Source of the DNA: an uncultured archaeon | Lineage (GTDB): Archaea; Thermoproteota; Bathyarchaeia; Bathyarchaeales; Bathycorpusculaceae | Direction of reading: 5' to 3' | Assembly (NCBI GenBank): GCA_963782915.1 | Contig: CAWALK010000011.1 | Coordinates: 107,929-171,928 of the forward strand | Length of the DNA stretch: 64,000 nt | In this document: positions 1 through 64,000 of the stretch, piece after piece | Layout of the letters: the number at the start of each line of letters is the position of its first letter | How positions within the stretch are numbered: position 1 is the stretch's first letter | The notes under the pieces: model-generated | The model's database searches: none | Seen by the model: only the letters and a program-made list of their open reading frames with translations | Told to the model about the DNA's origin: nothing | Program-made: the position numbers and the translations under genes

Positions 1-195
1 CACATTGCAGTCCTTGCAGGTTTCGCGTCGAAACTCGATGGGCAAACGGATTTTAGCTGCCATAGCAATACGCCGTGCAGACCCAATATATTCCGCGGCC
101 AACTTGGGATTAGCTTTAACCACCAATTTGGCTTGCTCAAAGAGTATCTCTATGCGTTGCTTAGCAATCTGCTTAATGCTGGTCTGTTTCATCAT
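1..195 (-). CDS. rnp4: Ribonuclease P protein component 4 (Rpp21), 5' part; runs off the window
   Basis: Own translation: MMKQTSIKQIAKQRIEILFEQAK...ARRIAMAAKIRLPIEFRRETCKDCN, the archaeal Rpp21 pattern with the first CxxC. Confidence 0.85.
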   Translation of the reverse strand, partial: MMKQTSIKQIAKQRIEILFEQAKLVVKANPKLAAEYIGSARRIAMAAKIRLPIEFRRETCKDCNV

Positions 196-246
196 TGTTT
201 AAACAATGCAAAAAGATGGGTTCGCTTACATAATACTTGCGCTCAA

Positions 247-1165
247 CTACGCCTGTTTTTGCGACAACTCATCTTTTAACCGCAGAAGCGCCCTATCTAA
301 GGTGAGCGGTTTGCAGTTTAGAGTTCGCTGAGCCAGTGAAGTATCAAGCGAGGAATCCATCGGGCGCTTAGCGGGCAAGGTGAACTGGGCAGATGTGACC
401 TTATCAATCAAACTCTTATCTAAGTCAAATGCGTCAGCGATTTTGGTTGCAAACTCAAAACGGCTAACCCGAGTAGCACCACAAGTATGGTAAACACCAG
501 TTCAAGCGGCGCTCAATAACTTCCAAGGTCATCTCAGCCAAATTAGTATTCAACGTAGGCGTATTCCATTGGTCCGTAATGATTTTAACGCGTTCGCCCT
601 TGCGCAGGGTTTCGATTAGCCAGAGAGCAAAATTTACTTTCCCAGCCGCAGGAGTCGAACCATAAATCACGCTGGGCCGACCGATGAAAAAATCCGATTC
701 AGCCATGTTCTGCATAACGACTGTTTCAGCTTCGAGCTTTGTGATTCCATAGTAGTTGATGGGTTCAGGCGAGTCTGATTCTACATAGCAGCCTTTTTCG
801 CCGCTAAACACGTAATCGGTTGAAATGTAAACAAGAAATGACCCCGCATTTTTTGAGGCTTCAACGATGTTTTTTGTGCCCTCAACGTTAACTCTCCAAG
901 CAAGCTCTTTGTTCATCTCACATTTATCCACATCTGTGAGAGTCGCCGCATGAACCACAACATCGGGTTTTATTGTGCGGAATGCTTCGTCAACCTGTGC
1001 TTTACCGGCAATATCCAATTTAACAAAGTTGCCATAAATCGATAAGCCTTGGATGTCGGAAGAGTAAACCTCGATGCCCCTATCTAACGCATATTTGGCA
1101 AGCTTTGACCCATAAAGGCCACTTGCACCCGTGATGAGAAGCTTCAATGAGTACCCAACTTCCAA
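247..1165 (-). CDS. rfbD: dTDP-4-dehydrorhamnose reductase (frameshift near 500)
   Basis: LITGASGLYG, STDYVF and YGITK motifs; the C-terminus SRFEFA...RPMDSSLD continues in another frame to a stop at 247. Confidence 0.9.
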
Positions 1166-2148
1166 GGTGTAGGATGCAAAATCACGTCAGTCGCAAAGGG
1201 CGTCCACCAATGCTCATTATTTAGATACCACTGCACCGTTGACTCCAATGCCTCTTCGAAGCTGGCTTTAGGAGCCCAACCCAACTCACTACGCAACTTA
1301 GTTGAATCTAAACTGTAGCGGGTATCATGCCCCGGCCTGTCCTCAACAAACGTAATCAAATCCTCAGGCTTCTTCAGTAATCCAATGATTTTTTTAACGA
1401 TATCTATGTTAGTTTTTTCGTTGCCTGCTGAGACATTATAGATTTCGCCGGGTTTGCCCTTCTCAAGCACGGTATGTATTGCTTCACAGTGGTCGGCAAC
1501 GTATATCCAGTCACGGATGTTTGTGCCTTTGCCATAGATGGGAATGGGCAAATCACGCAGGCCACGAATAACAGTTTTAGGAATTAGTTTTTCAGGAAGT
1601 TGATAGGGCCCAAAATTGTTAGTGCAGCGGGTAATGGAGACGTTTAATCCAAACGTTCTGTGGTAGGATAACACGAACATGTCGGCTGCTGCTTTAGATG
1701 CAGAGTAAGGATTAGATGGTCTAGGGGGGGTTTCTTCTGTAAAGGAGCCTTCTATTGCTTCGCCGTAGACTTCGTCGGTGGAAACCTGCAAGAGGCGGGC
1801 TTTGTGGTTGTGTCTGCGTATGGCTTCTAGAATTGTGAAGGTGCCCAAGGTGTTGTTCTGCAGAAACACGTTAGGGTCGGCGATGCTTCGATCCACATGT
1901 GTTTCTGCGGCTATGTTTACGACTGCATCCACTTGATGAATCAGCCTGTTCATCAGTTGGGGGTTGCAGATGTCGCCTTTGATGAAGGTATAGCGTTTAT
2001 CATTCTCAATATCATGCAGATTAGCCGGGTTAGCACCAATGCCTACTTTGTCAACGTTAATCAATTCATAGTCAGGGTGCTTTGCAAGAATAAACCTGCA
2101 AAAGTTGCTTCCGATGAAACCTAAACCGCCAGTAACTAACACTTTCAT
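1144..2148 (-). CDS. rfbB: dTDP-glucose 4,6-dehydratase
   Basis: VTGGLGFIGSNF, AAETHVDRSI, STDEVYG, YSASK and DRPGHD motifs. Confidence 0.95.
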   Translation of the reverse strand: MKVLVTGGLGFIGSNFCRFILAKHPDYELINVDKVGIGANPANLHDIENDKRYTFIKGDICNPQLMNRLIHQVDAVVNIAAETHVDRSIADPNVFLQNNTLGTFTILEAIRRHNHKARLLQVSTDEVYGEAIEGSFTEETPPRPSNPYSASKAAADMFVLSYHRTFGLNVSITRCTNNFGPYQLPEKLIPKTVIRGLRDLPIPIYGKGTNIRDWIYVADHCEAIHTVLEKGKPGEIYNVSAGNEKTNIDIVKKIIGLLKKPEDLITFVEDRPGHDTRYSLDSTKLRSELGWAPKASFEEALESTVQWYLNNEHWWTPFATDVILHPTPWKLGTH

Positions 2149-2162
2149 ACTTTATCACTCAT

Positions 2163-2666
2163 TTATGGGGTGGATAATTCCAATCCCAAACTTGATTAAT
2201 ACGCCAATCATTTTTTCTGCCATTAATTATTCGTGGAATGAGTGTTGGATCATCCCATGCACGACGTTCCTCATCAGGGTCCTCTGGGTTATAGAGGTTT
2301 GTTGTGAAATATAAGCAGCATCGCAGGTTCGTTGCCTACTGCTTTGAATCCATGCCAGTAATGCCCAGGCATGCGTACGACCTGCAAATCTGAACCACTA
2401 GAAACCACTTCATTTAGTTCAGCGGTTCTATCGTCGAATGCACAGATTTTAATCGTGCCCTTAAGGGCTAAGAAATAATCCACTTGTCCCCGAAGGTGAC
2501 GATGCCAAGCGCGGATAACATCAGGATAAGTAAACGAATGATTAGCCTGCGCAATCTTGTCTTCTCCAAAGAGGTCCATCCAGTCAGTACGCATGACTTC
2601 ACAGAAGAAGCCTCTATCGTCGACAAAACGTTTTATCGGTTTAACTTTTATTCCATCCAACATCAA
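2163..2666 (-). CDS. rfbC: dTDP-4-dehydrorhamnose 3,5-epimerase (frameshift near 2310)
   Basis: DDRGFF, RAWHRH and WHGF cupin motifs; the C-terminus YNPEDPDEERR is in a shifted frame. Confidence 0.9.
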
Positions 2667-2726
2667 GTTATCCTGCCTGCTGTCAAATATTATTTAAAAT
2701 ATTTATAATATTCCCCAATTTAGCTC

Positions 2727-3785
2727 TTATACTTCAAGCTCCGAGTAATCGCCAACATGCAACTTTATAGTTCTGTTGCGTGGGTTACGGGATACCTTAG
2801 CGTTTTTGCCGATTAAACTATCCTCAAGCCGCTCAATATCCTTAATTGTAACGCAGTCTTGAACAACGCAGTATTCAATGTTGGAGTTGCAGACTTTGGA
2901 GCCATTTCCAATGCTTGTATAGGGTCCAACAAAGGAGTTCTCAATCAAGACATTCTTGCCAATCACACATGGACCTCTAATGGTGCTGTTTATGATTTGT
3001 GCTTCAGCCTCCACTTTAACTCGTCCATCCAATGTGCTGTTAGTAACCGTGCCTTTAACATCATATTGAATGTATTCGTCAAGGATTCTGGCGTTGGCAG
3101 ATAGGATGTCGTCTTTTTTGCCTGTATCCAGCCACCAGGAGTTGAGGATTTCAGCTTTAACAGTGAAGCCCATGTTAATCATTTCTTGGATTGCATCGGT
3201 TATTTCAAGTTCTCCACGCCAGGAGGGCTTAATTCGCTCGATAGCCTCATGAACTTTGTTAGAGAACAAATATGTGCCGATTATAGCGAGGTTACCCATG
3301 GGTGTCTTTGGCTTCTCTACAAGCCGTATGATGTTGCCTTTTTCATCAAGCTGAGCAATACCAAAGGCGGATGGATTATCAACCTCTTTTAGGATAATAA
3401 GCGCATCAAGATGCTCATTTTCAAACTTCTTAACAAACGCGTCAAGTCCTTGGCCGACCACGTTGTCGCCTAAACACATAACAAAAGAATCTTGCCCCAA
3501 AAACTTTTTAGCAGTTTTAACTGCATGCGCCAAACCCAATGGTTCCTGGGGAATATAACAAACATTCATGTTCCAATTTGAACCGTCGCCGACATATTCT
3601 TCGACGAAGTGTCCTGTCTCATGAGCGGTTATGATACCTACATTTTTTATGGTTGTTGCTGCGACTTGGTCTAGAACGTATCCTAGGACGGGTTTGTTTG
3701 CTACTGGTATGAGTTGTTTTGCGCAGGTGAAAGTTAAGGGTCTTAGCCGTGTTCCTTTACCGCCGCTGAGTACAAGCGCTTTCAT
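2727..3785 (-). CDS. rfbA: Glucose-1-phosphate thymidylyltransferase (long form)
   Basis: LSGGKGTRLRPLT, EKP and RGELEITDA motifs plus a C-terminal hexapeptide-repeat region. Confidence 0.95.
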   Translation of the reverse strand: MKALVLSGGKGTRLRPLTFTCAKQLIPVANKPVLGYVLDQVAATTIKNVGIITAHETGHFVEEYVGDGSNWNMNVCYIPQEPLGLAHAVKTAKKFLGQDSFVMCLGDNVVGQGLDAFVKKFENEHLDALIILKEVDNPSAFGIAQLDEKGNIIRLVEKPKTPMGNLAIIGTYLFSNKVHEAIERIKPSWRGELEITDAIQEMINMGFTVKAEILNSWWLDTGKKDDILSANARILDEYIQYDVKGTVTNSTLDGRVKVEAEAQIINSTIRGPCVIGKNVLIENSFVGPYTSIGNGSKVCNSNIEYCVVQDCVTIKDIERLEDSLIGKNAKVSRNPRNRTIKLHVGDYSELEV

Positions 3786-3916
3786 AGTTATCCCATACTT
3801 TAGTGGTAGTGACTTAGTATTATCGTTTATCCCACGCGTAGAATGTTAGTGAATAATTGTTGTAGCGTAACTACAGTCACATAATTGTATTAACTCTTCA
3901 AACAATAACTTTTGTC

Positions 3917-4132
3917 ATGCGCTCCCCCGCCATTAAAGGTGAGATTATGAAAAAAACCTTTTTTATGCCTAGTTTAGCAAACAGAAAAGGGAAATGCAAA
4001 TTCACCCGATCATGCGGTCTATACTCAAACGCAAGTTATACCTGCACGCATACGGGTGGAAGTTACTGCGGTAAATACAGAAAACTCAGTCGACAAATTG
4101 AGACCGAATGCGAAGTCAAACAAGACCTTTGA
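3917..4132 (+). CDS. Small Cys-rich hypothetical protein
   Basis: CKFTRSCGLY...TC...GGSYCGKYR; four Cys; TATA-like sequence upstream. Confidence 0.55.
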   Translation: MRSPAIKGEIMKKTFFMPSLANRKGKCKFTRSCGLYSNASYTCTHTGGSYCGKYRKLSRQIETECEVKQDL

Positions 4133-4181
4133 TAGAAATTCCCATATAACTTATGTTTTAACTTTTTTTCGATTCATTTTG

Positions 4182-5760
4182 TTATTTAGATTTAGGCATT
4201 AATTTCTCAAGCAAGTTAAGAATAGCAGTTAAGGGTTTACGTAATGGACCTAGGCCGCCTACAATCTCGCGTACATTGGCTAAGTCGTTTCTGTTTATGG
4301 TTCTTGTAACTATTATTGCAAGCAAGAATATGATTACAAATGCAACTACGCCGATGATTAAGCGTATTGGGCTGCTAAATGGCACCCAAGATACGACAAG
4401 ATACGTTAAAACGCCGGCTATTGCTGAGGAGATTAAGATTTTTGCGGATGCAACCCAATCCAGTGATACGCCATAGCGTTTCTTTATGAAGGCTATGCTC
4501 CATAGTAAACTTGGGACGCCGACAATTATTGTTGTGACGATTAATCCTATGATGCCGAATTGTGAAGTTAGGATAAAGCTTAAGGGAAAGCCTATGGCGA
4601 CAGGTTAGGATGGCGAGTTTTAGGTTGAATTTTGTGTCTCCTTGACTGTTGATTAGGTTGCCAGTGCTGAGGTTTCCGAGGGCTGAGAATAAGTAAGTAA
4701 TCGATAGTAAGGCAAGGAATAGTGGTGCTTGGGTGTAATCGGTCTTTGAATATGGTGCTGATTGCTGGTTGAGCTAGCGCCATGATCATTACTGAGACGG
4801 GTACGACTAAGAGCGCTGCGTACTTGACTGAGTATTGGAAAACGCTTTTGAGGACTGGTTGCGTCTTTTCGGTAATCGAGTTTTGAGAAGGCTGGTAGCA
4901 GCATTGTTGTTACGGGTGTGGCGAAGAATGTTATGAGGACTACGAAGTTTGTGGCGACTGAGTAGTTGCCGATTATGCTGTTTTCGGTGATAAAGATTGC
5001 CATGATGTAGCCGTAGAATTGGGTTAGAAAGCCGGTTATGATGGCGCCGATGGATATGGGTAAGCCGTATTTTAGCATGGTTTTTATGGTTTTTATTATT
5101 GGGAGTTTGCCGTCTGTGGATTTTGGTAGGGATCGGTACATTGTGTATACGAGTAGGATGCCGGTTATGCCTGCTACTATGAGGGCGATGGAGAATCCGG
5201 TTACTGCGCCTAGGGTTCCTAAGCCTAGTAAGTACGAGGCCGATTATTAGGCCTGTTTTTACTATGGATTGGATTATGAGCATGATGCTGTTTAGGTGCA
5301 TTCTTTCTAGGCCTGTGAAGGCGGCGGATGCAGTGTTGACGAGTGCGCCTGTTAGTATGAATAGGGATGTTATTTGGATGAGTTGGGCTATTTCTGGGCG
5401 TTGGAAGATGTCTGCTAGGAAGCCGGAGATGGCTATGGAGAAGAGGGTTAGGGCGAGTCCGAGGATTAGTTCGAAGGCTAAGCCGGAGACGAGTATGCTT
5501 CTGATTTTTTCTGTGTCGTTTTGGTGGTTGTATTGGGCGCTGTATTTGACCATGGCTGTGGTGATGCCCCAGTCTCTGAAGGTGGCGATGAGGTTGGGTG
5601 CGCCTATGGCGATTGTGTAGAGGCCCATGTTGTCTGCGCCTAGGAATATTGCGATGAGGATGGTGCCGATGGATGAGATGACTGTGGATAGGACGAGTCC
5701 CCAGAGTAGGTGGAAGCCGCCTTTTGCTGATACTTTGGCCATTTCGGATGCGTTTGCCAT
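4182..5760 (-). CDS. Polysaccharide flippase (Wzx/MOP family), split by several indels
   Basis: ORF pieces 4807-5760, 4653-5141 and 4182-4385 are multi-TM, with DWGITTAMVKY and LLPAFSKL motifs; lies next to the rfb operon. Confidence 0.8.
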
Positions 5761-6133
5761 GGTCTTTCTTCTTTGTTGTTTTATTTGTTGGTGGTGTGGT
5801 GGTGTTTATCGGTTGTGGTTTGGGTGTGTTGTTTGGTGGGTGTGGGGGGTCGGTTAGGTTTTGGGGTGTGGTTTTTGTTTTGTGTGGTTGTGGGTGGCGT
5901 AGGTTTCTGCAGTTTGGGTTGTGTTTTGGGTTGCTTTTTTGGTTTGGGGCTTTTTTGTTTGGTTATTTGGTTGTGGGAGGCATTATTTTTTGCCACAAGT
6001 ATGTTGGTTTGGTTGTGTGTGGTTGTGGGTGTATGTTGGGTTTGTTATTTTTGGGTGTAGAGTATTTGGCGGTTGGACTTGGTTTGCTCTAATTGTGGGC
6101 TAAATAGTAGTGGGGTAAATGGAAAGTAGGTGA

Positions 6134-7045
<912 letters not shown>

Positions 7046-7163
7046 GCGCCCGCCATCACCGCTTTAACTCTAAAAGGCGTTGAATAGTTTGCAAAGGTTT
7101 TCGCTTGTTCGATAGTTGCCGTTTGTGAGTGTTTGTCGGAAAAAAAAGCAGTATATTCTGTTT

Positions 7164-7669
7164 TTATTCCATGTTGATATTGCCGTTATCATCTATTCGG
7201 GCTACTTCCCAAGTGTATTTGTAAGTAGTCAACTGCTTTTTTGATTTGTTTTCTGATTGGAGAGAGCGTTGCGCATTGTTCTCTGGCTAAGAGAAGTATC
7301 TCGCTGATTTCCTCTTCGTTTGCCATACCGTTGAATGCGATGAAGTCAATTGGATTGAAAATAGGTTTGATGTCGAAGGGATTGATTTTTAGCTTCTTTA
7401 GCGAGGGGCATATTACTTTGTAGAATGCCCTTTCAGCTTCTTTACGGCCTTTTTCTACAGCTTCTTGCCTTAGTTTCTGTGCTTTTTCTTGAAACTCTTT
7501 TTCCTTGGCGGCTAGTTTTTTGTGATTCATTGTCGTATTCGTCGAGCCAAGTTTTTTCGGCTTTAGCTTTTGATTTTAAGCGTAAGTCTGAGACTCTTTT
7601 TATTTCGCCGCAACAGGGGCAAATTACGAGTACTTTTCTGAAGAGTTGGTATTCTTCAAAGGCGCTCAT
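7164..7669 (-). CDS. Holliday junction resolvase-like paralog (Endonuc_Holl-like), frameshifted, catalytic ExK motif absent
   Basis: N-terminal CPCC; IFNPIDFIAFNGM aligns with GDPIDMLIFNGL of the neighbouring gene. Confidence 0.65.
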
Positions 7670-8149
7670 TTATTTGAACACTCCATACGATACTTTGTGG
7701 TCTTGGATTGCGTCTCGGATGGATTTCTGGTGACCGTTTAGTCGTGCTGCTCCGCTTTTGACTTCAACGAAGCTTAAGGAATCCACTTTTCCGTTTGATA
7801 AGCCGTTGAATATTAGCATGTCTATGGGGTCACCTAATACTTTGGTGTCCGGTACAATCCATTTGAAGTCTTTTGCTACTGGCAAGACTTTTTCTAAGTT
7901 TTTACCAATGTTTACGGCGGTAGCTGTTTTTTGGGCTTTTTCAGTTGCTAACTTAAAGTTTTTTTCTAATTCTTTAGCTCGGTCAGTAATTGATTGTTTA
8001 AGTTCTTCTTGTTTTTTCAAGGCTTCTTTTGGAAAGGGTTTAGTTCCGTCAAAAAGGATAGCGTCGGCTATTCTGAATTCTTCGCCACAAGGGCATTCAG
8101 CAAAAAGTTCAGAAGCTTTTAGATTTTTCATTAATTCACTAGTTTTCAT
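7670..8149 (-). CDS. Holliday junction resolvase-like PD-(D/E)XK endonuclease (Endonuc_Holl family)
   Basis: GKNLEKVLP, LGDPIDMLIFNGL and FVEVKSG...LNGHQKSIRDAI motifs. Confidence 0.8.
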   Translation of the reverse strand: MKTSELMKNLKASELFAECPCGEEFRIADAILFDGTKPFPKEALKKQEELKQSITDRAKELEKNFKLATEKAQKTATAVNIGKNLEKVLPVAKDFKWIVPDTKVLGDPIDMLIFNGLSNGKVDSLSFVEVKSGAARLNGHQKSIRDAIQDHKVSYGVFK

Positions 8150-8475
8150 TGCTTGCTTCCCTGATTGGAGCTATCTTGGTGGGTTTAGTTTTAAAATTAT
8201 TGGTAATCCGCTTGTATGAACCAGATCGCTCAGAAATTAGATAGCCAACCCCGTAATTGCTTAAGTGTTAAATATAACTAGCCGTCGAAGGCGGTTGTTG
8301 GGTGAGAAGCGCCTGTGAGGTGCTAAATTCTGTTTTAGGTTGTAGGTAAATTTTAACACTATTCCAGTGTAGGATTTAGTGCTTTAGAATGAATAGACTC
8401 ACCCGTAATCCGTTCAGAAATCAAATAGCCGACTCCGCAATCCCTGCTTTAGTGAGCATTGAGTACATTTTAGAA

Positions 8476-9918
8476 CTATTTTTTTACTACAATTTGCGGA
8501 TAACGACAAGCCTTCATAAGATATTCATCAATATACCTTGCGGCTTTTCTCCCTGAACCCATAGCGCTAATAACAGTAGCTTCACCGGTCGCAATATCGC
8601 CGCCTGCATATATCCCCGTGTGACTTGTTTGAGTTGTTTCATCTTCAGTTATTATGATTCCCCCATCTTTAACACCAATACCCTTTGTGAAGCCTTGAAC
8701 TATAGAGTTAGGCTTTCTTCCGATAGCAACTGCTACAAAATCCACGTCAATAATTTTTTCAGAACTTTCAACTGGAATCGGTTTTCGCCGCCCAGAACTA
8801 TCAGGTTCGCCAAGCGTCATTTGGACGTATTCCATATGTTTAACATGCCCCTCTTCATCAGCAATAAATCGTGTAGGTAGACTCAAAAATTTGAAGTCTA
8901 TCCCCTCTTCTTCTGCATTTTCAATTTCTTCCTTTCTTGCAGGTAATTCATCACGAGAGCGACGATAAAAAATTGAAACTTTTTCAGTTCCTAATCTTAG
9001 AGCCATTCTAGCCGCATCAATAGCCACATTGCCTCCACCTATAACCACCGCCTTCTTTCCCACCGCGATTGTTTTAAATTCTTGACAGTTATAAAAAAGA
9101 TCAAGATTCACATACATGAGAAAATCATTTGCGGGATAAATACCTCTAAGATTTTCTCCAGGTATTCCCAGAGTTTGCGGTATTCCTGCACCTGCTCCTA
9201 TAAAAACTGCGTCAAATCCCTCTTTAATTAGCGTTTCCGCAGCTGAGATTTTTGCTATCTGTAGATTTGTGTAAATTTTAACGCCTAAATCTTGGATTCT
9301 CTTAACTTCTCTTTTTATGATATACTTAGGTAATCTAAATTCAGGTATTCCATAAGCAAGAACGCCACCAGCGACAGGTAGGGCTTCAAAAATGACTACT
9401 TCATGACCAAATTTTGCTAAATTTGCTGCAACTGTTAGTCCAGATGGTCCTGATCCAATTATGGCTACTTTTTTTCCTGTGGATAGTGCAGGTCTTATCG
9501 AATAATTATCTATCTGTTTATCAGCTTCTAAATCGGCTACAAATCTTTCGAGTCTGCCAATCTGAACTGCACAGCTTTTTTTTGCCATTAGACAAGACTT
9601 TTGTCATTGTTCTTCTTAAGGACAGATACGGCAACTAATAATCGGAAAACTGCTCTTTTCTTTAATTTTTTTTAGGGCTTGGTCATATTTTTTTTCTTTG
9701 ACTAACCTGATAAATCCAGGAACGTTGATACCAACAGGGCAGCCTTTTGAACACTGAGGATTAGAACAAAGAAGACATCTTGAAGCTTCCTTTTGGGCTT
9801 GCTGTTCCGAGTAGCCCAAAGCAACTTCTTCAAAATTACAGATTCTTTTCTGAGCCTGCTGTTTTGGCATATCGATGCTATGCCAACGGTCTTGAGCTGC
9901 TTTATTCTCTATACTCAT
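8476..9918 (-). CDS. GltD/SudA/NfnB-like NADPH-dependent Fe-S flavoprotein (frameshift near 9610)
   Basis: RCLLC..PQCSKGCP and RICP Fe-S motifs; GSGPSG, GGGNVAID and GGDIATG motifs. Confidence 0.88.
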
Positions 9919-10334
9919 CCCTAATTTTTTACTCCCAGAGTTTTAGGGTATACTAGTGGTTAAGTTATCATTACAATAAAGATTTTTCTATTATTAACTT
10001 AATTAGCATGCCATTTTTAAATACGGAGTTTCTTAAAAACCTGAAAAGATGTTTTTTCCTAAGGCTGAGACGGCGACTTTATTTAAAATACTTTGCCAAT
10101 TATAAAAAGTTGAATTACCGTTTTAAGGGTGTGATAACTGGTAAGGAAACGGTTTAGGTTCCATGTTAGCCGTCGCATACAGCAAGCGCAATACTCTAAG
10201 AACATCGTCAATTGCCTGGAAAAGGTAAACGGTTTACCGCTCTAAATGGCGCTAGTTATTCGGATAAGATAAGCGATTAATAAAAAAATTAAGGGAAGCC
10301 GCCAAAATGTGGCGCTTCTATTGGATTGGTTAAT

Positions 10335-10460
10335 TTAGGAATCGATTAAGTGTGCTGTGCCGTCGGGGCAGAAGACTTTGTCGCCTAAATTTGCTTTGCC
10401 AAAACGTCGCTTGCATTCAGACATCATTTGAGAGCAGCCATCACAATCTCGTGATAACAT
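10335..10460 (-). CDS. 41-aa Cys-rich microprotein
   Basis: Own translation MLSRDCDGCSQMMSECKRRFGKANLGDKVFCPDGTAHLIDS; upstream GAGGTG ribosome-binding site. Confidence 0.55.
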   Translation of the reverse strand: MLSRDCDGCSQMMSECKRRFGKANLGDKVFCPDGTAHLIDS

Positions 10461-10872
10461 TTTATTTCTAAACACCTCTCTATTTATTAAATCTTGCATA
10501 TGTGAAGGCCAAAGAAATAAAGCTTCTGACTTTTTTCCAAAAAAGTACCCGATGCTTTAGCGTTCACCAGAATTATATATTACCTTTAACAATCATCACG
10601 GGGGAAAAATATGGGAAGATTGAGAGGCTTATCCATAAGAATAAATGGGTTTTTTTACAAATGCGAATACACAAAGAAATGTGATAAAACAACAATACAG
10701 TGCTCACATGGCGGCAATAGCTATTGTGGAGAATACCACAGAAAAGTAATAAGCAGTTAATGCTAACGAGATGGATGAAAAAACTTCAAACGCTACTATC
10801 ATGCAATAGCAGCTTCTGTTATAGTGTTGATGAGGAATTACCCACAGCGTTCTAGGTACACATGAAGGCCGT

Positions 10873-11214
10873 TCAGATGCCAGGTCCTTCGAGCAAATCT
10901 TTGATTTGAGCGTAAACCTCAAGAAACTGGTATCCTTTTGTTGTTATTATATACTTACCGTTCTTTTTATCAAGTAAACCCTGTCTTGTTAGGGGCGTCA
11001 TCATTTTTTTTAGTTGGGAATAATTGAGGTTAGCGTTATACATAATGCTGGTTTGGGTTTTTTGCTCCCTGCAGAAAAGCAAGATTTCACCCATAACGTC
11101 GAGTTGTCCCCTTCTTGCGCCTTTAGAGAAATTCCAGCCTATTTCATGTTTCAGAAGCATATGAGTGAGCGCGCCTGAATTAAACTCTGAATTTCTCTGT
11201 TGAATAATTGTCAA
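10873..11214 (-). CDS. Winged helix-turn-helix regulator (archaeal HTH_45-like)
   Basis: RRGQLDVMGEIL...TSIMYNANLNY...YIITTKGYQFL. Confidence 0.8.
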   Translation of the reverse strand: MTIIQQRNSEFNSGALTHMLLKHEIGWNFSKGARRGQLDVMGEILLFCREQKTQTSIMYNANLNYSQLKKMMTPLTRQGLLDKKNGKYIITTKGYQFLEVYAQIKDLLEGPGI

Positions 11215-11431
11215 GTTACCCTTTCCTTAGTTTTAATCTCTAAGGGCGCTCTTATGATTCATAAACAAATGTGACTGTGCATGAACAATAACAGAGCACT
11301 CACTTGATCATATGTCACAACAGAACATAGACAGATTCTATCTTTGTGCGTTTTCGCTTTTGCGGTTGTCTGGCTACAGTCACATACGCTTAAGAACAGT
11401 CTACCGCTCTCTAACTATTCAGGTGAAAATA

Positions 11432-11614
11432 ATGAGCAACAAAGAACCCCATAAACCTCACACATTAGGTGCACCGTCATCTCAAGAAGTTCCCATAGGT
11501 GGAGTTAAACCCAATCAAGTTCCTTGCCCAGACTGCGGCAAAACTTTCAAGACTAACTCGGAAATGGAGAGGCATCGAGAAACAACGCATCATGAATTAA
11601 AAGGTCACGAGTAA
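11432..11614 (+). CDS. Small C2H2 zinc-finger protein
   Basis: CPDCGKTFKTNSEMERHRETTH; probable start MSNKEP after a GGTGA ribosome-binding site. Confidence 0.7.
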   Translation: MSNKEPHKPHTLGAPSSQEVPIGGVKPNQVPCPDCGKTFKTNSEMERHRETTHHELKGHE

Positions 11615-11752
11615 AAACCCTGTGCTGGTTGCTTCCAACATGGCCCTTAACGGATCCTAATTTTTTCGGACGTTTTTTGTGTTTTTTGCATTTTGGCTAT
11701 TTGGTAAATTGTTTAATAGGTAAGTTGATTGTCTTCTTATGGGTAACAGTCT

Positions 11753-12610
11753 ATGTCTAAAATAGTGATAACAAAGGGAACCCTACTTCTTGTGATATTG
11801 GTGTCAGCCTTAATTTCAGGAGTCACCGCTGCAAGTATTTCAACCCTAGTTAAAAATTCCCAAAGCTTGCAGTCGACAACCGGTGCAACAGGTGTCAATG
11901 GCACAACAGGTTTAACAGGATCAAGAGGAGAAATAGGCGCAACCGGCCCAACTGGACCTATTGGACCAACGGGAGCAACTGGTCCCACAGGCGTAAAAGG
12001 AGATACAGGCGCTACAGGAACTAACGGTGCAACTTGGCTCACTGGAACAGGCGCACCGCCACCAAGCTTAGGCACAAATAACGACTTTTATTTCGATACT
12101 GCAAGCAGTGATGTATACAACAAGGCTTCCGATGTCTGGGTAAAAGTGTCAAACTTGAGAGGTGCAACCGGTCTAACAGGAGTTAAAGGTGATACGGGAC
12201 AGCAAGGTCGACCAGGAGCGACAGTGACTAATTACACAAACATAGGATATGTTGGTATGCTAAGTTATGCTGGCAGTAACATTGGTAATGTTGCTATAAC
12301 GGCACCCGTAAACGGTAGCATTCACATAACGTTAACCGGCTATGTTCAGATGTTTAAGAATAATTCTTGCTTATTCGGTATTGGTTCAAACCTTGGGCTC
12401 ACTGATTTAGATGTAACGTATGCTGGAATATCTACCGCAGGTTCAACATCTGAGCAGACGATGTATAGCCTCATGTCACAAGCTGTTGTTCCGGTTACAG
12501 AGGGTAATACGTATGTGTTTTATGCGTCTGGATATAAGTGGGATTTTGATGACAGTGCGGCCATGACTCTTAATAGCGTAAAATTAACAGCCGTGTTTTC
12601 AGAACGATAA
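11753..12610 (+). CDS. Secreted collagen-like protein
   Basis: N-terminal hydrophobic segment, Gly-X-Thr triplets ([19 protein letters not shown]) and a C-terminal beta-rich domain. Confidence 0.8.
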
Positions 12611-12703
12611 TTCAATTCCTATTGTCGAACCCCTTTTTGGGGGATAGTTGAAAATACTCAAAGTCTCCCTTTATTATTATGAAAGTTCGCAAAAGCTTTG
12701 CTA

Positions 12704-13659
12704 TTAATCAGCAGACTCTTCAAGAGAGTTACTACTCAACTGCCTTCTCCTAATAACCGCCGCTATACCTAATGTGGTACTCATAATAACGGCTGCTACT
12801 ATTCCTCCTAGTATACAAATCGTTTTGTGTAATTGTGTTAGTGAAAACTGTTGTTGCCTTAGGTTTTTCTGTAGAGTTAGGTGTTGATGAGGGCGTTGGT
12901 TTTGTTGTGGGATCGATTGTTGGCTGGTTGCTTGGTTTAGGTGTAGGGTTGGCTTGTTGTGGTGTCGAGGTTGGGTTGAGTGTTGATGGTTGGGTTGGTT
13001 GTGCAGTTGGCTGAGTTGGGTGTTGGGTCGGGGTTGGGGGATGGAGTAGTTGTGGGCGTCTAGAGTATCAGTGAGAGGATGGTTATAGGTGTCGGCGTTG
13101 GTGGTAATGCCACGGTATTAATCATAATACTGTGGTTGTCTGTAACATTTGTGAAAGTATAGTTATCCATAATTGACACGGGATATCCATCCACAGCAAT
13201 TTGGCTTATCACATAGCCTGTATTGGCAGAAAAGTTGAAGGTTGTTGAGCTGCCGTAAGCAACCTGTAGGGCGCCTGATGGATTAATTGTCGAGTGACTA
13301 TCACAAGAAGATGTGATTGTGTAATTGATGATGCTTGCTTTAACGTCGATAGTGTGATTTGATATGATGTTTGTGAAAATATAGTTTCCAGTTATTGCTA
13401 CTGGTTTGCTGTCTACTGATACGCTCGTCATAACGTACCCTGTATTAGCGGAGTATCGGTAAGTTTGAGTGCTCCCATAATTAACGACGGCTAAACCTAT
13501 GGGGTCTATTTTTGAGTGGGTATCAGCTGAAGCGGTGATCATGTAAGTATCCGCTGCTTGGACTGCTTGAGTTTGTGCGATTGATAGCGCGGTTATCGTT
13601 AAAAGTAGTATTAAAATAAAATCAATTTGGGAGCGTTTTTTTATTATCATCTTTTCCAT
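12704..13659 (-). CDS. Cell-surface protein: signal peptide, two Ig-like repeats, P/T linker, C-terminal TM anchor (frameshift near 13060)
   Basis: Two ~75-aa repeats (YxITxSxDxHSxIxPxG...YGS...ANTGYV...VD...YxFTNxxxNHxI); a PT-rich tail and TM plus RRR follow in another frame. Confidence 0.7.
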
Positions 13660-13935
13660 CTTAAAGGCCAGTTGTTTTCCGAATTAGCGAAAATTTGGGT
13701 GTGCTTGCGTTATCTCGGTTTGGATCATATTAAAATGGTTGTGGATACAGGGGTGAGTCAACATACTTTTTAATAGTCACCGATTCAGGCTCCATATTAG
13801 CCGTCGGTTGTTAGTTTCGAGAGTTATTTTTGATTTTTGGTTTGTTTGTTGGGTGGGTTGTGTTGGTTGTTGTTTTTTGGTAAAGACATTTAAAAAGGTT
13901 AAGAAGCTATGAAAAAGAGTAGTGAAGGGCTGTTT

Positions 13936-15276
13936 TTATCCTAGGCCTATGGCGGCGAACCTCAATTTATCCGTGAAGTCTTTTGGGTTGTAGATTCTTC
14001 TGCCGTCTATGAGGATGGGTTGCTTCATGAGTGAGAGGAAATCTTGTGGTGTGAGGGTTTTGAATTCGGGCCACTCTGTTACGATTATGGCGCAGTCGGC
14101 GTCTTTGAGGCATTCCTTGGCTGAAGCAGCGTAGTGTATTGTGTCTTTGAAGATGCTTTTGCTGTGGCGGTGGCGACGGGGTCATATGCTGTTATGTTTG
14201 CGCCTTGCGCCTGCAGCGCCTTTACTATCGGGACCACTCGGGCTTCGCGCATATCATCAGTATCGGGCTTAAACGCTAAACCGAGAAGCGCTATTTTTTT
14301 ATTTTTAAGCGACCCGAGCATCTGCACAGCAAAAGCCACGGCTTTGAGCGGTTGATTCCAGTTAACATGCTCCACCGAATCCAACAATTCAGGCACATAA
14401 CCCGATGCCCTACTGCATGCGATGAGGGCTTTGACGTCTTTGGGGAAGCAGCTGCCGCCATAGCCAAGTCCGGCGTCGAGGAAGAGTGGTCCGATGCGTT
14501 TATCCAACCCCATGGCTAAGGCGACGTCTTTGACGTCGGCGCCGGGGATTTTTTCGCATATGTTTGCGATGGTGTTTATGAAGCTGATTTTGGTTGCGAG
14601 CATTGCGTTGCTTGCGTATTTGATGAGTTCCGCCGTGGAGAGGCCTGTGCGGATAATCGGGGGTATGTGGCCGCTGTAGAAGTCTCGGTAAAGCATTTCC
14701 AATTTGTCGCCTGCTTGTTGGTCGTAGGAGCCTATGACTACGCGGTCCGCGTTTAGGGTGTCTTGGAATGCGGAGCCTTGGCGGAGGAATTCGGGGTTCA
14801 TGCACAACCCGAAAGTCTACTCCGCAGATTTTGCCGGATTCCCGCTCAAGCAGGGGCTTAACAACATCGAGAGTGGTTCCGGGCACAACAGTGCTCTTGA
14901 TAATGGTGACGTGGTAGCTGTTTTTGTGTTTAAGCGCTCTTCCGATGTTAACGGCTGCGGATTGGATGTATTTGAGGTCGATGCTGCCGTCGTCTTTGCT
15001 GGGGGTTCCAACAGCCACATAAGTAAAATCGGATTCAGCAACCGCCCGGTCCGTATCGTTAACGTAACCCACAAGATTGCCCTTCTGGATGCTCTCGGTA
15101 AGTTTTTCTTGCAGCCCCGGCTCAAAAAACGGTGGAATGCCCTGGTTTATTTTTGAGATTTTTTCTGCATCAATATCGCAGGCGACTACGCTGTAGCCTT
15201 TGCTTGCTAAACCCACTGCGGTGCATAAACCGACGTATCCAACGCCGATGATCGAAATTTTTGGCTGTTCATTCAA
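13936..15276 (-). CDS. ugd: UDP-glucose 6-dehydrogenase (frameshifted)
   Basis: IGVGYVG, IKSTV, NPEFLRQG, GYGGSCFPKD and GLAFKPDTDDMRE motifs across three frames. Confidence 0.9.
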
Positions 15277-15371
15277 ATCGTAGACCCCAAGCTGACGTCT
15301 AATTCGAATTTAGTAATCATATTAAATATATATTGGTTAACATTAACGAAGAACAGATAAGAGGGCGCTTA

Positions 15372-16241
15372 ATGGTTCGCAAGGTCATCATCCCAGCAGC
15401 AGGTTTAGGCACACGCCTATTCCCAGCAACAAAAGAACAACCAAAAGAGATGCTGCCAATCTTTTCCAAAACCATCCACGGCGACATGATGGTAAAGCCT
15501 GTGGTGCAGCTTGTTTTTGAGCAGTTACATGACGCGGGCTTGCGAGAGTTCTGCTACGTCGTAGGCAGAGGCAAACGTGGCATTGAAGACCATTTTACCC
15601 CTGACGCGGAATGCATACGAATGCTCGAAGCAATGGGCAAAAATGGTCAAGCGTCCGATTTAGAGAGTTTCTACAAGAAACTTGAAACTTCTACGATTAT
15701 GTGGGTTAATCAGCCTGAACCAAAAGGCTTTGGCAATGCTGTATTGATGGCACAACCGTTTGTGCAAAACGAAAGCTGCTTAGTCCATGCAGGAGACAGC
15801 AGCATAATATCCAAAAACATGGACTACGCCAAGAGGCTGCTTGAGTGTTTTGAGAGGTTAAACGCGGATGCAGCGTTTCTCGCCTTAGAAATAGACAATC
15901 CCAAGCAATATGGCATTGTTGAAGGGGAAGAAGTTGAACCTGGAATAATCAGGGTACAAAAAGTCGTTGAAAAACCAGATCAACCAAAAACCCACATAGC
16001 AATAATGGCCATGTATGCGTTTCACCCGGTAATCTTCAAAGCCTTAGAGGCCACAAAACCCGGCAAAAACGGCGAAATCCAACTAACGGATGCCATTCAG
16101 AAGCTTGTCGATTGGGGATTGAAAGTTTATGCCATCAAACTTGATAAGAACTATGAACATTTAGATATTGGCAGTCCTGAAAGGTACTGGCAAGCCTTAG
16201 AACTGTCATATAAACAATTCTGCAAGAGCCCACAACAATGA
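15372..16241 (+). CDS. galU: UTP-glucose-1-phosphate uridylyltransferase
   Basis: IPAAGLGTRLFPATK..PKEMLP, VEKP and GEIQLTDAI motifs. Confidence 0.9.
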   Translation: MVRKVIIPAAGLGTRLFPATKEQPKEMLPIFSKTIHGDMMVKPVVQLVFEQLHDAGLREFCYVVGRGKRGIEDHFTPDAECIRMLEAMGKNGQASDLESFYKKLETSTIMWVNQPEPKGFGNAVLMAQPFVQNESCLVHAGDSSIISKNMDYAKRLLECFERLNADAAFLALEIDNPKQYGIVEGEEVEPGIIRVQKVVEKPDQPKTHIAIMAMYAFHPVIFKALEATKPGKNGEIQLTDAIQKLVDWGLKVYAIKLDKNYEHLDIGSPERYWQALELSYKQFCKSPQQ

Positions 16242-16283
16242 TAGATAATATAATCCGTGAAGACCTTGAAAAGATAAAGAGCG

Positions 16284-17255
16284 TTGTCCCGGCAGATTAT
16301 TTATGCTGGAAAAAAAGCTTTAGTTACCGGGGGCGCCGGTTTTATTGGCAGTTGGCTTTGCGACGTACTAATTGGCTTTGGCGCAAACGTAACAGTCGTT
16401 GACAATTTCTCTACGGGTCGAATGAAGAACATAGAGCACCTTGTGGGCAACAAGCAATTCCAAATAGTCAACGCAGATGTGTGCGATTACAATAGCGACG
16501 CAAAATTTGACGTTATTTTTCATATGGCGGCACATGCTTCGCCTGACGAGTACATGGCCCATCCTATAGATACCTTAATGACTAGTGCATTGGGTACACA
16601 GAAACTTGCGGAGTTAGCTAGGAAAAACGATGCTACACTGTTGTTTGCGTCTACTTCTGAAACCTATGGTGACGCAGAGGTGATACCTACGCCTGAGAGT
16701 TACTGGGGAAAAGTCAACCCCATAGGCCCCGCTCATGCTATGACGAGGGTAAACGGTTTGCTGAAGCATTACTCATGGCATACAATAAGCAGTACGGATT
16801 AGATGTTAGGGTTCCGAGAATTTTCAATTCATACGGTCCACGATTAAGAGAAGACGGATTATACGGCAGGGCATTATCCCGCTTCGTTCTGCAGGCGTTG
16901 ACTAATCAGCCTATAACCGTGTATGGGGATGGAAAACAAACCCGTTCATTCTGCTACATAACCGACACTGTAACGGGATTGATGCTTTTAGCGGCGAATG
17001 CTAAGGCGAACGGGGAAGTAGTAAACATTGGCAATACCCAAGAAACCACGATATTGGAATTGGCGCAGAAAATCAAGGAAACAACAAAGTGCCAATCGAA
17101 CATAGAATTTTAGCCCGTTGCCTAAGGACGACCCAAAGAGGCGCCGCCCAGACACAACTAAGCTTGAAGGGATAGTTGGCTGGAAACCCAGCGTCAGTCT
17201 CGAGGAAGGGCTCAAGAGAACTATTGAGTGGTTCTCCAACAAAGCCCCTACTTGA
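16284..17255 (+). CDS. UDP-glucuronate decarboxylase-like NAD-dependent epimerase/dehydratase (frameshifted)
   Basis: VTGGAGFIGS, ASTSETYG, YWGKVNPIG, RIFNSYGPR and GDGKQTRSFCY motifs. Confidence 0.85.
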
Positions 17256-17293
17256 ATATAACTTTAAATCAAAATTAACCTTTACACCTAAAG

Positions 17294-18752
17294 GTGACGC
17301 TTAGCCCAAAAATAAGAAAAAATCAAAAAGAGGCTTCCAAACATGGAAGTGGCAAACATTTTAGCAAAAAAGGCAAAGCTCTAATTGGAATCACACTTAT
17401 TGCGGTTGTTTTGGTTTCCTGTTTCGTATTCTATCTAACGGCGAATACAACTTTGCCGCCAACAAATAATGGTCCGACTGCTTCAGCAAGTTGCACTCCT
17501 GGAGCAACAACAAACAGTAGCCCTACTGCTACGCTAAACAATTCCACTCCCAGACCGTCTACACCTCCCCAACCCATTCCGACTCCAATCAATCCTCTTG
17601 ATGAAAGTTACAAAGTCGTAAAAAATAACAACCTCACCAAAGAAACCTGGAAAAGAATAGGCGATTACGCTTGGGCCTATTTCCAACCTGGATCAGGAGT
17701 TGATCCAAATACAGGACTACCAGGATCAAGCCCAGGGTACCCCTACTTTACGGATTGGGACTTAGGAGTATATGTCCAAGCTGTCCTTGATGCACAGGCA
17801 ATAGATTTGATTGGTACAGGTGGTACATGGGGAGCTAACGACCGCCTGGAAAAAGTAGTAACTTTCCTTGAGAACCGCGAACTCAATGCAACCACCCACT
17901 ACCCATTCTGGTTCTATAGAGGTGACGGCACCAACTACAAAGATGAGTCCGACAAAGCCACAACCATAGTCAATACAGCTGATACTGGTCGATTATTGGT
18001 CGCACTTAACAATACCAGAACCTACGGAGCGAAAAATGACCCTACATTAGTAACCCGTATCAACACTGTAATTTACAATGTAAACGGTAACAGATCCGAC
18101 TATGCGGCTTTAGTGCCGGGCATAAAAATGGAGAGCACCTACTCAACCAACATCTATACTTACTACTTAGCCGCCGGTTTTGCAGGTTTTTGGCCCAAAG
18201 AACTCGCCGATGCTCAAACTTCAATTTTAAATAACATTATGAACTCTGGCACTGTAACCACTCCGGAAAATGAAACCTTACCAAAGAGCAGACTTACGGG
18301 CGACCCATTATTCGGCGCCATATTTGACCTCAATAACAATCCACCACAATTAACAACAATAGCAAAACAAATGTATCTCGCCCATGAAGCCTATACCAAA
18401 AGTACAGGTGATGTATCGAGCGTTTAGTGAAGGACCAACCGGGTCAACCTATTGGGCTTATGAATGGGTAGTATACGATGACAAAACCTGGGTTGTGCGA
18501 ACAGCATACGGAGACTACAATATAACGCCCATAATTTACACAAAGATAGCATTCAGTTTCTTGGCTGTTTATAATACAACCTATGCCAGAAACATGGTAA
18601 TATTCCTTGAAGATAACCTCGAAAAACCGGACAGGGGATACTACAACGGCATCAACGAAGCCGGAACACCACTTGCAGATTCAGGCATACATACTGATGG
18701 CTTAATTTTAGGCGCCTGCAAATACGCTATTCAGCATTACCCCAACCCCTAA
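17294..18752 (+). CDS. Membrane-anchored DUF3131-like protein (putative alpha/alpha-toroid glycan-active enzyme), frameshift near 18410
   Basis: TM segment and P/T linker, then AWAYF...TGL...TDWDLG.Y..A...A. Confidence 0.6.
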
Positions 18753-19298
18753 TTTTTCGGAGCTCAAATATTTTGCTGGTACTAATCCAGACAAGATACT
18801 CGTTTCGGCAAAAGTTATGCTTGCCGAAGAAAAAATGGATAAACCCATTTGGCGACAGAACCAATGGATTAAAAATATTGAAAGCAGTAAGTATTTGCAA
18901 TTGATGTTTACCCAAGCAATCAAGTGCATTTGTAATTACCTTCAAGTTGTTATGCCCTCTAAAGCGACTCCTTTTTCCTTCCCAATTTTGCAAGTTAGCT
19001 AAGAGTACATTAATGAATTGTAGCTAACATGTACCCACATAGTTTTTTATTATTAGTAAAGTCAACAGTGGGTAGAGCAGTAGCTGATTTGAACCCCTGC
19101 CCCTTGCAAGACGCCGATAGCGCCGCCGTATTTTTGGGTAAATCAAACCCTTGCGTGTTCAAGAATTAATTGCATAAACCTTGATTTGCGTTTTAACATT
19201 CAAGGTGACTTTTGTTAATGTAGACGGCGTCCTGTAAAATCGGTTTCTTGTGAGGCAAGCAGCTTCAATCGCTATTATTTTTTTAAGAGGTTGCTTGC

Positions 19299-20810
19299 GT
19301 GAAGAAAAAGGAATCTATTGAAAAAGCCATCGTCGTAGTGCTAATTGCTAGTTTGATTGCAGGCATAGGGTTCAATGTTCGAGTCGCCGTGGCAGATACG
19401 GGTAATTCATCGGATTTCTGGTTAAATCTCGGGAGGGATGCTTGGAATTATTTTCAGCCGGGAGTCGGTGTAGACGCGGTCACGGGTTTGGCAAAAAATA
19501 ATGCAGGTTCCAATGAGTTTACTGATTGGGATTTGGCACTCTACATTCAAGCTATCCTTGATGCTGAAAAACTGGGCATTTTGGGCAATTCAGGCATTTG
19601 GGGCTCGAATGATAGGTTGGATAAGGTTTTGGCGTTTCTTGAGAATCGGCCGCTGATGTGGGATGGATTACCCTACCTGATGTACTATTCCACTACAGGC
19701 AAGAATTCCACTGATATTCAGCAGGTGGCAACGGATGCGGGGTGCTTGTTTGTTTCGCTTAAAAACGTTGAAGCTGCCAAGCCCGAGTTGAAGCAACGCA
19801 TCGACAACATAGTGTATAACATAACGAATTATGAGCGGCGTAGGGTATCGGTCGATATTTTACTTGGGCAACTGGAGAAGGGGACACGTGAACCTAATGT
19901 TTACGATTACTATGTTACATGCGGCTTTGCTGGTTTTTGGCCAGAGCGATTCGCCAAGGAAGCGGACGCCATCTTGAACCTAACTGTTTCCGGGTCGAAG
20001 GTGAATTGTTATGGGGTTAATTTGCCGGCGGCTAAAATTACGTCTGAGCCATTACTTATGGGCATTTTTAATTTTGCCCAGCCCGATGTGCGACTAATTA
20101 GAGTTATCGAAGCAGGCGTATTTGGCGCAGGAAGCACGGTTTAACATGACTGGCAAGTATACCGCGTTTAGTGAAGGCGGCTACGGATAGCGGCGTTTTT
20201 GCTTATGAATGGATCGTCATCTAATGATGGGCGAATGTGGGTTGTGCAGACTGGAGACAGCAACGATGTGGACACAGATGTTTCGATAACGCCGATTGTT
20301 TACTTGAAGGCAGCTGCCGGTTTTTTGGCAGTTTATAACACGTCATACGCTCTGGATATGGTGGAGTTTTTGCTCAAACAAGTCCCCTGCTCGGGCGGGT
20401 TTGGTTTGGGCGTTGATGAGAACGGGCGAGTGATCCAAATGGCGGCGGATGTAAGCAACGGCTTAATCGTTTCTGCCGCTAGATATGCTGTTTCGAACAA
20501 TGTAACCGTGCCCATAACTTATCCAGCGGCTAGCGTGTCCGTTCCAACCAACAATGAAAACGCTGCTGTTACGGTTAAGGGAGACCAACCATTGAAGAGT
20601 AACCCTTCTAGTACGCCAGCTCCGACTTCAACTGCTAATCCGTCGCCTACGCCGTCTCCGTCGGTTATGCCTGATAGTAGCCAAGGCACAGTCTCCAAAG
20701 TAGCAGTCGGTGAAAACGGGTTCTATATAGTTTCTGCCGTGGCGGTTGCTGGGTTGTTAGTTGTGTTGGGTTATAGGTTTGCTAAGAAGCCGTTGGTTGT
20801 TGGGGTATAG
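19299..20810 (+). CDS. Secreted DUF3131-like paralog with C-terminal TM anchor (frameshifted)
   Basis: AWNYFQPGVGVD..TGL...FTDWDLA and ITPIVY closely match the preceding gene. Confidence 0.6.
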
Positions 20811-20962
20811 TCTTTGGTATTTGGGTTGTGGGTTGCCACAAGTATGTTGATTTGGTTGGTTGTAATTGTGGGGTAGGTTACCCTTTGGCAATTTAGCTGA
20901 ATTTTAAATTTCAAGTGTTCTTGGGATTGGTGGCAAGGGAAAAATGTTTTACCACTCTGGAG

Positions 20963-21367
20963 TTAGAACCATCGAGTTTTCGTTTCTTTAATCTGTTTTA
21001 TGTGGTTATCATCAGTCAAAACGCAATCTGAATTGGTTATTATCGCAGTTGCCGCAATAATAGCATCAGCTGTTGGAAGTTCGCCGTATTTACAACGTAA
21101 CTTGGCAGCTTCAATAGCTATCGATGAATCAAGATTTATTACCTGTAAATTTGATTTTAGAACGGAGTTTACTCTGGTTTCAGCGACATCTTTACCGAGG
21201 TCTTCGAGTTGAATCTTGTATAGCTCGAGAATCACTATGGACGGAACCATCCCTAGATTCGCTTTTTGTTCCAGAGCATCCAAGGTTACCCTTGCCCATT
21301 TCTTGAACTGCACATCTTTACTAGATAAACTGGCAATAAAGAAACGAGTATCCAAAACAGCTTTCAT
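20963..21367 (-). CDS. vapC: PIN-domain VapC toxin
   Basis: VLDT...E...DAIIAATA...LTDD. Confidence 0.85.
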   Translation of the reverse strand: MKAVLDTRFFIASLSSKDVQFKKWARVTLDALEQKANLGMVPSIVILELYKIQLEDLGKDVAETRVNSVLKSNLQVINLDSSIAIEAAKLRCKYGELPTADAIIAATAIITNSDCVLTDDNHIKQIKETKTRWF

Positions 21368-21594
21368 TAGTATCTGTCTTCTGAGCGCATTCTATCCAAT
21401 TTTTTAATGGTTTCTTGTAAGTTTATTTTTTCTGAATCAACACCAATCAAGTCTTGGAAACGAGGGGTGACTTTAAGGCAAATGCCTGCTGATGAGTCTT
21501 CAAAAACTATTTTCATGCCTTCACGTATTCCATATTTCCGTCGAAGTTCGATTGGGACAGTCACTTGTCCTTTGCGTGTTACAAGAACTTCCAT
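21367..21594 (-). CDS. AbrB/MazE-type antitoxin
   Basis: VTRKGQVTVPIELRRKYGIREG; overlaps the vapC start. Confidence 0.85.
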   Translation of the reverse strand: MEVLVTRKGQVTVPIELRRKYGIREGMKIVFEDSSAGICLKVTPRFQDLIGVDSEKINLQETIKKLDRMRSEDRY

Positions 21595-21852
21595 GGTTCA
21601 ACTTTCAACTCCAGTACAACATGATCTGTGTAGTACAACTTGCTTATAAATGATTTTTCACCGACATAGCAAGAAAAGCAAAATTTCGTACTTGCCACAC
21701 GTAAGCGTGGTTGTTGGGGGCTGCGAGGAAGAGGTTTTTTAGATCCATTCGGCTTCGACTTCGCTGATCTGTTTGAAATGGGGATCATCTGTATGCAGAC
21801 TGCACTTAGCGCCGATGAGGTAGCAGCGATCATGCTGTCACCCATCGATAGG

Positions 21853-22086
21853 TTATACTAAACGTTCATGCCTGAGATCATCAATTTCTTTTTTTACCTC
21901 TTCGACAGTACCAAACTGCGAGTAGGCGCCAATCATGTCCCATATTGACTTTTTAGGCTTCAACAACAAACCCTCCTCTGTTATCACTACCTCAAATCGT
22001 GTTCCTTCCTCTATCTTGAGCTTTTTGCGAATTCCTACAGGAATCGTAGTCTGACCTTTCTTTTTTATGACAATCTCAGTTTCCAT
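21853..22086 (-). CDS. AbrB/MazE-type DNA-binding protein (orphan antitoxin)
   Basis: IKKKGQTTIPVGIRKKLKIEEG. Confidence 0.8.
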   Translation of the reverse strand: METEIVIKKKGQTTIPVGIRKKLKIEEGTRFEVVITEEGLLLKPKKSIWDMIGAYSQFGTVEEVKKEIDDLRHERLV

Positions 22087-22087
22087 A

Positions 22088-22615
22088 TTAAAGCCCCTCA
22101 GATAGGGATACAACTCTGCTTTCTATCAGCTGACCGATGGTTTCCTGTCGCTTTAGGATATCCTCGTCTAATGTTACAAAGCGGTCTATTTTTTCTCCAT
22201 AAATGCGGGCTGCAATTGCTGCGGACGCTAAATGAAGAGTGTCTAGCGTTTTAACTCCTGTCTTTGACCCTATTTCTAGAGCCAACGAAAAAAGTGCTGG
22301 AATCTCCACATGACTTGTGCCAGCGTCAACTGAGACTTCGCCACCTATTGGAATGAATCTTAACTTTTCAATCTTCAAGACTTTCTTAAGAAATGCTCCT
22401 GCAATGGCTTCTCGCCCCAAATTTTTTCCTTTGTGGCTGTACCTTTCATAAGCCCTGCTTGTGGTGCAAACAACCTCAACTAAAGTTAACACAGAAGTAA
22501 CCCCTGATAATTGTCCGTTTTCTATTTCGTCCAGTAGCTTTTTTGCCTCTTCATGGTAAGGTTCATCGGGTGCATATCTGGCAAGGATAATGTTGGTATC
22601 TAAATAAACTAACAT
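22088..22615 (-). CDS. vapC: PIN-domain VapC toxin
   Basis: VYLDTNI...LTLVE...LDTLHLASA...FVTLD. Confidence 0.85.
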   Translation of the reverse strand: MLVYLDTNIILARYAPDEPYHEEAKKLLDEIENGQLSGVTSVLTLVEVVCTTSRAYERYSHKGKNLGREAIAGAFLKKVLKIEKLRFIPIGGEVSVDAGTSHVEIPALFSLALEIGSKTGVKTLDTLHLASAAIAARIYGEKIDRFVTLDEDILKRQETIGQLIESRVVSLSEGL

Positions 22616-22887
22616 TACTCACGACCTTCAGCCACAAGTCTTGCTATACTTGCCCCTTTGAAGATCCTTGCGCCTATTTGCTCCAGCTCATCGTCAGTCA
22701 AATCGGGGGCGTTCCCAATCAAATCTTGAACTTTATCGCCTAAGAACAATTCAGGATGCTCTCTTAGGTAGGCTTCAGTAATTTTCCTTAGGGCTTCGCT
22801 TCTGCTCTTAAATAAACCCCTTGAGACTGCTTTGTCAACTTTCTTAACCACTATCTCGGGAAAACGAGACGTTATTATCTCTTCCAT
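22615..22887 (-). CDS. Ribbon-helix-helix antitoxin
   Basis: ITSRFP...VDKAVSRGLFKSRSEALR; palindrome AAATGTATACATTT upstream at 22907-22920. Confidence 0.75.
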   Translation of the reverse strand: MEEIITSRFPEIVVKKVDKAVSRGLFKSRSEALRKITEAYLREHPELFLGDKVQDLIGNAPDLTDDELEQIGARIFKGASIARLVAEGRE

Positions 22888-23027
22888 GCCTCTTAAACCT
22901 CAGTAGAAATGTATACATTTCAAATACATATAGATTATCAAAGAAAAGTAGGTGCATCGAGCAGAAATAAGTGATGTCTAACTCAGTACCGTTTGTATTT
23001 TTTCTGATTATTGGGCTGGCGATTTTT

Positions 23028-24499
23028 TTACGCTCTCGGGATTACTGCCAAGAATGGTTCTGGCTCCATGTTAGCGGTAGCATAAACCGCCAGTGCAATA
23101 CTCCAAAATACGTCGTCGTGTGTACCTTGCGGATGATAGAAGCCAGTATTGCCGTCCCTGCGCAAATCAAATCGTTCCACGTTGAGTTCAGTGCAGATAT
23201 TCGCCTCTGTAAGGTCGTTCCCAGTGGAGCAGGGGATAGAAGAATTGCTTGTTTAGCATACGTTGCTTAAGCAACCCAGCCATCTCACTTTTGCGGGGCA
23301 CACTAAAATTTACACCTTCAGCATTATTGATGCCGGCGTTTTCCATGTCGGCGATGAAGCTGGGACCCTCCCGTGTAAAATCTACCCGTATTTTCTCAAA
23401 GTCGCCCCAGCGGTCCTGCAACGCTTTAAGTAGCCTAAAACAGATGCGTATACCGTGGGTTGCTGGAAAATTTTTAGATGCCGCAAGTAGAGACGGTATC
23501 GTTTTGTTTTTCAACGACTGAGAGGACGCAATAGTCTCTGGTTTGCGCCAAATCCAAGCCCCGCAAAGAATTCACCGCTATGATTCAACCTCGGAGTCGA
23601 ATAATCGCAGTTCTTCGCCGCAGCTTGTCTGAGTGCCGATGCAGGAAGCAATAAGGCTCTGGTTTAGCCAGACATCGTCATCCTCAGCCCATTCGGCATC
23701 CATTTCACGGTGCCAACGTGATAGGTCATCGCCCATCTGAGTCTTAATCCGTTCGATAATGTTGGGTTTGAGTGGTCCGTTGGGGCTTAATGCTTTGGCG
23801 ACTGGTACATGAGAGGTTTTGAAATCAGAGAAATCCTTATGGTTGAAAATTTTGAAGAACACGCTATCGGTGTGCCAGGGTGTGCTGCTGCAGACGAATT
23901 TGCCATCGGTTGTTCCCAGCGTGTAGAGGATGGCGTCGTAGAGTTCTTGGTCGTTTGCTACAAAGTTGAATTCGTCAGCATATACTACATGTAAGCGTGG
24001 GTCCTCGGATTGTTTCGGGGTTGTTTGGGAAAGCTTCAATGCTGCTTCCGTTAGCGAAGTAGATTTGGGTTCGTTGCGGCTTGAAAGCTAATCCCGGCGG
24101 GTAGATTATGGGTGAAGAATGCGATTATGCGATATGATTCGTTTGGTTTGCCGCCAAGAAGGCCCAACGATGCCGATTGCACTATTGGGGTGACTGACTG
24201 CGTACCAGAGCAGCAGGGCGCAGATTATGTAGGTTTTTCCGCTTTGCCGGCACCATCGGGCTGCGGTAAATTGGTTGTTTAGAAATAGTTGGGCGAAGTC
24301 TATTTGGTACTGGATATGGTTGAAAGCCTAAAATGCGCTCAAAAAAAGCGGAGGGGTCACTGCTGAATCCTAATGTCTCCTGCTGAGTGGCTTGTATTAA
24401 GTGATTGTTGCTTTGCTGGAGATTATGCCATCGGGGCAGGATTTGGTTGGGTCGTAATGCCCTGGGTTCTTTCTGCTTTTTCCTTGAGTAGCTTCGCAT
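23028..24499 (-). CDS. terL: Terminase large subunit (multiple indels; start approximate)
   Basis: Walker A AARWCRQSGKT, Walker B VVYADEFN, coupling motif SSTPW, nuclease motifs GLDLAQ and HDDVFWS; ends MEPEPFLAVIPRA. Confidence 0.85.
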
Positions 24500-24887
24500 T
24501 TTGTTCCTCCATTTCTTTTAGTTTGGTTTCGATTTGTCTGTAGTTGATGTAGTCGGTGAGAAGTTCTTTGTAGGTTTTAGCGATGGTTGCTATGGCTTGT
24601 AATCGTTGGACTTCGATTTTGTTTAGTCCTGGTTTAGCAGCGGTTTTTAGGGCGCCTGCAAGCATTTTTAGGGTTTCCTCGACGCTTGGCAGTTGTTTTG
24701 GGAGTGGGATGGAGGAGTCTACGTAGCCTTTTGTTTGGGGTTTTATGTCGAGGCGTTGGCATTTTATGATTATGGCGGCGGGTGTTTTTTGGAGTTTGGC
24801 GGCTATTTCGTCTAGGCTTGTGTTTGCTTCTACGAGTTGTTTTAGTTCGGTTTCTTGTTGGGGGGTCCATTGTTTGCCTTTAGTCAT
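24423..24887 (-). CDS. Probable terminase small subunit (N-terminal HTH, helical core, coiled coil)
   Basis: Immediately upstream of and overlapping terL; MTKGKQWT...LDEIAAKL HTH. Confidence 0.55.
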   Translation of the reverse strand: MTKGKQWTPQQETELKQLVEANTSLDEIAAKLQKTPAAIIIKCQRLDIKPQTKGYVDSSIPLPKQLPSVEETLKMLAGALKTAAKPGLNKIEVQRLQAIATIAKTYKELLTDYINYRQIETKLKEMEEQNAKLLKEKAERTQGITTQPNPAPMA

Positions 24888-24915
24888 GGGTTAATTGCCT
24901 GTAGCAACGCTTATA

Positions 24916-24930
24916 TAACAATTATTGTTA
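24916..24930. promoter_or_regulatory. Palindromic operator candidate between divergent genes
   Basis: TAACAAT-T-ATTGTTA next to a TTATATAA TATA box. Confidence 0.4.
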
Positions 24931-24974
24931 AGTAATTGGCGTAATTAAACAGTGTTTGTTAATGGTGTAACTGT

Positions 24975-25418
24975 ATGTTGGGCAATTCGATGAGAAAGTA
25001 TGTTATGAGCGAAAATAAGAACGGTTACAGTAAAGCCGTGCAAGCCGTCTACAACACCCGAATCAAAAGCTATGCAAAACAAGCCATCCAAGATTTAGCG
25101 CTACTGGCGGAAAAATTACCTGAAGACCAACAAGCCGACATCTTCAACAGCGAAAACATGAAGCCATTATTCAAAGCCATCCTAAAACCGGCTCCGGAAG
25201 AAATTACCCAACTAACTCAAAACAAAGAACTGGCAAAGAAGAAAAGAAACCGTTTACGCCCACTCACCTATGAAATAATTACTTTACTAAATGACTCAAA
25301 CTTGTCATGGTTAATTGCACCCATAGGAGCCAGATATATGACAAAAGAAGGCGGATATTTAGCTCATTTAAAAGCGATTTATTACCGCAGCCTAGACGGC
25401 GGAGACGATGAAGAATAG
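24975..25418 (+). CDS. Hypothetical protein of the element
   Basis: 147-aa ORF, helical, no recognised motif. Confidence 0.55.
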   Translation: MLGNSMRKYVMSENKNGYSKAVQAVYNTRIKSYAKQAIQDLALLAEKLPEDQQADIFNSENMKPLFKAILKPAPEEITQLTQNKELAKKKRNRLRPLTYEIITLLNDSNLSWLIAPIGARYMTKEGGYLAHLKAIYYRSLDGGDDEE

Positions 25419-25556
25419 GCAGGATGGCATCGTTGCAAGTAAGTGGTGGAAGAGAATTGACAGTAGGTACGTACCTACGTCTGGGTGTAAAAAAAGTAAG
25501 CACTCCCTAGACGTTAGAGTGGAGGGTAACTAGGTCTGCGTTCGCAAGAACATCAT

Positions 25557-25961
25557 TTGCCTCTTTTCTTGAATGCTAAAATGCGTTTAGCGCTCATTAA
25601 ACTTCAAGCTGACAAAGAATTGGGACAATCATACGCTGGGCTCTATGCACTCAACGAAGGCTTACATGCCCTAAAGTACCTAAGTGATGAAGACTACCAA
25701 GCTTTCAAAAAACGTTACAGTGATAAACTGGTCAATGATCACCAAAATAATCGAAAATGCGAATTAGACCATCAAGCTCAGAAGGAAATCGAGAGTATGA
25801 CCCGTTACTTTAGCATGGTTATCGACCAATGGCACCTGCATCCAAACAGTGAATGGCGGAGTAAACAACTAAAAAAAGCCAAGGAATACGCAAACCGCAT
25901 ACCGAATGCTAGGGAGGTTTTGGATTTAGAGGAAAATTCACCGGAGATTCCCCATAACTAA
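25557..25961 (+). CDS. Hypothetical protein, possibly DNA-binding
   Basis: 134-aa ORF; N-terminus resembles an RHH-type segment. Confidence 0.5.
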   Translation: MPLFLNAKMRLALIKLQADKELGQSYAGLYALNEGLHALKYLSDEDYQAFKKRYSDKLVNDHQNNRKCELDHQAQKEIESMTRYFSMVIDQWHLHPNSEWRSKQLKKAKEYANRIPNAREVLDLEENSPEIPHN

Positions 25962-25978
25962 ATATCGGCCTGTATAAG

Positions 25979-26194
25979 CTACTCGTCATTTGCCCCTTCG
26001 AATTCAGTGGGGTCTAAGCCTAAATTGGTTGCCCACTGTACATCTGCCAGGGCATCAACGAGTTTTCTTTGGGCATTCTTGTGCAGTCGGCTCACGGTTG
26101 GCGGATTAATGTTTAGTTTACGGGCTATTTTGTAATCGCTCAACCCTTGATTTGCCAACTCAAGAATCCGCCGTTCCCGATCAGTTAAAGCCAT
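25979..26194 (-). CDS. HTH regulator (LuxR/sigma-4-like), divergent from the structural operon
   Basis: LTDRERRILEL..QGLSDYKIARKLNINPPTVSR. Confidence 0.8.
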   Translation of the reverse strand: MALTDRERRILELANQGLSDYKIARKLNINPPTVSRLHKNAQRKLVDALADVQWATNLGLDPTEFEGANDE

Positions 26195-26218
26195 GGCACC
26201 GCTTCCTTTTGGATATAA

Positions 26219-26248
26219 AGGTTATTACTACTTTTGGGCTAATAACCT
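26219..26248. promoter_or_regulatory. Inverted-repeat operator between the HTH gene and the virion operon
   Basis: Perfect 9-bp inverted repeat AGGTTATTA-N12-TAATAACCT directly beside a TATA-like GATATAAA. Confidence 0.55.
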
Positions 26249-26285
26249 ATTTCCGCTTTCCCAGACATACCCATTCCCGATTAAC

Positions 26286-27020
26286 ATGCCAGAGAAAGAA
26301 ACCCAAAACCAAGCAAACCCATGCAGTCGAGGAGTAGAGCACCTCTTGACTGTTCTGCCCTTTAGTGTTCTGGAAAAAATGGCTGACAAACCTTTGAGGA
26401 TTCGGGGCGTAGCCATGACGGCTGGTATGAGCCGCAATCTTAACATCTATACACCTGAAGAGCTGCAAGCTTTCACCGGCAAGCTGGTAAATGCGCCGGT
26501 CTATATTGAGCATGTTTCTGTACCAAACGCCATTGGGAAAGTTACCAAAACCGATTGGGACGGCCATAGTCTCTGGTATGAAGCGGAAATTTATGATGAG
26601 TCAATCGCTGAGAAGATACGTAAGGGTTTAGTCCAGCATGTGAGCGTGGGTGCAGATTATGAAGCCGTCGATTTAGTGGATGGCAAGGTTCCTCATGGAC
26701 TTCATAACGCCGAGTTAAGTTTAGTGGCCGTTCCTGGAATTCCGGAAACTAACGTGCAGGTTTTAGAGAAACTCTCCCAAACAGAAGGCAGACTAACCGA
26801 GGCACAAAAGACCATTGAGGATTTACGCAAACAAGTCCCAGGAGGCGGTTTGCTAAAGAATCCACCAACGATGATAGCGGTTTCTGAAGCTATCAAGATG
26901 GTTGAGGCAGTTCTGCCTTCGCCTATGATTCAAAGAAGTTGGAGTCTTGGGCCTCAACGCATGTGCCAAGAACTCCGCAGAGTAGTCAAACAGCTAGAGC
27001 AGAAAGTAGGAGGCAGATAG
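26286..27020 (+). CDS. Prohead protease with short scaffold region
   Basis: PVYIEH...AIGKV...I.KGLVQHVSVG...ELSLVAVPG assemblin/HK97-type pattern; C-terminal coiled coil. Confidence 0.8.
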   Translation: MPEKETQNQANPCSRGVEHLLTVLPFSVLEKMADKPLRIRGVAMTAGMSRNLNIYTPEELQAFTGKLVNAPVYIEHVSVPNAIGKVTKTDWDGHSLWYEAEIYDESIAEKIRKGLVQHVSVGADYEAVDLVDGKVPHGLHNAELSLVAVPGIPETNVQVLEKLSQTEGRLTEAQKTIEDLRKQVPGGGLLKNPPTMIAVSEAIKMVEAVLPSPMIQRSWSLGPQRMCQELRRVVKQLEQKVGGR

Positions 27021-27104
27021 CTGTGTTTTTGCTCACTTTTGTGGGGAAGAGTACCAAAGGACGAACTTTGGGAAATTCAAGAAAAGAAATCGAATTGATA
27101 TTAA

Positions 27105-27533
27105 ATGACTGATAAAACAGGCAAAACTTGGATGGCTGTAGGAGAAACCGACGATCCGCAAGCGCTCATAGAATCTTTTGAAGCTGAAGCAGCAATCACC
27201 AAAGGCTCACCCGTCTATCTAAGCTCAGATGACAAGGTATCGACTAGCCCAGGCGGAGACGACGCCATAGGCGTAGCCGCCAAAACCGTTGCCATAGGCG
27301 AAATGTGCCCAGTGCTAAAACGTGGAAGAGTCAAAGTCAAAGCAAACGGAGCCATAACACGGGGCAAAGCAGTCTGCAGTGCTGCAAACGGCAAAGTTGC
27401 CCCATTAGTGGACCAACCGGTAGATGAAGGCGGAGCAGCAACCTACACAGTATTTTACAATCGCAAACTTGGAACCGCACTTGAATCAGCAATCGCAGAC
27501 GGCGACTTGATCTTCATAGGTGTGGAGAAGTGA
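27105..27533 (+). CDS. Capsid decoration/cement protein (DUF2190-like)
   Basis: AITKG.PV...AIGVA......GE..PV...G.V.V.A.GAI..G..V...ANGK...LG.ALE. Confidence 0.7.
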   Translation: MTDKTGKTWMAVGETDDPQALIESFEAEAAITKGSPVYLSSDDKVSTSPGGDDAIGVAAKTVAIGEMCPVLKRGRVKVKANGAITRGKAVCSAANGKVAPLVDQPVDEGGAATYTVFYNRKLGTALESAIADGDLIFIGVEK

Positions 27534-28493
27534 TTGCATTGAAGCCAAGACTTTTTGAAGCATTGATGGAAAGACCTAACGACCAACGTGAAGTTTACGA
27601 GAAGCTAAAGCAGAAAACTGAGCATCCCTTCATGAAGCGCTATGTCGCCATGGGCATAAAAGAAAACCTCTTTAGCGATATGACAGGTGCGCTTGGCAGG
27701 ATGCATGATACGCTTGTGCAGGCTGCGTTTCCTGAGTTGATTGGCAGAAACATCATCACAGTCATGCAAACCTCTGAAGCTACGGAGCGATTCCCACTTG
27801 ACACTGATACAATTGCTTACCGTTACTCTGAAGGCACTATAACGAGGCTTAGTGGCAAAAAGAACTCAATGGTAGATATCTACACAAACGTGCTTGCGGA
27901 TTCATCTGAGGAGTGGACTAGAGAGTTTCTTGAGGATGCAACCTGGAACGTCATGGATAACATGATTCAGAAGACTGGCAGAGCTTTAGGCATAAAGGAA
28001 ACCGAAGAGATCATCGCGCTCTATGGTGCAATCCAGGATGCAGATCTGGCTGGCGGTGCTCCTATCGCTGGAGGAAACGCTGTGCTTAGCTGGACAGGGT
28101 TGCTTAGACTGCATGATGCCGTTAGAAGCGAGAACTGGCATCCTACTGTACCTAGCAATCAATGAGACCCAACTCCATCAGTTGCTAAACGACGATAAGT
28201 TTGTTCACGCTCAGTATTTGCCGAGTAGTGAAACCGATATCCAGCAAGGCAGCATAGGCTCAGTGTTGGGTATGCAGGTACAAGCTAGCACTTTGATTCC
28301 CAACGGGACAGCGTATGCAATTGACACTCGAGTTGCTTCTGCAATGCTTCTACGTCGTGACATTACAGTTGAAGACTGGGAAGACATAAAGACCGGCAAA
28401 TACGGCGTTCGAGCAACCACACGGTTTGGAGCGGGTATTCTACGCGCTACAGCTGTTGCCAAAATGACCAACATCAAGACTACCCTAAGCTAA
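27530..28493 (+). CDS. HK97-fold major capsid protein (frameshift near 28150)
   Basis: TREFLEDA, G.VLGMQV..STLIPNGTAY, and G+RATTRFG.GILR..AVAK C-terminus; position in the operon. Confidence 0.85.
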
Positions 28494-28558
28494 AATGATC
28501 GTCAACGATCTAACCACTTTCCCTTTTTTTGGGTTAAAAATGTGAGGTTTATCCTGCT

Positions 28559-29794
28559 ATGAGCAAATTCATCCGAAAAATCAGCGAAATCCTGTCCTTT
28601 ACGCCTGCCTCCGGTGTGGCATCCCCTAAGCAGCGGGTGTTCTTTGACACTTCCTGCATACCCTTAGCAGACGTCTTGAAACTCTACTACCGTGATCCCA
28701 CCTGCAAGAGTAGTGTAGACTTGCTGGCAGCTTCAACGGTTGGCATGGGCTTCTACACTACAGCGGATAAAAAATACGACAAGGCATCCCAAGCTAAAGA
28801 GGTTGTCGACCGGTTCTGTGAGGATGTCAATCTCGATAGCTTGCTAAATGACATGGCAAAGCCGCTGATTGGTTGCGGAAACGATTTCTGGCTAAAACTC
28901 AACCCCGACAAACTAACTGACACTCTGCGCATGCCAATTGACGCCGTCCAACGGATAGGGCTAAGCTCTGTTCCCGACTTAAAGATTCCATATAAAGTCA
29001 CAGGTTACCAGCTTCTAAGCACATATGGCGGCGATACTAGAGCCGAGCTTAAGCCCGAAGCTGTAATTCATTGGCGTTTAAACGGCGATGTCCCCTCCGG
29101 GTTTGGCGTTGGATTGTTGCAGGTTCTCCTGCATTCGTTAACCATTGACACTGACAAGCGTCCCTCGTATGCTTGGATGAAGGCCAAGATAGAGAAGATT
29201 TTGCCAAACATCTTCACTAAATATGCTGGTCCCGATGTCGTTGTGCAGCTTGAAGGGCAAAAAGAAGATACCATCAAAAAATATGAAGCCGCGATTAAGA
29301 ACCGACCGGAAGAGGGGCAGTGGCTTTTTAGCGGCGCCAAATCTGTCGGCGTCTACCCAGTAACCATTGACCCAAGGGCACGCTTCGAATATTATATCGA
29401 CCACATGGTCAACCAATTTTACCTCGGATGCGAAACACCGCTTCCAAGGCTGTTTAGCACTCCAGGCTTCACTGAAGCATCGGCAAGGGCAGCGCTCGAT
29501 TTACAGGACATGCTCATTAAACCAGTCCAGCGGTACATCAAGCGCCAAGTTGAAAAAGAAATCTTCGCTTTCATTGTAGCTCAAAATGGGCTCGATCCCA
29601 CCAAAGCCAAAGTTAGGTTGAATTTTGGCAGTTCAGAAACACCCGAGTTAGTGGCCGCCGACATCATTAAAGCAGCTGAATTGGGGCTGATTCGTGCGGA
29701 GGAGTTCCGTAAGAACGCTGTCAAGTTCGGTTGGGAACTCTGGGATACCCAACCTGAAGCAGCAGTTCAAGGTAAGGAGGTAAAAAAGGAATGA
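28559..29794 (+). CDS. Portal protein
   Basis: 411 aa; Y..DP..KS.VD, GNDFW and EAVIHWR......FGVGLL portal-like motifs. Confidence 0.8.
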   Translation: MSKFIRKISEILSFTPASGVASPKQRVFFDTSCIPLADVLKLYYRDPTCKSSVDLLAASTVGMGFYTTADKKYDKASQAKEVVDRFCEDVNLDSLLNDMAKPLIGCGNDFWLKLNPDKLTDTLRMPIDAVQRIGLSSVPDLKIPYKVTGYQLLSTYGGDTRAELKPEAVIHWRLNGDVPSGFGVGLLQVLLHSLTIDTDKRPSYAWMKAKIEKILPNIFTKYAGPDVVVQLEGQKEDTIKKYEAAIKNRPEEGQWLFSGAKSVGVYPVTIDPRARFEYYIDHMVNQFYLGCETPLPRLFSTPGFTEASARAALDLQDMLIKPVQRYIKRQVEKEIFAFIVAQNGLDPTKAKVRLNFGSSETPELVAADIIKAAELGLIRAEEFRKNAVKFGWELWDTQPEAAVQGKEVKKE

Positions 29795-30138
29795 AGGTAT
29801 CAGCGGAAGACGTTAGAGACACCCTCAACCTAAAAGATTCGGATATTTCTGAGGTTAAAGTTCTGAAGATGATTAAGCGTGCCGAGGTCACTTTAGAGCT
29901 TGAACTCTCCGCTGATATTGACTACCAAAACTGCACCGATTCCCAAAAAGAAGCAATAACGCTCCTGGCTGCCATTTATGCAGTCTGCTACTTGGCTGGC
30001 GGTTCTGCTATCGGTTTGAACTTTAGCGTTGGTGACCTGACCAGTTCCAACTCAGCCTGGCCCAGCTTAACGGTGTTACAAAGCGAATTCGAGCGGGTCC
30101 TTGCCAGTCTCAAAGAAGTCTACGTGGGGAGCGTGTAG
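29791..30138 (+). CDS. Head-tail adaptor (gp6/gp15-like)
   Basis: VSAEDVR...I.RAE...A.YA...SVGDLT helical adaptor pattern, directly after the portal. Confidence 0.6.
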   Translation: MKVSAEDVRDTLNLKDSDISEVKVLKMIKRAEVTLELELSADIDYQNCTDSQKEAITLLAAIYAVCYLAGGSAIGLNFSVGDLTSSNSAWPSLTVLQSEFERVLASLKEVYVGSV

Positions 30139-30140
30139 CC

Positions 30141-31541
30141 ATGGGAACCGTTCCTGAAGCATATTTCCAATTCGTTATGGACTATGCGCCCTATGTCTAT
30201 GTGATAGCGCCTAATACACCGGATCCAGCGTTTGGCAAAGGCGTCCTAGCAGCAAGCTTTGCCCTTGATTTTCTCTGTGAAGCGTATTCAGCCCCGCAGT
30301 TCAAAGATAGACAAGCAGACATCTATGAAAAAATCGAGAGCTTAGCCGATTGGGTACTAACCCAACAATGCACTGATCCTGCAAAGAAGGCTTATGGCGG
30401 GTTCAAAAGCGCCGAGACCAGCACTTACTATTACAGTGTAGATGCTTGCAGAGCCATCCCATCACTTCTAAAAGCCTACGAACTCACAAAAGACAGTGAA
30501 TACTTGGAGGCTGCAAAGCTAGCTGGCGGAACTTTCCTCAAAACCATGCAAGATAAGCAAACATACGGCGGCTTCGCTAGAGCAGTCACAATCCAAGATG
30601 CTTGGCTTTTGCAGATGGATATAGAATGCCTCTATGGACTCATTGGCTTAAACAGGCTAGCCAAAGGTTATCATGAAGGTGATGAAGGTAAGGAATACGC
30701 ATACGATCGTATGATGGATAGGGCAGCGTTTTTTCTTTGGCAAGGCTTTGAGAATCTTTGGCTAACTTTTGACCCTTCAGATGGCAATTGGCACAGAGTG
30801 GGCTTAACTGAAAATGAGGTTTACGATGACCCGTTCGCCTACGCCTTGCTGGGACTGTATGAGTTTGAAGGCTGGAGTGTCAGCTGCCAAAAAGTCTACA
30901 ACGCCCTAAACAACATCAGAGCTAGCGGAAAGTATCCAGCTTATGACCCTGCAATTTGCTGGGCTGGTTACATAGATGTGCTTAATCGATTCTCAGCTTG
31001 CGACTACTACGACGCCGTCACAAGCGGGATCCTTTGGAAAATCCGCCAAAACCACGACAAGCCAAGCTTTAAACTCAGTGTAGAAGTCATCGGCAAACAT
31101 GCAGCTGAATTCATGTATTGGGGCGCCAAACACACAGACTACAGCTATGTTGAAAATAAGCAGGCAATGGCGACCGTTTGCTGGTTAGCCGAGCTTTTCC
31201 TACATTACGAGGAGCCTGTAACTCAGTTTACAAAGATTCTGATGAGTAAAGGGGAAACGGTGACGCTCTATTCTGTTCGAGAAGCCGCTGCAACAGTCAC
31301 TTATGGCGAACCGTTGGATTTGTTAGCCGTTGTTTCCTCACTCAAAGCTGAGCAAGTCATGTTAGAAGCTGGCTACTACCTGAACGACTACTTGGCGTTC
31401 TATACGTTTCTCCCAGTTAGGGTTCATGACAAACTTAGGCGTCAAGGCGAAGACTACGAAATCCAAACAGTAACGCCCTTCACGTTTGCGAATCAACGGT
31501 TCTACTTCAAAAGCATCGCAAGGAGGCTAATCGCAAGTTGA
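30141..31541 (+). CDS. Alpha/alpha-toroid domain fused to a C-terminal head-closure-like domain
   Basis: Helical repeats (ADWVLTQQ...YGGF; LLKAYELTKD.EYLEAAK); the last ~110 aa GETVTL...DKLRRQGEDYEIQTV...YFKSIARR resemble stopper proteins. Confidence 0.55.
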   Translation: MGTVPEAYFQFVMDYAPYVYVIAPNTPDPAFGKGVLAASFALDFLCEAYSAPQFKDRQADIYEKIESLADWVLTQQCTDPAKKAYGGFKSAETSTYYYSVDACRAIPSLLKAYELTKDSEYLEAAKLAGGTFLKTMQDKQTYGGFARAVTIQDAWLLQMDIECLYGLIGLNRLAKGYHEGDEGKEYAYDRMMDRAAFFLWQGFENLWLTFDPSDGNWHRVGLTENEVYDDPFAYALLGLYEFEGWSVSCQKVYNALNNIRASGKYPAYDPAICWAGYIDVLNRFSACDYYDAVTSGILWKIRQNHDKPSFKLSVEVIGKHAAEFMYWGAKHTDYSYVENKQAMATVCWLAELFLHYEEPVTQFTKILMSKGETVTLYSVREAAATVTYGEPLDLLAVVSSLKAEQVMLEAGYYLNDYLAFYTFLPVRVHDKLRRQGEDYEIQTVTPFTFANQRFYFKSIARRLIAS

Positions 31542-32556
31542 GCGAAGTAGAGAACCCAGTCATAACAATTCTGCGCCTAATCGAGTCACGGATAAGAGTC
31601 GTCAAAGATGACGGCGGCTTAGCCAGTGTCCTTTGTTCTCAAGCGAACTATGACCGGGAACTGCTCAAAGACTACGATGCCCAAATAACCGTGTCCAAGA
31701 CCTCTGAGCCTTGCCAAGCGCAGAAACACACCTTAGACGGCAAACTAAGAAGACGCATCTACTCCCTTCGGGCAACCATAGTAACCATTGACAAGCCATT
31801 TGCAGGTGCAGACGTCGGCAGAGTCATGCGAGACAAAGTGCTTGAGCAGCTACTGTTGATTATTCCCGAAAACCGCAACCTACCCTACAGGACATTCTAC
31901 AACTTTTACCCGATTGACTCAACGTCTGCAACTCACAAAGCCTATAGTGCAGTTGCCGCAACCGAGCCTGAGCCATCTAACTCAGCTTGGACAGAACTGT
32001 CAAATCCTGAGTATGCGAACCTTTGGGGAAGCGATGACCTTAGAACCTCTAAAAGCGCAACTGGCAATGGCGAGTTTGCGTTTATGCTATTCCGCTTCAA
32101 AATAGGCTCTAAAGCTGGAGAGAGCCGAAATGAACCCAGAAAACAGTGCTTAAAGCGCGTAATTTTGGCGTTTGAAGGTTTTGGGCTTGCACCACAGGGA
32201 AACGGCGTTACCCTAAAAGTATGGGATAACTTAGCCAGTGCTTGGAGCAATCCACAAACCGGCGTTTTGCGGAACAGACGAAACCCTCACTATCACTCTA
32301 ACGTCAAACCTCACGAACTACGTCAACGATGACGGCTTCCTATACCTGATGGCACGAACAACCAACCCCTCAGATGGGGTTTCGTCTGCCGTTTTGTACT
32401 GCGATTTTGTCCAAGCAACCGTTGACGTATGGGGCATAACATTTTGCGACGTTCACAGTTTCCGAGACGTCGATGTAGTTGATGTTAAGCCGTTTCTCTA
32501 CAAAGAAGAAATCGTCATTGCTGGCTTGGCTCTTCGAGTCAGTTGCCATTTCCTAG
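31538..32556 (+). CDS. Probable tail terminator with inserted beta-rich domain (frameshifted)
   Basis: Lies between the stopper and tail tube genes; ORFs 31538-32332 and 32238-32684 join. Confidence 0.45.
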
Positions 32557-32572
32557 TCACAGGTGAAACAAT

Positions 32573-33437
32573 ATGGTGGACACCTATCACTCAGACCAAG
32601 AAAAATTCTACTACGTTACCGAAGGCTCTTTCGGCGTGGTTCCAGCTAGCCCGGCAATGCTTGGGCACTCCTGCAGCAATCTAGAACCTGACATAAACCC
32701 AAACAACATCCGAGTACCTGGCACAGGCTCAATTGATGTGGTCGCACTTAAGCGTGGATTAAGACAGCCACTTCTGAAAGTCAAGTACCCCATCCCATCG
32801 GATGCACCTATCAACTTTCTCCAGTACGTCAAACAAGAACTCAACGTCAGCCTTTCCCTGCAAGTGCTCTACTACAAAGACCAATTCGCCTTCGCCACCG
32901 ACATCATAAGCCTACTCTACAAGGGCGCCCGATTCAACAAAGCAACCCTAACATGCGACATAGACGGCCTCTTGGAGTGCGAAGCCGAGTTTCCAGCCCA
33001 AGATATAGAAGTCTACAACAGCCAAAATTACAGGCGCTTCATACTCCGAATATGCCGGCGCTGTTTCAGGCAGTGAAAGCTATGTCAAAATCGGCGGCGT
33101 AACTTGCGAGCGTGTTACTTCTTGGAAGCTGCAGATTGACAACTCCTGCAAAGCTGTCCCGGTCATAAGGTCTGTTAATGGGCATTTGGCGAAGTATCTC
33201 ACTTGGGGTAAGCGGCTACTGACTGGAGAACTCAACTTTGAGTTTGAGAGCAAACAAGAAGCCGACGACATCTTAGCCGACACCGAGCAATCCAGCTTAG
33301 AATTCGGGTTAGGCGGCGTCAACAAAGTTAGCGTTGAGCATACCAAATGGGATGACTTTTCATTAAGCGGCAAATCCGAGGACCTGATCTACGCAAAGGT
33401 TCCTTTCACAGCCAGAGGACCGCTCAGCATTTTATAG
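32573..33437 (+). CDS. Tail tube protein (frameshift near 33010)
   Basis: YVTEGSFGVVP N-terminus, beta-rich, GKRLLTGELNFEF; followed by the tail chaperone. Confidence 0.7.
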
Positions 33438-33455
33438 TTACGGAGAAATCAAGAG

Positions 33456-33985
33456 TTGAAAACAGAAAAAGTTGAGATTGATGGCAGATTCGGCGAAGAA
33501 TACAGGGGCACCTATACCTTTGCTGAGATAACGTGGGCTAAACGAAACCGCATCATCCAAAAACACACCAAATACAACAAGCTATCCGGCGACGTTGAAA
33601 GCAGCGATTTCATAGCCATACAAGCGGAAACCATTATGGCTAGCATGCATGGCCAACCCCAAAGCCACCCCATAACGCTGGAAAAGCTGCTGGGCGAAGA
33701 AGACGGTATTCCGATTGAGCTTGGGGAACTTTTCTCTAAAGTAGTCAACAAGCTAAACGGCATGCCACGGGAGGATTTGCGTTTTTTACTAGAGCAGTTA
33801 GACGAGGAAAGCCGCACAGCGCTCTTGTCGAGTTTAGGCTATGTCAAACCTTCGGCTGGACCCCAACCCAACTTGCAAAGCAGCCAGCCCGAACAATCCA
33901 GGAGTTCTGCCACATCTTGAACGTGATGGACGAAATGGCTGAGGAAGAAAAGCGAAAAGCGGAGCGTGAAGCAAAACGGCAGTAG
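33456..33985 (+). CDS. Tail assembly chaperone G (ends 33920) with -1 frameshift product GT (ends 33985)
   Basis: In-frame slippery heptamer T TTT TTA at 33782-33788; the -1 frame reads ...LCQTFGWTPTQLAKQP... Confidence 0.75.
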
Positions 33986-34344
33986 AAGTAACCTGCGACA
34001 TCCAAGGCGTAGAAGAATTCAAAGCAGCTATGCAAAGGTTTGATTCAGGCATGCAGCGTGAGGTTCATAGCTTTTTGGCTAGCTGGGCTGCCGACGTCAA
34101 AGCTGAAGCCATGCGCCTTGTTCCAGTCCGCACAGGTTATCTTCGAAGCACAATCTATGCGAAGGTTCAGCAGTGGGTCGTAGAAGTTGGAGCAGATGCT
34201 GCTTATGCACTATTGGTTGAGTTGGGTACTAAATACATGCAGGCGCATCCTTACCTATATCCAGCAATCCAAGAATACCTGCCCCAACTGGAAACAGTAG
34301 TTATAGCAGCCATTGAGCAAGCCAAAGCGGAGGCTGGTCTATGA
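33976..34344 (+). CDS. HK97 gp10-like tail completion protein
   Basis: PVRTGYLRSTI...YALLVELGTKYMQAHPYLYPA signature; the frame extends upstream to ACG at 33976. Confidence 0.85.
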   Translation, partial: TAVEVTCDIQGVEEFKAAMQRFDSGMQREVHSFLASWAADVKAEAMRLVPVRTGYLRSTIYAKVQQWVVEVGADAAYALLVELGTKYMQAHPYLYPAIQEYLPQLETVVIAAIEQAKAEAGL

Positions 34345-34925
34345 GTTTTCGAGAAATAGCTCTGACCATCCGTGCGGTTAACCGTGCAAGCACCGAATTT
34401 AACAGAATCCAAACCGACGCTGAAGCACTTGCAGCACGGGTCAAAAGTTTAGGCTCAACTCTAGCTGGCTTGGGCGCTACAGGTACCGCTATTGGTTATG
34501 TCGCCAACCAGTTTGGAATACTGAACGATGCCGAAATGAAGGTTTTCAACTCAACCATGATGGTTGTCTCAGTCATGGGTATGTTCCTGCGCACAAGCAC
34601 AGGTTTAGCCGTGGCTCAAAAGGTTTATTCTGCAGCTTGTTGGGTAGCAACTGCAGCTCAAAATGCATTAAACATCAGCTACGGAACCTTCCTCGCACTA
34701 ACAGGAGTCGGAATCGCCGTCATTGTCGCGGCTACCGCTGCCATGGTGTATTTTGCCAGCAGCATGAACAATGCTACGGCTAGCGTGCAGAACTTTAACT
34801 CGACAGCAGCTGAGACGCCTGCACATACGCGAGGTATTCAACGGGCGGGCGAATCAGCAGTGACTTCTGGTTCTCGTAGCGGTAGTTCATCAGATGCTTC
34901 TTTCTATCGCAGAGGAGTGGAATAG
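34341..34925 (+). CDS. Very short tape measure protein (194 aa)
   Basis: Typical N-terminus IALTIRAVNRAS, Ala-rich helices, hydrophobic segments, position after the chaperone. Confidence 0.7.
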   Translation: MSFREIALTIRAVNRASTEFNRIQTDAEALAARVKSLGSTLAGLGATGTAIGYVANQFGILNDAEMKVFNSTMMVVSVMGMFLRTSTGLAVAQKVYSAACWVATAAQNALNISYGTFLALTGVGIAVIVAATAAMVYFASSMNNATASVQNFNSTAAETPAHTRGIQRAGESAVTSGSRSGSSSDASFYRRGVE

Positions 34926-36530
34926 ATGAGCGTTAATCCGCCGGCTATATCGATTGCTTTGGGTTCTGTTGCGGTTCCCCAATCTGACGTTATAGAAGCC
35001 ACTGTGCATTTGGGTGCCACTAAAGAGGTTAGCAGCTGGGAGCTTCGACTTCAAAACTGGAATAGTAAATACAGCCCAAACGGCACCTATCCGCTCAATG
35101 TAGGCCAAGACGGCTACATCTGCATAGGCAGAGACACCAGCGTACCTCAACTCATCACTACAAGAACCGAGAGTATCAAGTTTCAATCAAGACCTGCAGA
35201 GCACTATGTTATTGTGGCTGGGCGATGTTGGGGCGAGAAGCTCTTTCGGCAAACAGTCACTAAAGACTATTCAGGTTCCAAAGGCGAAGACATAGTCAAG
35301 GATATCTTGGATTCTTTTTCAGGACTAAGCCATTTACGTGGCAGCACTGAACTGGTTGAGAACACAGATACAACTTTCACCGACTTCAAAGTGCAAGATA
35401 CTCAAGTTTGGGATATATTGCAAAAAATCGCCCAAGAAAGCGACAAAAATGGCGCCATTGGCTATGACTTTCGTACAGCACCGGAGGGTAAATTCGAGTT
35501 TTTCCCAAGAGCAACCAAAACCAGCCCCGTTACCCTCACAGACAAGATAGAATCCTATGAGTACTGGAAAGAAATAATTGCCCTCAGAAACAAAGTCACA
35601 ATCTTCGGAGCCCAAGACAAAAGCGCACCCTTAAACAAAGTTGACTGGACACAAAGCCTAACCCCAACCATATGTAGTTGGTCAGCAACCGCAGGCGAAA
35701 TCAGCATTGAAAACTCAATGGGCAGCCCCAACAGCATAAAACTACACGTAGAAAACAACTACTTCGGCGGCGCCCTCTTCACTTTAAACCCAACCTATTG
35801 GGTTAACACCAACATGTTTCCTGAACTGCACTTTGCCATCCAAAAAGAAACCTACTTCGACGGCCACTCCATGGTCATCTTGTTCGATACCTCCAACCGC
35901 GCAGCTAGCCGCCTCTATAGTTTTCAATCGCCCGGTAACGGTGGTATAGCTAATCAGTGGACAAGTGAAACATTCAAAGTTGGCGCTCTGAATGCTTCAG
36001 ATTGGTCGGTTGAAGCTGGTTTCGATTGGTCACAGGTAAATCGAGTTGGCTTTTACTGCTATCCAAGTCAGGTGACAGGTTCAGGTAGCTTTTGGATTGA
36101 TAAATTCTACTTTGGCGGCTTACGCTACAGCAGTATCCAGCAAGATGCGGCTAGCCAGGCATCTTATGGGCTTAGGGAGTTTATGGATGTTGATGAAGAG
36201 CTTTGGAGTGACATCGAATGCTCACTTAGAGCACGAGCCATTCTAGCCAATATGAAGGATCCGTTTGAATACATCGCACTCAAGAGCACCGTTATCGATT
36301 ACGGGGTTACACCATTTTTTGCAGCTGATATTGTAGCTATTGCTCTTCCAAATGAGAATGTAAGTGGAAATTTTCGTATTCTAAGCGCCGAATACCACGT
36401 CAAAGCCGAAAGTGGGGAACTAGAAGTTTCATTGGAACTTGGACGTGAGAAGTCGCTTTTGGCAGATTATGTGTACGCTTTGCGGTCCAAGGTGGATCGT
36501 GTTAACAGGTACAAGGTTGCGAGGTTATAG
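34926..36530 (+). CDS. Baseplate hub / tail-tip protein with inserted beta-sandwich
   Basis: L.LQNW..KY, WDILQKIA, G.FEFFPR and SQASYGLRE hub-like motifs. Confidence 0.65.
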   Translation: MSVNPPAISIALGSVAVPQSDVIEATVHLGATKEVSSWELRLQNWNSKYSPNGTYPLNVGQDGYICIGRDTSVPQLITTRTESIKFQSRPAEHYVIVAGRCWGEKLFRQTVTKDYSGSKGEDIVKDILDSFSGLSHLRGSTELVENTDTTFTDFKVQDTQVWDILQKIAQESDKNGAIGYDFRTAPEGKFEFFPRATKTSPVTLTDKIESYEYWKEIIALRNKVTIFGAQDKSAPLNKVDWTQSLTPTICSWSATAGEISIENSMGSPNSIKLHVENNYFGGALFTLNPTYWVNTNMFPELHFAIQKETYFDGHSMVILFDTSNRAASRLYSFQSPGNGGIANQWTSETFKVGALNASDWSVEAGFDWSQVNRVGFYCYPSQVTGSGSFWIDKFYFGGLRYSSIQQDAASQASYGLREFMDVDEELWSDIECSLRARAILANMKDPFEYIALKSTVIDYGVTPFFAADIVAIALPNENVSGNFRILSAEYHVKAESGELEVSLELGREKSLLADYVYALRSKVDRVNRYKVARL

Positions 36531-36534
36531 AACG

Positions 36535-36948
36535 ATGAGTAAACAAATCCTAAAACTATTAGAAAACATAAAACCCGGCGATCTAATCGCCATCGACTGG
36601 TGCGACGCTTCAGTAGGCAAAAGCAGCGGCTCAGGCATGACCATAGATGTCCCAGTGAAAAGTTGGGGCATATTCGTCGGTTTAATCGGCGATAGGGTTA
36701 AGCATATTGTGATTGCTCAGAACAGTTTCCGCTATGCCGACGGCATGTTCGATTTAGACTACACCGCCATCCCTATCGGTTGGGCGTTGGGCGTTACAGT
36801 TTTAGTCAAAGAGCATATTCCCACCGAATCAGCTAGCAGACTTGTTAACAGTTTCATGATGGGCGGACATCGTTCAATGAATCGCTCCAGAACTTTTCGG
36901 AGAGCACTTGCACAGCGGAGGTTGAGCATAGATGGCAGACACTATTAA
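36535..36948 (+). CDS. Small phage hypothetical protein (WxDA family)
   Basis: IAIDWCDAS...SWGIFVG...IVIAQN...TAIPIGW. Confidence 0.6.
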   Translation: MSKQILKLLENIKPGDLIAIDWCDASVGKSSGSGMTIDVPVKSWGIFVGLIGDRVKHIVIAQNSFRYADGMFDLDYTAIPIGWALGVTVLVKEHIPTESASRLVNSFMMGGHRSMNRSRTFRRALAQRRLSIDGRHY

Positions 36949-37174
36949 GCGCGCTTTGACTAGAAGGCGCTTTGAGAGGGGCCGTCTCATCGTTGAGGAA
37001 CCCACTGCTAAGCTTGTGTTGGGTGTAAAATTTGCCATCGGCATGACTGCGTTCATGTCAGCCCTTGAGTTGGCGCACTTAATCATTTTACATTCGTGGA
37101 ATGCTGAAATCTTCGCTTCTATCACCGGACTGAGCGGTACAGTCATTGGGTTGTTTGTGGGGCAAAAAACATGA
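36932..37174 (+). CDS. Small two-TM membrane protein (holin-like position)
   Basis: 80 aa with a basic N-terminus and two hydrophobic helices. Confidence 0.5.
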   Translation: MADTIKRALTRRRFERGRLIVEEPTAKLVLGVKFAIGMTAFMSALELAHLIILHSWNAEIFASITGLSGTVIGLFVGQKT

Positions 37175-37248
37175 TGAAAAGTAATCCATGGCGGGTAGAG
37201 GATGAGAAGATGGAGCCTGAATTAGGTCTAAGAGTTATTCCAAGGTGA
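37171..37248 (+). pseudogene. 25-aa TerS-N/TerL-C fusion remnant (deletion scar)
   Basis: Reads MMKSNPWRVEDEK-MEPELGLRVIPR; the last 12 aa match the TerL end MEPEPFLAVIPR at 9 of 12 positions. Confidence 0.6.
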
Positions 37249-38735
37249 CAAAAATGACCAGAAGACGAAATGAACCCTTCCGCATAACCCAGTTCCGAAG
37301 AATCTACAACAGAGAAGAAGGAAAATTTACCTTCAACATAAGCTATGAAACCCACACCAAAATAACGCCTAGGAGCCTTGTTGTGGCTGAAGCGTTTGGG
37401 TTAGGCATCGATGAAGCCCAGCGGTTCAAGGTTTTGGATGCTGAACTAAAGATTGGACCCAAAGACATAACGTATATCACAGGGGATTCGGGAAGCGGAA
37501 AATCCGTTTTGCTGCGGGCAATCAGGGCAGATTTAGGCGATGAAGCCATTGATTTGACAGAGGTTGCAGTGGACCCGGACAAGCCTTTAATTGAAACTGT
37601 CGGCGCCACCGTCGAGCAAGCCTTAGAACTCCTGAGTAAGGTAGGCTTAAACGATGCTTTCCTGTTTTTACGCTCTTACAGCCAACTCAGCGACGGACAA
37701 AAATACCGCTACAGAATCGCCAAAATGATTGAAAGTAAAGCCAAATTTTTTCTGTGCGATGAATTTTGTGCTTGCCTTGATCGAGACACTGCCAAAATAA
37801 TCGCCTACAATCTGCAGAAAATCGCACGGCAGCAGGGCAAAGCAGTCATAGCTGCCACAACCCACAGCGACTTACAAGAAGACCTTAAACCCAGCGTACT
37901 TGTGCGTAAGCGGTTTGGCGAAGAAATCCACATCGACTACTACCCAAACACCCCAGCAGCCGAATGCAGCTTAACCAAAGAAATGAAAATAGAGCCGGGA
38001 ACAAAGGAAGACTGGAAAAAACTAAGCCCTTTCCACTATAGAGGCCATGGCATTTCGGTCCCTCGAAAAATATTCAAAATGACAAGGGGTGATGAGCTCT
38101 GCGGCGTCATCGTCTATACTTACCCGCCTCCAGCATGCTACGGACGACGACTTGTGCTACCAAGAATGACAATGCAAGAAATCAACCAAAAACTAAGCAC
38201 AATAAACCGCATAGTAATTCACCCCAAATACAGAACTATAGGTCTCGGAGAGAAAATAATCCGTGAAACGCTTCCGCAAGTCGGCACACCAAACGTTGAG
38301 TTGATGGCTGTAATGGCAAAATATTCACCTTTTGCCGAGAAAGCAGGGATGCAAAGAGTGGTTGAACAGCAGTCAGTTGAAAGTGTTAAAACTTTAACGC
38401 AGACACTTCTAGCGGCTGGGATTCAATTTGCAGCTTCTTGGCAGTCAGCACTATGTAGAATCAAAACTCCAAAACCTAACTGAGGAACAAATAATGGAAC
38501 TCAAGACTGCCTTTATGGCAAACAAGCATCCACGATTCAAAAAAGAGGTAGCCAGCAGACCGACATAACCCATATGGAAAAACATCCGATTACCTGACAT
38601 ACGTGCAAAACGGCTGACAACTCGAGAATTGGCAGGTTGATTAAGATTCTTGCAATGCTATCCCAAACAAAAGTTTACCTGTTTTGGAAAAATGATAACG
38701 GATACGAACTGTCAAGAGACGTGAGTAAGGACTAA
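37245..38735 (+). CDS. ABC-type ATPase fused to a GNAT (Mom-like) acyltransferase (frameshifts near the 3' end)
   Basis: GDSGSGKS, LSDGQKYR, CDEF and ATTH motifs, then FHYR...INRIVIHPKYRTIGLG (GNAT motif A). Confidence 0.8.
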
Positions 38736-40957
38736 AAATTAATTGATCACTCTGAGGATTTAAGTAGCCATTTCCAGAGTGGAAGGAATACAACTGCTTT
38801 GTTATTTACTACTGTAGATGCTTCGTAATCCCACGTGATAACGAGCATATTATCACAATTCAATTCTATGGCAGCAACATTGAAGGATTCAAGCTCTCTT
38901 TGGTCTATTTCGTTTTTTGCTGAGGCGTAGGTTACTTGTATAAGCTGTTGGATTGACTCTGCAGTTTTAACGATAAAGTCGATTTCTTTTCCGGTGTGAT
39001 CTTTCCAGTAATAGAGTTCGTATTCTGGATAGAAGTATAGTTTTCTTCTTAATAGCTCTATGAACACTATGTTTTCCATTAATCTGCCGGGGTCTTTGCT
39101 TAGTTTAAACGCTACATTGTTGGCTAAGCCGGTGTCGATGCAGTAAACCTTCTTTGGGGCTTTGAATTGCTCTTTGAGTTTATAGGAAAATCTTTCTAGC
39201 AGAAATATGAGGTAGGCGTCTGAGATGTATGCGGTGTATTTAGCTATTGTATGTGGATCTTTTATTTCTAGGGTTGTTTTTAGTTTGTTGAAGGTGATTT
39301 CTTTTGCGCTGTTTGAGATTAAGTATTTTGCGAGTTCTCTTAGGTTTTGGGTTTTTCTTATTTTGTGGTGCCCTATAATGTCGTTTTCTATTATGTCCCT
39401 ATAAATCTCGTTTAGCATTATGCTGCCGAACTTGCCAACTTCTGGGAAGCCTCCTTTCTCAATGAACTCTAAAAGGGTTTTTTTTACCATGACAACGCTA
39501 CTTGTGGAGTAAGCCCAGTTTTCGGTTAAGGTTATGTTTTTTGTTCGTAGATATTCTTTGAAGCTGAATGGTAGAAGCGTTACATCAATGTGTCTGCCTG
39601 TTAGGAAAGTAGCGAGGTTTCCCCTCAGGAGGTCTGAGTTACTGCCAGTTATTACTATTTTTTTTGTTGTTCTAAGTCTGCTAACGAATCTTTCCCAATC
39701 GGGGACTTTCTGTATCTCATCAAATACAAAGTATGTTACGTCGTTGCCGTACAATTCGTAAAATGCTTGTATAACTTGGTTTAATTCTTCGGCTTTTAAG
39801 TCAATTAGTCTTTCATCGAAGAAGTTTATGTAGCCGAATTTTTCTTTGCTGAGTAGTAGCCAGGAAAATATAGATTTGCCGCATCGTCTAATGCCCAAGA
39901 TAGCTAACACGTTGGGTTTTGATAGATAATTTTTAACCTGTGTAGTATCTATGTCTCTGTTTATGATTGGTTCTCTTTCAAAAAGACCTTCTACGTCTTC
40001 TTTTTGGGATGTGATTATAGCTTTAAGCTCTTCAATATTCATGTACTCTAAACTAATCGCATAGTTTTATAAAAAGTGTGTTGTTAGAGTGATAGAAACT
40101 TTAAAGACTGATGTCCTTATCGATTCAGGGGCAACCACTACTTTCATTCCGTTTGATACTTAAATCACTTCCAAAACGTTTCTTGAGCACAGAGGTAGTA
40201 ATTTGGAAAAAACAAAGAAGGAATTCACGGCCTACATGAGAGGGGATATTTTTTCAAGGACCAAAATTTGTAATCGAAAAAATGGCACCTTGTATAAAGA
40301 GCATGGATGAAATACTAAACAAACCTAAGTAGACTTCTTGCTATAGCCCGCTTCAAAAGGCGTGCTCTTTAATAATGAACGAGGGCTATTTTGTTGTTTT
40401 AGTTAAGCATTCTGCCCTTTGCAAGAATCGTTAGAGCATGAATTGAACCATATTCTAAACAATTACGATAGCACCTAGAAAACGCATTCTCTTTGGCAGG
40501 TTTCACTGTAATACCAGCAGATGTTAAATTGAAAGACGCTTATAAAAAACATAAAACTCCAGCGCGCGTTGAATTGATCGCTGTAATGGCAAAATATTCG
40601 CCCTTTGCCGAGAAAGCAGGTATGCAAAGAGTTGTTGAACAGCAGTCAGTTGAAAGCGTTAAAACTTTAACGCAGACACTCCAGCGGCTCGGATTCAATT
40701 TACAGCTTCTTGGCAGTCAGCGCTATGTAGAATCAAAACTCCAAAACCTGACTGAGGAACAAATAAAGGAACTCAAGACTGCCTTTATGGCAAACAAGCA
40801 TCCGCGCTTCAAAAAAGAAGTAGCCAGCAACCGACATACCCCATATGGAAAAACATCCGATTACCTGACATATGTGCAAAACGCTGACATCTTGAGAATT
40901 GGCAGGTTGATTAAGATTCTTTCGATGTTGTCGCAAACAAAGGTTTACCTGTTTTGG
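38295..40957 (+). repeat. ~390-bp imperfect direct repeat (38295-38687 and 40568-40957)
   Basis: Both copies encode VEL.AVMAKYSPFAEKAGMQRVVEQQSVESVK...QTKVYLFW. Confidence 0.9.
38747..40042 (-). CDS. AAA_14 ATPase with DUF4143-type C-terminal domain
   Basis: GIRRCGKS, FDEIQ, ITGSNS, GGFPE, KKVYCIDTGL, ENIVF.EL and EIDF motifs. Confidence 0.9.
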   Translation of the reverse strand: MNIEELKAIITSQKEDVEGLFEREPIINRDIDTTQVKNYLSKPNVLAILGIRRCGKSIFSWLLLSKEKFGYINFFDERLIDLKAEELNQVIQAFYELYGNDVTYFVFDEIQKVPDWERFVSRLRTTKKIVITGSNSDLLRGNLATFLTGRHIDVTLLPFSFKEYLRTKNITLTENWAYSTSSVVMVKKTLLEFIEKGGFPEVGKFGSIMLNEIYRDIIENDIIGHHKIRKTQNLRELAKYLISNSAKEITFNKLKTTLEIKDPHTIAKYTAYISDAYLIFLLERFSYKLKEQFKAPKKVYCIDTGLANNVAFKLSKDPGRLMENIVFIELLRRKLYFYPEYELYYWKDHTGKEIDFIVKTAESIQQLIQVTYASAKNEIDQRELESFNVAAIELNCDNMLVITWDYEASTVVNNKAVVFLPLWKWLLKSSE

Positions 40958-40986
40958 CAGCAATAAACCGGTTCGATTAAACAATA

Positions 40987-41084
40987 AAGTAAGGATTTTC
41001 AAAAGATCGATTTTTTGATTTTCCTTACTTTCCCATATTGATCTGTAAGGATTTTCAAAACTTTTATATTTTGATATTCCTTAC
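40987..41084. promoter_or_regulatory. Two tandem inverted repeats upstream of the AbiE operon
   Basis: GTAAGGATTTTCAAAA-N8-TTTTGAT(T/A)TTCCTTAC occurs twice; the second spacer holds a TTTATA box. Confidence 0.7.
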
Positions 41085-41933
41085 TTGAGAAGCATGGCGT
41101 GGAAAGAAAATATACTAAGTAGCATAAAAGAGGCGTTCCACGATAAAGTTTTCAGTACTAAAGATGTCTTGGCTTTATGTAATAATTACTCAAATGGATC
41201 TTTGTACCGGGTTTTGCATGATTTGGTAGAAAGTGAGAAGTTAGAGCGATTAGGTAGGGGTACATATAAAGTAAAGACCAATCGAATTGCAAGCAAAGAA
41301 TTCGGAGATAGATTAACAATTTCTGACCACTTGACCGTTAAACTCATTCCAGGGTCACCAACAATAGCGAAAAAGATCCTAGAAGAAAAAGGAATTGAGT
41401 TTATGATAACTGGAATGCCCGTATTTTTTAGTCATATCCATTATTTACCAAGACGTTTGATCATTCTTATTTACGTCATAAAAGGATCTGGAGAAAATGC
41501 GGTTTTTGCGCTTCGAGAAGCAGGTTGGAAAGCACTATTAGACCCAACTTTTAGTGAGATTAATGTAATTTTAGAAACCACAACTGATAGGGATCTTTTC
41601 GTTATCCGGGAATTCTCTGAGTTAATCGGTAATTGTAACGGCTTTGCGAATGTTGAACGAGCTTTAGTTGATTTGTACTTTGAAACAACAAGAGGTAAAA
41701 TCCCTTCCTCTAAAGAAGAACTTGCTAGAATTTTATTTGATGTTTTCAGAGATGAACCTATAAGTTATAGTAGGCTAAAGGAATTTGCTTACAGACGTGG
41801 AATCGGATCTGAAATCAAAGCGGTAATCAACTTTTTGGACCCTCATGTTGATGGCAGTCATGGACCCTTGCACGTACCAGAAAGCAGAGGCATAGAGTTT
41901 CTAAACCTTCTAAAAAAGCTAAGTTGGAGATAA
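41085..41933 (+). CDS. Type IV TA antitoxin, AbiEi-like
   Basis: N-terminal wHTH (LYRVLHDLV...LERLGRGTY) and C-terminal ERALVDL. Confidence 0.75.
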   Translation: MRSMAWKENILSSIKEAFHDKVFSTKDVLALCNNYSNGSLYRVLHDLVESEKLERLGRGTYKVKTNRIASKEFGDRLTISDHLTVKLIPGSPTIAKKILEEKGIEFMITGMPVFFSHIHYLPRRLIILIYVIKGSGENAVFALREAGWKALLDPTFSEINVILETTTDRDLFVIREFSELIGNCNGFANVERALVDLYFETTRGKIPSSKEELARILFDVFRDEPISYSRLKEFAYRRGIGSEIKAVINFLDPHVDGSHGPLHVPESRGIEFLNLLKKLSWR

Positions 41934-41934
41934 T

Positions 41935-43080
41935 ATGATTCATAACAAAAAATTCTTTCAAAAAATAGAGATTCTTCGAAGAGCAGCAGAATATGAATTT
42001 CCAAATCCGATTGCGATTGAATACTTTGCGTGGGACTGCGAACTTACTGCAAGACTCCAAAGTATCTCAGATGATCTTATATTAAAAGGCGGAGCCGCGA
42101 CTCAATTACACCTTCCTTTGCAGAAACAAAGAGGCAGCAAGGATGTGGATATATCAACTTCATTGGAACTATCAGACATACAAGCTATTTTAGACAAGTG
42201 TGAAGCGAAGTTTAATGATGGCGTTAAGTTTGTACTCTATACACCTAAGAATCCAACCCCCAATATGCCTCTAAAAACATATTTTGCTCATGTGCCTTCT
42301 GAAGTAGACACTAATAGAAATGAGCTTGAAGTGAAAATCGATTTTCTATGCAAATGCCCTGCGCTCAAAAGTGAAATATTGAACAAAATTCAAACTTATG
42401 CAATAGAGACTCAGGCAATAAAATGCTCTACAGCTGGAACCCTTACGGGCGACAAGCTACTTTCTCTAGCGAAGGGTAGTATTGGATTAGATATTGAGGA
42501 GAATTACCCAAAGCAAATCTATGATGTAGATGCTCTAATACACACATGTGAAGTTACAGAACATTTTATTGATGATTTTATAAAAGCGATAGCTTGCTTA
42601 GTTGATACGGAAGCTAACTACAGGCGAATTAAGGTAGAAACCCAAAACGTTCTAAAGGACATCGTAGCTGCGATGCAGAACTATTCGTTAGTCGATATGC
42701 CTAATGGAGACAAGGAATTGAAGAAGAATATCGATTCTTTCCAACAATTTTACGTTAATGCAAGTCAAAGAACGACTAGAGACGAATGGAGTACAAAAGC
42801 CCTTAGAATAAAGTTCCTCGCAGAACTTGCCTTCTCGTTGAGCGAAGAAAAGATTAACAAAAAAGATGCAGTTCAACTTATTGCTCATTGCAAGACAACT
42901 GAAGATGCTTTAAACGGAATTACAGGCGCTAGCGTCAAGGATACAAGAAGCAAGATGTTAGCTCTTCATAAGGAAAGATTAGAGAACTTTAAAGATTTAC
43001 GAGGGAAGTCTTTACAACGGGTATTCTGGCAAATATTGACTATTGAAAGATTACGACAACTGGAATCTATCGTAAAATAG
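41935..43080 (+). CDS. Type IV TA toxin, AbiEii-like nucleotidyltransferase
   Basis: LILKGGAA.QL....RGSKDVDI, KIDF, DKL and QIYD motifs. Confidence 0.85.
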   Translation: MIHNKKFFQKIEILRRAAEYEFPNPIAIEYFAWDCELTARLQSISDDLILKGGAATQLHLPLQKQRGSKDVDISTSLELSDIQAILDKCEAKFNDGVKFVLYTPKNPTPNMPLKTYFAHVPSEVDTNRNELEVKIDFLCKCPALKSEILNKIQTYAIETQAIKCSTAGTLTGDKLLSLAKGSIGLDIEENYPKQIYDVDALIHTCEVTEHFIDDFIKAIACLVDTEANYRRIKVETQNVLKDIVAAMQNYSLVDMPNGDKELKKNIDSFQQFYVNASQRTTRDEWSTKALRIKFLAELAFSLSEEKINKKDAVQLIAHCKTTEDALNGITGASVKDTRSKMLALHKERLENFKDLRGKSLQRVFWQILTIERLRQLESIVK

Positions 43081-43257
43081 GAAAAAAATGAATGTGATAT
43101 CTCCAATTGGTTTGACTTAAAATCCCAGTGGTCAACATATATCCGAAAAAGTACGGCTCCTTTTTTTATTCTTTTTCCACTCAACGGACCAAAAACTAAA
43201 ATCAGGATTATACAATATGTTTTAGCGAGGGCTACTTGCCTTTAGGATTGATCGTAT

Positions 43258-43938
43258 ATGCAATGTGAAGATAAGCTGGGTGAGGCACGGTTCTTTCTTC
43301 GAAAACTTGAGTTCACACCACAAGACGCGGGGCACGATACAGAGTTCATGTACTTACTTAGTGCCTTTCTAAGTTCATGGCGAAGCGTCACTGACGTTAT
43401 GCTTTATGACTTTGCTGATAAATTTCACCTCGGTTTTTCAAGAGATGAGCCAATTACAGACCATGATTTGGAAATTGCCGCCAGAGCGGCCAGCAATGCC
43501 CAAGCGTCTCAGTTCGTAGTTTGGTTTAAACAACAATTGGGCACCTTAGGCAATAACCCACTTTCTAGGAAAAGAAACATCATTGTACATAGGGGGTACC
43601 CTGAGATGATGCATGTGCATTCCGTTTATGTAGCTGATTCTATGGCTTTGTCGAGTTCTTTTTACTTGAGTAATCCCCAAATCAATGCGCCGGTAACAAT
43701 GGCGCAAGGGGCTGAAGCAGGAACAGGTGGAGGAGCTATACCCACTGCCGCCGCAGTACCGGGAACTGGTGAGCCCTTAACTACACCGCAACCAACAACT
43801 GCTCAGACAACAACCGTCACCCGAACGGAGTTACGCTTCCAAGATCGCCAGGATATGAGCGCTGTAGCTTATTGCCAACAAGCATTCACACAAATGGAAA
43901 CAGTTGTAAATTCAGCTTTGGCGCAGTTTGGCAGATAG
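43258..43938 (+). CDS. Putative HEPN-like protein
   Basis: EARFFL N-terminal helix and an RNIIVH (Rx4H) motif. Confidence 0.45.
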   Translation: MQCEDKLGEARFFLRKLEFTPQDAGHDTEFMYLLSAFLSSWRSVTDVMLYDFADKFHLGFSRDEPITDHDLEIAARAASNAQASQFVVWFKQQLGTLGNNPLSRKRNIIVHRGYPEMMHVHSVYVADSMALSSSFYLSNPQINAPVTMAQGAEAGTGGGAIPTAAAVPGTGEPLTTPQPTTAQTTTVTRTELRFQDRQDMSAVAYCQQAFTQMETVVNSALAQFGR

Positions 43939-43957
43939 AATATTAATTCTAAAAGGT

Positions 43958-44689
43958 TTAGAGCTTTTGATTTAGTCTTTCGTAGTCTTCTGGCTCTATT
44001 GCATGTTTCTTTCTTAGATAATTGAGGTATTGACTGAACTCATCATGCTTTGTGTAAATTACATAGTTATGTTCATCCACAAGTTTAGGTAATGTTTCGT
44101 AACCGCACGAGCCTCGAATAAATGCGCAAGCATTTTCAAAGTTCAATTTTCTGTCATCTATGCAAACAGCTAAAGCCTCTCGTAACTCTGTCTGCATCAA
44201 TGGCAAAAACTCGGAAGCGTATATTACCCCAAACTTTTTTTGCTCATTTCCCAAGATTCCTGCCCTTATTCTCATATCCCACATCACTATTAAGTGAGGG
44301 AGAATCGTATGAAGGATTTTGGAGCAGTCAGTCGATTCGTAGGCTTCTTCTGAGCTGGGCGCAAGCTTATCGAAGATATTGCCGATGTCTTCTCTAAGAG
44401 CCGTATCAAGGTTTACACTTTCAAGTTTCAAACCTTTCACCTTGATTAAAACTGGGAGAATTTCTTGGTATACACTGAATACCTTCATCGAGTTCTTCAT
44501 TCTAAAATGCATATCCCATTTTGGGATAAAGCGTAGTAGTTTCTCTATCTCGAAGAGGTCAACTGATTCGGGCCATTTGGTCCAATCCTTCACCTCCTTC
44601 ATATAGATGTCGTAATGCTTCGCCCTAGATTCTAAAGCCCAGAATGCTTTGTGTGTGACAAAGAGGTCCCTGTAATGCAAGTGTTTCAA
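43958..44689 (-). CDS. Hypothetical protein with SKxLHxxxPxxxxxWD motif
   Basis: STDCSKILHTILPHLIVMWDMRIR; 243-aa intact ORF. Confidence 0.55.
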   Translation of the reverse strand: MKHLHYRDLFVTHKAFWALESRAKHYDIYMKEVKDWTKWPESVDLFEIEKLLRFIPKWDMHFRMKNSMKVFSVYQEILPVLIKVKGLKLESVNLDTALREDIGNIFDKLAPSSEEAYESTDCSKILHTILPHLIVMWDMRIRAGILGNEQKKFGVIYASEFLPLMQTELREALAVCIDDRKLNFENACAFIRGSCGYETLPKLVDEHNYVIYTKHDEFSQYLNYLRKKHAIEPEDYERLNQKL

Positions 44690-44939
44690 CCCAGATAGAA
44701 TCTTTTTGGGCAGTTTATGTATTAATAATTTGCTTGTTCACTCTTTTGAGGACAAGAATTGGTAGTTTGGATTAATGGCCCTTTTTATCGGTAACCCGCA
44801 TTTAGTAGCGATTTTTAGTAAAATATGTCTGCTGGTTTTTTCGAGTTTCATTCACTTGCTTGTTTTTTCCCTTTTTATTTTACAAGTATGGTTGCATATG
44901 AGACGAATGTTTTAAAAATCAAGCAAGCATAGTAGAAGC

Positions 44940-46406
44940 ATGTCCTATTATGTCTCCTTCCCAAAACTAAAGGAAAAGGAAGCACTAATACAGATCGTTC
45001 CCTTGGGTCCATTGAACCACATTGTCCCTAACTTGACTTTGTTAACTATTGATCTAGTTTGGGTAAAATTTCTATTTGCATTTCTTCTGCATAACAACAT
45101 AAACCTCGAGGATTCCAAACAAGTTAGCGAAGCAATTATGAATCCAAAAAAGGGGGCGTACAACAGAGTTTTAACTTGGTCATACGAATACGCCATGACT
45201 AACTCCGATCCTCCAGCTGGAATTCTGATTGCTACTCGATGGAATTACGGCGGTAAGGCGAGAGAGAAAGGAAGAGACTTTTTTGACCTAAAAAAATTTG
45301 GCCGATATGTTAAAGACATTCTGGATTCGGATGATCCAAGCACTTTTCTAGCCGAGGCAAAAAAGTTCTCCAAAGGCGATCTATCTGCTGTCTCCAAAAA
45401 ATTTCTCTTACAAGAAGAAAAACTTAGAAACAATGTAATAGGAATTAACTTAAGTGATTTCCCAACTACACTCTTCCTGCAACGCGTTTTTGAACAATTG
45501 AAACCAGAACATTTTACAACCCATAGAGAAGACTTCCTTTCGCTATTTATAATCACTTTTCTTGAACAATTTAAGGAAACAACAGAATTGCAGAACAGTG
45601 ATGTAATAAATGATCACCCAATATTTCACTACACAGCTTTTATAAAGAAAGAATTAGGGATTACAATAAAAAAAGACCTTGTGGACAAAAGCAATAAATC
45701 GACTGCAGATTTGGAAAAGATCTTCCCTGATCCAAAGCAGATAAAACCCTATCTTTCCGAACAAGGCTTTGATGCATTCTTAATTTTAGCATTGATTAGG
45801 CGAAATGCACCAACGCATTTCCATTCCTTTCTCATATTAACTTTTTTAAAAAGAAGGCAAATTAGCTTTCGAAGTAACTACCTGGCTCTAGGTCAGACTA
45901 TATTCTCAGAGGAATTTTACCTTCATCTTAAAAGTCTTGAAAAGTCGCTATCTAAATTTGGCAATGATTTTGCACAGCTTACCGTTGATCCAAAATTACT
46001 GAAGTTCTTAGCTGTTTGGTGGGAGTACTATCAGTTCACACTTATAGGGGAGACTATAACTAAGAACATAAAACGGTACCTGTTAGAAGATTTTACAAAG
46101 AACCAAATTAAGTCGAAAATACCAAGCGAGCAGTTGAATATAATAAAAGAATTTTTGAAAGACTACAGTAGCTCTTCAATCAATTATATTCAGGCACTAG
46201 AAACTGATGAAAATAGTACTGAAATTCTTTCACAACTCGAAGAAATGGAGCCACTTAGGAGCATTGATCGCATTTTTGAGTATCTGTTCGATGAAGCAAT
46301 AAAGTCAACTTCAAAGGATTTCCCAGGCAATCCTTTCTTTCCTAGCTTCGATTCATTCGAAAGGTGGGTAGATGAACTTTCAGAAGTATTGGCATTATTA
46401 GACTAG
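44940..46406 (+). CDS. Hypothetical helical protein coupled to the PLD gene
   Basis: 488-aa AT-rich ORF ending 10 bp before the PLD gene. Confidence 0.65.
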   Translation: MSYYVSFPKLKEKEALIQIVPLGPLNHIVPNLTLLTIDLVWVKFLFAFLLHNNINLEDSKQVSEAIMNPKKGAYNRVLTWSYEYAMTNSDPPAGILIATRWNYGGKAREKGRDFFDLKKFGRYVKDILDSDDPSTFLAEAKKFSKGDLSAVSKKFLLQEEKLRNNVIGINLSDFPTTLFLQRVFEQLKPEHFTTHREDFLSLFIITFLEQFKETTELQNSDVINDHPIFHYTAFIKKELGITIKKDLVDKSNKSTADLEKIFPDPKQIKPYLSEQGFDAFLILALIRRNAPTHFHSFLILTFLKRRQISFRSNYLALGQTIFSEEFYLHLKSLEKSLSKFGNDFAQLTVDPKLLKFLAVWWEYYQFTLIGETITKNIKRYLLEDFTKNQIKSKIPSEQLNIIKEFLKDYSSSSINYIQALETDENSTEILSQLEEMEPLRSIDRIFEYLFDEAIKSTSKDFPGNPFFPSFDSFERWVDELSEVLALLD

Positions 46407-46416
46407 TTACGGTCAG

Positions 46417-49400
46417 TTGCAAATGGAAGAAGTAAATGCTTTAGATAAGACATTTGAAATCGCCGAAGAATCCGATGGCGCTGTAATCTTAGCCTATTCC
46501 CTAAGCTCCTTTCCGCTTCAAGGAATAATCTCAAAGCTAAAACACCCCAAAAAAATTAGAATTATCTATTCCGCAAAAACTGATGCTAATAGAGCCATTT
46601 TACAGTTTAAGGGCTTAATAGAAGCCAGCAAACCCATAGAAACAACTAATCTAAAAGAGCGTTTTGTAACTTCTCACGCTAAACTTTACGTTTTCTTCAA
46701 GAAAGAGAAAGAAAACACGCATGTAGTAGCTATAATTGGCTCCTTTAATCTTACAATGCAAACACTTGATGGGATTGAAATTTTTGGTTTGTATAAGTTC
46801 CAAATCAAAAACAGCTTCCTTGCAGATCAAGGTATCAACGATTTTGTCGATCTCTTTGCTTTCCAAACCGACCAACCGATTCAACTAGAGAAATTGAAAT
46901 ACGTAATCTTTGGACCAGATTCTGCGATTGGCTATGAAATACTTGTATTATTACTGCAACTTTGGTTTGGGAACAAACTGAATATTCCACCTAGCTCGTC
47001 AATACATAATCTAAATTATTTTGAATCTGATGACAAGAGAACTTTTGTGAGCACACATGGAAACAATAATCTTTTGTATCAATTGAGAGAGATGCTAACA
47101 TCCGCTTTTATTTGCGCCAGTGAGACAGGCCAAAATGTAGAGTTAAAGGTACTTAGCCCTTTTCATAACGAAAAGTCGATTGAGACCCTTTTATGCCTAA
47201 AAGAAGAAATTTCGTCTCATTTAGGTTTACGAAACCTGAATTTTACTTTAAAATTGCTGACGAATAACTATACCGTTTGTGGAGATATTTCTAAATCTTC
47301 TTTTTCAAACCCCAAATATTTAAAGAATCTAACTTTGAAAGAAGGTAATGATTTTAGGGTTAAATTTTGGGGTTATACGCCTGGAAATGAGGACTTCATA
47401 CACGCAAAACTGTTTATAGTGCAAGTCGGCGATCGGCAGGTAACACTTTTAACGTCAGCAAATCTAACTCTTCCAGGTCTTGGTTTGGGAGACCAAAAGA
47501 ACCTTGAAGTCGGGGTAATTGAAAATGACCATTTGCATGCTCAACTGCTCAGTTCTTGGTTCGACTCTTATTGGGATTTAGAAATTGAACCCAAGGATAG
47601 CAAATTCTGGATTGAAATGCAAAACTGGTATGAAAGGCTAAAAGAAGACAATGCGGTCGACGAATTTGAAGTTGAGGGATTAGTTGACAATATTCTTGTT
47701 TACCACAGGCAATTCATTAAAGTGAGAGATAAAAAAGTAAGGGACATAGAACTTCTAAAATTAAGCCTAAGCTTTTCAAAAAAAGAGTCCCCTATTAACA
47801 ATATAGAAAAAGTGTTAGAGAAAAACGCAGACCATTTCTGCACCGATTTTTTGCTTGAAGAAGAGCATTTGGGATTAGCCTTTTGTGACATAATAGGCAA
47901 ATTAAAAGACGGAACCTATATTGTAGTTTTGCAAAAGAGAGTTAAAGTTGTTAAGAAGTTTCCGAGTTTTCGCATTCAGATTAATCATGCAATCGATGTT
48001 CCCAAGGAATTACTGAATGGTACAATACCAATCAAAGTAGAAATAGAAACTGGAAAAGATGTTGTAAAGGTAGACCTAACAAAAATGTCCTTTAGACTAC
48101 AGTCAGCAGGCAACAATATTGGTCCACAAATTCTTTTCTTAAAAGAGAAACTGGAAATTAATCGTTTACTTGAATTCTTGATATGGGTAGAACCGTTTGA
48201 AACTAGTGATGAAGTTAGTCTTGTTTTACTCTATGACGATTTAAAGATAACCTCTTGTATTGTTTCGCAATCCATTTTGCAAAAAACATTTGCAAAGAGT
48301 CCCGGTGAAAATATACTAACTTTCTTAAGAAACAGGTCTTTGCTCTTGCTAACAGATAAACGAACATTATGCCCTAAAGTTCAGACGGAGCTTAAGTTAG
48401 TATGTTGCAAAGACCTTGCAGAACTACTTCAAATAGATAAGATAGAGGTCATTAGAGATTTTGTTTTTTCAGATCTAATTGGAATGAAAAAAAATACCCG
48501 TCAAATGACTGGTGAGCTTAATCTAAAGAAAGAAATTTTGTTAGATAACAATGTAAAGCCATCTCCGCCAATCGATGTTAAAGCTTGGGTCTATGGGATG
48601 CACAGGGGAAGGGAGGTCATTAGGGTACCTTTTGGTACAATTGAATACCGACTTCTAAAAAATCCGCCAGAACTAAAAATAGAGCATTATCCCCCAATTA
48701 CGTCAAATATAGCTCCAATAGAGATATGGTTTGATTTCATCAATTCAAGCGCCATAAAAGACAATTTAGTGCTCAATTTGCAACTGGGAAAGTGGCAAAA
48801 AGAGGTCACTTTAGAGACTAATTCTATCATTATCGAACTACCTATAACAGTGATTTCCATGACCTTAAAGAAGGATTAAACCTTGACTATCGTTTTATTT
48901 TCAAGTATAATGTAGCTGACCTGGTTGAACATGATCATATCGATTATAGCCTATTTATTTCCACTCCACACATATCGAGAGTGGATAAAACAAAAATGCT
49001 CATTTTTGATCTGAAAAACCCGCAAGAATTAATCGATTGCGCGGGCAAAGGCATTCCTAATAACTTTAGGCCTTCAATTACCATATATCCTTGCGCAAGC
49101 CCCTATAGAAGTTTCTTGCTTAGAATTAACAACAAAACCCTTGAACAATCGCAGGAGTTTTTAAGTGCTGTCAACGCAGAAACATTTTCTTTGGATAAGT
49201 TCGAAAAGGGTGTTATTGACCAACTAAAAAAAGATAACGTAGCTAATTTTGAAGTGCACGTTTCAACAGCTGACTCGAACTTACTGAGTATACCATTTAG
49301 CGCCTTTTACTTAGAAGGGATAGAAACGGCCTCGGTAACAATGCGAGAAGGTGGATACGGTAAATCAATAACAGTTTATCATCCTGAATCTTTTTCTTGG

Positions 49401-49724
49401 CAGTTCAGGGCTGAGATATCAAAGATTTCTCGAATTGCTTATTCTGAACATTTGATAAGATCTCATATAGACGCAATAAAAAATGGCCTTTTTTCTTGGA
49501 TAATTGCTCCACAAGAAGAAGAGTGTGTTATTTCAAACATCGAGAATTTTTGCGCTCTAGTAAAATCAGATGACTTTTCGGTCAACTTTCTTCCTAGAAA
49601 GCCACTTTTTTGGTGGGAAGAAAATAGCATTTCTTGTCGACGAGTAATAGATTTTATAATAATTAACCGAACAAGTAATCATGACCTTAAGATTAAAATC
49701 AATAGCTTAAGAAAGCTATCATAA
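46417..49724 (+). CDS. Large protein with two PLD (HKD-type) nuclease domains; probable frameshift near 48870
   Basis: SHAKLYVF...GSFNLT and IHAKLFIV...TSANLT...NLEVG; ORF 48981-49724 probably continues it. Confidence 0.7.
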
Positions 49725-49728
49725 TAAC

Positions 49729-50040
49729 TTGAGCGACTAAGATAAGCGTTAGCTACCGTTGTAAAGTATGTTGCAGAGAAGTCACCGTCGATGAGTATAT
49801 GGATCATGATGGCATGTGCTGGGAATGCTGGGACTACCAATTGACTGAGGAATCCGACAGCATGTTTGGCGACCTAATGTAGGAGGCATATGCTTGTGGC
49901 CTTGTCGGTATTGTGGAAATGAAAACGATGAATCTTCAACTATTTGCGAGAAATGCGGTTCCTGGAGAGATGATGATATAGGTGATTCAGGCGATAACAG
50001 GGATTCGGAAGATTTATTTTTTGATGATGAAGGGATCTGA
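49729..50040 (+). CDS. Two zinc-ribbon microproteins (~49729-49882 and 49894-50040)
   Basis: CKVC...CWEC and WPCRYCGNEN...ICEKCG with acidic tails; GGAGG precedes the second. Confidence 0.5.
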
Positions 50041-50104
50041 TCGATAATTGGTCATGCAGTTTGGCTATAAAGCTTATAATTAAACTCTGATATCTATACA
50101 AAGC

Positions 50105-51136
50105 ATGAAATCAGCTATCTTCATGAATGGTAAAAAGTTCGATGAATCAAATTTTGGCTCAGAAGAGACCTTCGAGAAGATAGTTAAGCAAAACTTCAAA
50201 ACACTTTTTGGAGCTAAAACAGTCTATTTTGATATAAAAAGCAAGATAGACTCTAGAGCTTTGGGATCTGCTATTCCTGATGCCTTTTTGTTTGATTTTA
50301 GGGATGAAGAGAATCCGGATTTCTACTTAGTAGAAGTTGAATTAGAGGAACATGATTTCTATAGACACATATTTCCTCAGATAACCAAGTTCTTTGCATT
50401 CTTTAACAACTCCGCTAGTAGGAACCAACTTGTTGAGAGATTGTTTATTTATGTAAAATCTAACCAATTGCTTGAACAAGAATTCAAGAAATACCTTGGA
50501 AATCGAGAGATATACAAAGCGCTTAAAGATATAATTGAAAATAGTCAAAATATCTTACTTGTAATAGATGATATTAAACCTGAGATGCAGGAAGTCTTCG
50601 AGACTTATACTGATACATGGAAAAAAATGGTCAAGATTGAAGTTCTGAAAGAGTATACTGCTGAAGGAAAGACAATTTTCACGATGAATCCCGATTTTGA
50701 CGAGATCAATTTGCCAGAACCCCCTGATGGAGGAAACTCTGGAGGATCTGAAGAATCGTCGACTAAACCTGAATGGACGGAAATCAAACATCTTGAGGGT
50801 GTAAATGACAATATTGTTAGCGTTTATAAAAAAATCAAGGCAGCGATGATAGAGACTGACCCAAAAATTATCGTTAATCCAACAGCTTCATACATATCTC
50901 TAAAATCAAATCGCAATTTTGCATATATACGGTTTAGTAAGGCAAAAATGCATATCGTAATTATGCTTCCATTTGAAAAAGGAAAAGAACTGATCAATAA
51001 TCATAAAGTGAAGATCCTATCAGAGCGAGAACAAAGATTCTGGAATGGACCATGTTTTCAAGTAACTCTAAACGATGAATCAACTATAGAAGAAATTGTC
51101 AACACTCTGGACCAAGCGTACAATCAGCACGTCTGA
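50105..51136 (+). CDS. PD-(D/E)XK-like nuclease domain plus C-terminal DUF5655-like domain
   Basis: E..FE..V...IPDAFL...YLVEVE; C-terminal PTASYISLK..RNFAYI...LDQAY. Confidence 0.6.
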   Translation: MKSAIFMNGKKFDESNFGSEETFEKIVKQNFKTLFGAKTVYFDIKSKIDSRALGSAIPDAFLFDFRDEENPDFYLVEVELEEHDFYRHIFPQITKFFAFFNNSASRNQLVERLFIYVKSNQLLEQEFKKYLGNREIYKALKDIIENSQNILLVIDDIKPEMQEVFETYTDTWKKMVKIEVLKEYTAEGKTIFTMNPDFDEINLPEPPDGGNSGGSEESSTKPEWTEIKHLEGVNDNIVSVYKKIKAAMIETDPKIIVNPTASYISLKSNRNFAYIRFSKAKMHIVIMLPFEKGKELINNHKVKILSEREQRFWNGPCFQVTLNDESTIEEIVNTLDQAYNQHV

Positions 51137-51148
51137 ATGTTTTCATCA

Positions 51149-54105
51149 TTAGTCGCATAGGCATTGGTAGTCGCAGTAGTTGCATTCCCAGCTTCCCTTC
51201 TTAGGCTCAAATGATGCAGCCTTAATCTTAGCAGCCATCTCGGCGATTTCTGCTTGCATAGTCTCTATGGCTTTTTGTTCGGGTTCAAAGAACACTTTCT
51301 CATTAGACCGCAAAAACCAGTCCCCAACCTTCAATTTACCACTATCACCATACATTCCTCTAACTGCAAGCGCATAAACCAGCAGCTGCATGTCTTTTTT
51401 AAGCTCATTTAGTGAGGGTGCCTTTTTGCTTGTCTTGTAGTCCACCACAGTATAGTCGGATCCGTCTTTGTCGATGCGGTCGATTCGTCCTCGCAGTTTT
51501 ACTTCGCCTATAGAGGTCTCAAACCATCGTTCAATATCAAGTATCTCTGTTTTGCTCTTAGCTTGCTCATCGAGAAAACCTTTAAGGATAGCCTTGGCTT
51601 CGTCGTAATCTCTTTTTTCATCAATCTTTGACTTGTAGCCTTTCGGATCCCAAAACTTTGCCAGAAGGTCAAAGGCAACGGTTTCATCAGTTGTTTTTCC
51701 ATCCTTCTGCATCCTGGTTAGTTGTTCTGCAATGCTGTGTAGTGAGGATCCGAAGTCAAAGTAGTATCTTGGTTTCTCTGGAATCTTCATGACATGACGG
51801 AATTGGTAGAGTCGGGGGCATTTTTTGTAGCCGACAAATTGTGACACGCTAAAAACGTGGTTCTCAGGAACTGTAACTGGTGCTTCTTCTAGTCTTATTT
51901 AGGAGAGTAGTCGGGTTCTTTTATTTTGCCAATTAATTCTGCTTTGATATCTAAGGTTTTGTTTGTTGATTTAGCGAATAAAAGCACGTTTTCTATGGCG
52001 TCGCTGAATTTTCCGGTTGTTAGGTTTGATATTATTTGTTTCATAAGTTGAGTTTGTATTTGGTCCTCTTTTGTTGTTGATTCGGGAGAAAGATCCAGTC
52101 CGTCAGCTTGTTGGAAGGTTATGTTTTCGTTTTGTTGATAGTCTATTTCTGTTAAGAATTTTGATGTTTTGGAGTCTGTTTTGTTGTCGCCATAGCGTTT
52201 GGCGTAGGTGATAATCAGTTTTTCTTTGGCTCTTGTTATTGCGACGTAGAAGAGTCTTCGTTCTTCTTGTATATGTAGTTCTTTTTCGTCGAATTGTGAT
52301 TGGATGCCTTTGAGTAGTTCTTTTGGGATTGAGAATTTGTCTTTTTGGAACCTTGTTGGCAGCTTATTGTCTACCAGGTCTGGAATGATAACTACAGGGT
52401 ACTGCATGCCTTTAACGCCATGAATCGTTGAGATGACAACTGATTGTTCTTCGAGGTTTTGTTCTTCAATTTCAAAGTTAGAGGCAAAAGAGAGGTACTC
52501 TGTGAAGTCTTCAATGTCATTGTCTGGGTAGATGCTGTTGAATTCTTCTGCGAATTCGTAGAATTGGTTTATCAGCTGAATATTTCGGTTGTTTCCCAGA
52601 GCGATTTCGTATTTGTAGAATTCTCGTTCAAAAAGCAAACTATGAATAAGATCCAGGGTTCCAAGTCTCTTTTTAGAACGGATTATATCAGAGAGGGTTT
52701 TTTTGACTTCGAGAAATTTGAATTTATCCACATCAATCTTGCTTAAGCTGGTCAAATGCTTCGTAGAGGGAGAGCTCATTTTCGCTTGCATAGCAGTTGA
52801 ATTTGCATATCTCAATCTGTTTAATGCCATAGTTGTGGCGGTTTAGGATCCTTACGATTTCTGCGTTACTTTCCAGCGGGTTGCTAATGACTTTGAGGTA
52901 TGCGGTGATGTCTTTTATGATGGGTTCTTGGAAAAAGCCTGTTTCGCCAACAAAGTTGAATCGGATGCCTTGTTTTCGAAATGCTTTGATTATTGGTTCA
53001 GCTGTTGCTCTGCGTCTGCAAAGGATCGCTATGTCTTGTGGCGGATATTTGGTTAGGAGTTCTTTGACGGTTTCAAGAATATAGTTGGCTTGTGAAGAAT
53101 CTGTTGGAGTCTCAATAACTGATACGTTTTCTCCGTCTTTGTTTTTTGTGAAAAGTTTCTTTTTTGTTCTTTCTGGGCTGTTTTCGATTAGTTTGTTGGC
53201 GACTGCCACGATTTTTTTGGTGCTGCGATAGTTGTGTTCTAATGCAATTTCTACATTGTTAGGGAACATTTTTTTGAATTCAGCTATGTTTGTTAAGTAG
53301 GCTCCTCGGAAGCGGTAGATGCTTTGGTCGTCATCCCCTACCACGGTAATGTGACCGTGTTTGCTAGCTATTAGCTGGACAATCTGCAGTTGAATATAGT
53401 TAGTGTCTTGAAACTCATCAACGATAACGAATTGGAATTTTTCTTGATACCTCTTCAAAATTAACGGTTTACTCTTCAGTAGGTTGTAGACTGTGCAGAG
53501 CATGTCTCCAAAATCAATCATGTTATTTTCAGTTTGTAATCTTCGTAAGCCCGATAAATCTTCAATATGTCTTTGAGGCAGTTTAGGTCCTCTTGAGCTT
53601 CTTCATCAAGCTCTTCTTTCTCTGTTTTTCAATATATTGTTCAATATCTTCTGGCGAGATGGATTCGTCTTTGCATCTTGAAATGAACTTTGCCATTTCT
53701 TCCGCTAAAGTGTATGGTTCATGATTGAATTCAAGATGCTCAATGCCAAAACTGTTGATGTTCTTAGTCAAGTAAACTAGTTGAGCAGTTTCAGTGATTA
53801 CTTTAAAATTAGCGTTAAGTTTGGTGTTTAGAATATTGTCCTGAATAAATTGGTTACAGAAAGAGTGAAAAGTTGATATGCTCAAATCCTCAGCGTTCCC
53901 AACCATACCAATGACTCTATTCTTTAAGCTCCTCAGCAGCCTTTTGGTTAAAAGCTAAGGCAAGTATATTCTCTGTTTTGGCGCCCTGTTCGATTAGATA
54001 GGCAATTTTACTTGCCACAGTCAACGTTTTGCCTGAACCAGCACCCGCTATTATTAGGAGAGGTTTTTCAATTTCTTTTACGGCTTCTGCCTGTTGCGGA
54101 TTCAA
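51149..54105 (-). CDS. UvrD/PcrA-type SF1 helicase fused to a C-terminal PD-(D/E)XK Fe-S nuclease (five ORF pieces)
   Basis: AGAGSGKT, VDEFQD, GDDDQSIYRFRGA, NYRS, TIHGVKG, EERRLFYVAITRAK, then GRIDRID..VDYKT and C..C.Y..LC. Confidence 0.85.
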
Positions 54106-54275
54106 ATTTCAAAAATATTTGCCGTTGAGATTATCTCCTTTTTTAAATAACCAAGCAACCAAGCGAAGCATAGATTATGATAAAAGAATTCCAAATTTAA
54201 CTTTTCTGTGATTTAAAATTCAGGCAAGTACTATTATAGCAAATGCTGTAGTAGTTAGATAGGATAGGAATTTAC

Positions 54276-54660
54276 ATGAGTAAAATGAAAGGGGCTATCT
54301 ATGCGGTACCAGCAAATTTAATGGATCGACTATTTAGCGAAAACAGCAGAGTTTTTATCAAGATCACGGGTCACGCTTCATCAAAGATAGCTCCTAAACA
54401 CAAAATAGTCTTTTATGCATCACATGATGAAAAAAGCTAATCGGTGAAGGGATTGTAGAAACTGTTGAATTCCTTAATCCTGAGGAAGTTTTGTCAAAGT
54501 ATGGCAAAGAACTATTCATCGACGAAGATGAATTTATGATGTACGTTGAAAAACATAACTAATCTTAGTTATCAACTAAAGGGTTAAAAAAGTATCAAAA
54601 ACCGATCCAATGTAAGGGAGTCATAACAATGGGCGGAAAAGTTAATTTTCACTGAAAAAA
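54276..54660 (+). CDS. DUF365/ASCH (PUA-like) domain protein, frameshifted
   Basis: Own translation: RVFIK...KIVFYASH..K-LIGEGIVETVE...YGKELFID...KKYQKPI...ITMGG. Confidence 0.55.
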
Positions 54661-54847
54661 AATAGGTGAATTGATTCATTCGCAAACAAAAGCCGTTATT
54701 TGAAGACTCGACACCTCGTAATTGGCTAAACCTACGTAGACTTGTTCGAACGTCACATTTTTGTGACTCTTAATGCAACGGAAAACTCTTTGCGACGTTT
54801 ACCCAAAATATTATATTAAAACTAAATGTCTTAATAAAGAACAAGAA

Positions 54848-55594
54848 ATGGGCAGAGGGGATAGTCCAACAACGAAAGGGACAGGGATGGTTAGCAGGAG
54901 TCTGCTTAAAGATGCCGCAGCAATACTGCCCATACTTCCTATTACTGACAACTTTGGCGAAATTAGAGAGCAAATAATCTCAAATTTGAAATATAATTCA
55001 GAGTATTCTCGAAAAAGATATCAGCGATATATTACCTCGTATATCTTTCCGGATAGCATAGTTGACAAACCACTTTTAGTATTTTCCAAAAAAGTAAGCA
55101 CTAACACATTACGCAATGTTTGCTTGTATAAGTTTTGTAAAAGATATCCGCTTATGCAGGAGCTTTTTTATGAAGTATTTATTCCCAATATTAGCCGAGG
55201 TACAATAGCCCGCAAGAAAGTGGACGATTATCTAAAAGAGAAATTTCCGAACTCAGCTATGGGCGTTGATGGAAGCAGAGGCTTTCTTGAGTCACTCAAA
55301 GATGCTAATGTAATCAAATCAAATGGGCGAAATCTAACTTTTAGTTACAGACAAGTTGACCCAATTTCGTTTGCTTACATGTTACATGCGGAGTTTCCAA
55401 GCCCTGGAATGTTTGACATATCAAAAGTAGAAAAAAATCAGCTATTCGTTCCTCAACTTTGGCAAAGTAGGGATCTCTTGGAGTCTTTGTATGTTTTACG
55501 AAATAAAGGGATAATCTCAAAGGTATCTGAAATCGATACTGTACGTCAATTTACTACAAAGTATACTCTTGAACAATTCGCGGCAAGCTTATGA
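54848..55594 (+). CDS. BrxA-like DNA-binding protein
   Basis: Size, helical wHTH-like pattern (NLKYNSEYSRKRY; SFAYMLHAEF; ISKVSEID) and position at the head of a brxL-containing operon. Confidence 0.55.
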   Translation: MGRGDSPTTKGTGMVSRSLLKDAAAILPILPITDNFGEIREQIISNLKYNSEYSRKRYQRYITSYIFPDSIVDKPLLVFSKKVSTNTLRNVCLYKFCKRYPLMQELFYEVFIPNISRGTIARKKVDDYLKEKFPNSAMGVDGSRGFLESLKDANVIKSNGRNLTFSYRQVDPISFAYMLHAEFPSPGMFDISKVEKNQLFVPQLWQSRDLLESLYVLRNKGIISKVSEIDTVRQFTTKYTLEQFAASL

Positions 55595-56132
55595 TTAACA
55601 CTAACTCAAAAATCGAAGATATAATCGTCGCTCTAAGAGCAAAGCTTAGAGTACCGATAGGTCGCCACCTATACGGTGTTTTAGGTGACTACAAATCGTT
55701 AAGTATATTTGAAAAAGAGATTGAAGGTACAACAATTGCTGATGGAGAACCTTTTACTTTAGTCTGAATCTGTAAACAAGGGAATAATAAACAGATTCAG
55801 CGATGAACAATTTAGAACGTCTAGTCAATGACGAGGCGAAAAGACCTGAGCCAACTCGAGCTAGCATTGGCAGCGCCTTTGAAGCTTTTGTCAGGGAAAG
55901 ACTTCAAACCAATAAAACTCTTATTCTGAAAGACTTAGAACTCGTATTCATTTATAACATTGATCTAAGCGTCTTACGCGTATTAGCGGCTGATCAATAT
56001 AGAATAATTTTACTCCTACCTGGAAAAAGAGTACGTGATAGAATCCAAATGTTTCCTGGATCAAACTATGACTTTTCATTACCCCGTAACCTAATTGCAG
56101 AAAATCACATCTGGGAGATATCGCATAGTTGA
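55591..56132 (+). CDS. BrxB/BrxF-like degenerate P-loop protein (frameshifted)
   Basis: ATGA overlap with brxA; LILKDLELVF (Walker-B-like) and IILLLPG motifs; about 180 aa. Confidence 0.5.
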
Positions 56133-58674
56133 AACAAACAAGACTTGCCCCTAAAGCAGCTAAAAGAAAATACAGACGCTAGCTTCTAGTTACTCACGGT
56201 GATAAGCCTAATCCTTATCTTAAGGCGTTTGTTGAGGCGCATGTTCGTGAGCATCCTTATGATCCTAAGTCTGATGATTATGATGTGAAGGCATTTGATA
56301 AGCCTATAACGACTACGAAAGCTACTGCGATTTATAATATGCATACTTACTGGTCAAAGAAGCCACATACCGCTATAGCTGAGTATATTAGGCATTATAC
56401 TAAGCCTGGGGATTTGGTTCTTGATCCTATGTGTGGTTCTGGCGGGACTGCTCTTGCCGCTTTGATGGAAGGCAGAAAGGCAGTTGCTATTGATGTATCT
56501 CCTGCTGCCACTTTCATAACAAAAAACTATTGCACCCCTAGTAGACCTAGATGAGCTTGAGGAGGCTTTTGAAGAGATTAAAGAGAAAGTTAAGCCTGAG
56601 CTTGATTGGCTCTATGAAACCCGTTGTGATGGTTGTGGCGGAAGAGCCATAACACAATATACTGTTTATTCTCAGCGTTTTCAGTGTCCGAGATGCCTTG
56701 AGATTGTACCTTTGTTCGACTGTGTGGAAGCTAAAGTTCCCGCTAAGACCCAGCAGAAAGGTAAGCCTGTTGAGATGAAAACTGTTCAGGTTTGTCCTCA
56801 CTGCAAATCAAAGGGGCATATTGAGGAGATTAGCACTCGCACTAAAGCAGTTTGGTTCTGTTCCTGTTCTTGTTAGCTATGAATGTTTGGGTGGCTGTAA
56901 ACCGAAGCGTAGACAGCGCCAATATAATGATGTCAAACCTTAAAAAACGAGAATTTTTTGAGAAATATGATTTAGGCAAAGATAGCTGAGATTGAGGCTA
57001 AGCCTATTCCATATTGGTTCCCCCTCATCGAATGATGAATGTAGAATCAGATACTGCTCCTTGGGGAGATGAGTGGCGTCCAGGAAGAGATTTTCGAACA
57101 GTAGCAGAATTATTTACAAAAAGAAATTTATGGGCATTATCAGATTTACTGAATGCGATAAATATTCAGCACAAAATTGGATATCAGTTGCCGCGATTAT
57201 CTAAGAGTAGGATTTTCAGGAATTATTCTCGGATTATCAAAAATGAATCGATATAGGCCAGATGTAAGCTTTCCTTGAACATAATGAATGGCACTTATTA
57301 TATTCCTCAAATTGGTAAAGAAGATAGCCATTTTCAAGCTATCTTCGAAAACAAAATATCAGCGAATTATACTCTTCCTTAAGTCTTCAGCTTACGATAT
57401 TTCATCTTCTTCAGGTCTAATATCTACTAATCGATGCTAAGAACGCTTTGAAAGGTATACCGATTAATTCAGTTGATTATGTTTTTACTGATCCTCCTTA
57501 CGGCGGTAACATTCAATATGGTGAATTGAATTTTATTTGGGAGGCATGGCTTGGTTTTGAACACGACTTGGCACAGTCAAAGAGATTATTGTTAACGAAA
57601 CCCGAGGAGTTACGGACGTCTGATTGGAGCAATCGTCATGAAACGAGCTATGGGTGAGGTTTTTCGTGTTTTAAAGCCTGGTCGTTGGGTTTCTCTTTGC
57701 TATCATGATACCAGTGAAGGGACATGGCAACTAGTTGCAGGACCTAATGACAGAAGTTGGCTTTATTCCTCAGCAGACTAATTCAGCTTTGTTTATTGAT
57801 ACGGGGCAAAAGTCGTTTAATCAGTTGACTGCTGATAAAGTTACTAAACGTGATATTGTGTTTAATTATCGTAAACCTAAGCCTGGTGAGTCATCTTCAT
57901 TTCTTTTGTTAACTGGTGAAGAGGATTCGCAGTCTTTTAATGAGAAAGCATGTTCTGTTATTCGTGATTTTCTTTTAGAGAATCCCGGTTCAACTAAAGA
58001 CCGTGTTTATGATGCGTTGGTGAGCCATATGGTTAGTCGTAGTCAGATGCAAGCTCATGATTTTGGCTCGCTTCTCCGAATGGTTGCTGAATTCAACTGG
58101 TGGTTCTGGTGATTGCTGAGCGTTGGTATCTTAAGGATAGCTGAGTTGGATGTTGCTGATGTTGCTGAAACAGCTAAAGAGGATGCTGCTGCACAAAGCG
58201 TTACAAGTTATGTTAGAGAATATCTAGCAAAGAACATCCTGAGTTAGATGGTGTTCATTATAGTGATATTTTTGAGCATTATCTTTATTCTGTGAAAGAT
58301 AAGCCTAGGCGGGCACTTGAGTGATTGGTTGCTTGATTATTTCTTTGTTACAGGTGATGGTACTTATCGTTCTCCTATGACGAATGAGGAGGCTTCTTTC
58401 AAGAGGTTGGGTCGTGTTAGAGGGTTTGAATCGTAAGATTAAACGTTTGGTTGCGTTTATTGTTCAGGGTGTTCCTGTGCCTGATGCTGTTAGGCCTGAT
58501 AATTTGACTTTGGCTGAGTGGGTGTTGCATAGTCGTAGGGCTGGGCTTTATTTGGAGGGTAAGCTGTTGTTTGAGCGTGCAGGTTTGATGCTTGACGCTT
58601 TGAGCGAGGAGATGCAAGTGGAAGTGCAAGAAGCCTACCAAACTTGTAATAAAATGAACAGCAAAAGTAACTAA
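56129..58674 (+). CDS. Zn-ribbon-containing amino-DNA methyltransferase (PglXI-like), many indels
   Basis: [19 protein letters not shown] (SAM motif), several CxxC, FTDPPYG (catalytic motif), RVLKPG. Confidence 0.8.
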
Positions 58675-58685
58675 AGGGTCCCTTA

Positions 58686-60735
58686 ATGAATAAGTTTAAG
58701 CAAATATTCGAGGGCAAGGTCGTAAACAAGGCACTATCCTTGAATACGGGTGTAGACGAATTTCCACGCTACGTATTAGAATATCTAATTGACAATTACT
58801 GTAAGGAAGAAAGTTTTCATGAAGATTTTAGTCTAGTGATTAAGCGATTAAGGGAGAACTTCGTTCACGGTGCTGAAGCTGAAAAAATCAGGCATTTCAT
58901 TCGGGAAAGAAGGCATCATTCAATCATTGCCAGCCTTGAAGTTAGATTAGTTGAAACTGAGGATAAATATTGGGCAAGTATTTCCTCGTTAAATGAAAAA
59001 TTCGCAAATATTCCTGAAAGTATTGTCAGACAATACCCTATGCTCCTTTCTGGAGGAATATGGGGGACAATAGACCTCACATACGACGAAACGGAGATTC
59101 ACCAGAAAAAGATACGACCATTCAAGATAACGGGTTTTACTCCCTTCCAGATAAGCATGATTAACCTCTCAGAATACCTGCAAAAGAGGCGCGAATTTTC
59201 ATCCGAAGAATGGCTTGACATTCTGATTAACTCTTGTGGAATAAACCCCGATAAGCTTTCAAAACGACAAAAAATGCTGTACCTCTGCCGATGCATTCCT
59301 ATGGTGGAATCAAACACCAACATGGTAGAATTAGGACCCCGAGAAACAGGTAAAACCTACCTTTACCGAAACATATCCTATTATACAAACGTGCTGTCTG
59401 GCGGAAAAGCCACCCCTGCTCAACTTTTCATGAACCTCAACACTGGCCAAATTGGGATGGTTGGAACTAGAGATGTAATCGTCTTTGATGAGATTGCACA
59501 CACAGAATTCACTGACCCAAAAGCTCTAGTCAGCATCATGCAAGGTTACATGCAAGACGCCAAATTCAGCAGGGGCAAAAAAGAGGTTCTAGCATTTGGT
59601 AGTTTAGTTTTCGTTGGTAACATCGATGTTCAAGGCGGTTTACCTCACGAGAAATACTATCACCTCTTTGAACCATTCCCAGAATATCTGCAAGAAATCG
59701 CTTTTTTGGATCGAATACACGCATATCTTCCAGGATGGGAAATACCAAAACTTTCCCCATCAAGCTACTCCACTAGCTATGGGTTTATCACAGATTATTT
59801 CTGCGAAATTATGCATGAACTAAGAAGAACAAATCCTTTGGATGACGTAAAAAATAGGTTCAAACTTATTGATACAGGAAATACTAGGTTAGGAATTTCA
59901 GGTCGAGATCAACGAGCAGTCACAAAGGTGCTTTCAGGCTTACTAAAGCTACTTTATCCGGACGGCATAGTCACAGACAGTGAATTGAAAGAAATTCTAC
60001 TCCTATCATGTGAACTCAGACAAAGGGTTAGAGATCAACTTCAATTAATCGCTCCAGGAGAGTTCGAAAAGGTCAAAATAAGTGCTCAATTAACAGAAAC
60101 CGGCGAAATATTACCTCCTTGTCTGCCAGATTCTAATCGGGAGCACACAGTAGAGCTTCCTAAAAAGCCCTCTGTGGGTGAAGTTATCGGTTTAGGAGTA
60201 TCCGGCGAAAGAGGAGTCATTCTATTATTTGAGATGCAAGCAACAAAAGGAAGCGGACGAATTGTTCCATTAGGATCTATTGGCAGAGTTATGAAAGAAA
60301 GCATTGAAGCAGCTGCACAATACGTAAAAGCCAACTCCAATCAACTTGGACATATCTTCAGAATGGCGTGATGACTATGATGTGGCAGTATTAGCTACAT
60401 ACATGGCTGTTCCTAAAGAAGGACCTTCAGCTGGAATTACAATAGCAACAGGCATTGTATCTGCCTTGACCCGTCGTCCAGTTAGAAATGATCTTGCAAT
60501 GACTGGAGAAATTACTATAATGGGGAAGATTCTGCCTGTTGGCGGAATTCAAGCAAAAGTAATGAAAGCCTGTGAAGACGGAATAGCAGAAGTAATTATA
60601 CCTAAAGGCAATGAGAACGAAGTTGCAAACTTGCCTACTATCATTACAAAGCAAGTTCGCATTACCCCTGTTGAAAAAATTGATGAAGTCCTTAAAATAG
60701 CGTTGATAGACGAACAGAGGTTTGTACAAACATAG
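58686..60735 (+). CDS. brxL: BrxL-like AAA+ ATPase with Lon protease domain (frameshift near 60340)
   Basis: [43 protein letters not shown] and PKEGPSAG...VGGI.AK motifs. Confidence 0.9.
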
Positions 60736-61038
60736 TCGTTTTTCTTTTAATCCACGGATAGTGAGGCTTTCGTTTGTATTAGACAGCATGAAAGTCTCTT
60801 AATTCGCTGAACAGCAATCATTATACAATTTTTTTTGGCCAGCTTTACTTTCTAAAAGGTTGTATTTATCGGCAGTTAGCTATCTCCTAAATCTCAGGTG
60901 GTTCAAAAATCCTTCTTTACAATGTAGACATGCGCCTGTTTGAGCATCGTGTTTTTCCTTATTAACACTCACGCCATGTGAACAGCATGTTCGATATAAA
61001 TCTGGGTAAGTTTGCAATCATATTTAGTCTTTTGTTGC

Positions 61039-61800
61039 TTAGTAACCCTCCATGCGCCAGTCTTCTCTGAAAACAGGGAATTCTTCTAAGCTGAATCCGG
61101 TTGTAAACTGTCGCACATTATCAATTTCAGAGACTTTAGCAATAAGTTTCATGTTTCTTAAGACATAGAGAGTTCCTCTAAAATATCATTTTCTTGCCAA
61201 AGTTGGGATTCAAAGACTGGATTCTTCTCAACCAATGCTATATCATACATTCCAAGCTTTGGAAACTCGCTGTATAAAATGAAAGCAAAGGGAAGAGTGT
61301 CTACATGTCTGTAAGAATAGTTTAAAACTCCTCCGTTATATTTAGCGACACCGGCTTCTGCTATAGCTTCTAAGAAGAAAAAAGTTTGATGTAAGATAGA
61401 GCCCGAATTTGGGAAGCTTTCTTGTAAATGGTTAATTATTTTTCTTCTGTGCAGGTTTCCTTTTGCAATATTGGGGATTAGAAGTTTGCCAAACAAATCG
61501 TAGGTGAGTGGATATCTCTTACAGAACTTATAGAAACAAACGTTCTTCAAAGAAGCGTTGCTCGCCTTTTTCGAAAAGGCTATCAGTGTTTTGTCGACCA
61601 CTCCATCAGGAAAAAGGTATTTCGTTAAACAATGTTGGAATTGGTCTCGGCTGGTTAGCAGAATTAAACTTGAGGTTGCTCTTTATGAAAGCGTTAATTT
61701 CAGAATAGAGTTGGCGGTTGCTGGTAGTTTGGGAAGCAATTCTGTTGCTTCTTTGATCAAGTTTTAGGCCGATCATTGTTACTGCCAACTTGTTCCCCAG
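61039..61800 (-). CDS. Second BrxA-like paralog, convergent on brxL (frameshifted; start uncertain)
   Basis: VDKTLIAFSKK...NVCFYKFCKRYPL...FAFILYSEFP..GMYDI..VEKN aligns with 54848-55594. Confidence 0.7.
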
Positions 61801-62399
61801 TTGCTGCTATTCGATATTGTATATTATTTTTATGCATGATTCCGATCAACGATTGTTGGGGGAATGCAAGTTAGTAGAATAACAACAAGCCATGCACGCG
61901 CTTGAAGTCATGTTTTCGAAATGCCAATCCTGAAAAGTCTCTCGTTTTGCTCCATTTTTAATTGCATAAAACTTCATCCCAAATCCGGCTGAAAGAGAAA
62001 AACTGCCTTGTTGGGGAAAAATAACGCTTGGGAACCCATCAACTGTAGGGGAATCAAGATCTAGGATGTAATCTAATTGGCTGCGGGTTTGCTGATTCGG
62101 CGTCTGCTGCCTATGGCGGGTCTGCAGTCGATGCGCTATTTTCGTTGCTTCTTTAAGGTCTTGCTTGAGAAGTTTAAGCTTTTCATTACCTGCTAACCTT
62201 CATATGGCAGTCAAACTCTTTGTGCCTATCATCCTCAACCTGCTTTAATCTCTTTATGAACCTGACCTTTCACGTAAGCTAACCCTATATGCACCCTTTT
62301 CTCAAATCAGCAGCAAATCATCCTGAAAGCCGAAAAACCGCATAGAAAACTGAAAGAGAGGTGGGAGGGAATGGCTGGACTTATACCAGAAGATAGCAT

Positions 62400-62928
62400 G
62401 TTTGGCAACAAAGCCAGTTTTAATTACTGTAAGTCGGAGTCTGCAGACGGCTCCGCTGGCATGGACTTGGTAGCGGCTCAATTGTTGTAACTCCAGATAA
62501 TGTAAGTAACCTAAAACTCGAAATATTTCCAAAATTGGTCGCAATGCTGAACGAGCTTCCAAGAACAGCCAATTCAGTATTCGATTCAAACACCCGATAC
62601 TTTAAGAAAAGCTTCACTCTCCAGCTCAGACATATCGCCCATAAGCTAAAGAACCCAAGGCTCCTGCAGATCAGCTTCCACACATTTCGACATTGGAAAG
62701 CAACCATGGAATACCACAAAACCAGAGACATCTTACACGTTATGCAAGTGCTAGGTCACAGAAGCATCAAAAACACCCTCGTTTACACACGGCTCATCGA
62801 CTTCAAAGAAGACGAATACGTCGCACGAGTCGCTCACTCAGAAACAAGAAGCCTGCCAACTCATAGAATCCGGCTTTGAATTCGTCTGCGACTTCAGCGG
62901 TAACAAGCTTTTCAAAAAGCGTAAGTAA
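62400..62928 (+). pseudogene. Tyrosine recombinase/integrase: catalytic C-terminus present, N-terminal half degraded or mis-assembled
   Basis: SFHTFRHWKAT...VMQVLGHRSIKNTLVY gives the H-x-x-R, H and Y residues; upstream sequence is garbled. Confidence 0.8.
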
Positions 62929-62994
62929 CAACCCCACACGTTCCGAATAAACCTCTGTGTAGAAAGTAAACCAAAAACGGGCGGGGATTGTCCG

Positions 62995-63101
62995 TGGCGG
63001 GCGGGGAGGGATTTAAACCCTCGACCCCCAACTTAGGAGGCTGGTGCTCTATCCGTACTGAGCCTCGAGAAAAAGCCATGTTAGGTCCTCTTTACTCGCC
63101 A
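62995..63101 (-). tRNA. tRNA-Arg(CCT) with encoded CCA; candidate 29-nt intron at 63064-63092
   Basis: D arm GCTC...GAGC; anticodon arm CCAGC-CTCCTAA-GTTGG; T arm GAGGG-TTTAAAT-CCCTC; 3' end CCCGCCC-G-CCA. Confidence 0.75.
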
Positions 63102-63892
63102 AATTTCCCGTCCAGAAACTCCAAGTTCTATCGGATGTTATAATTGTAACGTTCAAATTGGCAAGCAGTTCAGAATACCTTTTGATGTAACGTTTTGACG
63201 TAACAACTATTGTCTCAATTTTTAGTTTGCGGTAATTTTGAATCTTATCGCTTAACTCCTTTGCTTTTTGAGGGGCATCATCCCAAAAAGTACACTCAAC
63301 CGCCAGTTCGCCAATTGTAAAATCTGGAAAGTAACATTTACCGCCACAATTCACTGAGCGCTCATATTCAAAAGGCACATTCATTTTCACTAGAATTTCG
63401 GCTACTTCCAATTCGAGACAATTTCTATACCATTGCCCGTTGAATTCAAGTTTGTACTTCAATGATTGTTTAATTCTGCGGTATTGAATTTTTCCATACT
63501 CATAGGGATGATCATTCTTCATTTTAACATGCCAGTTCTGAGTGCCAATATGTCCACCATTAGATTTCCAACCGACGCTTTGCTCTGCATATTCAGAGTC
63601 AAAAAAGCCATGCCTAAGTTCTTTTGTTTTTAAACCGCCTTTTGCTCTGCCCCAGGTCTCTTCTTTTGTTTCAATGATAAAATCTCTAAATTTAGCTTGC
63701 ACAGGACAAGCATTGATTAACTTTTACAAGAAGAACAGCCTGTTGCATTAACCATTTTTCATCCCGCCATTCTCTAATCGTAGTATAGCTAATCCCCAAC
63801 TCCTTAGCTAATTCTCGCCAAGAAAGCCCTAACAGCTTTTTGGTTAAGATAAGCAATTCTCTTTGTCTACCCTTTCTAAATACGCATCGCAT
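63049..63892 (-). CDS. HTH plus PD-(D/E)XK-like endonuclease protein (frameshift near 63700)
   Basis: LSWRELAKELGISYTTIREW HTH; E.EVA..L...FEYE...YFPDF...AVEC nuclease motif. Confidence 0.65.
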
Positions 63893-64000
63893 GGCTAACT
63901 ATTGAAGGCGTGTTTAAGTTTTCTTAAAACTTTGGTCGCAAACAGGTACTGAAATAGTAGCTCAATCGTCCCTAAACCGGAGTTATTTGACTTAGTGAAC

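Follow-up and report, generated by a model that had tools for sequence, protein, structure and literature searches.

BATPV1, a provirus of 33,358 bp on contig JAAKEZ010000002, is named in the available text of PMC11705971. Kunpengvirus and Fuxivirus, as far as the available text of PMC10848311 describes them, are likewise head-tailed Caudoviricetes of hosts in the class Bathyarchaeia, and Kunpengvirus also encodes an integrase (PMC10848311). A locus of our survey (L078) sits on the BATPV1 contig, where we verified a perfect 22-nt direct repeat whose copies lie 33,278 bp apart. On the right, the repeat extends into the 3' end of a tRNA-Pro gene and is adjoined by an integrase of 422 aa (Phage_integrase, 4e-20), while the cargo between the ABC gene and this integrase comprises Piwi, methylase, UvrD-PD-(D/E)XK and PIN genes.

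We analysed a 64,000-nt stretch of DNA (the window) on contig C11 of an uncultured member of Bathyarchaeia. Our data indicate that 23.0-63.1 kb of the window is probably one integrated, stranded copy of a temperate virus that resembles BATPV1, a tailed virus of Bathyarchaeia with an HK97-fold capsid (Caudoviricetes). The structural proteins of BATPV1 are 68-93% identical to those of the window, and the two layouts are alike: a collinear morphogenesis block, an ABC/GNAT gene after the terminase, defence cargo with a UvrD-type helicase and a PD-(D/E)XK nuclease, and a homologous tyrosine integrase by a tRNA at the right end. Unlike BATPV1, the window has no attL, wHTH gene, p186 gene or integrase core, and its terS-terL pair has moved and is inverted, with a terS identity of about 41%. 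It carries AbiE and BrxL where BATPV1 carries pPIWI and a HEAT-repeat protein, and the target tRNAs differ.

Comparison of the relatives points to a usual plan. Read from the left, a family member usually has attL, the gene of a wHTH protein (about 316 aa), p186 and a variable cargo slot. Next comes a compact block of 16 morphogenesis genes (about 13.2 kb, taking L037 5787-19022 as the example): protease, cement, capsid, portal, neck genes, tube, chaperone, gp10-like protein, short tape measure, hub, two small genes, terS and terL. The right arm follows with the ABC-ATPase/GNAT gene, a second, defence-rich cargo slot, the tyrosine integrase and attR within a tRNA gene. Family members appear to carry no recognisable polymerase, primase, MCM or Orc gene, and the host machinery presumably replicates them. 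No homologues of the wHTH316, p186 or L037-type integrase genes were found in the window, whose features are as follows:

23034..24490, minus strand: TerL (large terminase subunit), aligned via nine frame-breaking indels to the intact TerL of G015
24423..24887, minus strand: small terminase-like protein, 154 aa (phrog_323, 1.7e-8)
24975..25961, plus strand: two small ORFs, 147 and 134 aa, function unassigned
26193..27020, plus strand: putative prohead protease/scaffold, 275 aa (weak phrog_7015, 1.8e-4)
27105..27533, plus strand: cement/decoration protein, 142 aa (Phage_cement_2, 1.6e-9; phrog_673, 4.6e-20)
27530..28493, plus strand: HK97-fold MCP (C-terminal part phrog_267, 8e-12), one extra base at 28151
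28559..29794, plus strand: portal protein by Atlas feature score, 411 aa, directly after the capsid gene
29791..30138, plus strand: 115-aa protein, adaptor by position only (kept in relatives; no match in family searches)
30141..31541, plus strand: 466-aa alpha/alpha-toroid, glycoside-hydrolase-like protein (weak C5-epim_C, 1.7e-4)
31538..32560, plus strand: 337-aa structural gene, role unassigned, in three frames with extra bases at 32270 and 32521
32573..33437, plus strand: tail tube protein, in two frames with an extra base at 33017
33456..33920, plus strand: 154-aa protein, tail assembly chaperone by position only (conserved; no match in family searches)
34030..34344, plus strand: HK97 gp10-like tail completion/Neck1 protein (HK97-gp10_like, 5.6e-6; phrog_5, 2e-16)
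34341..34925, plus strand: candidate tape measure protein, 194 aa, by position and composition
34926..36530, plus strand: tail hub/baseplate hub, 534 aa (YQBQ-like, 3.3e-6; phrog_400, 1.2e-5)
36535..37174, plus strand: pair of small, conserved genes at the tail end, 137 and 80 aa (92% and 96% identity to L037)
37245..38687, plus strand: ABC-ATPase/GNAT gene, the family's last core gene (ABC_tran, 1.3e-11; phrog_293, 8e-36)
38294..40957, no strand: inserted cassette with a direct repeat of about 394 nt on both sides (38294-38687 and 40567-40957)
41085..61601, no strand: probable right-arm cargo, with AbiEi/AbiEii, PLD nuclease, Cas4-like nuclease and UvrD helicase (51149-53906), BrxA-like and BrxL
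62392..62928, plus strand: tyrosine integrase remnant, internally deleted (six-frame match, aligning to the BATPV1 integrase)
62994..63069, minus strand: tRNA-like sequence (Rfam tRNA, 38.7 bits, model positions 7-64)

The real head-tail module occupies 26.2-37.2 kb, with the divergent terminase at 23.0-24.9 kb, and family matches were obtained for the capsid, cement protein, tube, gp10-like protein, hub and terminase. The first-pass annotation had placed the head-tail genes well, as the matches of the cement, capsid, gp10-like, hub and TerL genes confirm; its "complete" set does not describe the sequence as assembled, in which the MCP, 337-aa, tube and TerL genes carry frame-breaking extra bases or indels. 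Intact relatives gave firmer names: the MCP of 320 aa is a Phage_capsid protein, TerL of 482-484 aa matches Terminase_6N (1.7e-15) and phrog_2 (7e-37), and a 287-aa tube homologue matches Phage_tube_2 (4e-15) and phrog_290 (1e-16). The two frames of the window capsid gene align to residues 1-207 and 208-320 of the MCP of G015, the genome with the nearest structural twin, and the 337-aa gene corresponds to a single ORF of 336-339 aa in L033, L037, L039 and L081. The window TerL covers residues 6-483 of the intact 484-aa TerL of G015 in three frames, one piece of it matching phrog_2. The small terminase-like protein is 70% identical to the product of the gene upstream of TerL in G015, which has the same relocated and inverted terS-terL block as the left end of the window. 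In most relatives the small terminase-like gene lies on the plus strand after the tail genes, and a 36-aa terS vestige at 37117-37224 of the window occupies the site of terS-terL in most relatives. Next to the relocated block, the 147-aa ORF is 88% identical to a stretch of G015 (L017:5284-5706) and the 134-aa ORF has L053 as its sole match; family searches gave no match for either.

Language-model similarity suggests that the 411-aa gene encodes the portal. It has an Atlas feature score of 0.97 to the Portal_Mu, Phage_portal and SPP1_portal clusters; sequence searches of Pfam, PHROG and PDB gave no match, and its AF2 model (pLDDT 51.5) is too poor for use. Given this score, the portal-after-capsid order proposed earlier appears real, and it is common to the relatives. 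The earlier names "stopper" and "terminator" found no support, the 466-aa protein being alpha/alpha-toroidal and glycoside-hydrolase-like: Atlas places it with its own viral clusters (0.97) and then with GH88/GH127/GH47-like clusters (about 0.80), and its C-terminal part is conserved. The protease is only putative, given its weak phrog_7015 match; it is the first gene of the module and is kept in relatives at 263-371 aa. The tape measure is a candidate by position and composition: the gene lies directly upstream of the hub, and its product is helical at the N-terminus and conserves a hydrophobic stretch and a C-terminal motif; profile searches gave no match.

The extra bases in the MCP, 337-aa and tube genes are all window-specific 1-nt insertions, and the DNA alignment of TerL contains nine non-3n indels, eight of them insertions. 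Overall, 12 of the 13 frame breaks are 1-2-nt insertions, 11 of these single-base. Host genes are affected in the same way: 9 of 27 tested are broken, 10 frame switches being spread over 31.5 kb (0.32 per kb), the host MCM gene is split across two frames, a succinate-dehydrogenase-like gene has eight non-3n indels (seven of them 1-nt insertions), and host genes inside the window are likewise split. Since the same kind of break occurs in a third of the tested host genes and in MCM, the breaks in the capsid, tube, 337-aa and TerL genes are most likely assembly errors. The module (11 kb) contains four insertions against 3.5 expected from the background rate. Among the contigs of the sequencing runs compared (X1 and X3, the best run holding 0.23 of the words), a 521-nt X1 contig aligns to 27934-28455 (522 nt) across the capsid break with no mismatches and one gap.

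These data bear on whether the copy is a decayed relic that makes no particles, with real mutations in the capsid, tube, 337-aa and, above all, TerL genes. Nine indels in the 1.45 kb of TerL amount to about 20 times the mean host rate, and only one host gene was found with a similar density. The loss of the integrase core, att site and left-arm genes is consistent with decay, and one relative is clearly degraded (L088/G001, whose 466-aa gene contains 8 stops). Gene decay in prokaryotes is usually deletion-biased, however, which is opposite to the insertion bias of the window, and the breaks are of the kind found in host genes. Projected on the G015 register with its indels discounted, TerL retains 80% amino acid identity, with 1 stop and 177 synonymous against 94 nonsynonymous codon differences. 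Contigs without the extra letters of TerL are 90-94% identical and therefore may derive from another strain or copy. We consider a relic unlikely; true pseudogenisation of the structural genes, which the first-pass annotation had named as evidence against its proposal, has probably not occurred, since the breaks look like assembly errors.

The virus copy does not end at 38735, where the first-pass annotation closed it, and probably runs to about 63.07 kb. The ABC-ATPase/GNAT gene is broken near its 3' end; it measures 479-502 aa in four relatives and contains Acetyltransf_10 in L037. The cassette holds an AAA_14/DUF4143 ATPase gene (38747-40042, minus strand; PADLOC PDC-S01, 4e-103) between direct repeats of families D1-D4 (88-96% identity), and one X3 contig connects 38549 to 40908 without it. 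The GC content at 41085..61601 is 0.36-0.41 versus 0.45 for the genome. BATPV1 carries its pPIWI, methylase, UvrD-PD-(D/E)XK and PIN genes at the equivalent position, inside the att repeats, and by this analogy the defence island at 41-62 kb would be part of the same element; alternatively, it could be a distinct island that exploited the tRNA site of the element.

The integrase remnant, 50-59% identical to the BATPV1 integrase, aligns only with residues ~9-32 and 269-422 of its 422 aa. About 236 internal residues are lost in the assembly, which is error-prone, and the Phage_integrase model is covered at positions 99-168 of 172 versus 4-168 in BATPV1. The remnant adjoins the tRNA-like sequence, the probable integration target, where ARAGORN called no tRNA and the paired 5' acceptor strand is absent in our reading; a 97% identical copy of this 76-nt sequence lies on contig C12, and no partial repeat of it was found elsewhere in the window or on C11. 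The integrase is thus degraded and the att duplicate missing, as the first reading had it. Because the integrase is deleted, the att duplicate absent, the wHTH and p186 genes missing and terS-terL relocated, we regard the copy as stranded, and it has presumably lost the ability to excise. In a still-active provirus, the integrase deletion and missing att would be assembly artefacts, or the true ends would lie outside C11, which ends 930 bp past the tRNA-like sequence, at the end of the window. The error-prone assembly would allow this, and G015, which is rearranged in the same way, retains an intact TerL, so the layout may be viable. We nevertheless find an active provirus quite improbable: a loss of ~700 nt is unlike the 1-nt insertion errors elsewhere, no repeat of at least 15 nt of the tRNA-side sequence occurs anywhere on C11, and the window lacks the wHTH and p186 genes.

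The stranded copy belongs to a multi-copy, patchy, already described family of integrating proviruses of Bathyarchaeia. Of 41 related genomes, 13 carry the 466-aa gene that we used as the family marker (7 of 24 within the genus), at up to five places per genome (4-5 in G005 and G014) and with identities of 49%-84%. The marker is carried by 40 of 42 candidate IMG/VR stretches and by 21 genome loci, nearly all from MAGs labelled Bathyarchaeia or Bathyarchaeota. All module genes have collinear homologues in these loci, and 565 of 613 gene copies are intact by a crude test. Defence cargo occupies two slots, one separating the left arm from the protease and the other separating the ABC/GNAT gene from the integrase. 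A BATPV1-type integrase is also present in G014a and G040, 3-5 kb past the module, and adjoins tRNA-Leu in G014a. Att repeats were verified in one of the five relatives examined; G014a, G014b and G015 yielded none, and the sole match in G040 was 13 nt long (E 0.044). None of the 21 IMG/VR contigs examined in full has terminal repeats, so these contigs give no sign of a free circular genome of the family.

Six-frame searches found no MCM, Cdc6_C, Prim-Pol or DNA_pol_B on C11, in agreement with the first reading, and found the host copies elsewhere; a UvrD-type helicase and a Cas4-like nuclease are present at 51.1-53.9 kb of the window. Scans of 45 flank proteins of relatives and of the BATPV1 right arm turned up no gene for a polymerase, primase, MCM or Orc protein. 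The short tape measure (194 aa here; 137-233 aa across the family, median 182, n=57) and the absence of these replication genes are family traits. The proposal of a short-tailed, defence-ferrying virus that depends on host replication largely stands as a description of the family, with replication by the host presumed.

RcGTA has a compact siphovirus-like head-tail cluster that includes a short tape measure and lacks replication genes, and gene transfer agents (GTAs) are inherited vertically as single loci that have neither integrase nor att. By description, the window resembles such RcGTA-type GTAs of Alphaproteobacteria in all three traits of the cluster, its core block roughly equals the RcGTA cluster in size, and its particle genes look whole once single-base insertions are discounted, yet it has no working integrase, att site or left-arm regulator. 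A host might therefore keep the stranded cluster to package and transfer host DNA, but integrating members too have a short tape measure and lack replication genes, so these traits are no mark of domestication. Unlike RcGTA-type GTAs, the family is multi-copy and patchy, copies within a genome diverge as much as those between genomes, and they occupy different flanks; the window and its nearest structural twin in G015 have no flanking DNA in common. Relatives carry integrases, and the intact att repeats that the first-pass annotation had named as contrary evidence exist in BATPV1, along with a full integrase and a tRNA target. The dN/dS of 0.02-0.17 for nine unbroken genes spans the full divergence from viral relatives and is therefore silent on selection since stranding. 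Taken with this evidence, the domesticated, GTA-like particle proposed earlier is very improbable. Tail length is set by the tape measure, and RcGTA has a siphovirus-type tube, according to the available text of PMC9022992.

Larger relatives of about 40 kb (the G014c/d type, also on contig C18 of G000) occur in the same genomes. They resemble the window in having homologous head-tail genes (45-75% identity) and an ABC and GNAT pair that adjoins the terminase. Unlike the window, they order ABC, GNAT, terS and TerL upstream of the head genes and have a 984-aa hub, a different integrase type at the far end and a 595-aa DUF3631-like protein that is possibly a replication helicase.

The window forms the terminal 64 kb of contig C11 of its genome (G000; 3.28 Mb, 25 contigs, GC 0.45). 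ORF listing and family scans placed a head-tail gene block, referred to here as the module, on the + strand at 26.2-37.2 kb, in agreement with the first-pass annotation. That annotation described a complete structural gene set; we found family matches for the cement, capsid, gp10-like, hub and terminase proteins, while the labels 'stopper', 'terminator', 'adaptor' and 'chaperone' are positional guesses.

Structural features of the window with family matches
Module, + strand: cement/decoration protein (Phage_cement_2, 1.6e-9; phrog_673, 4.6e-20)
Module, + strand: C-terminal part of an HK97-type capsid protein (phrog_267, 8e-12)
Module, + strand: gp10-like tail completion protein (phrog_5, 2e-16)
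Module, + strand: hub (YQBQ-like; phrog_400)
23.6-24.0 kb, - strand: terminase fragment (family scan)

Unbroken homologues in relatives comprise a capsid of 320 aa (Phage_capsid), a tube protein of 287 aa (Phage_tube_2, 4e-15) and a large terminase (TerL) of 482-484 aa (Terminase_6N, 1.7e-15; phrog_2, 7e-37). An HK97-fold capsid, portal, protease and large terminase were all present, the protease by a weak match and the portal by language-model similarity only. The portal candidate is a 411-aa gene located 3' of the capsid gene and similar to portal clusters (0.97), consistent with the unusual portal-after-capsid order first described. Sequence and fold routes gave no match for this candidate, its AF2 model (17-sequence alignment; pLDDT 51.5) was too poor for structure search, and alignments of the portal, 466-aa and 194-aa proteins used as profiles against PDB sequences gave no match below E 0.18. 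The 466-aa protein is an alpha/alpha-toroid, glycoside-hydrolase-like protein, and no test gave support to its gene as one for a neck protein. It is conserved, lies among the neck and tail genes (30141-31541), and may be a virion-borne enzyme directed against the host envelope.

The 466-aa protein was matched in 13 of 41 related genomes (7 of 24 within the genus), and its gene is carried by 40 IMG/VR contigs and 21 genome loci. Two genomes, G005 and G014, contain four to five full-length places each (49-84% identity), and G000 itself has a second copy on contig C18. Gene order is conserved across the family: protease, cement, capsid, portal, a variable insert (0-3.7 kb), the 115-aa, 466-aa and 337-aa genes, tube, the 154-aa gene, gp10-like, tape measure, hub, the 137-aa and 80-aa genes, terS, TerL and an ABC-ATPase/GNAT gene of approximately 480-500 aa. 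A crude test scored 565 of 613 gene copies as unbroken; start-codon artefacts account for most of the remainder, and the relative locus L088 is truly degraded. Upstream of the module, genes for a winged-helix protein of approximately 316 aa (wHTH316; 12 loci) and for p186 (18 loci) are conserved, and between them and the module lies variable cargo including AbiJ, an OLD-type nuclease, a methylase, GHKL ATPases, and Kelch, HEAT and radical-SAM proteins. The portal/115-aa junction is a further cargo slot within the structural block; it is empty in the window (29794/29791), reaches approximately 4.8 kb in relatives (e.g., L033:6992-9408, L027:14803-19259), and holds a ParA-like ATPase in one locus of G014 (G014d). 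The MAG that contains one relative (L075, JBLNCY010000027.1; 466-aa protein 83% identical) is labelled Methanocella, for which misbinning is a likelier explanation than a second class of host.

This family is already in print. PMC11705971 gives the name BATPV1 to a 33,358-bp provirus on contig JAAKEZ010000002 that carries pPIWI and 'CpcE' (HEAT) genes, and one of our relative loci (L078) is located on that contig. Its structural proteins are 68-93% identical to those of the window and in the same order except for terS-terL. We found that the BATPV1 contig contains a perfect 22-nt direct repeat with copies 33,278 bp apart; a tRNA-Pro has its 3' end at the right-hand copy, which is adjoined by a 422-aa tyrosine integrase. 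The interval from the ABC gene to this integrase contains Piwi, methylase, UvrD-PD-(D/E)XK and PIN genes. An integrase of this type is also found 3-5 kb past the module in G040 and in a second G014 locus (G014a), where it adjoins a tRNA-Leu. Outside BATPV1, att searches returned nothing in G014a, G014b or G015, and G040 yielded no more than a 13-nt match (E 0.044); a tRNA scan of nine further loci found no tRNA, and none of 21 IMG/VR contigs available at full length has terminal repeats.

Because its layout is that of BATPV1, the element in the window most likely extends over 23.0-63.1 kb. Rightward of its ABC/GNAT gene are AbiEi/AbiEii, a PLD nuclease, a Cas4-like nuclease with a UvrD helicase, a BrxA-like gene and BrxL (GC 0.36-0.41). 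Where BATPV1 has its full-length integrase beside the tRNA, the window has a homologous remnant at the expected place (62392-62928), followed by a tRNA-like sequence (62994-63069, - strand). The integrase was thus rightly called degraded: the remnant aligns only to residues ~9-32 and 269-422 of the BATPV1 integrase, and residues ~33-268 are missing, therefore the window copy is a defective rather than intact member of the family. The lack of an att duplicate was likewise borne out, since the tRNA-side sequence has no repeat in the window or on C11, whereas BATPV1 is flanked by direct repeats. The window also departs from the BATPV1-like plan in its left arm, with no homologue of wHTH316 or p186; tblastn located wHTH316 and p186 genes on C1, C18 and C19. 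The integrase type of the IMG/VR locus L037 likewise has no homologue in the window.

The divergent terminase is both relocated and inverted. The terS-terL pair is gone from its usual place, where a 36-aa terS vestige is left (37117-37224), and lies inverted at the left end of the element. G015 has the same arrangement with an intact TerL and no flanking DNA in common with the window. A cassette encoding an AAA_14/DUF4143 ATPase (38294-40957) and bounded by 394-nt direct repeats, whose segments are 88-96% identical, interrupts the ABC/GNAT gene; the ATPase corresponds to the PADLOC candidate PDC-S01 (4e-103). One contig from a public sequencing run (X3) has the ABC/GNAT gene uninterrupted, both sides joined without the cassette, and in another run (X2) the ATPase gene occurs at a depth of 10-16 with flanks other than those of the window. 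Taken together, these observations indicate that the cassette looks mobile. Directly left of the element's left end are two PIN and MazE-type toxin-antitoxin pairs (20963-22887).

The first-pass annotation had proposed that the module encodes a domesticated particle resembling gene transfer agents (GTAs) of the RcGTA type, and the tests that could be run go against this reading. RcGTA-type agents form a single vertically inherited locus in a conserved context, whereas this family occupies up to five places per genome in 13 of 41 genomes, and the window copy has no flanks in common with G015 or the other relatives. RcGTA-type lineages are not known to have an integrase or att sites, whereas an integrase is found in BATPV1, G014a and G040, att repeats in BATPV1, and an integrase remnant in the window copy.

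Two features offered as GTA signs, a short tape measure and missing replication genes, are common to the integrating family. The 194-aa tape-measure candidate lies directly upstream of the hub gene in the conserved order tube, p154, gp10-like, 194 aa, hub, and its N-terminus is helical, while a hydrophobic stretch and a C-terminal motif are conserved; Pfam, PHROG and PDB profiles gave no tape-measure match. Candidates across the family range from 137 to 233 aa, with a median of 182 (57 ORFs). The tape measure sets tail length (PMC9022992). With a scaling of approximately 0.15 nm per tape-measure residue, the tail would measure ~27-29 nm, and a tape measure of ~182 aa predicts a tail under about 30 nm. 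The shortness here is a trait of the whole family, not evidence for a GTA.

As to replication, six-frame searches for MCM, Cdc6_C, Prim-Pol and DNA_pol_B gave nothing on C11 and recovered host copies elsewhere in G000, except for Prim-Pol, which had no match anywhere in that genome. Replication genes were also absent from 45 scanned flank proteins of relatives and from the BATPV1 right arm. The AF2 model of wHTH316 (pLDDT 67.4) comprises a MarR-like winged helix, an unmatched domain and a coiled coil; Foldseek against PDB returned only the N-terminal MarR/ArsR-type winged helix and nothing at E <= 0.001. There are 547 wHTH316 homologues, and the source-named ones among the best 120 are hypothetical proteins or transcriptional regulators. 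Larger relatives of the G014c/d type encode a 595-aa DUF3631-like protein that may be a helicase. The term 'replication-less' therefore holds in the sense of nothing recognisable and, since this lack is a trait of the integrating family, it is not a mark of domestication. The other early proposal, a virus ferrying defence genes, was close to the mark for the family; the window copy itself is stranded.

The capsid gene, 337-aa gene, tube gene and TerL of the window are each divided between frames, and pseudogenisation of capsid and TerL was our first reading. It was abandoned after host-gene controls. Host genes in the window are also divided (UDP-glucose dehydrogenase, an epimerase and two DUF3131 genes), as are UvrD and BrxL. 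Among 27 control genes elsewhere in G000, each with a close homologue among the relative loci at no less than 60% identity and 85% coverage, nine are broken, and 10 frame switches were counted over 31.5 kb. A succinate-dehydrogenase-like host gene has eight non-3n indels, seven of them 1-nt insertions, and the host MCM match falls in two frames. The 11-kb module has four breaks, the count expected from the background rate, all window-specific 1-nt insertions (28151, 32270, 32521, 33017). Over the capsid break, a 521-nt contig from run X1 aligns to 27934-28455 (522 nt) with no mismatches and one gap, and is thus an otherwise identical sequence short of one letter. Given the host-gene controls, the frame breaks are most likely consensus (assembly) errors. 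TerL is an outlier: its 1.45 kb contain nine non-3n indels, of which eight are insertions, and its breaks may be real decay; with indels discounted it retains 80% identity to G015 TerL with one stop and 177 synonymous to 94 nonsynonymous codon changes. X1 contigs over three and one of the TerL sites lack exactly three and one letters, respectively, but are only 90-94% identical.

Our data indicate that single-base insertions of a spurious kind occur in the G000 assembly at a rate of approximately one for every 3 kb of coding sequence, and any 'pseudogene' call there therefore needs read-level proof. Insertion-split genes occur, for example, at 14085-15276, 16284-17113, 51895-53906 and 58686-60735 in the window and at C15:302400-304200 and C22:257760-258423. 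No RNA run is listed as containing the sequence. The best public DNA run shares 0.23 of the sequence words, and coverage of the 30 bins was partial in every run (23 in X1, 17 in X3, 11 in X6 and six in X2). Contigs from these runs contain no circular or excision joint, their cover being too partial to count either way. A k-mer scan of G000 for CRISPR arrays found none, hence there were no spacers to compare.

The window copy is thus a stranded member of an already published provirus family in an error-prone assembly and, as one further, defective instance, is of small import. Nine unbroken genes gave dN/dS values of 0.02-0.17 against L037 and G015, where dS is close to or past saturation; these ratios show lengthy constraint in the lineage and are uninformative on the period after stranding. 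We consider it very improbable that stranded BATPV1-like copies, without integrase, att or regulator, keep the particle block because it is useful, as a GTA-like DNA shuttle or as a reservoir of structural genes for co-resident intact proviruses (by recombination or in trans). If this were so, multi-copy Bathyarchaeia genomes would represent tailed-virus domestication in progress. The family itself offers a compact model for tailed viruses of archaea, with a particle block of ~13 kb, a tape measure of ~182 aa and two cargo slots that move defence systems from one Bathyarchaeia genome to another. Genomes with four to five diverged copies, some of them stranded, offer a natural setting to study tailed-virus domestication in archaea.

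Several other loci belong beside these. A second provirus of G000, of the larger G014c/d type, occupies ~3.8-42 kb of C18; over its large blocks it has 90-94% nucleotide identity to G014c. It contains head-tail genes, an integrase that reads as five pieces and the 595-aa DUF3631-like protein. At C12:384868-393263 the window's tRNA-like sequence recurs with 97% identity, and partial repeats of 42, 28 and 19 nt lie 2.6-8.3 kb from it, which looks like stacked integrations at one site. Solitary terS-TerL pairs of the family occur at C13:4679-6395 and at C12:230332-232444, the latter adjoining an ABC-gene scrap with no head-tail genes. Finally, one IMG/VR contig has a tyrosine integrase of another type (449 aa; L037:14-1363) to the left of its wHTH gene, and the larger G014c/d proviruses are closed by the same integrase type, which suggests tandem integration of two element types.

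Follow-up and report, generated by a model that had tools for sequence, protein, structure and literature searches.

A 25-codon reading frame as the probable scar of an in-frame terS-terL deletion in a defective Bathyarchaeia provirus

The loss of packaging genes from an integrated virus can leave traces that are easily taken for their replacement. In this study, we analysed a stretch of 64,000 nucleotides from a member of the Bathyarchaeia (hereafter the window) and conclude that a 25-codon open reading frame (ORF) in it is very probably the scar of an in-frame deletion of the terminase genes terS and terL in a defective provirus, that a second terminase pair lying upstream is part of a separate unit and has a dead terL, and that no swap of packaging genes is now in place. 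The original prediction had read the same arrangement as a terminase swap. Two of its elements stand, namely the deletion of the resident pair and the presence of a diverged pair elsewhere, but the supposed replacement does not appear to work, as its terL is a pseudogene and the neighbouring head-tail module is damaged, and it does not appear to be a moved copy of the resident pair either. Because the upstream packaging pair is itself broken, the case is, as it stands, one of ordinary provirus decay rather than of a working gene swap.

Results

The short ORF and its two halves

The features discussed here are collected in Table 1. The product of the short ORF is MMKSNPWRVEDEKMEPELGLRVIPR, followed by a stop, and the ORF is coupled to both neighbours in the way originally described: its ATG overlaps the TGA of the holin-like ORF in an ATGA, and its own TGA overlaps the GTG of the next ORF in a GTGA. 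When the C-terminal 12-mer, MEPELGLRVIPR, was compared with the six-frame translation of the window, the best non-self match was MEPEPFLAVIPR, with which the upstream terL ends (at about 23069, minus strand), and 9 of 12 residues are identical; none of 300 shuffles of the 12-mer reached 9 (maximum 8), and the claimed likeness to the end of a TerL is therefore real. The N-terminal 12-mer agrees with the start of the upstream terS, MTKGKQWTPQQE, at 4 of 12 residues, while an unrelated place in the window scores 6 of 12 and shuffles reach 5-7. Inside the window, then, the N half is no closer to the upstream terS than chance, and its homology is validated by relatives only. The claimed likeness of the scar's start to TerS thus fails against the upstream gene (4/12, chance level) and holds against the resident-type terS of the relatives described below.

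Table 1. Coordinates of the features in the window, with the state of the left unit at the other loci of the genus
Feature	Position or locus	Strand	Remark
Upstream terL, predicted pseudogene	23028..24499	-	ends in ANMEPEPFLAVIPRA and a stop; homologous segments in each of the three frames
Upstream putative terS, 154 aa, intact	24423..24887	-	starts MTKGKQWTPQQE; overlaps terL start
TATA-like box TTATATAAC	24911..24919		in the divergent intergenic region between terS and o24975
o24975, 147-aa ORF of no known family	24975..25418	+	divergent partner of the upstream pair
o25557, 134-aa ORF	25557..25961	+	also follows o24975 in L143 (81% identity)
Head-tail module: protease, cement protein, major capsid protein (frameshifted), putative portal, tail genes	26193..36530	+	
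Putative portal, 411-aa ORF	28559..29794	+	by position and size only; no Pfam/PHROG match
Conserved ORF upstream of the holin-like gene	36439..36948	+	132 aa used in searches (from 36550); almost all relatives with the holin-like gene have it in synteny
Holin-like ORF, 80 aa (label from the original prediction)	36932..37174	+	homologues directly before terS in relatives
25-codon scar ORF	37171..37248	+	putative: 13 codons of terS start (37171-37209), last 12 terL codons and stop (37210-37248)
ABC-ATPase gene with C-terminal acetyltransferase-like part	37245..38483	+	412 aa; corrupted 3' end
ABC-gene 3' end, first copy (direct repeat)	38294..38687	+	92.6% identical over 394 nt to 40567-40957; corrupted frame
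Inserted AAA_14/DUF4143 ATPase gene	38747..40042	-	flanked by the 394-nt repeat of the ABC-gene 3' end
ABC-gene 3' end, second copy, intact	40567..40957	+	behind the inserted AAA_14/DUF4143 gene
Inverted terS-terL beside o24975, both present	G015:C2, G015:C6, G122:C12, G069:C24, G112:C6, L143		
terL split beside o24975	G026:C105		
Last third of terL only beside o24975	G108:C6		

Relatives carry terS-terL in the same slot

A search of IMG/VR with the ABC protein yielded 60 loci, and 61 related genomes yielded 19 further loci; the contents of the slot between the holin-like and ABC-ATPase genes were scored by tblastn with the window's proteins and with the intact terS and terL of a paralogous locus, C12. 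The original prediction had expected homologous elements to hold terS-terL between these two genes, and that is the prevailing arrangement: terL lies in the slot in 39 of the 47 IMG/VR loci that show both genes (the eight without it being L022, L034, L035, L056, L060, L064, L067 and L071), and in 19 of 19 when the holin-like protein shares 85% identity or more with that of the window. Among these 19 closest loci, 17 are of the resident terS+terL type and two (L018, L023) have another terL, 29-31% identical. The other 13 of the 60 loci show no holin-like match upstream, and in L032 and L041 terL still stands right before the ABC gene. At the 19 genome loci, taken with 1.5 kb flanks, terL is found right upstream of the ABC gene in 10, a holin-like gene without terL right upstream in seven, and neither in two.

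The resident-type loci agree closely at the two junctions: in 18 of 18 loci (A/G)TGA joins the holin-like gene to terS, and terL closes with AGGTGA immediately ahead of the ABC gene. Their terS begins MTKGKPWP(A/T)(D/E)DEK at the homologous place behind the conserved end of the holin-like gene. Compared with these 18 loci, the first 39 nt of the scar match the terS starts at 21-29 positions and the last 39 nt match the terL ends at 28-32 positions, where the best random ungapped match over whole loci is about 21-23/39. The two matches lie 1810-1834 nt apart in the relatives, and about 1.8 kb (1.77-1.80 kb) of what they carry is missing from the window. Against the upstream pair the scores are lower than against the resident type (20/39 for the head, 22/36 for the tail). 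Since the two halves match the terS starts and the terL ends of relatives, we infer that the ORF unites codons 1-13 of terS with the final 12 of terL. The in-frame deletion of a resident terS-terL with both junctions kept, as it had been predicted, agrees with these data: the start overlap and the AGGTGA-bearing 3' end of terL have been retained.

Based on these comparisons, we propose that a single internal in-frame deletion of about 1.8 kb would have removed everything from putative terS codon 14 to terL codon -13 (counted from the end) in a tailed Bathyarchaeia provirus. Such a deletion would spare the beginning of terS, where it overlaps the holin-like stop codon, and also the last 12 codons of terL, whose AGGTGA would offer a probable ribosome-binding site to the ABC-ATPase gene. 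That gene is likely to start at the ATG at 37254, behind AGGTGA, and the motif, six bases before this ATG and within the kept terL tail, is probably its Shine-Dalgarno site. What remains would be a defective provirus, in which the terL of the upstream unit has decayed to a pseudogene and no working terminase is left in cis. Synteny, the homology of both scar halves and the frame breaks can be read directly from the compared sequences and are consistent with this course, whose order of events is our reconstruction.

We considered, and rejected, that the resident pair had been cut out and pasted in at the upstream site: the scar is nearer to the resident type than to the upstream pair, and the upstream unit appears to be old and separately conserved. 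We also rejected the idea that the scar represents the two homology arms of an exchangeable cassette, that is, an "empty slot"; it fails on the 5' side, as the cassettes of L016, L018, L023 and L057 start with unrelated codons and the terL tail alone is common to them. In these four loci a terL of 29-31% identity, without a terS homologue, fills the same slot. The other terL type of L016, L018 and L023 keeps the last residues EPEPF(L/F)(T/A)VIPR before its stop as well as the TGA-overlap junction in front of the ABC gene, which reads AGGTGA in L018 and L023 and ACGGTGA in L016. Overall, the contents of the slot vary between the resident terS-terL, this second terL type, other genes, and nothing.

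State of the provirus and its surroundings

The provirus carries further lesions. The ABC product, labelled ATPase-GNAT in the original prediction, has a clear ATPase domain (PF00005, 45.7 bits, E 1.3e-11, above the cut-off; phrog_293, E 7.8e-36; phrog_886, E 1.2e-19) and, in its C-terminal part, a weak acetyltransferase match (phrog_11841, E 0.0065), with no Pfam GNAT family at E <= 0.01. In relatives the ABC gene encodes 482-483 aa, and in the window the frame is shifted over a stretch within its last part (38385-38690), where two stops occur. The major capsid gene, which is intact and encodes 317-320 aa in C18 and G062, has a 1-nt insertion near 28151 relative to both and is thereby broken into ORFs 27530-28165 and 28023-28493; this single-base frameshift could be an assembly error. 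Neither Pfam nor PHROGs gave a match for the holin-like ORF, and the scanned ORFs between 8476 and 48879 yielded no integrase and no replication family. The G+C content, 0.46-0.49 up to about 38 kb, drops to 0.36-0.40 from there on. With ARAGORN and Rfam, no tRNA was seen close to the element in the window or in the C12 and C13 loci, the sole tRNA lying at 63005-63066, and the idea of a remnant at a tRNA attachment site was rejected for this reason. PF12942 (ammonia-oxidiser) had no match, and the control genomes were also without one.

Several other observations concern the surroundings of the element. Two PIN/AbrB-type toxin-antitoxin pairs and an RHH-like ORF (20963-22887, minus strand) stand directly beside the upstream terL, and an AbiEi-like gene (41085-41933) and a PLD-nuclease gene (46417-48879) follow to the right, which together with the toxin-antitoxin pairs gives an island-like neighbourhood. 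Elsewhere in G000, packaging-gene remnants sit between host genes: on C12 (230302-232591) an intact terS-terL, behind which 79 aa of the C-terminal part of the ABC gene survive, on C13 (4339-6401) terS/terL alone, and on C19 (100993-101451) a lone terS-like gene. C18 (14075-30500) carries a second, more degraded head-tail module, broken by CheB/CheR-PAS-kinase-like ORFs at about 18500-21800.

The upstream inverted pair

The original prediction took the upstream terL for a replacement gene and overlooked that 23028-24499 is not open and is spread over three frames. Aligned with the intact C12 paralogue (72.9% nucleotide identity over 1459 aligned nt), it shows 23 indels, of which 20 are not multiples of 3, and one in-frame stop, and no uninterrupted frame of about 485-490 codons runs through it. 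Long genes close by, of 411, 466 and 534 codons, have open frames, so the breaks in terL are not general assembly noise, and to judge from its reading frames the gene is a pseudogene in the window genome. A 153-aa fragment of it matches PF03237 (19.4 bits, E 9.1e-4, below the cut-off of 22) and phrog_2 (E 4.3e-6). The intact relatives are clear members of the TerL family by their profile matches: the terL of C12 reaches 61.4 bits for PF03237 (Terminase_6N; cut-off 22) and E 3.2e-36 for phrog_2, and the left terL of G015 reaches 57.7 bits and E 1.6e-35. In a quick TerL tree of 52 rows the window pseudogene is sister to C12 (SH-aLRT 99), and these two, with L040, form the sister group of a 22-row clade that holds the resident-type genes.

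For the small gene the picture rests on gene order. No TerS family profile of Pfam or PHROGs matched the proteins of the window, C12, G015 or L017, so that "terS" is named by position alone; the best profile matches of the upstream protein are a GcrA-like HTH (E 0.0011, below the cut-off) and phrog_323, "transcriptional regulator" (E 1.7e-8). The position is a consistent one: in the left pair of the window and on C12, as at the left-unit loci and at 17 of the 19 closest IMG/VR loci, a small gene directly precedes terL and overlaps it. The upstream terS is 66.9-77.9% identical to the terS of other left-unit loci, and an IMG/VR search with it returned four distant loci at 47-48% identity.

A separately conserved left unit

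The upstream pair is accompanied by o24975, and we refer to the group as the left unit. Homologues of o24975 were found in 15 of the 120 genomes of the genus, the window's own included, and the left unit is seen at nine loci of the genus, namely the window and eight more with an inverted terS-terL beside o24975 (Table 1), with flanks that differ from locus to locus. It occupies 23028-25961 in the window and 130705-133057 in G015:C2, and was also seen at L139, L128, L129, L141 and L143. As to the claim that the diverged pair at 23028-24887 stands under its own promoter, the pair is indeed present on the opposite strand, and the TATA-like TTATATAAC in front of it, invariant in seven of seven aligned left-unit loci, may act as a promoter. 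Among intact copies of the left unit, dN/dS is 0.02-0.09 for terL, about 0.2 for terS and 0.1-0.2 for o24975, values of which we use the direction alone (well below 1), as dS is saturated or undefined in many pairs. Their direction suggests that the unit is under purifying selection, strong for terL. These comparisons indicate that the upstream terL and terS form, with the divergent o24975 and o25557, a distinct unit that is conserved separately.

Could the left unit have replaced the resident pair?

The strongest competitor of the deletion-and-decay reading is a functional swap, in which the lineage would package its DNA with the divergent upstream terS-terL, would have lost the resident pair as redundant, and would now be seen after integration and decay. 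We regard this as unlikely. Its best case is G015:C2, where the order is that of the window: an inverted, intact terL (484-aa ORF), terS, o24975 (89% identical) and then a head-tail module, in which the stop of the holin-like gene overlaps the ATG of the ABC gene directly (ATGA) without any scar codons (locus L075, 153060-157193). An arrangement of this kind, in which the upstream terL is intact and the resident pair absent, is in keeping with a genuine replacement at some earlier time. The N-terminal variant of the ABC protein in G015 also differs from that of the window, and because both the junctions (a 25-codon scar against a clean ATGA) and these variants differ, the two losses of terS-terL look independent, each beside the same unit; the window (G000) and G015:C2 are the two loci at which a left unit stands beside a head-tail module without terS-terL. 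The low dN/dS of the left-unit terL and the conserved TATA-like box before its terS point in the same direction.

The evidence on the other side weighs more heavily. A working replacement would combine an intact terL with an intact head module, and in the window the terL reads as a dead gene and the capsid gene is frameshifted. In G015:C2 itself, the head genes follow o24975 at a distance of 9.6 kb, across genes that are mostly host-like and of which one has dozens of paralogues in G000; several of its structural genes are also broken up between reading frames. Moreover, these two are the only ones of the nine left-unit loci with head genes behind the unit. At the other seven, no head genes follow o24975 in the 1-35 kb of sequence present: there are none within 35 kb in G112 and G108, and the remaining loci without head genes end on the contig 1-8 kb behind o24975. 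At E <= 1e-30 the ABC gene is missing from G122, G108 and G149; in G026, G069 and G112 a resident-type terL adjoins the ABC gene elsewhere in the genome. Finally, no IMG/VR contig carries o24975. Deletion followed by decay therefore remains our preferred reading for the window.

A bolder version concerns the left unit as such. It might be an autonomous packaging module, kept under strong purifying selection in varied contexts and able to take over packaging for neighbouring head-tail modules, with the resident terS-terL lost twice independently beside it. We hold this to be improbable, although, if true, it would mean that archaea have a terminase system built as a module, possibly satellite-like or domesticated.

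The junction and its alleles

A degenerate 24-nt pattern of the junction occurs once in the window's own genome and was found in none of the 119 other genomes of the genus and on no IMG/VR contig. Short contigs from two other studies span the junction (four runs compared), which speaks against a misassembly. Record 25 of run X4 covers 37090-37240 with five mismatches and no gap, its right arm being 31 nt long, and record 20 of run X3 spans 37131-37266 and has extra bases at two places, 12 nt in frame behind 37207 and two insertions of 1 nt each at 37250-37251; both records are 151-nt contigs with a depth of about 2. By its alignment, the X3 record would represent a second, slightly longer allele of the scar.

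The existence of such an allele, differing by an in-frame insertion, is one of the arguments for the view that the scar ORF has been kept for a function, either as a device that couples expression of the ABC-ATPase gene to the ribosomes translating the holin-like gene or as a TerL-tail peptide that hinders the packaging of related viruses. The open frame with both overlaps retained would suit this view, and so would the apparently independent deletion in G015, which likewise preserves the coupling of the holin-like gene to the ABC gene. Furthermore, the tail EPEPFL(T/A)VIPR is kept even in the terL type of 29-31% identity, which indicates that the tail matters to these viruses. In the scar, however, this tail has drifted (EPELGLRV vs EPEPFLTV in relatives; 28-32/39 vs a mean of 33.9/39 among the relatives themselves), as fits relaxed constraint, the ABC gene that would be coupled is itself damaged, and an in-frame outcome has a prior of one in three. 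We therefore consider a retained function very improbable next to a plain scar of deletion.

That the ORF is an artefact, a chance short frame or a join made by assembly error, is barely credible: none of the seven public runs found contains more than 0.10 of the region's sampled words and the N half is at chance level against the upstream terS, but both halves are homologous to the exact terS and terL ends of 18 relatives, the junction is bridged by contigs of two other studies, and none of 300 shuffles attained the score of the C half.

Discussion

Our reading of the window has consequences at two levels. From the scar, the way in which an archaeal provirus may be disarmed can be read with unusual clarity: one cut of 1.8 kb would take away the packaging motor and leave both junctions behind. 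The scar also marks the slot between the holin-like and ABC-ATPase genes as a recombination hot spot in a widespread family of Bathyarchaeia viruses. The left unit of terL, terS and o24975, being small, conserved, apparently selected and mostly without head genes, may matter more than the scar; if it works alone, it bears on how packaging specificity moves between archaeal viruses.

Cryptic or defective prophages, such as those of E. coli K-12, decay by deletion. The provirus in the window resembles them in that an integrated tailed virus loses essential genes through internal deletions and point lesions while fragments remain; here the packaging genes are gone, a frameshift breaks the capsid gene, and the scanned ORFs include no integrase or replication family. 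Unlike the cryptic prophages, the host is an archaeon, and the in-frame deletion would have kept both translational junctions, so that it reads as a neat 25-codon ORF. A second comparison is with the modular, moron-accretion view of tailed phages, which reportedly goes back to Hendrix and colleagues and sees these genomes as mosaics of exchanged modules. The slot between the holin-like and ABC genes, as a hot spot with alternative contents, is in keeping with such mosaic exchange. The difference is that nothing has been inserted in the window: a cassette appears to have been cut out, with its two ends left in place.

Closer to the host, tailed viruses and proviruses of Bathyarchaeia have been described with the hallmarks of Caudoviricetes, an HK97-type capsid protein, a portal and TerL, and with integrated proviruses among them (Duan et al. 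2024, PMC10848311; PMC11705971, which covers 38 archaeal proviruses). As far as the passages compared go, the provirus in the window shares with theirs the host class, the hallmark genes and the integrated state. Those of PMC10848311 mention no terminase deletion scar, ABC-ATPase/acetyltransferase gene or divergent terL-terS unit, and those of PMC11705971 mention no terminase deletion scar, acetyltransferase gene or divergent terL-terS unit; the literature searched likewise yielded no account of the scar or of the left unit.

The left unit, for its part, can be set beside the SaPI/PICI satellites, which bring their own small terminase and thereby redirect the packaging of their helper (PMC9026076). 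Measured against the satellites as that source presents them, the left unit differs by having a full terL too, one that appears to be dead in the window genome. It is like them in that genes of packaging specificity stand apart from the head genes that they might serve, in a unit that is small and that occurs in varied contexts.
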